Shown in pieces: positions 1 to 64,000 of a stretch of DNA of 64,000 nucleotides; the first letter of the stretch is position 1; every line of letters starts with the position of its first letter. The stretch spans positions 11,532,001-11,596,000 of the forward strand of contig OZ004610.1 of assembly GCA_963924565.1 (NCBI GenBank). The letters run 5' to 3'. Origin of the DNA: Ascidiella aspersa. Its lineage: Eukaryota. The notes under the pieces are model-generated. The model made no database searches and had not been told where the DNA came from. It saw only the letters and a program-made list of their open reading frames with translations. The position numbers and the translations under genes were made by a program.

Positions 1-14000: not shown

Positions 14001-17000
14001 AAACGACTTTGATGAATTTGAAATCGGCAGCGGTCAATTTACCAGGTTGTAAAACCACAATTGCTTCATCGTTAAACATTTACGTTATTAACATTCTATT
14101 TGTTGACATTATTTAAAGAGTTTATGAAGTTTAATACGCTACTACGTTAATGGCAAACCACAGCCGAAATACCTCTTGTCCATTTAGTTTAGGATCTCAA
14201 TCAATATTAATATCCGTCAGCTTGAAGTATAGATAATATTATTCGGATGCGGGATCAAACCAATGTAAAAACCAGATGTCCCTAGTTTAGACTTGATCAT
14301 AAAATAACCTTACAGAAACTGTTGCTGCCAGGCATAGTAATATAAATAAGAAAACAGCTTCTCTGGTAATTGTAATACTTTACCAACGCTTCGCCGAATG
14401 ATTCACCCTGACGAAGGCGACTTGCAAAGGTTTCCGAAACGTTTGGTAAAGAATAAAGAGACCTTTTCCGTGATTTTTAGCGAGGCAATCAAGCTGGAGC
14501 AAGTGACGCGTGACGACAACGTGGCCGAGTACTTGAAGCTGTCGGAAAACGCCGACAAGCAGCAGGCTGGAAGGATCAAGACCGTGTTCGAGAAGAAGAA
14601 CCAGAAGTCGAGCGCCACCATCAGCCAGGTAAATTGCGTTGTATCCGGCGTGTCAACACGGGACGTGGCGTTGTTTTTCACAGATGTGCGCAAAAACACT
14701 TTTTTTAGAATGTGCGCACATTTCAAAATCCCTTCAGCACATTTTTGAGATTATCTTAAAATTTCACATTCTGAAAAAAAGAGCGCTCATTGTGGAAAAA
14801 AGTGCGCCCATTTTTGAAGTTACTTTAAATTGTGCGCACACCTTTTGCACATTTCCGCGTGCTCATTTTTCTGCACATTGTGCAAAAAATGCTCGCTTTT
14901 CCGTCTCTGGCGTGTTGCTCGTTCGCGTTTGGTTTACATCATAATCTTCGGCGGCAGGCGGCGTAATTGAGCTTTGCGCAACAGTAGGAAACTCTTTCCC
15001 GCCGTTTCAATGTGATATTTGCTAAGCAAGTCTTGTGCTTGGCAATGTCTTACTTAACGTTTCCAACTTTTTCACCTAATAAACTATAAGCGTTTGTGTT
15101 TGTAGGGTTTTGTATTATCGTTGAAAGATTGATTACTTCAATTTGATGCCCCATTTGGGTTTTGTCGTGACTTGATGTTGAAATTCGTTGCTGATATATA
15201 TTTAAAAATGACGTCACCTTTTTACTATTAGTCGAGTGGTGAAGGGTGTCTTTAAATATTTGTAATTTCACAACTGTATTGCAGTAAACGACAGACATAA
15301 TAAAAAGTTTGGGCTTTATATTCCAACCGTAAAACAGTTATCCGTATTGATACAATAATTAAATAAAAAATCACGAAGGCTTTATGCAAAATATTGTGTA
15401 CCCCATAAAAACTGAAATTCACGAGCTTATAAAAAGGAACGCTACCAGCCAAAAACAAATTTACTTGGGTATGCAGCTATGCTAAGTATGCGAGTTTTTT
15501 TTAAAGCATATTCACAACAGCCTTAAGTATGCACTATGCAGGCTACATTGTACATCAACCTACGTTCTCCTATTTATATTTAGATGTCCAACGGACATAC
15601 ATCTTGTGTTGATCTTAAACAAATTACGTTCGCTGTGATCATTTTCCTTCCTTGTGGTATGCCAAGCAACGTTGCTTCAGACCGTTACGTTTGTTGTGCC
15701 TACTTTCTTAACGCGTCGCAAAAATATGACAGTTGATACTTTGCTGACACAGTTTGCAACTTTTGAAGCGCTGCAAGATACAAAAATTCGCCACGTGTCC
15801 AATGCAATTGGCATTCCGGGATCATTTCTACAGACGCGTGGGAACCATAAACTTAATGCTTAGCCTGAACATCTCTTTTTAGGCAATTTAGATGACTTGA
15901 AAATAAAATTGATGTTTAAAAGGTATAGGTCTTGAGACGACGGAATTCTCTCAATGTCTGTATTTCACGATTCTAAATACATTGCTTTAACTAAAACGGT
16001 ATTTTTACCTTGGCCATCGAACTCAATTGATTATTATTTGTTTTGTTTTTTCGGTAATATATATATTTTTTTCTTCCTCAATAGAGCTGCAGACAGAATA
16101 TTACAAAAACCTACATTGGTCTTTATAATTAATATAATCATGTACAACCCCCGTCGCACAAAACAGACTGAACTTATACAATTGGATCGCACATTTTCTT
16201 GTCGCGATAAAAGCTTTATCAAAGCTCTGGTTGGATGATTGTTATTATTTTTTAAGGGAAATAATATTTGATCTAGTTTGTACGAGTTAATACTTTTGCG
16301 AACTTGATCAGTGTACGCGATATATATCTACTATACGCGATAGTTATCTTCATATTGTACGATAATGTCGGCTAGCGTCCGAAAACCGATACTACACGGT
16401 TGTTGCATTGCGTCGATCCGATTACTAATTTGCGTGTTTTTGACGATCGGATTACTAATATAGATAAAGAAATTTTTATTTCTAAATAAGAAAGTTACAG
16501 AGATTATGGTAAAGATATTTGGTTAAAAATTAATTTTGCTATTATGGACTTTATATTAACGTTAAACCAAGGAATGGCGAAATACAACGGTAAACGGTTG
16601 TCTACTGTTCCCGATAGCTTTACAAATGAGTTTCCCCGTCAGTTGCTACCATTTAAAACTACCAGTTATTTTGAAAAGGTAATTTGTTTGTTCGTTTTAA
16701 TATCTGGTTTCAGTTTTCATTACAGTCCTAAAAAGACTTGGTGCTTTTATTGCACTAAACGTGTAACTGTAATTAGACGAGAGTTCTGAGATGTGTATTA
16801 AAGTATTCGTGCCACAGTGACATCTGCATTTACGTACATTATTTGTAGGTTTTCTTGTTTAACACCAACATTCGCACGCCATTGTGTATAACTTGACAGT
16901 AAAAAGTGAAATGGCGCTGGAGGTATGCAAAAAACCGTCCTGCTTTTCTACAAACGCGATAGTCCCATACCTGTTTAAAAATGAAAATTGAAACCTACTC

Positions 17001-20000
17001 ATATAACCTGTAACATGTTACTGGCGAACAACATAAAAATGGCCTACTTTACTAAAAGCGCAACTAGCACCGAACTGTAGGATATTGCGAAGGAGAAAGG
17101 TAATTTAATTTGTTTGATACTCGGGAACTTAAACTCGACTAATTGAGCCTAATTCATTCAATGTTTACTGGAGGCTGCGCTCAGAAAGTGCTTGCCACTT
17201 CCAAAGCGCCCCACAAACAACCGAGGCACCCACTTTAGTTGCCTACGTAGACCGGTAACAGTGTTCTGCTGTTCGCAGTAGCACACTTGCAAAGGACCGC
17301 GTTCTTTTCAGAGCACGCAATACCACCTCTGACGTGCACTGTTGTCACGTTGGGAATTGACGGCCCATGTCGACGCCGCGATGATATTAATTATTGAGTC
17401 ACCGCCGCCTATGAAACGCGAATCAGATTCGCCCTGTCCTTTCTTAATCAGCCTAGCCGCGTCGAAACCCATTTTGATGTTTAGTAGGGCTCTGTCGGAC
17501 AGCTGTGTATCGCACGTTGTAGTTAAGTCCCGGACTAAGGCTTCCTGTACAGAAACCCGATGCAAGTGCGGCATTTAAAAGTTAGTGGTTCAACGCATGC
17601 GCCTAGTCGAAACAGGAAATTGTTCGCGCTTAAATTCATATGAGGCCACGCTTTTCTGTCTGGAGGCCTCGGTGAAAGCTGTCATTAACAAAATAACCGT
17701 TATTTCAGAGCAGAATGGTCGGCTCATATTAATTAAGTAAAGTGAGGAAGTCGGTATCTTTGCAGTCCGCTTCTACCACACAGCTTACATAACTTCGATT
17801 TATCGGACATATACCTCTCTTGAGTCTTGCTGTGCCGCCGCGGGCCAGTCCTTTTAGCGCTTCTCTGTAGATGCGATTCCAGTTTCGAGTTATGCCGCTC
17901 GGGCTAGGTCCAGAAGTAGAACAGCAAGTTCCAGGTAAAAGTTTGCCGGATGTAGGGCAGCTCACAGCTGTTTTCTCGATATTTCGAAGTATGTTTGTTA
18001 GAGTTATGTAGGCAGCATACACTGCAAAGTGTAGTTTATTTTCAATTATTTAAATATAATTTGATGTGGTTATAATGAATGCGACAAATAGCCGTTGAAA
18101 AAATCAGTAACTTTTTTAAAAGTAAGATAGAAAATAAACAGCGGCAATGCTGTAATTTCTAATTAAAAATCCCCTTTAAAGCGATTCTACCGAAGTAAGC
18201 AAATGCAGCCATAATGCAAAATAACCATTTTACGAGCGACATGACAGCAATTCCGATTGCCTTCACTTATTGCGTTTTAGGAATGAAATCGATTTTTTGC
18301 CCGAAAGCCGCACTAAGTGATGGCCAAACATGCGAATACCGACGACCTGTCACAATAGATTTGCGCACATTGGCAAACAGACAAAACGATAAACGTCATC
18401 AGTTGGCTCAAACAATTATTTTATATTTGCCTTCGCTTTACTGACTGTAAAGGTAAATGTTTTGTAGCACCCAGTCAGTTGCTACTGTTCAGATTCGGAA
18501 ATGGTTGTTCAGAATATCGCGCTGTGCGAGTGTCTGTCTAGTTAAGGAACGCTATTCAGCCGGCTTAGTAGTGGCTTCGGCTGAGGAATGAAACGTGCAA
18601 GTTTAGACTGCAACAAAGATGGCCACCGAAGCGGTGACTGTACGGCGGCAAAGCCTGAGGTCGCGCACCACAAAACGCATGGTATGTTAAATAGGTTCTG
18701 GACAGAACGCTCTGGTTTCAAAAAGAGCTGTTGCTGGTAAGCTTTTGTTACATATAGTTTTTGGACAGAATGCTTTGTTGTTGGTTTTCCACCTAAAAAA
18801 AAGTAGTGTACGAAAAGCTAATATGTAGGTTGCCTCGAGTGTGGATGGGAAGTATCCCGTAATATGGGTGGGAATTGCTTGTAGGGCGCTTTCGAAGCTA
18901 GGTGGTTGAGTACGTCGCGTTCTTGGGGATTACATATTGAAGTACCAGGATTATTTCGTAATGCGTTTGCGGATTATCGGCCTGTTTGCGCTTTTTTAAG
19001 AAAATTCGAGTGTGACCTTACCTATTACAAGACTTCACCTTGTTTTGTTTTAATATTGCTTCAATGATTACCTGTTCCGAAATGATTTTAATAGTATTTT
19101 TGTCGATGTATTCCTTATTATTTCACCTAATTGCTATATTCCAGTTAAGAAAGGTCACAGTGTTCTGTTAACGTTACAGTTATGGCCGCCGACTCATAAC
19201 CTACATAACCGAGCGATACTTACAAATCCTTATCTGAAATTATGTGACGTCACACGTTTTTGCTCATGACAAGTGCCTGTCAACCACCCATCAAATACAA
19301 TTGCTAACGTGAACCGGTCTGTGATGACACCCTTTCTATGCATAACTGCATTTCTTACAGATGTTAAAAAAGGTCGCCATTTTGACCTAAAAATGGTGAA
19401 ACCGGATCCACTTCTATGGTCTAATTTCACCGTTTCTAAGTTTACTCATGAATGTGTCACATCGATTACGTCACTATACAAGTGGTTAGTTGGGCTTCGC
19501 ATAAAAAAGTGTCCTCCTATGTCAAAACACATTTTGGCCTGTATGAAGAAATCTGCTGATTTGACAAGTTAAAAAAACACGCAGTGCTTCACATTAAATT
19601 CTTTAGTATTATTTATTTCAAAACATTTTTTAGTTTAGTGTTATATTTATGTAAATTTAATCTCTGGAAAATAGGAAAGTAAAAATAAGCCTACGATATA
19701 ACGTTTGACTTATAATATCAACAAACATTATTTGGCATGCTCGCTCTCTTTGATATGTATATTTTTCTAGACCTTTATATTTTTTAACAATACAACGTAG
19801 CACCGTAATATAAGTAACTCGGATATTTATTATTTCTCTAAAAGCCTCTTACTCAGACATTCGGGAAACCCAGCTTGACCAATCCTTTCCTAACAAGTTT
19901 GAGCTCTGGAATTTCAGTATTTTATCATTGATTATTTATCGTTAATACCTTCTGATTAAAGGTTTCGATAATAGTTTCTATTTGGCTTGTCAAACATTTT

Positions 20001-23000
20001 CGAAATACAATATGATGCCATTTCTTTTCCACCTGACCTATATTATTAAATTTCATTAACAAACAAGGACGAAGCACTTCATTATGAATGATTTGTGTTT
20101 TATTACCAGCAAGTAAATGGTCGCTTGATGAGAAGTCATTCATCATATACACATGCTTTCCGCTTTTTATCGTGGCTATAGTACTGTTTTTTGTTAATTT
20201 GCCCCTGATGTGACGTAACGTCAATTCGATCTCATTACAACGAATACAATGTGTGCCTGCACGTATATTATAGTAACTGTGTTAACCAATAACAATCTAA
20301 AATATTAAGGCTTTTTGGCGGTTTTAAACGAACTTACGGGTATGTCTGGCGTAAAAAACTTGATAGATTGTTGTCTCACATAACCGTGGCGTATTTTTGA
20401 ACTTTTCCAGCTGCAAAAGAAACTCGATTCCTATCACCGCCGCTTGCGGGAGCTGGAGAGCAATAGCGGAGGTCGTCAGAGTCGACTGGGTTTGCGTGAC
20501 GTCGGCGCCAACCTTGCGGACAGCGTGCGGCAAGTTAGCAAGGTGAGAAGGACAGACGTGATTCAAATCTATTTATACAAGTGTAATTTAGCTCGGGTAA
20601 TTACGTAGCCATTTTTTGATTTATTACAAACTACAATAGATGTAAATCAAAGAGAACAGAAGTTCCATTTCTAATGTTAAATCAACAAAAAGTGTTTAAG
20701 TACTGTTGACAAATATTTTGGGTAAATACGATATTTTGAATAATTTTGGCATTTTATTCCAAACCTTACCATCGATTTTCTGCTTGGCCTTACATTTTAA
20801 TTTTGCGATTTGAACTTTTAAATAAATACGCTACATATATGTAACATTTACTTTAAAAAAAAAGGTGTAATTAAAAGTACTAGTCAAGTCTTTTCCATGC
20901 TAGATTAAATTCTTTTTTGTTCAAAAAAACGTCAAAAAGGGATAATAATAAAATAAATAATCGTGTAAGTAAACTTGTAGAGCTACTTTCCATTCATTCA
21001 ATGATGACTTATTTTCCACTTGTTCTGAAATACGTTTTGGTTTTTAGGGTTCACACTCGCCCACCGCAGTATCACATCGAAATTATCACGTTGTGTTACT
21101 TTGAGATTTTCAGTCAGTCAGGAATTTTCTTAACACCTTTCCTCTCGTTGCCAGGCAACCCAGAATGCAGCGGGCGCGATCGTGGCAAAGCCAAAGGACA
21201 TCGCGTATAAATTAAAGAACAAATTCGGCAGCGCCGATAACCTAAGTACGATGCGGTATGACGACGACCCAAACGACGGTAAGTGGACGAAGTCTTTTCT
21301 CTTTTGTGTGAAACTGTTGCCTTGTGTCGTTTTTTGTTTTATGCGGCAAAATAAGGCTTGTCGCGGCCTGCTTTCGAACGTTTTATGTTCATGCTATTTT
21401 ACAAACCATAGGTTTTGCCAAACTACAAGTCCGATTTTAAAGGTTATTAATTTAGAAATTAATGTTTTGGGCAAAATTTGTTAAAAATATTTAACTGTAT
21501 TAAAGGCATCCATAATGTTCTTTTCAAACATAGCATAAAAAACACCTATCTGCTGGGAAAAGATTAATTATCTACACTGTTGCGTTATATACCACAAGTG
21601 GCTAAAATTTTAGGCGAAACTAACCCAATAGCTCGTCCGTTCGCAGAATTCGTTCGTTACGGCAGTGCCGATGACGTCAGTTCCACGTCAGAGTCAATCG
21701 AAATGGCCGGCGGCGCCTCGAATGCCCTTGGCCACGATGACCTGGGACAGCCCCTGTTCGGGGCTGTCCCGGAAAGCCCCACGAGCGCTGCCTCGCGCAA
21801 AATCGCCCAGCAAGAAGAGGTCAACGCCCTTGCCAGAGACCTGCTGTCCGTGCAAGCCGAACTAACGGTGAGTAGGATTTTTTGTATAGAGTAGAGGTTC
21901 CTAAACTTTTGTAAAAAAATTTCCTGGTTGACCGTTGCAATTATTTTGACATTTCTCGGCCCTATTAAAAATTTAAGGATCAGTTGTTCTATGTTTCTTG
22001 TAGTAAACTAGTGCAGTCGCGATCCTTTCTAATGTAACAACTTTCTACCTAATGCGAACGACTTGCTGGTAGCAGGTAGTAGGCCTACAGCATAGTAGAT
22101 GCTTTCTAATGTCAAAAGAGACATCATAAAACACGCTATATTATCGAATTAATAAGCATAAATAAAGACTAATAATGATGACAGATATAGTGTTTAAAAC
22201 AAAGACTAATGTTTAAAAACATTCGCTAAAGCCTAATGTTGAAAAACTGACGAATTTTTCCCCGGACCCTCCGAAACTGCCGTACGGACCCCAGTTGATC
22301 CGCGGACCCCAATTTGGGAACCGCTGGTACAGATCCATCATGCTTATATAATTTATCAAAAATATTTGAACCATCGTTTTTGTGGTAAAATGCTTTAAAC
22401 TTTCTGTGACCTGATATCCGTATAAACCAAACTAAATGATTTTATCGAACCATCAGTTATATGCGGTTAAAACCTGTAAATACACCATATGGTTTTTATA
22501 AGCTAAAACACTTTGGGAAGTAAGGAATCTCCCGCACACTATAAAATGTAAAATAAATATTGTTGTTTTCGTATCAGATGATCTTAAGACTGTTTGTAAA
22601 AACAGATAAAACATACAATCATTTCTTAAAGTTTTACAGAACTATATATTTATATATATGTATATATATATATGTTTTTAAAAACGGACTTAAGATTGTG
22701 TTTTTATATGAGAAGCAATAAAGTTGACAACAACCCTTTGCTTCCTTTTGCCAGGCGACGCAACGAACTCACAACCAGCTGCAGTCGGAGTGGGAGTTGT
22801 GGAAAAATCACGCGAGGGACGAAACCTCCTCGCTTCTCTCCAGCGCCTTGCAAGAGGAAAGGTTTCGGTATGTTAATCTTGAATGTCAGGCTCTTGTGTT
22901 TTAAAGCGTGTTGAAATACGAAACCAATTAAATAAGGTCGAGCGGTTAAAAATAAATTAACGTACTTGTCAGTTTAGATCACACTACTTCACAGCCCAAG

Positions 23001-25520
23001 TTTTTATAAAAAAAATTGTTTTAATTTGTTTTCTACATGCCGTGAGATATGTATTGTTTGAGGGCAAACGTCGCTCACGAATTGGTCAGGTTTAAAGGGC
23101 TATGCCCTAAATATCTAAAATATAAGGCGTACTCCACAATAACTATAGCGGTTTGAAAGAATGGTCGTAGCTCCTGGTTTAAACAAACCATTTAATTTGT
23201 AGCAATATGTACAGCTTTTTAATCGTTTTTTTTTTTTGTAAAAACGAAAGTCGCAGATGTATGTTAAAAGCTTACCACAAAAGCTGTTGCGATTCTATTT
23301 GTGATCAAAGGTGCTAAAAACAGGGGGGAACCATAGCAGGCCCCGCAGTTTAAAGCGGTAATTTCACCTGGCTCAGCCTGCTTGTGTGAGAATCGCTCAT
23401 ATTGTATAGAAACATAAAATATATCTCTGATGCCTAATTTACTACGCGCCCGTGAAAACTGGTCGACAGGCAGGTGTAGATTCCAAGCTGGACTTTTTTT
23501 CGAACGAATTACTCAAACCTACCCATAGTTGATGTCGCTTATAACCAGCTTCCTTTTTTTCCACTCGCAGCTACGACCGCTTGGAAGAGCAGTTCAATGA
23601 CCTAACCGAGCTGCACCAGCATGAGGTCACCATGCTGAAGCAGGAGCTAACCAGCATGGAGGAAAAAGTCGAATACCACGCGCGGGAGAGGGCAAGGGAC
23701 GTCGAGGTTTGTTTAGGCGGGAAATTAGTCCACATTTTGCTCTGTATTGTTGCTGGTAACGCGCCGTTAACTCTATACGTATGGCTCACTAGCATGACTC
23801 CCTTTTTTAATGCAAACAGTGGCTTGAATATGGTGTGTTTTTAACATCGAGTAAATTGCTTTTGACGCAGTATTTCAGTACTGTCTGTCACAGCGTTTTA
23901 CATTTTTGACCAAAATGATAAATTGCGTTCAGTTCTAAGTTGTGTAGTGAGTGACAATTCGTTTAAATGTTAACAAAGTAAGTTTAATGTGTTTAAAACC
24001 ACGGAGAAATGAGATAACATTGGGCTTCGCCGAGACCTTAATTGACAGTTCATTTGCCAATAAATATATTTTAAAAGGGTCGCGATACAACTCATTGAAC
24101 CCGGCCACGAATTCCCCTCGTGTATTCTAATATAAATCAGATCACATTTCAACTCCAGTCCTCTCAAGTTTCCCCGCGTAATCATCAGACAAACAGTCAA
24201 ATCAATCAAAATTTATACTTACCTAAATCTTGTCGCCCATCTTCCGTCAGGAGGCGATAGAGAACTGCCAGACTCGCCTTGCCAAGATGGAGCTGCAGCA
24301 ACAACAGCTGGTGTCGGTCGAGGGACTCGAGAACGCGAACGCGCGCGCCCTGCTCGGCAAGCTCATCAACCTTCTGCTCTCGGTGCTTGCTGTCGTACTC
24401 GTGTTCGTTTCCACCATCTCCGGCCTTATCACGCCGCTCATGCGATCGCCGGTAAGGGAATGAGTTTGTGTGTGTTTCATATGTGTCCATTGAAGGTATG
24501 TCGGATAAATATGCTGTTGCTACCAGGCATAGTATAATAAAAATAAGTTCTTCTGGTATATATTTGTTAAACCAACGTTTCGGCTTACTATTGGCAAAGC
24601 CTTCATCAGGGAATGACACACATGGCCAACAGGACGTAAAAATAAAATGACCCAAAGAAAAAAGAAGAATTATTATTGTATGTCGGATACTATTGTATTG
24701 TATTTGTTTATATATTGCCTAGAGTACAGATTGATATCGGGTGTCGTCCAGGATTCGATAATAATCGACAAATCCTTGTAGGTCGATATACCGTATGCGT
24801 ATCACGTGTGAAGAAGTGAAGTATGTTTTATTGCGGAAAACCCTTGTAGTTTTGATTTCTGTTGAATGGCCGTCGTGAGTACAAGCAAGTAGCAACGCAT
24901 TTCATGCAGCCTCGTCCGATTTTTTCCTTGCGGAACTTGTATAGCGCGTGTTTACTACCAAAACACCGGTTATAAGTTAACTCAGTAGCCACAATATGTA
25001 ATTGCTGACTCTCCTCAATTTTAAGTGTTATTTGTAATCCGTTTGCTTTAAACACCCTTTTTATAAAGGTGTTCAAGTGATGATAAAGTTTGTCTGATAT
25101 ATTTTACGTTGTTTTAAGCTGCAGAAGCTGCAAATATATACATTTTACATGGTCTCCGATCTATGCGTCGCATACAAAGTTAGTTGAGTAACTAAAGCAA
25201 CAAGGTCCAACTATAGTTTGCCATTACTTACTGTGGCATTCTTTAATTGTTGTATGATAATGTCGTTTAGCAAATGAAGGCCAAGTTCCATTTTTATTTG
25301 AAACCGTATTAGATTCTGACCCAGTTGTCTTTGAAAAGCAAGAACGGGTTTACTCTATGCTGCCACATATTTCTCGAAAACGCGCGCACTCATTGCTAAT
25401 ACGGCCCACTGTATTTTGCAGGCTCGCATGCTGTCGACCTTGGCGGCCATAATCGCATTCCTGGTGGCTTACAAGAACTGGACATTATTCGCGAATTGGT
25501 ATTTCGAAGCGGCGAGGTAA
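2048..25520 (+). CDS. TMCC: Transmembrane and coiled-coil domain family protein (TMCC/TEX28 family), ~783 aa; join(2048..2962,5098..5236,12815..12938,14481..14628,20411..20542,21155..21278,21647..21867,22755..22867,23571..23706,24251..24451,25422..25520)
   Basis: GT-AG exons join in phase. Translation shows recognisable TMCC motifs: [146 protein letters not shown], then a second TM segment ending ...[15 protein letters not shown]. Linkage of the first two exons rests only on phase and coding-like GC content. Confidence 0.88.
3142..3482. mobile_element. hAT-like MITE in TMCC intron 1 (degenerate)
   Basis: Imperfect TIRs CAACGGTTCTTTAACT / AGTTTAAGAACCCCTG; subterminal GGTCCA(T/C)G motifs shared with 11701..11963. 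Confidence 0.6.
5808..9770. mobile_element. Non-autonomous foldback-type element with ~400-bp terminal inverted repeats
   Basis: 5808..~6207 is the near-perfect reverse complement of ~9371..9770 (AGGGGTCGTGACT...GTGACACCTGTCAC). GTGACAGG/CCTGTCAC motifs recur throughout; internal 94-bp (6278..~6520) and 180-bp (~9022..9381) tandem repeats; no long ORF. Confidence 0.85.
11247..11692. mobile_element. hAT-type MITE with perfect 8-bp TSD
   Basis: TIRs CGGGGGTGTCCAAC / GTTGGACACCCCTG, flanked by ATCTAGGG on both sides (11239..11246, 11693..11700); subterminal GGCACGC motifs. Confidence 0.9.
14320..14460 (+). repeat. Small interspersed repeat with a hammerhead-ribozyme-like core (14404..14447)
   Basis: GTTGCTGCCAGGCATAGTA is shared with ~24515 and (inverted) ~57470; CTGACGA-A-GG...CC-GAAACGTT core; 14376..14394 is an inverted copy of 14434..14455. 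Confidence 0.5.
18619..18681 (+). CDS. TMCC: Candidate alternative first coding exon of TMCC ([21 protein letters not shown])
   Basis: AAAG-ATG-G context, 21 codons, ATG|GTATGT donor in phase 0, matching the acceptor at 20411. Confidence 0.5.
21892..22326. mobile_element. hAT-type MITE in TMCC intron 7
   Basis: TIRs TAGAGGTTCCTAAA / TTTGGGAACCGCTG; imperfect 8-bp TSD GTATAGAG / GTACAGAT; subterminal GGACCC repeats. Confidence 0.7.
24505..24615 (-). repeat. Small interspersed repeat with minimal type-I hammerhead ribozyme core (24571..24613), Penelope-like remnant
   Basis: Minus strand reads CC-CUGAUGA-A-GGCUU-ugccaauagu-AAGCC-GAAA-CGUU-GG, with a perfect 5-bp stem II; the adjoining segment matches 57436..57498. 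Confidence 0.6.
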
Positions 25521-27571
25521 CGAACAGCCCTTTGGCTCCCTGCATTCATCAAAGTCGCCGACAGCAAGTCGTACGTTTGTCGCTGCATAAACGTTCTTCA
25601 ATTCGCTCATATATCGCGCACTGTTTGCGGAACTCGTTGTTGTATTACTTTGGTACCAGTCTTCACACGAGTGTACCACGTTGAGAGTATACGCGCTTAC
25701 TTTGACCGACTGTGCTGACTGTCATTTTGCACCGCTATTAAGAGCCATACGTCGCAGAAGTCTTTAGACGGCGCGTTTCAATTCGTATTTAGCCCTAATG
25801 TAGCGTCGCACTTGTTGTTTCCCCGCCATCTCCTTGCGTAAGGCGGGCAACGTAGGGCGTGTTTTAAAGCGGATACTTTTTTCTTAATGTATACCGAAGA
25901 ACAAATATTTTCAACTTATGCTTGCCGGTACTTTTACCTTTCCACTGTTACCTGAAAAACAGTATCGCCGCTCCACGTGTGCGACAAGCCATTTCCCTTT
26001 TTACGCGAGCAGGCAATTGCTACTGACCTTGATTTCCGTTGCTTCGATTTTCATGTGAAGGGAAGCCTGTTTGGCGATAAACCTCTTTATGTCAGTTGCG
26101 AATTGAAACTTTCGTTGTCAGAAATCAAAATAAGCCGTTTATTTTGATACGGGTTAAAAATGGTACTGTAAAGATAAAACAAAGCTCCGAATACATATCG
26201 CAAAAGGGAGTAAGGGCACTTTGGGTGTCATTATCGCTAAGCTGGCTACCCTTGCGCCCACGACATTCGCGAGTAACTAAAGAAAACACAAAGATGTAGC
26301 TCTTAATACAAAAGTATGGTTCGTAGTATTTGAATGCTCTTCGATGGTTTGAATGAACTTGTTTTGTCCCTTTTCGTTAAAACCTTTTACTTCTGCTGCT
26401 TCTATTAAAGTTTAACTGTATACTTTAGTAAGACCAAAAACGCCTGAGCCGAGTTTCGTTGGTTGTGCTCGAAGCGCCTGAATGCAATTGTCATACTTGC
26501 AAACAGCACTTATTTTGTCCAGGTTCATCCACTTGTACCACTTAATCGCATTACCACAACAAAATAACTAAACTAGCTACCTGTCAACTAGCCGACAGTG
26601 AATCGAATATACTTCTCACAAAACAGTCATTATCAACGAAGGACTCGTTTTTGCGTGCTCTTACTGATACAGGTGCCCCACTGTGACCTATATATACGAC
26701 AGCTGGTGGCGCCCTTAAGCCCGGCCCGAAATTGTTGCGTCACAGGTGCATATGCAATTTGTGTGTTGCGTTGGGGAAGACACAGTTTGTCGTTATTTCT
26801 GCGTCGCTTTTCCGACTCGCCAGTTTACTTACCTTCTTACGACCAAGTCGATTTCGCGCCCTGTCGCTTTCCGGCGCCGAATTATCTGTTGTTGTTTTTT
26901 TCGCTTGTTACTGCGTCGTTCGCAAGATTGCCGCCTATTCCCGATGCCTCGAATTACTTCTCAAATATATAGGAACACTAAACACGGATCTGTTTAGAAT
27001 CTTCAGTAGAAAAAGAGTGGCCCAAATAAATGATAAAAGGAATCTTTCTTCTCAAATATGTTTTGGTATTGTCACAAATCCGTCTTCGTATCAAGAGCCC
27101 AATAAATTCGGGGGACGATGTATTTCAAAATTGCATTGTTGCTTGAAATGTAATTTAAATTATTAATATACTCGTGTCCAGAAAAAATAATACAATCAGC
27201 TGGCTATAAAGGCAGCTGCGTTCTGATTTGGATAGCTCTTATGGTTGGTCATTTTTATTACGTGCCAGAAGCAACGTTAACTTATTTCAATTTTTGGGTA
27301 AACGCTTTTTGGCGAAAACCAACTATAGATGTTTGACGAAACACATTTGTGCGGGTGCTTAAGCGTAACAATGCGGTTTCTGGATTTCGGTTTTGCCATT
27401 GGCATCGTAACAGTGTATTCTTTCATAGGAGTCCGCTATTATTTCATTGAAAGTGACATTTGCTCCATTGTAAGCCTTGGCTTTTTTCTTTGCTACCGTT
27501 TGGCAACAGATATATTTTTGTGTGTAAATGTGCTTTATTTTTTCCGCCTACTGCGCTTCTTATTTATAAAA

Positions 27572-27577
27572 AATAAA
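27572..27577 (+). terminator. Probable TMCC polyadenylation signal
   Basis: AATAAA about 2 kb after the TMCC stop, followed by GT/T-rich sequence. Confidence 0.4.
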
Positions 27578-28778
27578 TAGTTTTACCAAATCGGTTATGT
27601 GTCGTTATTTATTTTATAGAAAAAAAAACGTCCAAAACTTTTTTGCAGGGTTTCTAATCGTAGATTTTTTACGGGCAACCTTAGCCTCGATACCTAGCGC
27701 CTACCTGCCTCCTGACATTTTTTGAAAGCAAGAAGGTTACAAATAAATAATTTTATTCTGTTATGTGCAATCAAGAAGCATAATTCCGTAATAAATATTT
27801 GACACATGTTTTTGCGTCCTAGTCAATGAGGTTGTCCCAGTAATAAGCATAACGTCTATTCAGGACTTGTATATATCGGGGCGTGCTGTAAGATTTTAAA
27901 GTACATGAACCAGTCGATACACCTATAGATAAAAATGATTGATCGTTTGCCACCCTGCGCAAACCATGCTGGCGTGCACTAGTGACGTGACTGCCGGGGC
28001 TCGGGAGTAGCTGCTTGTGGGACGTAGCAGGATGTTATTTCACAGCAGTTCCGATCGCCGTCTCTCTGCTTGGCGGACAAACAACAACGTTGAGCCCTTG
28101 GCCTAGCAAAAGCAACAAAACTATACCCGCGTCGCTTTCCATGCATCCGCCTTCACTTTTCCGAGTGCACTTGCCACTTCCCGACTAGTTTTCCGGGGAC
28201 TCACGTTCCATCATAGGATCGGTCGACACACCCCACCCCATATCTATGTGCTTCTGTGCATTTTACCCATCAAATGCTCAATCAATTGCCAATTTTTTAC
28301 GCCATGCAAAAAAAAATCAAGTGGATTTATGACCACGTTAGGTTTTGAAGGCCATGAAACCATCCCGTTAAGTTTGTCACGCAAAAAAGTAAACATGCAA
28401 TGTTTTAAAAATTGTATCACAAATCAGTATGGTTGAGGGAAAACCAAAAGGAAAATCCTGCCCTGGCTGTCTAAACTTACAAAGCAACTCGCACGTGATA
28501 GGTCCGCAACATGTGTCTCAGTTGTTTTAATTTTTAATATACTCTCTGCTCACGAAATGCAGACTCAGCAAACACAGAACAGACATATTAGCAAAGTTAT
28601 CTGTCAAACAAACAGCCCCAGCGAGTGATGTGATGGCGTCGGCGTTGTGTTCATTGCATCATACATTTTACACGCACCTGTGCTTGAGCGTTGGTGACAT
28701 CCGAGTATCTTTTGGTCAAGTGCCCTGCCGGAGGAAGCCGCAACACTTTGCACATCCTAAACTTCCTCTGTGAAGGTC

Positions 28779-28816
28779 CATAAATTGAGCGTCCTCACGC
28801 CGTTTCAAATCAGATC
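28779..28816 (+). promoter_or_regulatory. Candidate TATA-like box (CATAAAT) and initiator of the secreted-protein gene
   Basis: CATAAAT at 28779 and TCAGATC ~31 nt downstream, ~55 nt before the ATG; same arrangement in copy 2. Confidence 0.4.
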
Positions 28817-28867
28817 ATCTTGTTGTATTAATCAATAGGAAGATCAGACAACGAACGAACAAGGAAG

Positions 28868-31800
28868 ATGAAGATTCTGCTGCTCCTTCTCGCATATGTT
28901 GCGGTAAGAAATAAAATTATATTATTGCGCTTTGACGTTTTTCGCTATTGCCTGTTGAAGGTCGCCGGCTGCACGGTGGTGAGTTTACACATAAACCCTA
29001 AAATTTTGGTAACCTATACAAGAAGAGTGGCTTGAATATAAACACATGATTTGTTTGTTTTGTTTTGTTATATTGTGGGAAATATTACAAAATATGCTTT
29101 TCTCTTTTACGATTTGCAGTTTGCGGCCTTGTCGGCTTCGAAATTGTTACTGCGCATACGTTAGTTGAACTCGGGAATCGATGTCTTAAGTTTTTTTGTT
29201 TTTGCACGAGCACAAATCAGATGAGACACTACTGCAACTTTGGTTTAAAACAAAAAAAGCTGTAAATCTTTTTTTCATTTTCAGGCGACGAACGCGTTCT
29301 ATTACCGTAGTTACTACTACACGTACGGCTACCGGTACCCGACCAGAAGCTACTACAGCTACAATATCTACTTTGTCAAATCCTGGTGCACAGTCAGCTA
29401 CTACTCGCCCATTCTCAAGCTCTACCCTGGCGACGATTGCAAAACCGAGGGTTGGGTCGGTAAGTAATTGTCACAAACAAAATATCCAAGTGTTGCAAAA
29501 AATATAGCGTATCGGACACTCCCAGACTTGCAGTCGTATTGTTTTTAATTTAATTCAGTAATTTTGATCCCTGGGCATTTATATCACTCAAGGCCAACAG
29601 CTGCAGGTCGAGTGAGGTTATTGTCCCATCATATGTTAAATCTTCCTATTTTTCTAAGCGACCAAAAACGATCATTTCTTAATCATTAGGAATAGAAAAA
29701 TGTAGAATATTCTAAAACGTCCTTCGCTTTAACCTTGCAAAGCCTAAAGATAAATGTATCGCGCTTACCAAGCGGTGATTCCATCAATTGCATCTATTTT
29801 TTAAGCTAAAATAGGCTATTTTTTCACAAATGGGAGAATTTCGCACTTTAAACTTACTTTTCAGAAAAAGATGTCCCGGACGTTAAACTGGAAATGGAAA
29901 ATCTGCTCAAAGAAAAACTTCTCGAAATCACCACCCAGATGACAAATAGGCGGGATACCGCTGTCGGTTATGTCGAATCGATCCACACGCAGTACAAGGC
30001 CTTGTATAAGAGCCGCATGACCACGTACTACCAGTATCTTATCGAGTGAGTGGCAAAAAAACTTTGTATCCTTGCAGGCAGTGTATATTAATGAATTTCT
30101 ATTCACTTTTTATGCCAACTCAGCCCATAACTTAGTGCAGCCCAGCCCAGTCCTGCTATATGACGCCTGGCTTGTTTATGTTTGCTTCGAGAAATTACTT
30201 AGGGTCGACATGTTAATGTGAGGTAAAATTTGTCACATTCAGGCTGCAACACTTATTGATCTCTCCAAAACATATATTGTAACAGTTACCAATCTCTTAA
30301 AATTACGGAAAGCTGTTTAGTTAAAAAACTTCTTACTGTATTATATTTAAAATAAAAAACAAAATCGTTAGTTGCATGTTCGCTTGTTTGTTATGACTTT
30401 CAGCTGCAATGTTAAGCTCGCCCAACCTACAGAACACAAACGTATTTATGGTCTTCCTTTATTTTACGAAGCCGCGCTACAACGGAAACGGAAAAGACAG
30501 AAATTGCGGCAAAGAGGGACCTAGAAATTAAACAATACGACGATAAACTGGATGCCACCAAAACCCGATTTGAGGCCAACTACAATTTAAGAATTGAGTC
30601 GAAGCTCAACTTAGTCAAGGCTTTCCACGCCCAACTCTTGGGAAAGTAAGTAAAATCAAAAAGAGTGGTGCCCATCAAACGTTGTTTATCGCCTTCTGAA
30701 AAGCACCATAGGTTGTGAGCAGTGGTGGGATTCAGCCGGTTCACATCGGTTCTATAGGACCGCCTCGCGAAATTTTATGAGATCAGCAAACCGGTTAGTT
30801 AGCATGACTGGTTACTGTCAATAGAATTTTGCATCTTATCTGATACACCGATTTTTTATATCCAAATAGCTCATGTGTTCTTTTTTCTTAAAATGTGCAA
30901 TGGTCAAGTTTAAACGTAACAGACATCCATTGTGTTAATTTTATAATTGTAGTAATTTTACTTTTGTGATTTTTTTTATCTGAAAATTAAACTGTTGCGT
31001 CTTAAGTACAAATAGTCATGGGAAGAACGATGGAACATGGAGTAACATTCTGTTCGTGCATCTACTTTTATTATTTGCGCGTTTTAACGTAACCACGATT
31101 TGCTCGTGTAACAGGGCCGAGCAATGTCTCATTTCGAGGAAGGCCAACATCGAAAAGTTTAAGCTGCAGCTGGACGCCTCGCTCAAGGCGTACGTCGACA
31201 GATACACCGCTCTCCACGCCGCTCGCGTTGCCAAGAAGGTGGCCTACTACAAGGCACTTCTTATCCGTGTCCACGGTAAGTACGGTCCTCTTTGCTGGGA
31301 AGGTAAATCGTTTCCGACCAGTCCTAACACTAAATTGTCTCAGGTGAATTAAAACCGTTCAATGTTATTTAAATAGTGGTTAATTTAACTTAACAATCGG
31401 TAACTAATATTTTGAATAATAATTTATTCTAATATTAATTTTACTAATTATATGCCTTATTTTTTTACAAGAATTTAGGATTTCTGTTTACGTTCTTCAT
31501 ATAGATGTTGAAAATGAATAGAGATATTTGAAAACTTTAAAAATGATACCTACTTCCGTATGGGCTTTGATATTCTTATTACGTCCTTGATATTGTTTTG
31601 TTGTTGATATATCTATATATATCCGTAAAAAACATTTAATCCGGAAACAGTGGCAAAAAGCCTTAACCCGGTTTATAAACTGTTAAGTTAACACTTTTGC
31701 ATTGGTCATTGAATTGCAACTATTTCAAATCAATAGGTGACGAAGAATGGAAGAAAACAGAAACCCAGGCACTTGTGGACGCCTACAGCACTGCCGAGCT

Positions 31801-34101
31801 TGCAAAAAGCGAGGGCACCGACGGTTACCTGAAGAAAATAGAAGAGTACAAAGAAAAGCTGATCCAACGCTACTGCTGCGCTAGCCGCTGTGGTCTTTGC
31901 AACGGGTGCTACTACTACTACAAGAAGTATTATACCAGCTACAGGTAATTGGAAAACGACCTCTTTATTTGGAAAACCATCTGGTAATTTGGAAAACTAA
32001 CTCTCTTGTTTGACAAGAATTGGTAATTGCCCTAACCTGACACAAAACGACGAAATTACTGAAGTTGCATTAATCCTCAACGTTTTAATGCTATGCTTTT
32101 CTTTTTAGTTACAGTCTCGGGAGTTGGTGGATATACAGACCGGTCACCAGTTACAGTACCTCCTGCTATTATAACTTCAAAGAAACTGCCCTTCCCCAAT
32201 GGCGCACAGTCAAATACTCGGATTTGGTTACCTGTGATGTCGGTAAGGGTCTAACAAAACGTCATAATCTTATAGTTATTTTTTAGATGTGATTTTTAAA
32301 TCGGTCTCTTTTCATTCTCGTTAATGTCAAATAAACACAAAAGTGCAGTTAGAAAAAACATGCAAATAAACCGCACGTTTTTAAGTATTCGGTCGAAATT
32401 AGCCAATGCCTGCCTGAAAACAATAATAATTTGGACTTAAATTTTCGTATGGTGTCTAACTTTTCTCCTTTATTTTCAGACGCCGTCAATGTACCAGAGG
32501 CCGACGCCGGCAATGAATTCACCAAAGCTTGTGACAAGGCTGTTGAAGATACAAGGGCGAGGTTTGCCACCTGGAAGGCTAAGTGGATGGACCATTGCAG
32601 CAGAATCGAGACCTACTACAAAACCCTTGTCGACTCAAGGCTTAACTGGGTTGTCAGATACTACACGCTTGTCTTTCAGGCCAGGTATTGACACCACTTT
32701 CATAAATGCATTTATAAACCGGCCAACTCGTATTCCGGTTGGTGCAATTTAAATTTGCCAATATTTCCAATAGTAGGATTTATGAACGATAAACTACAAC
32801 CACTCCCGAGGTACCATGGCGAAACAAATGTGCCATGCAAAATGTCGGCGAATTAACTTTTAAGATCCGTATGACAAAATGTGTGACTTGGGTAGTCAAG
32901 TCAGTAGTGAAACACTGGCATAACGACTGGGTGCTTGTTTAGTTCAAAAAAATTTATACACTTATATCCAAGTTAAAGCAAAAGTTATTATCATCGCGTG
33001 AAAATTCCCTGCTTTCTCTAGGAAGTTTCGCCGAGTGGTTTCTTCTCGAATTGGAACACTCTACGCAATACTAATTAATTTTTGCAGGAACAACAGCCTA
33101 ACCCTGAGCCCAGCGCAGGAGGCCTACATCGCATCGCTCAAATTACAAAATGAAGGCAGATGCATCGCTGCTTGTTCAACGTACAAGGCCAGTCTGGAGG
33201 CATCTTTGGCAACCGCCGAAGCTACTTTTGAAACCAATATCACTGCCTACAAAGAAAAGCTTGCAACCTTCCTGGATAGCTTTGTTGCTAAGTACAAGGA
33301 GTGTTTGGATGCTCGTACTAAAAAGATCGACGCATATAAGCTTGAGCTGGAGTCCGGTCAAGCCACTTTGAAAGCGACGCTGACTGCCCAACTCGAAGCA
33401 GTAAGAATAACTTTAGCATAAATACATAAGCATATAATAAACGGCTTAATAAACAGCATAATGTATAAGCATAATCAACAGAAAAAGACTTCGTAACTGT
33501 TTTTATTACTAAATAGTCTAGGTTCACGGTTTACTGGCGTGTTTGACTATTCGGTTCAAATTCACGCCGTCCTAAAAATGTGCGAACGGTCAAAGGACAC
33601 ACAAGATTGAAAAACTTAAGTTAAGCTAACCCTGTTGTTTTGCAGTACGTCACAGACAACAAGGCCGCCTATGAGAAAATGCTCAAGCACTTCCACGGCG
33701 AAGAGCTTCCCGCCGAAGCACAGACCATGCTGACTTGCTACGAGACGCTGCTGCAGGGAAAGAGCGACGAGGTTTCTACCGATTTCGACACTAACTACGC
33801 CGACATGATTCCCAAGCTCGTCATGCACATGGCTTGCACCGAAAAGTGCATTTCCCAGGCCGCCACTTCCTTCCCGGCCTACACGTTCAGCTACTATTAC
33901 TTCTGGCGTTACACCTATCCCACCTACACCAGATACACCTACTTGCTTGGCTTCTACCAGTAAGTTAAAATTTCAAATTATTTTGTATTTTGTTTTTAAT
34001 TACAAGTATAAATATTTAACTAATAATTTGTTTTCAGGCGATACCGCTACATCCGTGTCAGCTACCGATACAGCTCACGGCGATACGTTTTGCTGTACTA
34101 G
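28868..34101 (+). CDS. Secreted Tyr-rich two-repeat helical protein, copy 1, 654 aa; join(28868..28903,29285..29459,29865..30045,30472..30645,31115..31275,31737..31944,32109..32242,32480..32684,33088..33400,33646..33959,34038..34101). Possibly related to ascidian endostyle-specific Ends proteins (unverified)
   Basis: All 10 introns are GT-AG with consistent phases (1965 nt). Signal peptide MKILLLLLAYVAATNA; mature N-terminus FYYRSYYYTYGYRY...; C-terminus ...RYRYIRVSYRYSSRRYVLLY*; AATAAA at 34187. Confidence 0.88.
30720..31030. mobile_element. MITE-like remnant in intron 4 of the secreted-protein gene (longer in copy 2, ~39637..40005)
   Basis: Starts CAGTGGTGGGATTCAGCCGGTTC; copy 2 keeps a second GATTCAGCCGGTTC near 39981 that copy 1 lacks. 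Confidence 0.45.
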
Positions 34102-34186
34102 ACGTACAGCATTCGCCAAATCACCGGCCATCCAAACAAGGCACTCTCTGTTCCAATGTTTTGTAGTTTTTAGTTGTAGCGTCGCC

Positions 34187-34192
34187 AATAAA
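34187..34192 (+). terminator. Polyadenylation signal of secreted-protein copy 1
   Basis: AATAAA 86 nt after the stop; equivalent at 43159 in copy 2. Confidence 0.65.
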
Positions 34193-35841
34193 AGGCCGTG
34201 TGAAATACCAAGTTGTTATTTTTGCTTCTAAGTTTATCTGAGTATTTTAGCCAATTAAAGACCAAAAAGGTTACATGATGTAAAATGACTGATTAAGTTT
34301 CACAGAGAATAATGTAATATAGATTACCATAGATTTTTTTATGTAAAAATCAAGACTCGTTGTTATCAAAAACTATTAAACCAATTTGTTTATTGCCATA
34401 CAGACGATTATTGATTAAATTGAGAATTTAAATATATCACAGCATTTTAATAGTTTTTTTTCGTTAAATTATACAAAAAATAATCGACGTAAGTAATAAT
34501 GGTCCAACCCACTGATCTGGTCCAACCCTAGCAACTAAAAATATTCTTTGTTAAGGCTGGTTCGCACTAGATGCGTCTAGCGTTAACGTAAAACGTTTTT
34601 AAAAAAGCTTTCGGTTGTGGGAAAGTTGAACTATTTCAACTTTTACACTTTCGGTTACAAGCGAGGAAATTTGCCGTTAACGCTGGCAACGCGTTATGTG
34701 TGAACTGACTCTACGTCTACGAAAACCAATCACCTGTATCTCGTCGTTACTCATTGAAGTAATGATGCATAAATAATAATACTTGGATTTGATATGCCAA
34801 ATGAAAAATGATAACTATTTGTTCATATGTACTCTAATTTTTCAAAATCTGATAACCAATCAAATTAACTTTGAAACACAGAATTCTATGAAACGCGCGA
34901 ACGTTTAAAATTGTTCATGCGAAACTGGTCACGTGGTTAACAGTTGCAAAATGTAAACAGAGTTCAGTACGGTTTCATCCGTTTACAAAGTTTATACCGC
35001 TTTTAGCTGAAAGGGTTGCGCAAATATTCATTTAATTAAAGTGATATTATGTGAACTTTTTTAAGCGCTTATAAACTAAACACTTGGTTACAACCTTGTC
35101 ATCGAAATATAATATCTAAACTGGGTTTCAATCCTTGTAAGTGTAGCTTAAGGCTCGACAAACATTTAATGTAATATAAAGGTCATACTAAACTTGAATT
35201 TTCAGTTTCTATTCTTTTCATTGAATAGCCTCCTGTAACGCTTGATTCTGTTAGTTAAGATGCAAGGGATATATGGTTTCCAGGTTAGAACGGCCTGCAC
35301 TAGGGGATTTGTACTCGGCCGCGGTCATAGCCGGGCATTTCATGTAAAATCAACGTATAATGCGGTCAGCCGCGAAAAATAGCTCAAACGTGCAAAACTT
35401 TTGTCACACCAACAGTTTTGAAACTGGTATTGTGTGACCCAGGTTGGAAAGTTAAGCCCACACAGTTGCACTCTTCGCCACGGTCTTAGCTGCGCATTTT
35501 GTGTAAAATTGCCGTAAAATGCCATCTGCAAAGAAACATCACTCAAATGCGCAAAAATTTTGTTGCTTCTGGTTTCTCTATAGTATGTCATTTTCAGCCA
35601 TGCAAGTTTTAGAAATAATGTTATTCCAGCTACCCAAATTTAAGCAGAAATTTTATTCCAGCCAAACATATTTAATAAACGCATTGTCCGCGTAATATTT
35701 TAAGTTTCAAATCCGGAGTGTGACCTGGCATTACAAGTTCAACAAGATGTACTAATTTTTTTCTTATCTATCCTTTTTTTATGTCAATAGGAATATAAGG
35801 CAAATGTATTGTGTGGACATCTGCTAACATAGGTCCAAAAT

Positions 35842-36585
35842 ATGGAGGTTTCACCTGAGGCTCAAGGTGTTGATCTTTTGTTTAAAAAGTTAGGTAAGTG
35901 TGTACCGTACCCTGTTTGTACCACCTGAATTTATGAAACACAATTAAAACCACCAGTAACGTGGAAGCTGTACAGTGAAACTTTAGAAGTGTTTAAAAAG
36001 TAATTTAAGGTATTGATTGTGTTCTACCATAGATCAGATTTTGTTAAAATAACCTTATGCATCTTACTGATATAAAAGTAACCTGCTCATTTGGAAAGTA
36101 TGGCAGATCTCAACAAGATTGTGTGGGTGTACGGCTAAAAAAATCTTTCGACAGGGTACACCAATGGTCAAAAGTGCATCCCGCTTATGTACCTATAGTA
36201 AACCAGGGTGCATATTTTTTTATTTTTTGGGGTGCAGTTTGGGTCAGTTAAAAAACTTGTGAGTGTATTTGCCATACTTTCCACCATGGGAGAATCCTCA
36301 CATTTTAATAGTAAGTGGTAAATACTTTCTTTATACAAGGCACAGTGGATATTTAATTGTTTAATTTTTAAGTAGTATATGTACTGTATCTTTGCAGGAC
36401 ATAACATTGCTGAAATTCGAACTCGGGCATTAGAAAGCATTTGGTCCAAACTGGAACATGGCTTGATTCATGATGCTGACTTAGTTCAAGAAAAACAGCT
36501 TATGATTCGGCTTCTGGAGTGGTTTAACTTCAATCCATCACCAAAGCAAGACCTGGTGTTACAACTTCTTGCTAGGCTGGTTAAA
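35842..36585 (+). pseudogene. RTTN: Truncated duplicate of rotatin coding exons 1-2; join(35842..35893,36398..36585)
   Basis: Encodes [62 protein letters not shown]...LLARLVK, the same protein as at 45182..45925; the duplication junction lies ~45 nt into intron 2. Confidence 0.85.
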
Positions 36586-37791
36586 GTAAATGATACTTCA
36601 ATAAAATAAAACTCTGCATTAGTTTTGGGAACTCTGTATTATTTTGTTTTTTATTTTAACTCTGTATTAGTTTTTTTTTATTTTGTTATGTGCAATCAAG
36701 AAGCATAATTCCGTAATAAATATTTGACACATGTTTTTGCGTCCTAGTCAATGAGGTTGTCCCAGTAATAAGCATAACGTCTATTTAGGACTTGTATATA
36801 TCGGGGCGTGCTGAAAGATTTTAAAGTACATGAACCAGTCGATACACCTATAGATAAAAATGATTGATCGTTTGCCACCCTGCGCAAACCATGCTGGCGT
36901 GCACTAGTGACGTGACTGCCGGGGCTCGGGAGTAGCTGCTTGTGGGACGTAGCAGGATGTTATTTCACAGCAGTTCCGATCGCCGTCTCTCTGCTTGGTG
37001 GACAAACAACCACGTTGAGCCCTTGGCATCGCAAAAGCAACAAAACTATACCCGCGTCGCTTTCCATGCATCCGCCTTCACTTTTCCGAGTGCACTTGCC
37101 ACTTCCCGACTAGTTTTGCGGGAACTCACGTTCCATCATAGGATCGGTCGACACACCCCACCCCATACCTATGAGCTTCTGTGCATTTTACCCATCAAAT
37201 GCTCAATGAGTTGCAAATTTTTTACGCCATGCAAAAAAAAATCAAGTGGATTTATGACCACGTTTGGTTTTGAAGGCCATGAAACCATCCCGTTAAGTTT
37301 GTCACGCAAGAAAGTAAACATGCAATGTTTTAAAAATTGTATCACAAATCAGTATGGTTGAGGGAAAACCAAAAGGAAAATCCTGCCCTGGCTGCCTAAA
37401 CTTACAAAGCAACTCGCACGTGATAGGTCCGCAACATGTATCTCAGTTGTTTTAATTTTTAATATACTCTCTGCTCACGAAATGCAGACTCAGCAAACAC
37501 AGAACAGACATATTAGAAAAGTTATCTGTCAAACAAACAGCCCCAGCGAGTGATGTGATGGCGTCGGCGTTGTGTTCATTGCATCATACATTTACACGCA
37601 CCTGTGCTTGAGCGTTGGTGACATCCGGGTATCTTTTGGTCAAGTGCCCTGCCGGAGGAAGCCGCAACACTTTGCACATCCTAAACTTCCTCTGTGAAGG
37701 TCCATAAATTGAGCGTCCTCACGCCGTTTCAAATCAGATCATCTTGTTGTATTAATCAATAGGAAGATCAGACAACGAACGAACAAGGAAG

Positions 37792-40700
37792 ATGAAGATT
37801 CTGCTGCTCCTTCTCGCATATGTTGCGGTAAGAAATAAAATTATATTATTACGCTTTGACGTTTTTCGCTATTGCCTGTTGAAGGTCGCCGGCTGCACGG
37901 TGGTGAGTTTACACATAAACCCTAAAATTTTGGTAACCTATACAAGAAGAGTGGCTTGAATAAAACACATGATTTGTTTGTTTTTGTTTTGTTATATTGT
38001 GGGAAATATTACAAAATATGCTTTTCTCTTTTACGATTTGCAGTTTGCGGCCTTGTCGGCTTCGAAATTGTTACTGCGTATGCGTTAGTTGAACTCGGGA
38101 ATCGATGTCTTAAGTTTTTTTGTTTTTGCACGAGCACAAATCAGATGAGACACTACTGCAACTTTTGCTTAAAACAAAAAAAGCTGTAAATCTTTTTTTC
38201 ATTTTCAGGCGACGAACGCGTTCTATTACCGTAGTTACTACTACACGTACGGCTACCGGTACCCGACCAGAAGCTACTACAGCTACAATATCTACTTTGT
38301 CAAATCCTGGTGCACAGTCAGCTACTACTCGCCCATTCTCAAGCTCTACCCTGGCGACGATTGCAAAACCGAGGGTTGGGTCGGTAAGTAATTGTCACAA
38401 ACAAAATATCCAAGTGTTGCAAAAAAATATAGCGTATCGGACACTCCCAGACTTGCAGTCGTATTGTTTTTCATTTAATTCAGTAATTTTGATCCCTGGG
38501 CATTTATATCACTCAAGGCCAACAGCTGCAGGTCGAGTGAGGTTATTATCCCGTCATATGTTAAATCTTCCTATTTTTCTAAGCGACCAAAAACGATCAT
38601 TTCTTAATCATTAGGAATAGAAAAATGTAGAATATTCTAAAACGCTTTAACCTTCCAAAGCCTAAAGATAAATGTATCACGTTTACCAAGCGGTGATTCC
38701 GTTAATTGCATCTATTTTTCAAGCTAAAATAGGCTATTTTCTCACAAATGGGAGAATTTCGCATTTTCAAATTACTTTTCAGAAAAAGATGTCCCAGACG
38801 TCAAACTGGAAATGGAAAATCTGCTCAAAGAAAAACTTCTCGAAATCACCACCCAGATGACAAATAGGCGGGATACCGCTGTCGGTTATGTCGAATCGAT
38901 CCACACGCAGTACAAGGCCTTGTATAAGAGCCGCATGACCACGTACTACCAGTACCTTATCGAGTGAGTGGCAAAAAAACTTTGTATCCTTGCAGGCAGT
39001 GTATATTAATGAATTTCTATTCACTTTTTATGCCAACTCAGCCCATAACTTAGTGCAGCCCAGCCCAGTCCTGCTATATGACGCCTGGCTTGTTTATGTT
39101 TGCTTCGAGAAATTACTTAGCGTCGACATGTTAATGTGAGGTAAAATTTGTCACATTCAGGCTGCAACACTTATTGATCTCTCCAAAACATAGATTGTAA
39201 CAGTTACAATCTCTTAAAATTACGGAAAGCTGTTTAGTTAAAAAACTTCTCACTGTATTATATTTAAAATAAAAAACAAAATCGTTAGTTGCATGTTCGC
39301 TTGGTTGTTATGACTTTCAGCTGCAATGTTAAGCTCGTCCAACCTACAGAACACAAACGAATTTATGGTCTGCCTTTATTTTACGAAGCCGCGCTACAAC
39401 GGAAACGGAAAAGACAGAAATTGCGGCAAAGAGGGACCTAGAAATCAAACAATACGACGATAAACTGGATGCCACCAAAACCCGATTCGAGACCAACTAC
39501 AATTTGAGAATTGAGTCGAAGCTCAACTTAGTCAAGGCTTTCCACGCCCAGCTCTTGGGAAAGTAAGTAAAATCAAAAAGAGTGGTGCCCATCAAACGTT
39601 GTTTATCGCCTTCTGAAAAGCACCATAGGTTGTGAGCAGTGGTGGGATTCAGCCGGTTCACATCGGTTCTATAGGACCGCCTCGCGAAATTTTATGAGAT
39701 CAGCAAACCGGTTAGTTAGCATGACTGGTTACTGTCAATAGAATTTTGCATCTTATCTGATACACCGATTTTTTATATCTAAATAGCTCATGTGTTCTTT
39801 TTTCTTAAAATGTACAATGGTCAAGTTTAAACGTAACAGACATCCATTGTGTTAATTTCATAATTGTAGTAATTTTTCTTTTGTGATTTTTTTTATCTGA
39901 AAATTAAACTGTTGCGTCTTAAGTACAAATAGTCATGGGAAGACGACTGCTGCTTTTAGTGTGAATGTTCGCAGTGATGTGATTCAGCCGGTTCGCACCA
40001 AACGATGGAACATGGAGTAACATTCTGTTTGTGCATCTACTTTTATTATTTGCGCGTTTTAACGTAACCACGATTTGCTCGTGTAACAGGGCCGAGCAAT
40101 GTCTCATTTCGAGGAAGGCCAACATCGAAAAGTTTAAGCTGCAGCTGGACGCCTCGCTCAAGGCGTACGTCGACAGATACACCGCTCTCCACGCCGCTCG
40201 CGTTGCCAAGAAGGTGGCCTACTACAAGGCACTTCTTATCCGTGTCCACGGTAAGTACGGTCCTCTTTGCTGGGAAGGTAAATCGTTTCCGACCAGTCCT
40301 AACACTAAATTGTCTTAGGTGAATTAAAACCGTTCAATGTTATTTAAATAGTGGTTAATTTAACTTAACAATCGGTAACTAATCTTTTAAATAATAATTG
40401 ATTCTAATATTAATTTTACTAATTATATGCCTTATTTTTTACAAGAATTTAGGATTTCTGTTTACGTTCTTCATATAGATGTTGAAAATGAATAGAGATA
40501 TTTGAAAACTTTAAAAATGATACCTACTTCCGTATGGGCTTTGATATTCTTATTACGTCCTTGATATTATTTTGTTGTTGATATATCTGTATATATCCGT
40601 AAAAAACATTTAATCCGGAAACAGTGGCAAAAAGCCTTAACCCGGTTTATAAACTGTTAAGTTAACACTTTTGCATTGGTCATTGAATTGCAGCTATTTC

Positions 40701-43073
40701 AAATCAATAGGTGACGAAGAATGGAAGAAAACAGAAACCCAGGCACTTGTGGACGCCTACAGCACTGCCGAGCTTGCAAAAAGCGAGGGCACCGACGGTT
40801 ACCTGAAGAAAATAGAAGAGTACAAAGAAAAGCTGATCCAACGCTACTGCTGCGCTAGCCGCTGTGGTCTTTGCAACGGGTGCTACTACTACTACAAGAA
40901 GTATTATACCAGCTACAGGTAATTGGAAAACGACCTCTTTATTTGGAAAACCATCTGGTAATTTGGAAAACTTACTCTCTTGTTTGACAAGAATTGGTAA
41001 TTGCCCTAACCTGACACAAATAGACGAAATTACTGAAGTTGCATTAATCCTCAACTTTTTAATGCTATGCTTTTCTTTTTAGTTACAGTCTCGGGAGTTG
41101 GTGGATATACAGACCGGTCACCAGTTACAGTACCTCCTGCTATTATAACTTCAAAGAAACTGCCCTTCCCCAATGGCGCACAGTCAAATACTCGGATTTG
41201 GTTACCTGTGATGTCGGTAAGGGTCTAACAAAACGTCATAATCTTATAGTTATTTTTTAGATGTGATTTTTAAATCGGTCTCTTTTCATTCTCGTTAATG
41301 TCAAATAAACACAAAAGTGCAGTTAGAAAAACATGCAAATAAACCGCACGTTTTTAAGTATTCGGTCGAAATTAGCCAATGCCTGCCTGAAAACAATAAT
41401 AATTTGGACTTAAATTTTCGTATGGTGTCTAACTTTTCTCCTTTATTTTCAGACGCCGTCAATGTACCAGCGGCCGACGCCGGCAATGAATTCACCAAAG
41501 CTTGTGACAAGGCTGTTGAAGATACAAGGGCGAGGTTTGCCACCTGGAAGGCTAAGTGGATGGACCATTGCAGCAGAATCGAGACCTACTACAAAACCCT
41601 TGTCGACTCAAGGCTTAACTGGGTTGTCAGATACTACACGCTTGTCTTTCAGGCCAGGTATTGACACCACTTTCATAAATGCATTTATCAACCGGCCAAC
41701 TCGTATTCCGGTTGGTGCAATTTAAATTTGCCAATATTTCCAATAGTAGGATTTATGAACGATAAATTACAACCACTCCCGAGGTACCATGGCGAAACAA
41801 ATGTGCCATGCAAAATGTCGGCGAATTAACTTTTAAGATCCGTATGACAAAACGTGTGACTTGGGTAGTCAAGTCAGTAGTGAAACACTGGCATAAAGAC
41901 TGGGTGCTTGTTTAGTTCAAAAAAATTATACACTTATATCCAAGTTAAAGCAAAAGTTATTATCATCGCGTGAAAATTCCCTGCTTTCTCTCGGAAGTTT
42001 CGCCGAGTGGTTTCTTCTCGAATTGGAACACTCTACCCAATACTAATTAATTTTTGCAGGAACAACAGCCTAACCCTGAGCCCAGCGCAGGAGGCCTACA
42101 TCGCATCGCTCAAATTACAAAATGAAGGCAGATGCATCGCTGCTTGTTCAACGTACAAGGCCAGTCTGGAGGCATCTTTGGCAACCGCCGAAGCTACTTT
42201 TGAAACCAATATCACTGCCTACAAAGAAAAGCTTGCAACCTTCCTGGATAGCTTTGTTGCTAAGTACAAGGAGTGTTTGGATGCTCGTACTAAAAAGATC
42301 GACGCATATAAGCTTGAGCTGGAGTCCGGTCAAGCCACTTTGAAAGCGACGCTGACTGCCCAACTCGAAGCAGTAAGAATAACTTTAGCATAAATACATA
42401 AGCATATAATAAACGGCTTAATAAACAGCATAATGTATAAGCATAATCAACAGAAAAAGACTTCGTAACTGTTTTTATTACTAAATAGTCTAGGTTCACG
42501 GTTTACTGGCGTGTTTGACTATTCGGTTCAAATTCACGCCGTCCTAAAAATGTGCGAACGGTCAAAGGACACACAAGATTGAAAAACTTAAGTTAAGCTA
42601 ACCATGTTGTTTTGCAGTACGTCACAGACAACAAGGCCGCCTATGAGAAAATGCTCAAGCACTTCCACGGCGAAGAGCTTCCCGCCGAAGCACAGACCAT
42701 GCTGACTTGCTACGAGACGCTGCTGCAGGGAAAGAGCGACGAGGTTTCTACCGATTTCGACACTAACTACGCCGACATGATTCCCAAGCTCGTCATGCAC
42801 ATGGCTTGCACCGAAAAGTGCATTTCCCAGGCCGCCACTTCCTTCCCGGCCTACACGTTCAGCTACTATTACTTCTGGCGTTACACCTATCCCACCTACA
42901 CCAGATACACCTACTTGCTTGGCTTCTACCAGTAAGTTAAAATTTCAAATTATTTTGTATTTTGTTTTTAATTACAAGTATTAATATTTAACTAATGATT
43001 TGTTTTCAGGCGATACCGCTACATCCGTGTCAGCTACCGATACAGCTCACGGCGATACGTTTTGCTGTACTAG
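37792..43073 (+). CDS. Secreted Tyr-rich two-repeat helical protein, copy 2, 654 aa; join(37792..37827,38209..38383,38783..38963,39389..39562,40090..40250,40711..40918,41083..41216,41453..41657,42060..42372,42618..42931,43010..43073)
   Basis: Same exon lengths and splice sites as copy 1 with an intact frame; by eye, two amino-acid differences (exon 4 A>T, exon 8 E>A). Confidence 0.88.
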
Positions 43074-44460
43074 ACGTACAGCATTCGCCAAATCACCGGC
43101 CATCCAAACAAGGCACTCTCTGTGCCAATGTTTTGTAGTTTTTAGTTGTAGCGTCGCCAATAAAAGGCTGTGTGAAATTCCAAGTTGTTATTTTTGCTTC
43201 TAAGTTTATCTGAGTATTTTAGCCAATTAAAGACCAAAAAGGTTACATGATGTAAAATGACTGATTAAGTTTCACAGAGAATAATGTAATATAGATTACC
43301 ATAGAATTTTTTATGTAAAAATCAAGACTCGTTGTTATCAAAAACTATTAAACCAATTTGTTTATTGCCATACAGACGATTATTGATTAAATTGAGAATT
43401 TAAATATATCACAGCATTTTAATAGTTTTTTTTTTCGTTAAATTATACAAAAAATAATCGACGTAAGTAATACGGTGGGTGAAACTTTATTCACGGCCTT
43501 ACCTCTTTGTGTATTACCGCGACAATACGATGAAATACGATTTGGAGAATATTGGAAACATCGTATTTGGAGAATATTTGCTATTTGCACCTGTTCTGTA
43601 TGTTACTCCAATCCAACATATCTACACACAATTATAAGTTGTGTATAATAATATAATAACTTATGGCTTTGAAGCGAAGGGGGTTCAAATATGGCGTAGA
43701 TTTTGGCAAATGATCGAAACATACATTTGATCAATCAAAATTTACGTAGATAATGCTTACGGCCATGTTATTACATTTTGGTCAGCTAGCATGTTTAAAA
43801 AGTCAATATTTTCATTCTCTCTAAATGATTTAACGTCTATGGTTTGCTATACTTTTTCCAACTTTTACTGTGTAAATTTTTACCATGCCTTGGTCTGAGC
43901 AATCACTGTTGAAACAGAGTTTAAATCTGTAGTTTTGAGCAATATGCAAACACGTTTATGTGCCTAATAAGCCACGTTTTATATTGAAAGTTTTGCCAAT
44001 TTAAATCCAATAAACGCAAGATTTATAAATAATAATACTTGAATTTGATATGCCAAATGAAAAATGATAACTATTTGTTCATATGTACTCTAATTTTTCA
44101 AAATCTGATAACCAATCAAATGAACTTTGAAACACGGAATTCTATGAAACGCGCGAACGTTTAAAATTGTTCATGCGAAACTGGTCACGTGGTTAACAGT
44201 TGCAAAATGTAAACAGAGTTCAGTACGGTTTCATCCGTTTACAAAGTTTATACCGCTTTTAGCTGAAAGGGTTGCGCAAATATTCATTTAATTAAAGTGA
44301 TATTATGTGAACTTTTTTAAGCGCTTATAAACTAAACACTTGGTTACAACCTTGTCATCGAAAAATAATATCTAAACTGGGTTTCAATCCTTGTAAGTGT
44401 AGCTTAAGGCTCGACAAACATTTAATGTAATATAAAGGTCATACTAAACTTGAATTTTCA

Positions 44461-44595
44461 GTTTCTATTCTTTTCATTGAATAGCCTCCTGTAACGCTTG
44501 ATTCTGTTTCTATTCTTTTCATTGAATAGCCTTCTGTAACGCTTGATTCTGTTTCTATTCTTTTCATTGAATAGCCTCCTGTAACGCTTGATTCT
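44461..44595. repeat. 45-bp tandem repeat x3 (single unit in duplication copy 1)
   Basis: GTTTCTATTCTTTTCATTGAATAGCC(T/C)...GTAACGCTTGATTCT three times; once near 35205. Confidence 0.9.
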
Positions 44596-45181
44596 GTTAG
44601 TTAAGATGCAAGGGATATATGGTTTCCAGGTTAGAACGGCCTGCAGTGCACTAGGGGATTTGTACTCGGCCGCGGTCATAGCCGGGCATTTCATGTAAAA
44701 TCAACGTAAAATGCGGTCAGCCGCGAAAAATAGCTCAAACGTGCAAAACTTTTGTCACACTAACAGTTTTGAAACTGGTATTGTGTGACCCAGGTTGGAA
44801 AGTTTAACCCACACAGTTGCACTCTTCGCCACGGTCTTAGCTGCGCATTTTGTGTAAAATTGCCGTAAAATGCCATCTGCAAAGAAACATCAAAATTTTG
44901 TTGCTTCTGGTTTTCTCTATAGTATGTTATTTTCAGCCATGCAAGTTTTAGAAATAACGTTATTCCAGCTACCCAAATTTAAGCAGAAATTTTATTCCAG
45001 CCAAACATATTTAATAAATGCATTGTCTGCATAATATTTTAAGTTTCAAATCCGGAGTGTGACCTGGCATTTCAACTTCAACAAGATGTACTAATTTTTT
45101 TCTTATCTATCCCTCTTTTTATGTCAATAGGAATATAAGGCAAATGTATTGTGTGGACATCTGCTAACATAGGTCCAAAAT

Positions 45182-48100
45182 ATGGAGGTTTCACCTGAGG
45201 CTCAAGGTGTTGATCTTTTGTTTAAAAAGTTAGGTAAGTGTGTACCGTACCCTGTTTGTACCACCTGAATTTATGAAACACAATTAAAACACCAGTAACG
45301 TGGAAGCTGTACAGTGAATCTTTAGAAGTGTTTAAAAAGTAATTTAAGGTATTGATCGTGTTCTACCATAGATCAGATTTTGTTAAAATAAACCTCTGCA
45401 TCTTACTGATATAAAAGTAACCTGCTCATTTGGAAAGTATGGCAGATCTCAACAAGATTGTGTGGGTGTACAGCTGAAGAAATCTGTTCGACAGGGTACA
45501 CCAATGGTCAAAAGTGTTTCCCGCTTATGTACCTATAGTAAACCAGGGTGCATATTTTTTTTATTTTTTGGGGTGAAGTTTGGGTCAGTTAAAAAACTTG
45601 TGAGTGTATTTGCCATACTTTCCACCATGGGAGAATCCTCACATTTTAATAGTAAGTGGTAAAAGCTTCCTTTATACAAGGCACAGTGATATTTAATTGT
45701 TTAATTTTTAAGTAGTATATGTACTGTATCTTCGCAGGACATAACATTGCTGAAATTCGAACTCGGGCATTAGAAAGCATTTGGTCCAAACTGGAACATG
45801 GCTTGATTCATGATGCTGACTTAGTTCAAGAAAAACAGCTTATGATTCGGCTTCTGGAGTGGTTTAACTTCAATCCATCACCAAAGCAAGACCTGGTGTT
45901 ACAACTTCTTGCTAGGCTGGTTAAAGTAAATGATACTTCAATAAAATAAAACTCCGTATTAGTTTTGGGCAAAAAAATTATCCAGAGCATAAAAAATTCA
46001 TGCCTGAAGGAAAGTATTGTCAAATATAGATAGAACTTGTAGTCTTAAATTGCCAAATTCTATTTCACTGTGATTCCTGTGTGATTTTAAAACATTGGTT
46101 ATTTGTATGTAAGTCGGTCCCGCAATTCCCGCTTCTCTGGTCTAATGTACACTTTTGATAATGTGTATAACAATTTAGATCTGTTTGCAAAAAAAGGTAT
46201 TTAAAAAAATTGCTTAAATGCTTATTAACAGGCTGAGAGAATCTTGCCAGCTTTCTGGTGACAAGCGTTTTTGGCCTACATTTTTTTTTTTAATGTTTCA
46301 ACCTTTCCATGTTTAGGCAATGAACAAGGCTATTACGAATTAAATTAGTTAAAAAAGTGTAAAATTTATTGTGGCATAAACAAATACATATAAAAGGGGC
46401 ATCCTAAAGTAGAACTTTAAAAATTAAATTTTTTTTTTCACCAATTTCTTCGGTTTTCTGGCTCATTCTTCGGCTGACATAGTCGCCAAGCCGCCAGCAT
46501 TCTGCCATACTGCTTATTAACATAAATCATGTCATTATTCTGTTCTTATATGCAGCATTCTTCAGCTTGTGATTTGCTGGTTTCTGTTGGGGCTGTCACA
46601 TTTCTGTCTCAGTTAAGAACAGATGCAGACTCGGACTTCAGACCACAAATCGATGTTATTATAGACAAGCTCCTTCACGTTACTGACCGTGACTTGCTTC
46701 AGGCTCGAACTTTGCCTCGTCGCTGTGTGTATGGAAAATCTAATTATGAAACTGGTAAATGTTTAGTTTCATCAATTAGAAAAAAAATGCTTCAACTGAA
46801 CTTGCTTTAGTTTTAATTTTATAAAGATCGTATGTGTTATTTGTTTTAAATATTTACAATAACTTTACCAACTTCAAAGGCAGAAACTATAGTTTGCTGC
46901 TAATTACCCTAAGTTGGTTTGATTAATAGCACTTCACTGAACTATTATATTGCTTTCCCGAATTATTTCTGAAAAAAATAAAATATGGCCTTATTTAACT
47001 AAATGTGCATTGATGTATACATAATTTGTTTTTTCTAGCAAATGAAAAGTCAATTAAAATTGTGGAGCAACCGACTTATGGATACTTTACATCAGCAGCA
47101 GAAAATGACATGGATGAAACAGTATGTACAAACAGTATATATAGCATTTTAAATAGTTTAAACAGCTATGTATACACTATGCACGGATCTGTAATGTAGC
47201 GTGATAATGATTTGCAAAGCCAAAAAGATCGAGTAGATTGGCAGCATCTTGATTAAGACTGTGAAGCAAACTGAAGATGATACAATTTCATATCTACTCA
47301 ACCTTTTTAGCTTTGCAATTCAATATCAAAATTAACAGCTATAAATTTGTACTATATTGTCCAGCAATTTCATTTTCAAAATTTTAAACAGGCATCAACA
47401 ATGACACCACCTTTTCCCAAAACCCCTGACACTCGCATCAATTTACCAACCACCAGCGATCCAGACTGCATGCGTTTTGCTGGCTTCCCCTGGCACTCAC
47501 TTACCGGCACAGATCGGCATGTTTTGGCTTCAACCGGTGCCTCGCTTTGTTCTCCCAGTACTCATCTCGTCAGAAATGCTTGTGCTTTTCTGCTGGATGT
47601 GATTTTTCGTGACTTCCCCCCGGAAATATTTCTACAAAGACCGAGCATTGTTCAGGTGACGTCATATATGATAAAATAAGCATATGTTATAGGTAAATTT
47701 AGTCGACGTCCTGGCATTCCAATGTCTACTTGGCCCCATCAAGCCTGTTGACTCCAGTGTTACCCTGGCAACACACATTTGCAATCATGATAAGTGTAAT
47801 TTGGTAAAAGATAAGAAACTCATATTGTTTACAATTTTATTACATTATATATACTAAAGTAACTTTTGGGTAAAATTATTTACTTACTATTAAAGAGACT
47901 GTTTATTATATTCCCACTTCTAATGTAGCATTGTCCATTTGACTGTTTTAATACAATTGTGAAGCTACATATTAATAAAATACTATATAATATCATGTCA
48001 AATACCCTATTCAGAGTATAAGTTTGTCTGTACATTTTTCCTTTGCTTGCAGACTTTACTAACTTTGATAAGTTCAAGACCTGGCGGTCAGCTCATGACT

Positions 48101-51100
48101 GGTGCTTTGGACTGTTTGCAGTCACTGGCCATAGGAGTCTTAGCAAGACTTCACTATTTCCAGGATCCTGCCCTGTATTGTCCGCGCCAGGGTGAGTGGT
48201 GTTTTGTTTTAAGACTATATATATTAAAATTTTGACTTTTTGTTCTGCCAAGGTAATCATGCTTAGTTTTAATTGTAAATTTTTACGTCCTTATTGACAG
48301 ATCTTACATAAATAAATCCCTTGGCTTTTCCTTAAAGAATATATGTAAATTATTGGTTGTGCCGTAATCAAATACTTTTAAAAAGTTGATTGGTGACTCG
48401 TGACTTATTAGCATAACTTAACCAAGGCTGCAAATATAGTTAGGCTTTTATAAAAATAGACAAAATGATTGATAACAAAATGTTTATTAATAAAATTGAT
48501 CCACCTGTGATGTATCGTTTGCTGGATTATTATAGGTTGTAGTTTGGTTTTTAAAACAGAGCACCGACCATATTTTATTTTTTTCCTTATGCTGGTTGCT
48601 CTGCTCGCTCTGATAAAAATTTTGTTTATATCCAGCTGTGACCATGCCACTTATTAAGGTCCCAAGTATGGTCTTCAACATGGTTTACTAACATTGTAAT
48701 AACTCTTAATTAAGGAATCACTGCCTTACACGCCTCACTTGTAAAATATGTCCTTAAAATGAAAACAGGCAGTACACAGTGTAGTGGCGTGGCGCTGCTG
48801 ACTTGCCATTTCGTAAAGGTCTACTCTCGAGAAGTAATTTGCTGTTAACGCTTTAAACCTAATGTGACGCAGGTCTGCCGTTCCATAGCGACAGTCGAAG
48901 CGGGACGCGCCTTTCCAGCGTCGATTCCTTCTCGCCGAGCGAGATTGGCTCCAGGGAGGGCGGGGACGGAGCCCTCCGGTTCGAGCGAAGCGTCGGGGAC
49001 GGAAGGGACGATCATTCGAGCTCTTCTGCCTCTTCTACCCGGGCTAGGTTGGTTCGACCACTTCTGCCGGTGTTAACCCGTTATAGCCGCTCGAAAAAGT
49101 CTAATCAATTCGTGTCGGTGGGAATAATGGTTTCACTGCGCAGTTGTCTGCGTATGTTAATCGCATGTTTTTAATTTTATATATAATAGTTATCTCTACT
49201 TTTATATATTACTTCATCAATCTCTTGTTTTTTAGCAACAATTTAACGTCTATGATGGGTTTTAATTCCTTGAATTAAAGTGTTTCGTGCTTGATCATGA
49301 CAATACCTCAATTTAGTAAAAATAAGCCACAATTTTAATTTTTTTACTGCAGCCCTAAAACACAGTTTTCCTAATGGATACTTTTCTAGAATCTGCTTAA
49401 CTTTGTTCACTTAACCTAGCATATACGTTGTTCCTTCATTCTTTTGCGATTTCATTCACAACTATACCCTTGCTTTGAAACAAAATGAGCCTATACCTAA
49501 AAAGCAAAAAAAAGACTAGTTGGTCTCGCAAAACAAAACAATTTCAAAAGTTACAACTTTTCCGCAGTATACAAGGGCTCGGAAGGCAGCAGACGACTGC
49601 CTCTCAGTCGCACCTTCCCTTCAATCCCGGCTTCAGCTCGCTCACTTGGAACTCTAGTGACATCGATGATGAGACGGAAAGCAACATCCCGGCACTCAAG
49701 CGCTCTCAGATCACCGCTCCTCAGTTTGGCTTGGCCGCTCTAGTCGCCGCCCTGCCATCCACCAAGACGGACAGCCCACGCCTCGCCCTCAGTCTGCTCC
49801 AGGTTTGTCCAATTGTTTTCACTTCGAGGTAACTTGTGGTTTAGTTCATTTAATTATATAGTAGTGGTAATGTAAGGTAATTACATAGAACTTTTTTGTC
49901 CTGGTCGAACGATGAAGCATTGTGTTTTGGTTTTGGACGAACATAGTTCTGCAACCAATCACTATTTTTTTCTTAAATATAAAACCGTGTACTCGTGCGT
50001 ACAACTGTAATCTGCCAATGTTAACGGTACAACACATATAGATTTTTACACAAAAGTACTGTCAGTCTCCTGCTTTACGACTAAGTTTGGGGAGCTCAGT
50101 TGGTAAAAGCACAGCGCCGACATGGCAAGAATCTTGAGTTAAAATATTATCACAAGCTAGTGTTTCTAGCCTTGCAAGGAGTTCTTTGGTGTGCCTGGTT
50201 TTGGTCAATATCGTTTTTTAACCAATCAACTTAATGACTGTGGAAGAGTACAGTTTGTCATCACAATAATAAGTTTAGTTACCCAAAATAACCATTTTCC
50301 TATTTATTCAGGCCTGCAGTCCGCTGGTGAACCTCGTGTGCAGAACAATTAAGGCTGACAAGCTTTGGACGGACAGGTCGGCTGCGGCGCAAAGTTTGGT
50401 AAGGCTCATTTTTCTTTAAATCACTTTGTGTTTGTAAGTATTTATTTTAATTAATGACATTTTGAGCCCATTTTTTGTGTTTTTATGTTTAATGCCGACA
50501 TACACCGTATTTAATACGTATGTGCACTTTTAACTTTGGTTTAACTTTGAGTAATATAAAAAAGACGCGCTGACCAACGCAGACCTGTCCTATATAAAAT
50601 GCAAACTTAAAAGCACCAAGTTTTCCGTACATCTTATAACGTTTAATAGGGGTTTTCGGTGTCATTTTAATATCATATTTTTGCAATGTCGAACCAGCTA
50701 TCGCCGTTTCGTCGCCGTACCTAAAATTGCTTCTCGTTTGTAATTACCCCCTCATTTTAACACAATCAAATGCCCTTCCAGCAAACGCAAGCTCGCCAGC
50801 TGTTCGAGATAGCGGGTCTTTCTGCGTTGTACCACTACAACATGGGAGACGCCGTCGTTACCGGGCGTGATGACGTGGCGTGCTCTGATTGGGTGGACAA
50901 GCTTTGGACCGGCAGCGAGGTACAAAATCATCGTCTGGTTTTTAACGGGATCGTAGCGCTGCTGATGAAATTGCTCAAAGGAGTTCTGCCTTTGGAAACG
51001 GTATGTGTTTCATTTATTTTAATATAGAAAAACCTTGAGTTGGTGCAAATGGAATTAGAAATGTAAATATTTTTCGCTGTTAACATTAATGAAAATAAAT

Positions 51101-54100
51101 ACCTAAAATAACACACAAAAATGTTTTCAAAAAAATGACTTTCCCGCCAATTTTACGGTAACCGCGATCATTGACCATTTTTACATGAAAATCATATTAA
51201 ACTGTAAAAAATACACCTAGAAAACGGGACACCGATTCTTTCACAGTTTACCTAAAAGTTGCAGCCAGCGAATCCTTTTTAGGTGGGTATGTTTTCAGTC
51301 CAATATAACTAGTAAAGTGGCCACTTTAAAACCGTGGTGCCTTCTTCGACACGGCTTTTTAAAACACACAAGCCGGTATCGTTGTGTCAAAATACTAAAT
51401 TTAAATCGCTTTTTTGCAACTTTGCCAGTTTACGGTCGCTTCAAATAACACAAGAACTAACTCTTGTAAAACGAGTAAAAACATTTAGTTTTTGTGTTAT
51501 TTCACTGATGTAAACTGATACGTTAAAATGGAAGACAGCTGGTTTCAGGCGGATTACAATCGCAATGTCAAGTTTTCAATAAAAAACGCGTTTTTACCAT
51601 TGCTTTTTAAAACGCAGCGTTGTGTCAAAACTACTAAATATACATCGATTGAATGTTAAACTCATTATACACACGTTACATGGCAGGCCTCGCTTGAAGT
51701 GAAGAGCAGCTTGGGCCGCGCTCTTTACGTGATCGCGTGCGACGAGTGTCTTCGGCTCTCCTCCCCGGAGCAAAGCGATCTCGCCCTCTCCTACCTGGAA
51801 CAGTGCAGTCCGGAGAGATGGGATGCTGTGAGACGCACGCGTAAGGTGGTCGACTCCTTTAGTCACTCGCACGCCTTCCTCAAAGAATATCAGGTGAGTC
51901 GAGCCTTTTTAATTAGTGGTGATGGCGGATTTTGCGCTCTTTTAGGAAGCTGGTGTAGAGTTTATTTGGTGCGCCACGGGCACCTGTGTAGTATACCGTA
52001 ACCAGCCGTTTAAGTTGCCTGTTGATAAGTTTCTTTTAATCTATATAGAGAAATCACGTGGCACTATATTGAATTCTCGACACGCCTTCGCAAAATATAA
52101 ATGAAAACAATTAAAATGCACGTAAAAGCACAAGCGCAAGGAAAAGATTATTAATCTATAGTAAGACTGTTTTAGCTTAGTAGTTACATTTTGGTCATCG
52201 AAGTGTGATTGTGTGGCTTTTTTATTTGAGGTGGAGTGAAAAGAAAATCGGCGATCGGACATACAATTAAAGACATCTACTTAATTTCACTTGTCCTCTT
52301 TTGTGAATTTAAATTTGCACTTAAGATAACATGGAAGTTGATATTGTAGTTCTAGACCTTTTCACCCTTACTTACTAACTTACAATTTAAATCTCTTGCT
52401 TACAATGTAAAAAGTCTGTATTCGGTAACTTCTGCCTGCAGGATACCAGTGGTGATGTGATCAGCGTTGAGATGATGGAAATGGCGGAGAGTGGGTTGGA
52501 CGCTTTACCTTACCGTTGTGACGTGCCGTTTATCCGCATGGTGGTGCAATCCATTTCTCGCGTCTTCCTCGAAATTCCGGGCAATTCGGAAGGTGGGAAG
52601 ACTTTCTGAATTTAGAGAATTTGAATTAACCTATAGTAGAAGAAATTATTGCATTGTAGGAATTTCTTTTTACGTTCTGTACGGCATAACTAAGATTTCG
52701 AACTTTTTAAAAAGTGCTTGCAATCGAATGTGTCTAAAACTCTAAGAAGTGGAAGCAAACGAACGCGAAATTGAGCAGGCTATAAACATTGCCAGCATTG
52801 TAACTTAAATCGCATATTACTATATATATTTTTAAACTTCTTTATAACAACGCATACGTAATGTTTAAAACGTTGCTAAACTCATCTTAACACGAAATCA
52901 TTTTTGTTCGGTCAGGTCAGATACTATTACATTTTTAAAAATGTTTCATAATTTACGACTTTGATCTTGTAACGAAAAAAACCTCATTAAGCACTGATAA
53001 CCGGTTTGAAGGTAACCTGACGCATTTAAAAACGTTATTTGCTGCAAATGACTGTTTGAAACCAAAAAATTAAGCCAGTGCTTATTTACACAACAGTTGT
53101 TATCCAGACTGCTGGGCAGCCACTGTAAAAGAGCTTCACCTCCAGCGCAAAACGTACAAAATGTTATTCACTTCGATATGGGCTTTAACAATTATCTTAC
53201 TGTTTTAATCATTCTCACGGAAATTGTTTTTTGTCACAGAAACGAACCAGTTGCAGAGCTCTTCGAAGCGAGTCCTGCTACAGCTGCTGGCCCACCCCCT
53301 GGTCAAGGTTCGCAGGTCGGCCTACGAGCAGTGCCTTGAGATTGTGCGTGGCGCTGTTAACGTGGCGGCCGCCGCCGAGAACCCGGGACACACAACGAGC
53401 CACGCTTGCCGGTATGTATTTGCGAATGGTAGCGATCGGGCTAAAATAAAGTGTTTTTTAAGCCGTAATTTGTAGGTTGTTTGTTTCGGTCAAAGTCAAG
53501 TCGGAAGGTTTTCTTGATTCAGTTATTTTTTTTCAGAAAGATTGAAAAATTGTGCTGTAAGTTTATTTTCTTTGAAAATTGGGTTTGTGAGTTTTCTTGC
53601 TCCTAATAGCGCTAGAATTTTCGTATATTTTGACCTATAATTATATAGAAAAGATTGCAGCGTATTCTATCTCCGATAAAAAAAATAAATGATGCCGCTG
53701 GAACACCTTATTACCCTAGCTTTTCTAGTTGAATTTATAAAAATTACAAAATAGATTATACAAAACTGTTCTGTTTTCCAGCTGCTTAACGTCAAACAGT
53801 GTGTACGTACAAGTCTTACTTTATTTGAAGCCTAATACTATTTCGCTAAACCTTTTCAACGCCAGATTTCTGCTGGACTCAGAAGTCTTGTACGAGCTCT
53901 GCTGCCACGGATTGGGCGACTCGTCACGCTTAGTTTCACACCCGGCTCAGGAAATGATCGCGCTCCTCTTGCAAGGACGCCTCCTGGTGGCCGAAAGCGT
54001 GTGGAAAGATTTTTGTCAAGCTGTTAAACCTATATTGCCGGCACTACAGGCAAGAAATACAAGTATTATGCAGTGTGCTGTTGGTTTTTAGACGATAACG

Positions 54101-57100
54101 ACTTCATACTCAGTAATAAAATCAAACCCGTACAGAGCCGCTACATTGTTTAAATTGATAATATACTTTTCTCAAGACTTGTTTAACTATGTTCACTTAG
54201 CATTTTATATAAAATTTTAATTTTTCTGAATATTATGTAATACAGATGCAGTTTTATAATTTTGTTATCCCATAATTTTTATGCAAGAATCCCCCTCAAT
54301 GTTTCGCACAGACTTTTCCTAAATTTTAAACTCCTAAACTAGTTCTTTTTTGTTGTTACAAAACGAATACGATATTCGGATTGCGTTATCAGTAGTGTGA
54401 TTATTTTTTGACTTGTCGAAAAAAGTCAAAATTTTGTTAAAAAGGTTAATTTTTGTCAAAAATCAAAATTTGTAAAAGTTTTAATTTTTTTTGTCAAAAT
54501 TTTAATTTTGTATAGGTTAAAAATAATCGCCCTAGTTATCAGTGACTGAAAACGAAACGGACATGTTTTTTTTATGATTGTTATAACGAGATTAAACTCT
54601 GATTTATCCAACATACGCACGCAGGCCTACACGGGTGAAACCGAGGTGCTACGCTCGGCCATCAGCCAGTTCATCTCCCCCAACGAGCTCGCCAACACCG
54701 CCGGAAGTGACGTGGAGTTGGACAGCGCTGGCGGAAGTGACGACACCGAGTGCATTCGGGCGTGTCTCCGTGCGCTCATGCTCAAGCACAGGGCGTCCCG
54801 AGGTGCATCGGCGGCTCGACTGCAGCAACTGGTGACGGGCAGTGACAGCCTTGCACGTATATCAGGTTCGATGCAAATCTAGGTTTTCCCAGTTTCCCGG
54901 GCAACTTCGTAAAACGTAAGAAAAAGGTTATTTTCCATGTCGTCACGCTCATAACCAAAGTGCTTAAGTTATTATTTTAGATTTTTTGCTTAAGTCACTG
55001 CTTGTTACCCTCCCCATCGATAGAAAAAGTACCTAGGTCATTTTCTATGGATGAGCGCATGCGCATGTGCAAACAAATGACGAAAACAGAGAACTGTCTT
55101 TTTCTCAACTGGTTTAAGTATTTCGCTCTTTACGTGTTTACGACGAGGCTAACACGAGTTTTATAATACGGAAAGTTAGAAATGCATATCGGAATCGAAA
55201 GGTAAACGCTGTACAGCTTTTTTGTCGATTGTTAAATATGCTACGAACAACCCCTCTTGTTTGAGAAATTAGCAAATAACAGTCAACGGAGTATTTGACG
55301 AACAATTAGTACTAGTTTCTTTGGCATATCTTCTGTTTCAAGTATCAGGAGAAATTTTGTTTAAAAATAGCAGTGTTATAAATACAGATATACCGATATA
55401 TCGGTATCGCTATGTTGCGAAAAATGAGTTTAGCAAATATTAGCAGATAGACCGAAATGTTATTTGTATTTTATTTTAATTGATTAAAATTTTGACAATA
55501 TTTCAGGTAAAAAAATCGAATTCGGTATCTGGTATCAGTTGGGAAAAACGTAAAGATCCTAAAAACGTGATATCGGTCGATCTCTAGTTGTAAACAAATT
55601 ATTTCGAAATAACTTAGGGTATAGTGGAATTATTTTTGAAAAGGCTGCAGTCAAAGTCAACTATTTAAAAACAAAAACAAGTCAGGACCCAGTCAAGTCA
55701 TTGTTGAAGCAAGTCAAATCACTCGTATAAATGTAAAAGGACAAACTAATAAAATTGGCAAACTCGTCCGATTATGAACAATCACTCACCTGAAAAAATA
55801 TATATATAATTTGTGGCAATCTAATAGTTTTTCGTGCAAAAAGTGAGGTTAATTTTATAATAAAATGTTTGATGAAAACACTTAATTTCAACCAAAGTCA
55901 TTTGACTCAATGACTTAGTCCAAGTTAATCATTTGTCTAAAAGGTCAAGTCTTTTTCACAAAACGACTTAAATTAAGTTAAGCTATTGAATAACAGTGAC
56001 TTATGTGCACTAATTCATTACAACGCTGGAAACTAATTAAATTTTAAAAACACTGTAAATCGTATGAAATGTCCTATTTTGAAAAAAAAAAAACTTAGTA
56101 ACTAAAATAGTTCACTGGTCAACAAAAAAAATTTGGCATGGAAGGTAAACCGATTTTGGAGTATATCAGGGGCGCTGAGCTCGAAAATGCCATTAGTTTT
56201 TGCAAATTGGCTCTAGTTTTTAAGATATTGCCGAATTTAGGTGTTTTCGTACCTTTAAATGGGGGAGGGGGGGGGCTTTGAAAGGGTCACAAGAATGAGC
56301 AAAAGATAAAGACACAATGTGATTAGCTAGATGAAGAAGTGCTACATAAATCTATTTTTTTCACATATTTAACACAAAAACTGCCTCATTTATTCGTATT
56401 TTCATCAGACTCTCCTAACATGTTGCAATTTGTGAGACTAAGCTTCTGTCCACCAGTATGCCTAAGCCCACACAAGAAAAACGACAATTTGTGAAAAAAA
56501 AAACAGTTTAAATGAACATATCTCCATGCACAAGCTGTTCACATATATAGGCCCTTACTTTTTAATCCAGTGTTGAACAGTGACCCGACTATCCCAGTAA
56601 CAAATAAAGCAGGGATACTTGGTGTAGGCGCCTTAATGTCCTAAGAGAAAGTTGACCATTTTCAAATCAACGCATATCTTTCAGTTATTCACACTATAAG
56701 AAATTCTCCAGGAGCATCTTTACTCTTTGGTAGAAGGGTAGTGCTCCTTTGAAACGACTAAGTGGCCAATTGGAACACAGGCAAACTTATTTCCGTTGTG
56801 AAGTAGCACACATGTCAAACTTCTTGGAGGAGTAAGTCCTTCGATGTTATTACAGTACAGAAAAAATCTTTTTAGGATAAAAATTGCATTAACATTTCTT
56901 CTCTGACCCGGTAAAACGTCATGTTTGTTGCCGAATCAAGAATGTTACGGAGGCAGGACTTCGGACGCTTCTTTAGATAAATCTAAATCACGAACTAGGT
57001 CGTTTAGCTGATCTTAAGTAAAAGGCTTCGGCTTTATGGTAGAGAGAAAGTAATCTAATGCCTGTTTTACCTCCCAAGCGAGACATTTGTACCAGACATC

Positions 57101-60100
57101 TCAACATTAAGGCAAAATTAAATAGCTGCTTCACATGGCTTCAGCTTTTATTAACTCATGTTACCCACTAGCATACATTTTTTATGGTATGTAAGAAAAA
57201 GCAATATCTCCAAAACTAGAGCCAACTCAGCACAAGTAGAGCCAACTCAGCACAATTTTCGGACTCGGAGCCTATACCCCTAAATCGATCTAATATATCA
57301 TGCCTTTTGAAAAAAAAAATTTTTGTTGGCCTTTGTAATATACAAGTAATTTAATATTGCCGTCTCACCATAGCCTATACTACAATACAATATAATAAAA
57401 ATAAGTTTTTTTGGTATATATTTGTAATAATTCAACAACAAATATATACCAGAAGAACTTATTTTTGTTATACTATGCCTGGTAACAACAGCATATTTAC
57501 TAAAATACAATTGTGATTGCTAAACACTTAGGACTTACCGACCTCCTCGTGGTCGACACTCCTCTCTCCCTTGTGCCGCGAGACGAAGCCGAGTGCTTCC
57601 GCATCCGAAGATCGATCTTCCAGGAGGAGGCAGTGCTCCGGATGCTCTCGGTCTTCCGCTCCAGCGACACAGAGCAATCGGTGCGCATCGGAGCACTCCG
57701 GCAGCTGGCCACGATGCTGGATGACCCCGCTCTTCACTCTTCATTCCTCCAGAGCGGAGGACTCGACTCGATCGTGGAAAAGCTAAAGGAGCTGGCGGCG
57801 CGCGACGTTCAGGTCCTAACGGAGGACGGGAAGACGGCGGTGGCCGCTTGCATCCTTACTCTCAAGTTGCTTCTCCGTCGTGACGCAACCTCTAGAGGTC
57901 ATTTGTCACGTGATAGAAGCCTCCTCCTTGTTCTTCTCCGAGCCTCCGCTCTCTGTCGCCTCTCAGTGTCCGCACTCGCTGATGTTGTGGTGGTCATCGG
58001 ACTCCTCGTCTTCCACGAGTGCCTCCGGGAGTACGCGAGGAGCGACTTCGGAGCGAAGAGCGGATCAGACGGAAGCGGCAGTGAAACGGTCGAGCTCAGC
58101 TTGCCGTCGGCAATTGTTGCAAGATATCAGGTGAACACAATGCTCATAGTTGTAAATTACCTTTTCTCAGTATTTTGAGGCAAGTGCTTTCGTAGGCTTT
58201 TATTGATTTAAATTTAAACAGTCGTTTGTTTATCACTTTTATCGGAATTGCACTTTTATAAATTTGGCCATTGTTATAAATTAGGTTAGGAAGCAAAATT
58301 TTTGTATTTAACTTTATTTCAAATCGTTCAGTTTTACGCTTTTTCATGTTGAATTAATTGAAGTCTGTTTTGTGTAGCCCTAAAAATATTTTTCAAAAAT
58401 TGTGTAGGCCTAAAGATATATTTTTTTAAGATATTTTTTCTTTGCTTAGTTTTACTCGCCCAAAAAGAGCAAAATGGCAAAACAGTCCTTTCGCGTTATC
58501 TGAACGCGACTTAAAGTTTACTTCTAACAAATCGCTAAACACTAAACTCAAACCCTACTACAGATCCCGTTTCTTTGCCCGACCCATCACGCGGTCAGCG
58601 TCCATCGTCAGCTGGTCTGTCCCCCCTCGCCCACGTGTGACCCCCTAACCGCCGGACCCCCGGCCAGCGCGCTGCGCATTGGTTGGCACCTGGCCAGATG
58701 CGACGATGACGTAGTCAAACTGTTGCGGGAGTCTCGCACGAAGGACGAAGGCAAGCGAGGTAAGTACTGACTTTACTTATTACTTTTAGGCGACATTTTT
58801 GCAGAGTTTTTATAAAGAAGAGTTTTTATAATTCAATGAGCTCAGCTTTAGTTTTTTTTTGTCAAAGGATTACCAAAATATTTATAATTGGAGCGATTAT
58901 ATTTTGACGTACAAAATTGCTTGCTCCTAGAAATTTACCAAGTAAATGGTTTAGTTAAAATACAGGTTAGGAAAAACGGCAAAAACTTACTTTCCAGCAT
59001 ATTTTGAAATAGGATTTCATTGCAATTAACTGAATTCCTATTTCAAAATATACTATGTGTTAAGTTTTTGCCTTATTAACGAAAAACGTAACGCGTAAAA
59101 CTATGAACAAGTTATTAACAAAGACAACGCATACGTCATACGCGGCAACACAACCTCTAGACAGCAACTATGTGCATTTTGTTATAGATTTTGACAAACG
59201 AGTATAACTTGCTATTTATACTAATGTGTTATATGATGTAAACCCTTTAATTTCCACCAATCCAACTATCACGTAAGCGCAGAGCTATTAATAATCTCTC
59301 GCTTGCGGAACGAAACACCGGTCGTTTTGGTAAAATGACTTGACTTGACTTAAGTCATTGAGTCAATTGACTTTGGTTAAAATAAAGTTTTTTCACTAAC
59401 TATTTTATTATAAAATTGAGCTATTCATCGTAAGTTTCGCACATAAAAACCATTAGATTGCTACATGTTGTTTATTTGTTATTTTTTAGTTGAATTATTG
59501 CTTATAATCGGACGAGTTTACCTATTTTGATGGATTGTCGTTTTATTATTATATTAGTGATTTAACTTGGAGATGACTTACTGTATCAGCTGTAATATGA
59601 CTTTACTGGGACTTGACTTGTTATTTTTTTAAATACTTGACTTGGATTCAATTTATTTCACAAATGACTCGACTTAAGTCATTTTAAACTTGTTTTAAAA
59701 AAAATCATTTTAAACTTTTTTTTTTTTTTTTGACTTGTTTACAACACTGCGTTGTTTAAACCCAGCTCCTTCGGACGAAATCGTCGACCTCCGTCTCACA
59801 GAAGCCGATCGCATCTCGCTCGAGTTCTGCAATCCGATCAGCGCCGCCTCCTCCCTCCTGTTCCTCGTCTCCTCCTCCCGCTCTCACTCCTCCGCCTCAC
59901 ACGCCTTCACGCTCTTCCGCCTGGCCGCCATGACGTCACACGCGTCGCTGCCCCTCGTCAGGGCGCTGTTGACCGCCGAGGGCCAGATGTGGAAAGATGC
60001 GTTTGTTAAGTTCCTCCAGGTATTGCTTCGTTGTGACCTACACTGTTTAAGCAGACTTGGACAACTAGATAATTCTAGTTTTCTAATTTAATGAATTAGA

Positions 60101-63100
60101 GCAAAATGCGGCTAATTCTAATTCTAATTTGCAAATTTGCAAATTGCTTGTTTGCTCTTATTCTAGTTCTAATCTAATTCGGGATTTTACCAAAAATCCT
60201 ACTTTGTCCAACGACGTTTTTAGTCCCTTAGTGAAAACAAAGAATTTGAATTCAAACTCTTTGGTTGAAACAAAATTTTCACGGACTAAAATTCATATGC
60301 TATGCTAAAATGCTTAAAAATTAGCACACACATGATTGACATGCACATTCCTATTAAAATACTTCTCGATTTACTGAAATTGATTGTGAATAATAAAATG
60401 TAATTTTAGTTTAAATTCTAGTTTAAATTCGTTTTTTTAAGAATTCGGTAATTCTAATCTAATTTGAGAAAACTCAAAATGATCTAATTTTAATTCTAAT
60501 CTAATTTTAAAAAGCTAAAATAAATCTAGTTGTCCAAGTCTGTGTGTAAGTTCTTGGAATTAAAACCTCTTTGTTGTTTAGATAAAACTAGTCTGTTTGT
60601 ATGGTTGTTGTTTTGGAAAAAAAGTGAACTAGAACGAAATTTAAATGCGATTTCCTATTTTTATTTTTTGACAAGCGAACTTTATCAGGTTTATAGTCGT
60701 TACGATTTGTTTTCAGTTTTACCACCAATAAATGTTTTTTTTAATTTAAGAATAAGGTCGATTGTTACCTATTAAAAAAACGTCTTACATTTGTACTTTC
60801 TTAATGGAGAAGAGACAGACAACTGAAATCAAACCAAACTAGAACTAAGCTAATTCAACGCAGCAGAACAAGCACCAAAATCGCCAAGCCCAGTCAAACG
60901 CTTGACCCTCGCATAAAATTACCTCAAGTCACGACACCAACCGCCTGTTGCTTCAGGTTCTACCAACCTGCTACGAGGACGAGCTTCTGTTGGCCAACCT
61001 AACGTCGCTTCTCGACCAAATACTGGCGATCGTCGAGAGCCAGACCACCGACGAGCTGGACGGTTTCGCGGTGACGCTGCTCGACTGGCTGCTGCAAAAG
61101 TGCTTGCTCACGTCAACCAGCAAGACCCAGCAGTTTCTCGAGAACGTCGGCAGCCCCCTGTTGCGAGCTTTAGAGTCCTCCGAGCCCCAACCGGAACCGG
61201 CAGCCACCCCTGGTTCGGCGGCACCCGGCGCCTCTGACCACCGCATGTCTTCGGTGACCGTTCGCCGGCAATTGTGCAAGGTCATACTCTCGCTCCTGTC
61301 CCGCATGTCGCGCATGATCCTTCGCGCGCCGAACATCGAAAACGAGGTGAGATTTCGTGACTTTGGTGCGTGGCAAAAAATAATAGTTCAAGTAGCGAAA
61401 TGTTAAACTGTAATCAAAAACAGTGGTCAAAACTGTTCGACTTATGTTACATGATTACATTTGATTGAATTTTATGTTAAATGACTTATTTTAAAATGAT
61501 TTAGATTAGATTGAATTTAGCTTGAACGTACAACGCATACGATATGGCGTCACTGTCAAACTGACAATTTACCGTTTTCTGTTGCATTTGCAGTTGATCG
61601 AAATAAACGTAAAAGGCAAAATTAATTCGCAATCTAAAAGGCAAAATAAATCGCACTACTTTTCAGAGGTTGTAGTTACACTTAGAATAAATATCAATCG
61701 CTATACAAGTCTAGTTAACAAAAAACAGTTTGTTCGAGCGCAAAGTGTCATGATTTAAGTAACCTAAGTCATGCACAACAACAGACAATCGCTCGTTTTC
61801 ACCGCGAACTTCGAACCGTGCTCTTGGTGCGACTTCGACTGGCCGACGCCCCGCAGTTCTATGACCTTCCCTCCATGGAGGTCACCTTGGAGTGCCTGGT
61901 CCACGTAAGCGCCACTCTGATTGGCCAGGGCCGTCACACATCGCTGGAGGCCACCGACCGTGTACTAATGCAGCAATTGCTGGGAACGTTGCTCGAGGTA
62001 TCTTTGAACTGACTGTTCTTTAAACTGAGATTGGGCCAACCAAACTTAATTGGTGTTTGCTTTTTTCCAGTTTTATGTACGCTGTGTTTCGCATTTAGTT
62101 TTGCTTGTTAAACAAAATTCGCCTTCCGATGATAGTATTGTCCTAGTTTGACTTTTTGTAGACTTTGAAACTACAAATATCTTAAGCTGCTTGTCTGGTA
62201 TGTTCTCGCCTTTAGTTGCAATTCTATTGCCTTGAAGAATATAGCCCGAATAGGTGATCGAAACGTTGGCACTTTAATAAAATTTTGCTGGAAGAACAAT
62301 TGTACGATTGAAGCAATGCCCGGCTGCAACAGCATATTCATATATCTCAAGCTATTTTACAAAGTAAAGAATCCTTTTAGCGGAGACGAATATGAAAGTG
62401 CTGTAATATCCTGTATTTAAATTTATTCAGGCAAGGCCAAAGTACTGTAAGGCAACCTCTTGTTTCCACAGATCGTCTCGGCTTTCCACATTGGTAGTGG
62501 AGCGAGCAGTCTCTCCTACATGGGCAAGGGCGTGAGCAGGTGCGCCACCCAGTGTATACTTCACCTGGCAAGAGAAATGGCGAAGTTCGGCATCACGGTA
62601 AGCTGGTTGAATAATGGATATATTCGGGCAAAGACAACAGAACGATAAAATTTATCACATAATTTAGCCCTGTTTTTCAATTATGCCTTCATAATTTTTA
62701 TATCGAGGCAGTAAATCAACTTATTTTACTAATGTGGGCATCACTAAATTGGCGCATAGCTACAAGCAAACGTATCCTTTCTCCTACGTTCGGCTCACAC
62801 CGATCTTAATACTTGCCTTGAAAAACTGACTATTGCGAATGTAATTATTTTGTTGTCGTTTCCCAGCTGAACGATGCGTAACTACATAATATACAATAAG
62901 TTATAAACATTTTTAAGCGATAGTACACTGCTGAAACTCCATGAAAAAACTTCTGCACATCCAGTACAATCCTTATTCCTCACAGGATTGGTCGAACCTT
63001 CTCGAATACGCCGTGCCCTCCCAGGCTCCCGACCGCCACCACGCGGTCACCGAGGCGCCCGGGCTGGAGTGGCTGATCCCCTTGTGGTCTGCCCGTGACC

Positions 63101-63921
63101 CCAGGACCCGCTTTGCCGGCCTGGCCATTGCTACTGCCGTTTCCACCACTCGGAAGGGCTGCCTGGCCTTAGCTAACGGATTCCAGCGCTACCCCGGCGG
63201 TCTATGGAACACGGTACGCTATGCCTGTCACTCAAGTTGAGCAGCGTAAGGCGGATCACACTTCCTTTGACAGATCCCCTTGTTTCATTATATGCGTTCA
63301 CGTTAGTAGACGTATCGCGCGCTGCTTAACCGCATTTATAAGCACCTCAGTTCTGTTGTTACATGTTTGTCTAAAAGAGCAACGAAATGCAAGAAATCAA
63401 AATCTGTTTTAGAAAAAAAAAGTAAAAAATTGCCGTAAATATTCACAACAGTATTCCGAAGTTTCATCTTAATTTTCTAGAGAGTGGGTTAACCGTTTTA
63501 GTGTATGTATTTTTTTTACTCTTATTAGTTCAGATTTTTTGGTACTTTTTACAGCCCTAAAAAATAATCCGTATAGTTTTATTGTATTACATATTAAAGC
63601 ACGATACATGTTAAATAGTTTAAATAAAAGATTTCCTAGAAAAGGTCATTTTTTCTCCGCCTGTAATCCATTCCTGAGATCGTTTAATGAACCCATTGTC
63701 GCGCTACTTTACTTTAAAGATCTATTTTGAACAAAACAGTATTTCGCCTACATCGCGCTAAGTGAGTCGTACCTACTTTCCCTCGTCAGGCGCTATGTGT
63801 TTTCCTGGATCACTCTGAATGCAGCCTGGTGAGGGAGCAATCGTGTCTTCTGCTCTGCAACATGCTCTCACACCCCTTCCAGGAGCCGCCCGAATCGCCC
63901 TCCAGCGAAATGGTTTGGCAG
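45182..63921 (+). CDS. RTTN: Rotatin, 5' part (continues beyond window); exons 45182..45233,45738..45925,46556..46754,47039..47121,47392..47655,48053..48191,48873..49047,49568..49802,50312..50398,50782..51000,51687..51893,52442..52592,53240..53411,53866..54049,54625..54865,57532..58130,58564..58759,59766..60019,60957..61346,61785..61997,62472..62597,62986..63213,63790..63921
   Basis: N-terminus [40 protein letters not shown] matches the rotatin N-terminal domain. Further rotatin-like blocks: [70 protein letters not shown]. Exon phases are continuous. Confidence 0.92.
50089..50200 (+). mobile_element. tRNA-derived SINE-like fragment
   Basis: A-box/D-arm-like AGCTCAGTTGGTAAAAGCA followed by a degenerate B-box (GAGTTAAAAT); no complete cloverleaf. 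Confidence 0.4.
55645..56000 (+). repeat. AGTCA-rich interspersed repeat (MITE-like), copy A
   Basis: Reverse-complement similarity to 59330..59690 (AACCAAAGTCA.TTGACTCAATGACTT, ACTCGTCCGATTAT). Confidence 0.75.
56113..57335 (-). mobile_element. Decayed Chapaev(3)-type (CMC superfamily) DNA transposon with transposase fragments
   Basis: TIRs CACTGGTCAACAAAAAAAATT / AATTTTTGTTGGCCTTTG. Minus-strand fragments [47 protein letters not shown] and [30 protein letters not shown] are characteristic of this transposase family; stops, frameshifts and deletions are present. Confidence 0.8.
57391..57498. repeat. Inverted (hairpin) remnant of the 24505..24615 repeat family
   Basis: 57391..57424 pairs with 57438..57472; 57436..57498 is the reverse complement of ~24506..24567. 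Confidence 0.7.
59330..59690 (-). repeat. AGTCA-rich interspersed repeat (MITE-like), copy B, inverted relative to copy A
   Basis: Reverse complement aligns with ~55645..55935. Confidence 0.75.
60052..60542. mobile_element. hAT-type MITE in an RTTN intron
   Basis: Perfect 18-bp TIRs CAGACTTGGACAACTAGA / TCTAGTTGTCCAAGTCTG; 8-bp TSD TGTTTAAG / TGTGTAAG (7/8); internal TTCTAAT repeats. Confidence 0.88.
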
Positions 63922-64000
63922 GTTCGACGATTTTTTTTCAATAGTCATAAGTGGCAACGCGTCATTCTGCTTTGGTGGACAATTGGTTACTAAATTAAAT

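What the first reader, a model, noticed from the sequence alone, without database searches (positions are those of the whole stretch)
28868..34101. Secreted 654-aa protein: helical rods with cationic Tyr-rich blocks; candidate mucus-net, adhesive or iodination substrate
Seen: the ORF track splits this gene into unrelated-looking fragments, but 11 exons splice cleanly. The protein has a signal peptide, an N-terminal Tyr block (12 Tyr in the first 26 mature residues), a long helical region, a central CCASRCGLCNGCYYYYKKYYTSYSYSLGSWWIY block, a second helical region, and a Tyr/Arg/Ser tail. The Tyr blocks lack acidic residues. Knowledge: Tyr- and Arg/Lys-rich segments are the substrates for DOPA or dityrosine crosslinking and wet adhesion in marine biomaterials; tunicate endostyles secrete the feeding net and bind iodine without a recognised thyroglobulin orthologue. 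From memory, ascidian endostyle proteins CiEnds1/CiEnds2/HrEnds2 are secreted and have two tandem repeats. Inference: a rod with sticky ends and middle that could polymerise into a mesh and/or act as a Tyr-dense iodine or DOPA acceptor.
Basis: partly seen in the sequence, partly recalled or inferred. Interest (0 to 1): 0.85.

Follow-up and report, generated by a model that had tools for sequence, protein, structure and literature searches.

The report
Divergent sea-squirt endostyle-type secreted rod protein
This is a real, intact gene, present as two tandem copies, for a secreted, tyrosine-rich protein built from two helical rods. It is a divergent member of a sea-squirt-only family whose Ciona member is databased as "endostyle-specific", so it is a new member of a known but functionally unstudied family.

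Summary
Eleven GT-AG exons at 28868-34101 (+) give a 654-aa open frame. It has a signal peptide, 74 Tyr (11.3%), three basic Tyr blocks almost free of acidic residues, and two long helical regions. A second intact copy lies at 37792-43073. Exons differ 0.46% between the copies and introns 1.54%, with pN/pS about 0.08, so both copies are under constraint.

The two halves of the protein are an old internal duplication (z = 10 against shuffles). The protein aligns end to end with Ciona proteins: 34% identity, E 1e-118. These include the "endostyle-specific precursor" O44237/BAA24830 (E 5e-92).

The family is found only in tunicates: 26 hits among 1.84 billion representatives. This genome has at least 38 loci, and our gene is a long-branch member with no 1:1 orthologue. 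It has the most Tyr and the fewest Cys in its tail.

AlphaFold models of Ciona relatives give, per half, a small aromatic cap plus a rod of about 16 nm. No known fold or Pfam family matches.

The proposed mucus-net, adhesive and iodination roles remain inference.

The scan had already met this family on other DNA of this genome (s1-788660, s1-802190).

The parts
28780..28785 (+). TATA-like element (ATAAAT) 88 nt upstream of the ATG; possible core promoter
   Evidence: position only, not tested
28868..28903 (+). exon 1: start codon and most of the signal peptide (aa 1-12)
   Evidence: the family-wide N-terminus starts MK and continues with a hydrophobic stretch
29285..29459 (+). exon 2: end of the signal peptide plus the N-terminal Tyr block / aromatic cap 1 (aa 13-71; 15 Tyr, conserved W46-C47, YPG, C64)
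   Evidence: beta-hairpin plus short helices in the homologue model
29865..30045 (+). exon 3: helix 1 of rod 1 (aa 71-131)
30472..30645 (+). exon 4: first half of the 107-residue helix 2 of rod 1 (aa 131-189)
31115..31275 (+). exon 5: second half of helix 2, with family-invariant C193 (aa 189-243)
31737..31944 (+). exon 6: helix 3 of rod 1, conserved CxxxC (C290, C294), start of the central Tyr block (aa 243-312)
32109..32242 (+). exon 7: rest of the central Tyr/Trp block / aromatic cap 2 (aa 312-357); parallel to exon 2, same donor phase
32480..32684 (+). exon 8: helix 1 of rod 2 (aa 357-425)
33088..33400 (+). exon 9: most of the 113-residue helix 2 of rod 2, invariant C497, two N-glycosylation sequons (aa 425-529); weak ApoA-I-like composition
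33646..33959 (+). exon 10: end of helix 2, helix 3 of rod 2, CxxxC (C593, C597), C-terminal Tyr block (aa 530-634); the most conserved exon of the family
34038..34101 (+). exon 11: Arg/Tyr tail (aa 634-654) and TAG stop
34187..34192 (+). AATAAA polyadenylation signal 86 nt after the stop
   Evidence: the same signal follows copy 2 at 43159
37792..43073 (+). copy 2 of the gene: 11 intact exons, 9 nt differences in the CDS (7 synonymous; A166T, E363A)
27751..45969 (+). tandem duplication of a unit of about 9 kb (27751-36629 and 36676-45969): 98-99% identical over the gene, 92.5% over the 3' flank

Best explanation
The locus holds two functional tandem copies of a divergent member of the tunicate-only 'Ends2-type' endostyle secretory protein family. 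The type member is Ciona intestinalis 'endostyle-specific precursor' O44237 / GenBank AB010896.

The product is a basic secreted protein of about 75 kDa with five parts in series: an aromatic cap, rod 1, a second aromatic cap, rod 2 and a basic Tyr/Arg tail. Each cap is Tyr/Trp/Cys-rich and contains a beta-hairpin. Each rod is an antiparallel helical rod of about 16 nm made of three helices. The first and third helices together are as long as the second.

Most likely it is made by gland cells of the endostyle and released into the pharyngeal feeding mucus. There the rigid rods would act as spacers. The cationic aromatic modules would be the contact points, binding other copies and acidic mucus glycans. 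They could be fixed by disulfides and possibly by peroxidase-made tyrosine links.

Shown here: gene structure, selection on both copies, internal duplication, family membership, and tunicate restriction. Predicted on relatives only: the rod fold. Inferred: tissue of expression, role in the net, and cross-linking chemistry.
For: - Gene model: 11 GT-AG exons, 654 aa.
- Both copies intact; exon divergence 0.46% against intron 1.54%, Fisher p = 2e-4; pN/pS 0.078.
- Internal duplication: the halves align end to end at E 2e-16; rods alone give z = 10.3 against shuffles.
- Full-length similarity, from local blastp of the joined model against proteins already fetched: C. savignyi H2YRI4 34%, E 1e-118; C. 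intestinalis LOC100186110 33%; O44237 'endostyle-specific precursor' 31.6%, E 5e-92; Clavelina 28%; Styela 26%.
- All six family-invariant Cys are present.
- An exon-10 profile finds only 26 proteins in 1.84 billion. The full-length ones that carry a name are all ascidian. Of the unnamed ones looked up, most sit on JGI/IMG contigs of about 2 kb that hold little more than the coding sequence.
- At least 38 loci lie in tandem arrays in this genome, as expected for a bulk secretory product.
- AF2 of H2YRI4: pLDDT 80, helices 59+107+47 and 68+113+43 residues. AF2 of a Ciona half-length protein: pLDDT 77, beta-hairpin cap. The helices map without gaps onto our exons.
- O44237 is tied to AB010896 by published primers (PMC7347631).
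Against:
- The gene sits on a long branch (1.37 substitutions per site) with no orthologue in Ciona, Clavelina or Styela, so its tissue or role may have shifted.
- 'Endostyle-specific' is a database name for one Ciona paralogue. The original in situ papers are not in the library, so zone data rest on my memory.
- No paper I could reach identifies any family member in the mucus net.
- The fold was predicted on homologues of 33-34% identity, not on our protein.
- The self-association job gave no verdict.
Confidence: 0.5

Rival explanations
1. This is a neofunctionalised paralogue used outside the endostyle: a Tyr-rich, Cys-poor structural or adhesive protein of the tunic, stolon, papillae or egg coat. 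It would be hardened by DOPA or dityrosine chemistry instead of disulfides.
For: Long isolated branch with no orthologue. It has the most Tyr in the N and C blocks (15 and 16) and only 1 Cys in the C block, against 2-8 in the relatives compared. It also has an extra Arg/Tyr tail. The locus lies apart from the big family arrays.
Against: The whole architecture and all six invariant Cys are retained. Tyr-rich blocks are general in the ascidian members, at 8-12% Tyr. No evidence points to any other tissue.
Confidence: 0.2
2. Its main role is as an iodine acceptor: a non-homologous functional analogue of thyroglobulin. It would be iodinated as the secretion passes the peroxidase-positive zone of the endostyle.
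For: 74 Tyr, many in exposed low-confidence segments. The family link to an endostyle-specific gene. Iodotyrosines and thyroxine are reported from Ciona endostyle extracts, and iodine is concentrated in zone 7 (as cited in PMC9953650).
Against: There are no thyroglobulin domains (Pfam blank). Iodine binding and TPO map to zones 7-8, while secretory cells are in zones 2, 4 and 6 (PMC9953650, PMC10980280). The unnamed relatives on metatranscriptome-type contigs are Tyr-poor (3-6%), so Tyr density is not a family-wide requirement.
Confidence: 0.08
3. It is a lipid- or particle-binding amphipathic-helix protein that works like exchangeable apolipoproteins or phasins, coating hydrophobic food particles or droplets.
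For: Exon 9 gives weak ApoA-I matches (PDB 6clz_B E 2e-4; Pfam PF01442 E 0.007). The hydrophobic period is about 3.65-3.7 residues in most helices. A phasin appears among the structural neighbours at Z 9.5.
Against: The Pfam score of 16.6 bits is far below the 90-bit cut-off. The matches cover one exon only. Z values under 13 are uninformative for helical bundles. The conserved Cys framework and aromatic caps have no apolipoprotein counterpart.
Confidence: 0.05
4. It is not a working gene: a decaying duplicate, or one gene whose two haplotypes were assembled in tandem.
For: The copies are 98-99% identical over the gene. No transcript evidence could be obtained.
Against: Both frames and all 20 splice sites per copy are intact. 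pN/pS is 0.078, and exons are three times better conserved than introns. The 3' flank of the unit is only 92.5% identical, which fits a true older duplication with gene conversion over the gene better than it fits two alleles. Even if it is a haplotype artefact, one functional gene remains.
Confidence: 0.04

Closest known systems
Ciona intestinalis 'endostyle-specific precursor' (O44237 / NP_001107601 / BAA24830; GenBank AB010896, probably CiEnds2 of Ogasawara and Satoh 1998; from memory also Halocynthia HrEnds2)
   Same: Same length class (650 against 654 aa). Same signal peptide and same two-half architecture. All six invariant Cys are shared. 31.6% identity over 598 aa, E 5e-92.
   Different: Ours has 18 Cys against 33, more Tyr in the terminal blocks, and an extra Arg/Tyr tail. 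It sits on its own long branch, outside the clade of O44237. Its expression is unknown. HrEnds2 itself could not be retrieved.
Ciona savignyi H2YRI4 / C. intestinalis LOC100186110 (uncharacterised)
   Same: Best full-length matches: 33-34% identity, E 1e-110 to 1e-118, with a nearly gapless alignment.
   Different: They are not orthologues in the tree. They group with Clavelina proteins and with the C7 array of this genome.
Exchangeable apolipoproteins (ApoA-I/A-IV/E, PF01442)
   Same: Long amphipathic helices; weak sequence matches in exon 9.
   Different: The match is below the Pfam threshold. There are no proline-punctuated 22-mers. Ours has a Cys framework and aromatic caps. It is not a member.
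Tyr/Lys/Arg-rich marine adhesive and hardened proteins (mussel foot proteins, ascidian DOPA proteins such as ferreascidin; from memory)
   Same: Cationic, Tyr-dense segments free of acidic residues in a secreted protein.
   Different: There is no sequence relationship. Here the Tyr blocks are short modules flanking large folded helical rods, and any modification is untested.
Thyroglobulin
   Same: Both are large secreted proteins linked to the thyroid or the endostyle, the thyroid-homologous organ; iodination is possible in principle.
   Different: No Tg type-1 or cholinesterase-like domains. The fold is unrelated.
Long antiparallel helical bundles (I-BAR/IMD, spectrin repeats, trypanosome three-helix receptors)
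   Same: Elongated helical hairpin or three-helix geometry; these are the top weak Foldseek rows.
   Different: Foldseek E >= 1.3 and VIA Z <= 9.9, below the level that is meaningful for helical proteins. This is a common arrangement only.

Membership tests
Tunicate Ends2-type endostyle secretory protein family (type: Ciona O44237/AB010896) | Significant full-length sequence similarity to the type member | tested here: met
   31.6% identity over 598 aa, E 5e-92. 33-34% identity to other Ciona members, E down to 1e-118.
Tunicate Ends2-type endostyle secretory protein family (type: Ciona O44237/AB010896) | N-terminal secretory signal peptide | tested here: met
   By inspection only, since no SignalP was available. 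MK, then a hydrophobic stretch, then small residues at -3/-1 before residue 17. This aligns with the family consensus N-terminus.
Tunicate Ends2-type endostyle secretory protein family (type: Ciona O44237/AB010896) | Two tandem homologous halves, each an aromatic/Cys module followed by three long helices | tested here: met
   The halves align at E 2e-16. Rods alone give z 10.3. The helices of the homologue model map gaplessly onto ours.
Tunicate Ends2-type endostyle secretory protein family (type: Ciona O44237/AB010896) | Invariant Cys framework: a mid-helix Cys and a CxxxC at the end of each rod | tested here: met
   C193, C290/C294, C497 and C593/C597 are present. Many non-invariant Cys are missing: 18 in ours against 22-36 in the public full-length proteins compared.
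Tunicate Ends2-type endostyle secretory protein family (type: Ciona O44237/AB010896) | Endostyle-specific expression | not testable with these tools
No transcript-derived fragment was found.
Apolipoprotein A1/A4/E (PF01442) | Score above the Pfam gathering threshold | tested here: not met
   16.6 bits against a 90-bit cut-off, in exon 9 only.
Thyroglobulin | Thyroglobulin type-1 repeats and a cholinesterase-like domain | tested here: not met
   No Pfam family on any exon at E <= 10, apart from weak helical matches.
Heptad coiled-coil fibrous proteins (intermediate filaments, coiled-coil silks) | Filament or silk family domain; 3.5-residue heptad periodicity | tested here: not met
   No Pfam hit. 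The hydrophobic period is 3.65-3.8 in five of six helices, though the signal is weak.
DOPA / dityrosine-hardened adhesive proteins | Post-translational modification of Tyr | not testable with these tools
   Only the composition is known: cationic Tyr blocks.

The most novel reading that the evidence does not exclude
The Ends2-type family is the so far unidentified protein scaffold of the tunicate mucous feeding net. This Tyr-richest, Cys-poorest member would be the net component that is cross-linked, and iodinated, through tyrosine as the secretion slides over the peroxidase-positive zone of the endostyle. That would make it a non-homologous functional forerunner of thyroglobulin.
Probability: 0.08. 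Interest if true: 0.85.

Novelty: new member of a known kind. Interest (0 to 1): 0.4.

Why it matters
In the literature I could reach, neither the protein make-up of the ascidian feeding net nor the identity of the endostyle's iodine-accepting protein is resolved. This family is abundant in copy number, restricted to tunicates and secreted. It now has a concrete structural picture: two 16-nm rods joined by aromatic/Cys modules.

That gives specific peptides to look for in mucus-net proteomics, including iodo-, DOPA- and dityrosine forms, and specific genes to knock out in Ciona. For this particular gene the added value is modest. It shows how far the family can drift towards a Tyr-based, Cys-poor version while keeping its frame.

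Tried and rejected
- **Database searches.**
  - The protein-atlas search on exon 10 gave no usable hit.
  - Pfam on all ten coding exons of 20 aa or more (exons 2-11) gave nothing above threshold.
  - The search for homologous proteins with exon 10 found no candidate (only proteins of 57-182 aa were visible).
  - The search for homologous proteins with Styela P0006, run to find HrEnds2, found only itself.
- **Fold searches.** Foldseek against PDB gave nothing at E < 1. VIA-align wide gave Z <= 9.9, only generic helical hairpins.
- **Self-association.** Complex prediction on residues 27-300 of P0008, two copies, gave no verdict. This is not evidence either way.
- **Literature.** The two original Ends papers are not held. 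Searches for Ends names and accessions gave only PMC7347631. Supplements of the Ciona and Styela endostyle transcriptome papers and of the Ciona gut-membrane proteome did not list the family under the identifiers I had.
- **The joined protein.** The joined 654-aa protein has no reference. It was assembled only inside local scripts, for translation, composition and pairwise comparison with sequences already fetched. It was not sent to any database search, structure prediction, complex prediction or exact look-up. Those joined steps were left out, and homologues or single exons were used instead.
- **Rejected readings.** Membership of apolipoproteins, thyroglobulin or intermediate filaments (see membership test), and a pseudogene reading (pN/pS 0.078).
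Full report
**Observation**

I rebuilt the gene from the raw sequence by extending the reading frame across candidate GT/AG sites. It has eleven exons on the + strand: 28868-28903, 29285-29459, 29865-30045, 30472-30645, 31115-31275, 31737-31944, 32109-32242, 32480-32684, 33088-33400, 33646-33959 and 34038-34101. All introns are GT-AG, and the 1965-nt CDS gives 654 aa.

Where alternative acceptors kept the frame open, the chosen one gives the same segment length as the Ciona homologues. A TATA-like element lies 88 nt upstream of the ATG, and an AATAAA lies 86 nt after the stop.

The protein starts with a typical signal peptide, with cleavage predicted after residue 16 by inspection. It has 74 Tyr (11.3%) and 18 Cys. 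It carries three basic aromatic blocks almost free of acidic residues:
- aa 17-59: 15 Tyr, 0 D/E
- aa 293-345: 12 Tyr, 1 D/E
- aa 600-654: 16 Tyr, 0 D/E

There are 12 Tyr among the first 26 mature residues.

**Two copies under constraint**

The gene lies in a tandem duplication of about 9 kb (27751-36629 and 36676-45969). Copy 2 (37792-43073) has all exons and splice sites intact. It differs from copy 1 at 9 of 1965 coding positions, 7 synonymous and 2 not.

Introns differ at 1.54% plus 72 nt of indels, against 0.46% for exons (Fisher p = 2e-4). pN/pS is 0.078. The 3' flank of the unit is only 92.5% identical, while the gene body is 98-99%. This fits a real duplication homogenised over the gene better than it fits two alleles laid in tandem, although long reads are needed to settle it. 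Either way the coding sequence is under purifying selection.

**Internal duplication**

Residues 17-294 align end to end with residues 302-597 (22% identity, E 2e-16). With the Tyr blocks removed, rod 1 against rod 2 still scores 10.3 standard deviations above shuffles. Exons 2 and 7 are parallel, each an aromatic block with the same donor phase. This agrees with the scan's separate note s1-793449.

**Family**

No exon reaches any Pfam threshold. In the window's own genome (308.6 Mb, 75 contigs) exon 10 finds 38 loci and exon 9 finds 36, at 25-39% identity. Most lie in tandem arrays:
- 13 copies at 11.2-kb spacing on C3 at 7.47-7.61 Mb
- 6 more on C3 at 8.07-8.17 Mb
- 8 on C4 at 6.08-6.15 Mb
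- 8 on C7 at 25.10-25.16 Mb
- 1 on C1

A profile of exon-10 equivalents (A1) was searched with HMMER against 1.84 billion representative proteins. It found only 26 proteins. The named full-length ones are all ascidian (Ciona savignyi, Clavelina lepadiformis, Styela clava). Of the unnamed ones looked up, most sit on JGI/IMG contigs of about 2 kb that hold little more than the coding sequence. They are probably mRNAs of pelagic tunicates, which is inference.

A profile of full-length members added Ciona intestinalis proteins. One of them is named "endostyle-specific precursor" (O44237, NP_001107601, BAA24830).

Inside a local script, the joined model aligns over its whole length with these proteins:
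- H2YRI4: 34%, E 1e-118
- LOC100186110: 33%
- O44237: 31.6% over 598 aa, E 5e-92
- Clavelina: 28%
- Styela: 26%

All six Cys that are invariant in the 17-sequence family alignment are present in our protein. Family membership is therefore secure.

The primers that PMC7347631 lists for "ENDS sp1, AB010896.1" encode peptides found in O44237 at the right distance for the stated 132-bp amplicon. The primers for ENDS1 (AB010895.1) match none of the family proteins held. The Ciona relative is therefore the AB010896 gene. From memory this is CiEnds2 of Ogasawara and Satoh 1998, which resembles HrEnds2. I could not read those papers.

**Place in the family**

I built a maximum-likelihood tree from 13 public proteins, eight approximate paralogues of this genome (HSP chains) and our model. 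It is the quick tree, because the careful search did not finish. Our protein sits on a long branch (1.37) with no supported sister.

The other arrays of this genome group with the O44237 clade (C3, C1), with the LOC100186110/Clavelina clade (C7), or alone (C4 at 6.1 Mb). All those paralogues match Ciona proteins better than they match our gene. Our gene is thus an old, fast-evolving lineage without a 1:1 orthologue in the sampled species.

A block-by-block table shows what is special about it:
- It has the most Tyr in the N block (15, equalled only by Ciona LOC104266762) and in the C block (16, also equalled by it).
- It has a single Cys in the C block, against 2-8 in the other rows.
- It has 18 Cys in all, against 22-36 in the public full-length proteins.
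- It has a unique Arg/Tyr tail.

The unnamed relatives on metatranscriptome-type contigs go the other way, with 3-6% Tyr and up to 36 Cys.

**Structure**

The joined protein has no reference, so I folded relatives instead.

AlphaFold2 on C. savignyi H2YRI4 with a 17-sequence alignment gave mean pLDDT 79.8 and pTM 0.43. Each half has three long helices: 59, 107 and 47 residues, then 68, 113 and 43. Confidence is low only in the most Tyr-rich stretches.

A Ciona half-length protein gave pLDDT 76.7. It shows the conserved part of the N block as a beta-hairpin plus short helices ahead of the rod.

The helices map without gaps onto our sequence and follow the exons: helix 1 is exon 3, helix 2 is exons 4+5, helix 3 is exon 6, helix 4 is exon 8, and helices 5 and 6 are exons 9 and 10.

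In both halves the first and third helices add up to the length of the second. Structural neighbours align to separate two-helix hairpins. From this I infer that each half is an antiparallel rod of about 16 nm whose two ends of chain meet at mid-rod. The invariant mid-helix Cys, the CxxxC and the aromatic cap would come together there. This topology is inference, because the tools returned no coordinates.

Foldseek against PDB found nothing at E < 1. The wide VIA-align search gave Z <= 9.9, below what is meaningful for helical proteins. Exon 9 has weak ApoA-I-like matches, which I read as shared amphipathic-helix composition.

**How it most likely works**

Shown: it is a secreted, selected, two-rod member of a tunicate-only family that is heavily amplified in this genome and whose Ciona type member is databased as endostyle-specific.

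Inferred: it is made in the glandular zones of the endostyle. Zones 2, 4 and 6 are the secretory ones according to PMC9953650 and PMC10980280. It then enters the feeding mucus. There the rods would serve as rigid spacers. The cationic aromatic modules (pI 8.6-9.8, against 5.5 for rod 2) would bind each other and acidic glycans, with disulfides and possibly tyrosine cross-links fixing the contacts.

In this member the balance is shifted from Cys to Tyr. I put about 0.5 on this reading. Rivals are a role in another tissue, with DOPA- or dityrosine-hardened material (0.2); a primary role as iodine acceptor (0.08); an apolipoprotein-like binder (0.05); and a non-functional or artefactual copy (0.04).

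**What could not be done**

No expression evidence could be obtained. The self-association job gave no verdict. The joined protein was used only in local scripts against sequences already fetched. All remote searches used single exons by reference or public homologues.

**Comparison and novelty**

The gene is a new, divergent member of a known but functionally unstudied family. The functional proposals remain open.

The scan had already met this family elsewhere in this genome (s1-788660, s1-802190). My independent count of 38 loci and the Ciona link agree with that note.

Interest is moderate. The structural picture and the Cys-to-Tyr shift are new details. The family also offers a concrete handle on two old questions: what the mucus net is made of, and what is iodinated in the endostyle.

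Noticed in passing
window 27751-36629 versus 36676-45969: The tandem duplication is unevenly diverged. It is 98-99% identical over the gene and its 1.1-kb upstream region, but only 92.5% over the 1.9-kb 3' flank. Similarity breaks at 34498-34769 / 43472-44025. This suggests gene conversion over the gene body, or an older duplication.
   Followed up: partly
window 46529-46807 (+): An ORF matches the Rotatin N-terminal domain (PF14726, E 1.3e-5, just above the cut-off), so a rotatin gene starts just downstream of copy 2. The duplicated 3' flank after copy 1 (34769-36629) may carry a partial copy of its 5' region, as another note of the scan proposes.
   Followed up: partly
window 14398-14745 and 21182-21481 (+): These ORFs match Tmemb_cc2 (PF10267; E 5e-23 and 2.6e-5). 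They are exons of a TMCC-type transmembrane coiled-coil gene upstream of the finding.
   Followed up: no
G000:C3:7473469-7607039: An extremely regular array of 13 family copies at 11.2-kb spacing, with exon-10 translations near-identical to each other. Further arrays lie on C3 at 8.07-8.17 Mb, C4 at 6.08-6.15 Mb and C7 at 25.10-25.16 Mb. The C7 and C4 arrays contain copies on both strands.
   Followed up: partly
P0011, P0013, P0018, P0024/P0055 (JGI/IMG contigs of about 2 kb; one cluster member from MERC ERR1712038): Unnamed full-length relatives sit on contigs that hold little more than the coding sequence. They are Tyr-poor (3-6%) and Cys-rich (up to 36). Some have N-terminal Met/Gly/Lys/Ser repeats between the signal peptide and the first cap. 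They are probably from pelagic tunicates, and show that the rods and Cys frame are the conserved core while Tyr density is an ascidian feature.
   Followed up: partly
P0001 (Logan, 94 aa) versus L024:1913-2194: A protein called on a public Logan contig is 98% identical to exon 10 of a C7-array paralogue of this genome.
   Followed up: no
PMC7347631 primer table versus P0065 (O44237): The family member corresponds to GenBank AB010896 ('ENDS sp1' in that paper), not AB010895 ('ENDS1'). Naming of Ciona Ends genes is inconsistent across sources.
   Followed up: yes

What the first reader, a model, noticed from the sequence alone, without database searches (positions are those of the whole stretch)
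35842..43073. Duplication sets up a potential in-frame chimeric gene: rotatin N-terminus fused to the secreted protein
Seen: the orphan RTTN exons (52+188 = 240 nt, 80 codons) end at a phase-0 donor at 36585 and keep their upstream DNA. The next internal acceptor in my gene models is exon 2 of copy 2 (38209), also phase 0. That splice replaces the hydrophobic signal-peptide exon with 80 rotatin residues, giving a ~722-aa open frame. Knowledge: rotatin is a centriole/cilium protein. Inference: either a newborn cytosolic chimera under the RTTN promoter, or transcriptional interference with copy 2.
Basis: partly seen in the sequence, partly recalled or inferred. Interest (0 to 1): 0.75.

Follow-up and report, generated by a model that had tools for sequence, protein, structure and literature searches.

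The report
Rotatin stub upstream of duplicated secreted gene
A 9-kb tandem duplication in a sea-squirt genome has left the promoter and first two exons of the centriole gene rotatin just upstream of a second copy of a secreted-protein gene, so an in-frame fusion is possible on paper, but the available RNA reads do not show it.

Summary
A tandem duplication (unit A 27751-36629, unit B 36676-45969, 96-99% identical) copies a whole secreted, tyrosine-rich protein gene plus the upstream DNA and exons 1-2 of rotatin (RTTN). The first RTTN copy (35842-35893, 36398-36585; 240 nt, identical to the second) is a stub: RTTN exon 3 exists only after unit B. Its donor and the copy-2 exon 2 acceptor (38209) are both phase 0.

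The duplication is probably real. The junction has 46 nt of its own with templated micro-repeats, and DNA read depth is about 1.6 times the single-copy expectation. Two alleles laid in tandem is not excluded.

Expression is not shown. In the one RNA run (about 6% read), RTTN exon 2 had depth about 1, the copy-2 promoter and exons 1-4 had depth 0, and no 36585>38209 joint was listed.

Other fates exist: a splice to RTTN exon 3 is also in frame, as are early termination and a silent stub.

This is a potential, not demonstrated, member of a known kind (chimeric gene from a tandem duplication). The scan already noted similar cases elsewhere in this genome (s1-788682, s1-802054). Interest is modest.

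The parts
27751..36629 (+). Duplication unit A: secreted-gene copy 1, intergenic DNA, RTTN exons 1-2 and 44 nt of RTTN intron 2
   Evidence: blastn blocks against unit B at 97.9, 99.1, 99.2 and 96.2% identity; repeat families D1-D17
36630..36675 (+). Junction filler found in neither parental flank. It repeats the motif AACTCTGTATTA that lies just before the breakpoint.
   Evidence: Comparison. The own-genome DNA search finds 36300-37000 only as itself plus the two parental flanks.
36676..45969 (+). Duplication unit B: secreted-gene copy 2, intergenic DNA, parental RTTN exons 1-2
35842..35893 (+). Orphan RTTN exon 1 (ATG, 52 nt), identical to 45182-45233
36398..36585 (+). Orphan RTTN exon 2 (188 nt), identical to 45738-45925; phase-0 donor AAA|GTAAAT
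   Evidence: Pfam RTTN_N 77.1 bits; RNA depth about 1 on this sequence, copy not distinguishable
36586..38208 (+). Would-be chimeric intron (1623 nt). It holds the junction, the copy-2 promoter and signal-peptide exon, and 5 AATAAA/ATTAAA hexamers.
   Evidence: RNA depth 0 from 36700 onward
37792..37827 (+). Copy-2 exon 1: MKILLLLLAYVA, the hydrophobic core of the signal peptide. The proposed splice would skip it.
38209..38383 (+). Copy-2 exon 2: phase-0 acceptor, the best acceptor-like site in 36600-38300
38783..43073 (+). Copy-2 exons 3-11, stop at 43071-43073. Introns 6 and 7 are confirmed by RNA joints.
   Evidence: joints 40916>41081 (23 reads) and 41215>41452 (10 reads)
28868..34101 (+). 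Secreted-gene copy 1, intact, with all GT..AG pairs kept
45182..45925 (+). Parental RTTN exon 1 (45182-45233) and exon 2 (45738-45925)
46556..46754 (+). RTTN exon 3: phase-0 acceptor, the rest of the RTTN_N domain, present only after unit B. The donor is inferred.
43473..44024 (+). Unit-B-only block upstream of the parental RTTN promoter: a very young dispersed repeat
   Evidence: 40 of 40 scored places at 100% identity, from 1941 first-look candidates
34499..34768 (+). Unit-A-only block holding a short dispersed repeat of about 160 nt
   Evidence: 543 first-look candidates; scored copies 88-93% identical

Best explanation
A real and probably young tandem duplication of about 9.0-9.3 kb. Its right breakpoint lies 44 nt into RTTN intron 2. 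Its left breakpoint lies about 1.1 kb upstream of the secreted-protein gene.

The duplication left a promoter-bearing RTTN stub (exons 1-2, 80 codons, identical to the parent) 1.2 kb upstream of the ATG of a complete second copy of the secreted gene. A transcript from the stub has a phase-0 donor without its own partner. Copy-2 exon 1 has no acceptor. The next strong acceptor is the phase-0 acceptor of copy-2 exon 2.

The expected product is therefore a low-level in-frame RTTN(1-80)::secreted(13-end) mRNA that ends at copy 2's own 3' end. Its protein would lack a signal peptide and would carry only a partial RTTN_N domain.

I take it to be a rare, non-functional by-product of the duplication, not an established gene.

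Shown: the duplication anatomy, the exon identities, the phases and the open frame. Inferred: stub promoter activity, splice choice, and the protein's location and fate.
For: - Anatomy and identity of the units.
- RTTN identity of exon 2, and exon 3 present only after unit B.
- Phases and open frame.
- 38209 is the best acceptor-like site in 36600-38300, scoring 19.6 against 9.7 for the next two. The small matrix was trained on its twin in copy 1, so that score is inflated.
- Tandem duplications that cut through genes are a documented source of chimeric genes: 76 among 1116 duplications in D. yakuba (PMC5460883, passages).

For a real duplication:
- The junction has 46 nt of its own with templated repeats.
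- DNA run X7 lies at mean depth 10.1, against 6.27 expected for single-copy DNA.
- At 15 of 15 listed variant places in the RTTN part, the other letter was unit B's, in 95 of 185 X7 reads.
- X1 contigs stop at 36614 and start at 36684 without loose ends. That is expected at graph branch points on both sides of a junction.
Against: No RNA support. In X8, 7.79 million records were read (about 6% of the run) and 192 were laid.
- Depth is 0 over 35500-36299 and 36700-39899, so nothing lies on the acceptor exon.
- No 36585>38209 joint is listed. A joint needs 3 reads to be listed, RTTN exon 2 had only about 2-3 reads, and 36 joints were not shown.
- Exons 1-2 are identical in the two copies, so the RTTN exon 2 reads cannot be assigned to the stub.

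Other points against:
- Two AATAAA hexamers lie 15-20 nt behind the donor, though the parental intron has them too.
- X2 contigs show no junction: one runs from 36629 into 345 unlike letters, and there is no contig over 36630-37099.
- X1 and X2 carry only unit-B letters over 35750-36614. This fits collapse of the two copies by the contig builder, or absence of the duplication in those animals.
- X7 depth is uneven, 3.3-5.5 over 36500-37299, and I laid no single-copy flank as a control.
Confidence: 0.47

Rival explanations
1. The duplication is real, but the stub gives no chimera. Either its promoter is silent, or its transcripts end soon after exon 2 and are degraded. The stub is then an inert gene fragment, and copy 2 works from its own promoter.
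For: RNA depth is 0 over 36700-39899, and no read lies on exon 1 (35700-35899). AATAAA hexamers at 36600 and 36605 follow the donor directly; if unspliced, the frame stops after 7 more codons. At the one exonic copy-1/copy-2 difference in the RNA-covered exons (41471), no C>A place is counted for X8 among about 14 reads there. Copy 2's letter therefore dominates, which does not suggest that copy 2 is shut down.
Against: The proximal 1.07 kb upstream of the ATG and all splice signals are kept at 96-99% identity. The same hexamers sit in the parental intron, which must be spliced. The RNA sample is too thin to show absence.
Confidence: 0.25
2. There is no duplication in the animal. Two diverged alleles of one locus were laid in tandem by the assembler.
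For: - Copy divergence of 1-4% with indels and different repeat insertions looks like allelic variation.
- Coding parts are spared: 0 of 240 nt differ in the RTTN exons against 31 of 1190 flanking nt (P = 0.003), and 11 of 2031 against 72 of 4766 in the secreted gene.
- 20 of the 25 shown variant letters in the copy-2 part are copy-1 letters, and they occur as different mosaics in X1, X2 and X7.
- X2 shows no junction.
Against: - The junction carries 46 nt present in neither flank. An allele mix-up does not create such sequence.
- X7 depth is about 1.6-2.0 times the single-copy expectation.
- X1 contigs break on both sides of the junction.
- Unequal exchange between two diverged homologues would give the same 'allelic' pattern in a real duplication.
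Confidence: 0.12
3. The stub serves as a second, upstream promoter and first exons for RTTN itself. Its donor splices across about 10 kb to RTTN exon 3 (46556) and gives a normal RTTN message.
For: Donor and exon 3 acceptor are both phase 0, and the walk stub e1-e2 + e3 is open. Stub exons are identical to the parental ones while flanks differ by 2.6%, as expected if they still encode RTTN.
Against: The splice would have to skip ten copy-2 exons with good sites, copy 2's 3' end and the parental exon 2. Including parental exon 2 shifts the frame and stops after 12 codons. No RNA evidence either way.
Confidence: 0.07

Closest known systems
[quoted passage not shown]
   Same: A tandem duplication with one breakpoint inside a gene puts the 5' end and promoter of that gene in front of another gene's exons, on the same strand and in a compatible frame.
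   Different: Here only one breakpoint is intragenic. The downstream partner is a complete gene with its own promoter and first exon, so fusion depends on splicing over them. No chimeric RNA has been seen.
Fusion transcripts of adjacent genes / conjoined genes (cis-splicing between neighbours, PMC6862657, PMC2953495)
   Same: [quoted passage not shown]
   Different: The upstream unit is a truncated gene copy without its own 3' end. Read-through is therefore obligatory, not a termination failure. The case is not documented at the RNA level.
Rotatin (RTTN / Ana3), centriole protein
   Same: Stub exon 2 matches Pfam RTTN_N at 77 bits and is identical to the parental exon.
   Different: It has 80 residues, with 58 of 97 domain positions. 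The mapped human targeting and STIL-binding region is aa 1-889 of 2226 (PMC5558016). The stub is a gene fragment, not a rotatin gene.
Other tandem-duplication chimeras noted by this scan in the same genome (s1-788682 expressed chimeric lectin; s1-802054 gene behind a captured first exon)
   Same: Same genome, same route: tandem duplication joining one gene's 5' part to another gene.
   Different: Those notes are not checked by me. s1-788682 is reported with RNA support, which this locus lacks.

Membership tests
Chimeric gene from tandem duplication | Tandem duplication with a breakpoint inside a gene | tested here: met
   The right breakpoint is at 36629/45969, 44 nt into RTTN intron 2.
Chimeric gene from tandem duplication | The junction joins the 5' part of one gene directly to the 3' part of another (second breakpoint also intragenic) | tested here: not met
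   The left breakpoint, about 27751, lies 1.1 kb upstream of the copy-1 ATG at 28868. Copy 2 keeps its promoter and exon 1.
Chimeric gene from tandem duplication | Same strand and a compatible reading frame across the join | tested here: met
   Both are phase 0; the frame is open for 722 or 744 aa.
Chimeric gene from tandem duplication | A chimeric transcript exists | tested here: inconclusive
   No junction joint is listed and depth on the acceptor exon is 0. Only about 6% of one RNA run was read, and RTTN exon 2 had depth about 1.
Fusion transcript of adjacent genes (cis-splicing) | [quoted passage not shown] | tested here: inconclusive
   The geometry fits. The RNA join was not observed.
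Rotatin (RTTN) gene | Complete RTTN_N domain followed by the long armadillo-like body | tested here: not met
   The stub covers profile positions 1-58 of 97. Exon 3 with positions 48-97 occurs only after unit B.
False duplication (alleles assembled in tandem) | Read depth of a single-copy locus | tested here: not met
   X7 mean depth is 10.1 against 6.27 expected. No flank control was laid and depth is uneven, so this is suggestive only.
False duplication (alleles assembled in tandem) | No read or contig carries the junction | tested here: inconclusive
   X1 contigs break at 36614 and 36684, as at a branch. X2 has no contig over 36630-37099. The X7 bin depth cannot decide.

The most novel reading that the evidence does not exclude
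The stub and copy 2 form a working new gene. The rotatin promoter drives a signal-peptide-less, tyrosine-rich helical rod protein with a rotatin N-terminal cap, moved from secretion to the cytoplasm of dividing or ciliated cells. Selection on this product would be why the stub's 240 coding bases are unchanged while its flanks differ by 2.6% (P = 0.003). It would be a caught-in-the-act case of gene birth with a change of cell compartment, possibly still polymorphic in the population.
Probability: 0.07. Interest if true: 0.55.

Novelty: new member of a known kind. Interest (0 to 1): 0.3.

Why it matters
If junction transcripts are found, this locus would be a clean and datable example of how one tandem duplication with a single intragenic breakpoint yields three things at once: a spare gene copy, a gene fragment, and a fusion that swaps a secretion signal for a cytoplasmic N-terminus. 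The animal lineage has high heterozygosity, so carriers and non-carriers might be compared.

As it stands, it is an ordinary structural by-product of a duplication. Its consequence is plausible but unproven, and this genome already holds better supported cases.

Tried and rejected
1. Reads. The single read-laying run covered 35500-41499, which lies wholly inside the duplicated DNA. It therefore has no single-copy flank for a depth control. The junction bin (depth 5.5) cannot separate 'junction present' from 'absent'. X1 and X2 are contigs that collapse the two copies into one path, so their lack of unit-A letters proves nothing.

2. RNA. Depth rises from about 5 on exon 5 to about 18 on exon 7 of the secreted gene and is 0 on exons 1-4. 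I read this as 3' bias, but an internal start near 40.0 kb is not excluded. Either way, the acceptor exon is uncovered and the test is uninformative.

3. The splice-site matrix was built from only 12 sites, one of them the copy-1 twin of the 38209 acceptor. Its top score is therefore partly circular. I use only the ranking of the other sites.

4. I tried look-up of encoding contigs with the 76-aa open frame around RTTN exon 2. The aim was to fetch other assemblies of the locus and see which context they hold.

5. A junction 27-mer scanned in metagenome contigs gave 0 matches. That collection may leave out this genome's records, so the blank means nothing. I did not use the second scan.

6. The literature search 'rotatin' + 'ascidian' was useless, because word-start matching also hits 'rotating'. 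I make no claim that the locus is or is not in print.

7. I rejected SL trans-splicing of the secreted gene as a source of an earlier acceptor. A TATA-like ATAAAT at about 37704 would put the start near 37735, leaving too short an outron before the AG at 37762. This is inference and recalled knowledge, not tested.

9. Supplementary files of the papers were not consulted. S6 Fig of PMC5460883, which draws the structure classes, was not seen.
Full report
WHAT IS THERE

The window is G000:C4:11532001-11596000 of a 308.6-Mb, 75-contig assembly. The window has no N.

A self-comparison shows a tandem duplication. Unit A is 27751-36629 and unit B is 36676-45969, aligned in four blocks (families D1-D17):

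| Unit A | Unit B | Identity |
|---|---|---|
| 27751-31030 | 36676-39946 | 97.9% |
| 31026-34498 | 40001-43472 | 99.1% |
| 34769-35252 | 44025-44508 | 99.2% |
| 35201-36629 | 44547-45969 | 96.2% |

Each unit holds, on the + strand, an 11-exon gene for a secreted tyrosine-rich protein, an intergenic stretch, and exons 1-2 of rotatin (RTTN). Copy 1 of the secreted gene is 28868-34101 and copy 2 is 37792-43073.

The units also differ by one non-homologous block each:
- Unit B has a 552-nt block (43473-44024). It is a dispersed repeat: all 40 scored genomic places are 100% identical, out of 1941 first-look candidates, and they often sit as same-strand pairs 2-10 kb apart.
- Unit A has a 270-nt block (34499-34768) that holds a repeat of about 160 nt with 543 candidates.

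THE ROTATIN STUB

Exon 1 (35842-35893) and exon 2 (36398-36585) have canonical splice signals. They translate open and are letter-for-letter identical to 45182-45233 and 45738-45925. Exon 2 alone scores 77.1 bits (E 1.9e-21) on Pfam RTTN_N, profile positions 1-58 of 97.

A six-frame scan of the whole assembly with that family gives three hits only: both exon 2 copies, and one exon 3 at window 46523-46672. Exon 3 starts at 46556 behind TTATATGCAG| in phase 0. So unit B's copy runs on into the RTTN gene, and unit A's copy is a two-exon stub.

The stub keeps 1.07 kb of homologous upstream DNA (34769-35841).

THE FRAME CLAIM

52+188 = 240 nt, so the stub donor is phase 0. Copy-2 exon 1 is 36 nt (MKILLLLLAYVA). 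Exon 2 begins at 38209 in phase 0 and reads ATNAFYY....

I did not build or search a joined sequence. A codon walk by coordinates found no stop before 43071-43073. It gives 744 aa with 39350 and 40277, my higher-scoring choices. RNA joints confirm only introns 6 and 7, so that choice stays open.

IS THE DUPLICATION REAL?

For a real duplication:
- Between the end of unit A (...TAGTTTTGGG) and the start of unit B lie 46 nt that occur in neither parental flank. They repeat the AACTCTGTATTA motif that precedes the breakpoint. From recalled knowledge, such templated filler is typical of replication-based or end-joining rearrangements. It is not what a mix-up of alleles would create.
- The assembly holds 36300-37000 only as itself plus the two parental flanks. 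There is no separate single-copy haplotig.
- DNA run X7 (raw reads, 1935.8 million letters read) should give 6.27-fold depth on single-copy DNA of a 308.6-Mb genome. It gives a mean of 10.1 over 28 bins and 12.4 over the RTTN part.
- At 15 of 15 listed variant places in the RTTN part, the other letter was unit B's, in 95 of 185 X7 reads.
- X1 contigs end at 36614 and begin at 36684 with no loose ends, as at graph branch points on both sides of a junction.

Against, or undecided:
- I laid no single-copy flank as a control.
- X7 depth dips to 3.3-5.5 over 36500-37299. Local copy divergence explains this only in part.
- X2 shows no junction: one contig leaves at 36629 into 345 unlike letters, and nothing lies on 36630-37099.
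- X1 and X2 carry only unit-B letters over 35750-36614.
- X7 lacks unit B's letter entirely at several places (for example 0 of 12 at 37628 and 0 of 18 at 38703), so it is another animal. Copy-1 and copy-2 letters occur as different mosaics in X1, X2 and X7; 20 of the 25 shown rows are copy-1 letters.
- Coding DNA is spared: 0 of 240 nt differ in the RTTN exons against 31 of 1190 flanking nt (hypergeometric P = 0.003). In the secreted gene, 11 of 2031 exonic nt differ (7 synonymous, 4 not) against 72 of 4766 non-exonic.

That last pattern fits three readings: alleles, a duplication born by exchange between two diverged homologues, or selection on both copies. I put a real duplication at about 0.85-0.9. 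It may be polymorphic.

WHAT WOULD A STUB TRANSCRIPT DO?

Copy-2 exon 1 is a first exon without an acceptor. In 36600-38300 the best acceptor-like site by a small home-made matrix is 38209 (19.6). The next two are 37763 and 38044 (9.7 each). The matrix was trained on the twin of 38209, so only the ranking of the rest is informative.

The possible fates are:
- Splice to 38209: in frame, as described above.
- Use of 37763: stops the frame after 10 codons.
- No splicing: stops after 7 codons.
- Splice to parental exon 2: shifts the frame, with a stop after 12 codons.
- Splice to RTTN exon 3: in frame, giving normal RTTN. It would have to skip ten good exons and copy 2's 3' end.

Five AATAAA/ATTAAA hexamers lie in the would-be intron. 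Two are 15-20 nt behind the donor, and the parental intron has those two as well.

RNA EVIDENCE

Only one RNA run of the species was offered (X8, raw reads). 7.79 million records, about 6% of the run, were read and 192 were laid, mostly on a high-copy repeat at 40514-40559.

- Depth on RTTN exon 2 was 1.0 and 0.76 in its two bins, about 2-3 reads, on the strand expected for a + gene.
- Depth was 0 over 35500-36299 and over 36700-39899. That span is the junction, the copy-2 promoter and exons 1-4.
- Depth was 4-12 per bin over exons 5-8.
- The RNA joints shown were 40916>41081 (23 reads) and 41215>41452 (10 reads). No 36585>38209 joint was shown.
- A joint needs 3 reads to be listed, and 36 joints of all runs were not shown.

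So the chimera is neither seen nor excluded, and read-through into copy 2's promoter is not seen either.

At 41471, the one exonic copy difference in covered exons, no C>A place is counted for X8 among about 14 reads nearby. Copy 2's letter therefore dominates, which gives no sign that copy 2 is silenced. This holds only if that animal has the same letters.

WHAT THE PROTEIN WOULD BE

It would lose the hydrophobic MKILLLLLAYVA and so, by inference, secretion. It would gain 80 rotatin residues that hold 58 of 97 RTTN_N positions.

In human RTTN, the mapped centrosome-targeting and STIL-binding piece is aa 1-889 of 2226 (PMC5558016, passages). I therefore expect no rotatin-like activity. The likely outcome is a rare cytoplasmic, possibly unstable protein.

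COMPARISON AND VERDICT

The case works like the chimeric genes that tandem duplications create when they cut through genes. PMC5460883 reports 76 such chimeras among 1116 duplications, often with changed expression and at lower population frequency than whole-gene duplicates (passages).

It fails one strict feature of that class. Only one breakpoint is intragenic, so fusion depends on splicing over a complete promoter and first exon. It also lacks the defining RNA evidence.

The scan has already noted the same route elsewhere in this genome (s1-788682, reported as expressed; s1-802054; s1-802063; none checked by me).

Verdict:
- Observation confirmed.
- Interpretation partly supported.
- Best reading: a real, young duplication whose stub probably yields at most low-level in-frame chimeric RNA without function (0.47).
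- Rivals: silent or terminated stub (0.25), alleles in tandem (0.12), spare RTTN promoter (0.07).
- The boldest reading, a selected new cytoplasmic gene, keeps about 0.07.

Noticed in passing
window 43473-44024: A 552-nt block present only in unit B is a dispersed repeat. All 40 scored genomic places are 100% identical (1941 first-look candidates), and they often lie as same-strand pairs 2-10 kb apart. It looks like the terminal repeat of a very recently active element, here as a solo copy upstream of the RTTN promoter.
   Followed up: partly
window 34499-34768: A block present only in unit A holds a repeat of about 160 nt with 543 first-look candidates at 88-93% identity (SINE- or MITE-like). 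The two units thus carry different repeats at the same spot.
   Followed up: partly
window 40514-40559 (intron 5 of copy 2): An extremely high-copy short repeat. X1 word depth is about 171,000 and X7 depth about 650, with many opposite-strand joints and loose ends. It is also present in RNA reads.
   Followed up: no
window 39900-41499: RNA cover of the secreted gene starts only near 40.0 kb (one read already at 40030, upstream of my exon 5 acceptor at 40090). It rises toward the 3' end, while exons 1-4 have none. This may be 3' bias or an internal start.
   Followed up: no
window 40147: All 7 RNA reads carry A where both assembled copies and 13 of 13 X7 DNA reads carry G. The X2 contig also has A, so this is a population variant rather than editing.
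   Followed up: partly
window 35755-35791 and its twin near 45095-45131: A long pyrimidine run ending in CAATAG| lies 51 nt upstream of the RTTN ATG. It looks like a 3' splice site, for a 5'-UTR intron or for spliced-leader trans-splicing. If the stub donor used the parental twin, a stop would follow within 14 codons (read by eye).
   Followed up: no
window 44457-44546: Unit B has an extra 90-nt tandem copy in the RTTN upstream region that unit A lacks (family D17).
   Followed up: no
window 5808-6155 and 9423-9770: 348-nt inverted repeats, 96% complementary and 3.3 kb apart, with 94-nt and 180-nt tandem arrays beside and within them. This looks like a transposon with terminal inverted repeats.
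   Followed up: no
window 37828-37902: A second in-frame donor (GTG|GTGAGT at 37902) would lengthen copy-2 exon 1 from 12 to 37 codons. It scores low on the small matrix (4.5 against 9.2).
   Followed up: partly
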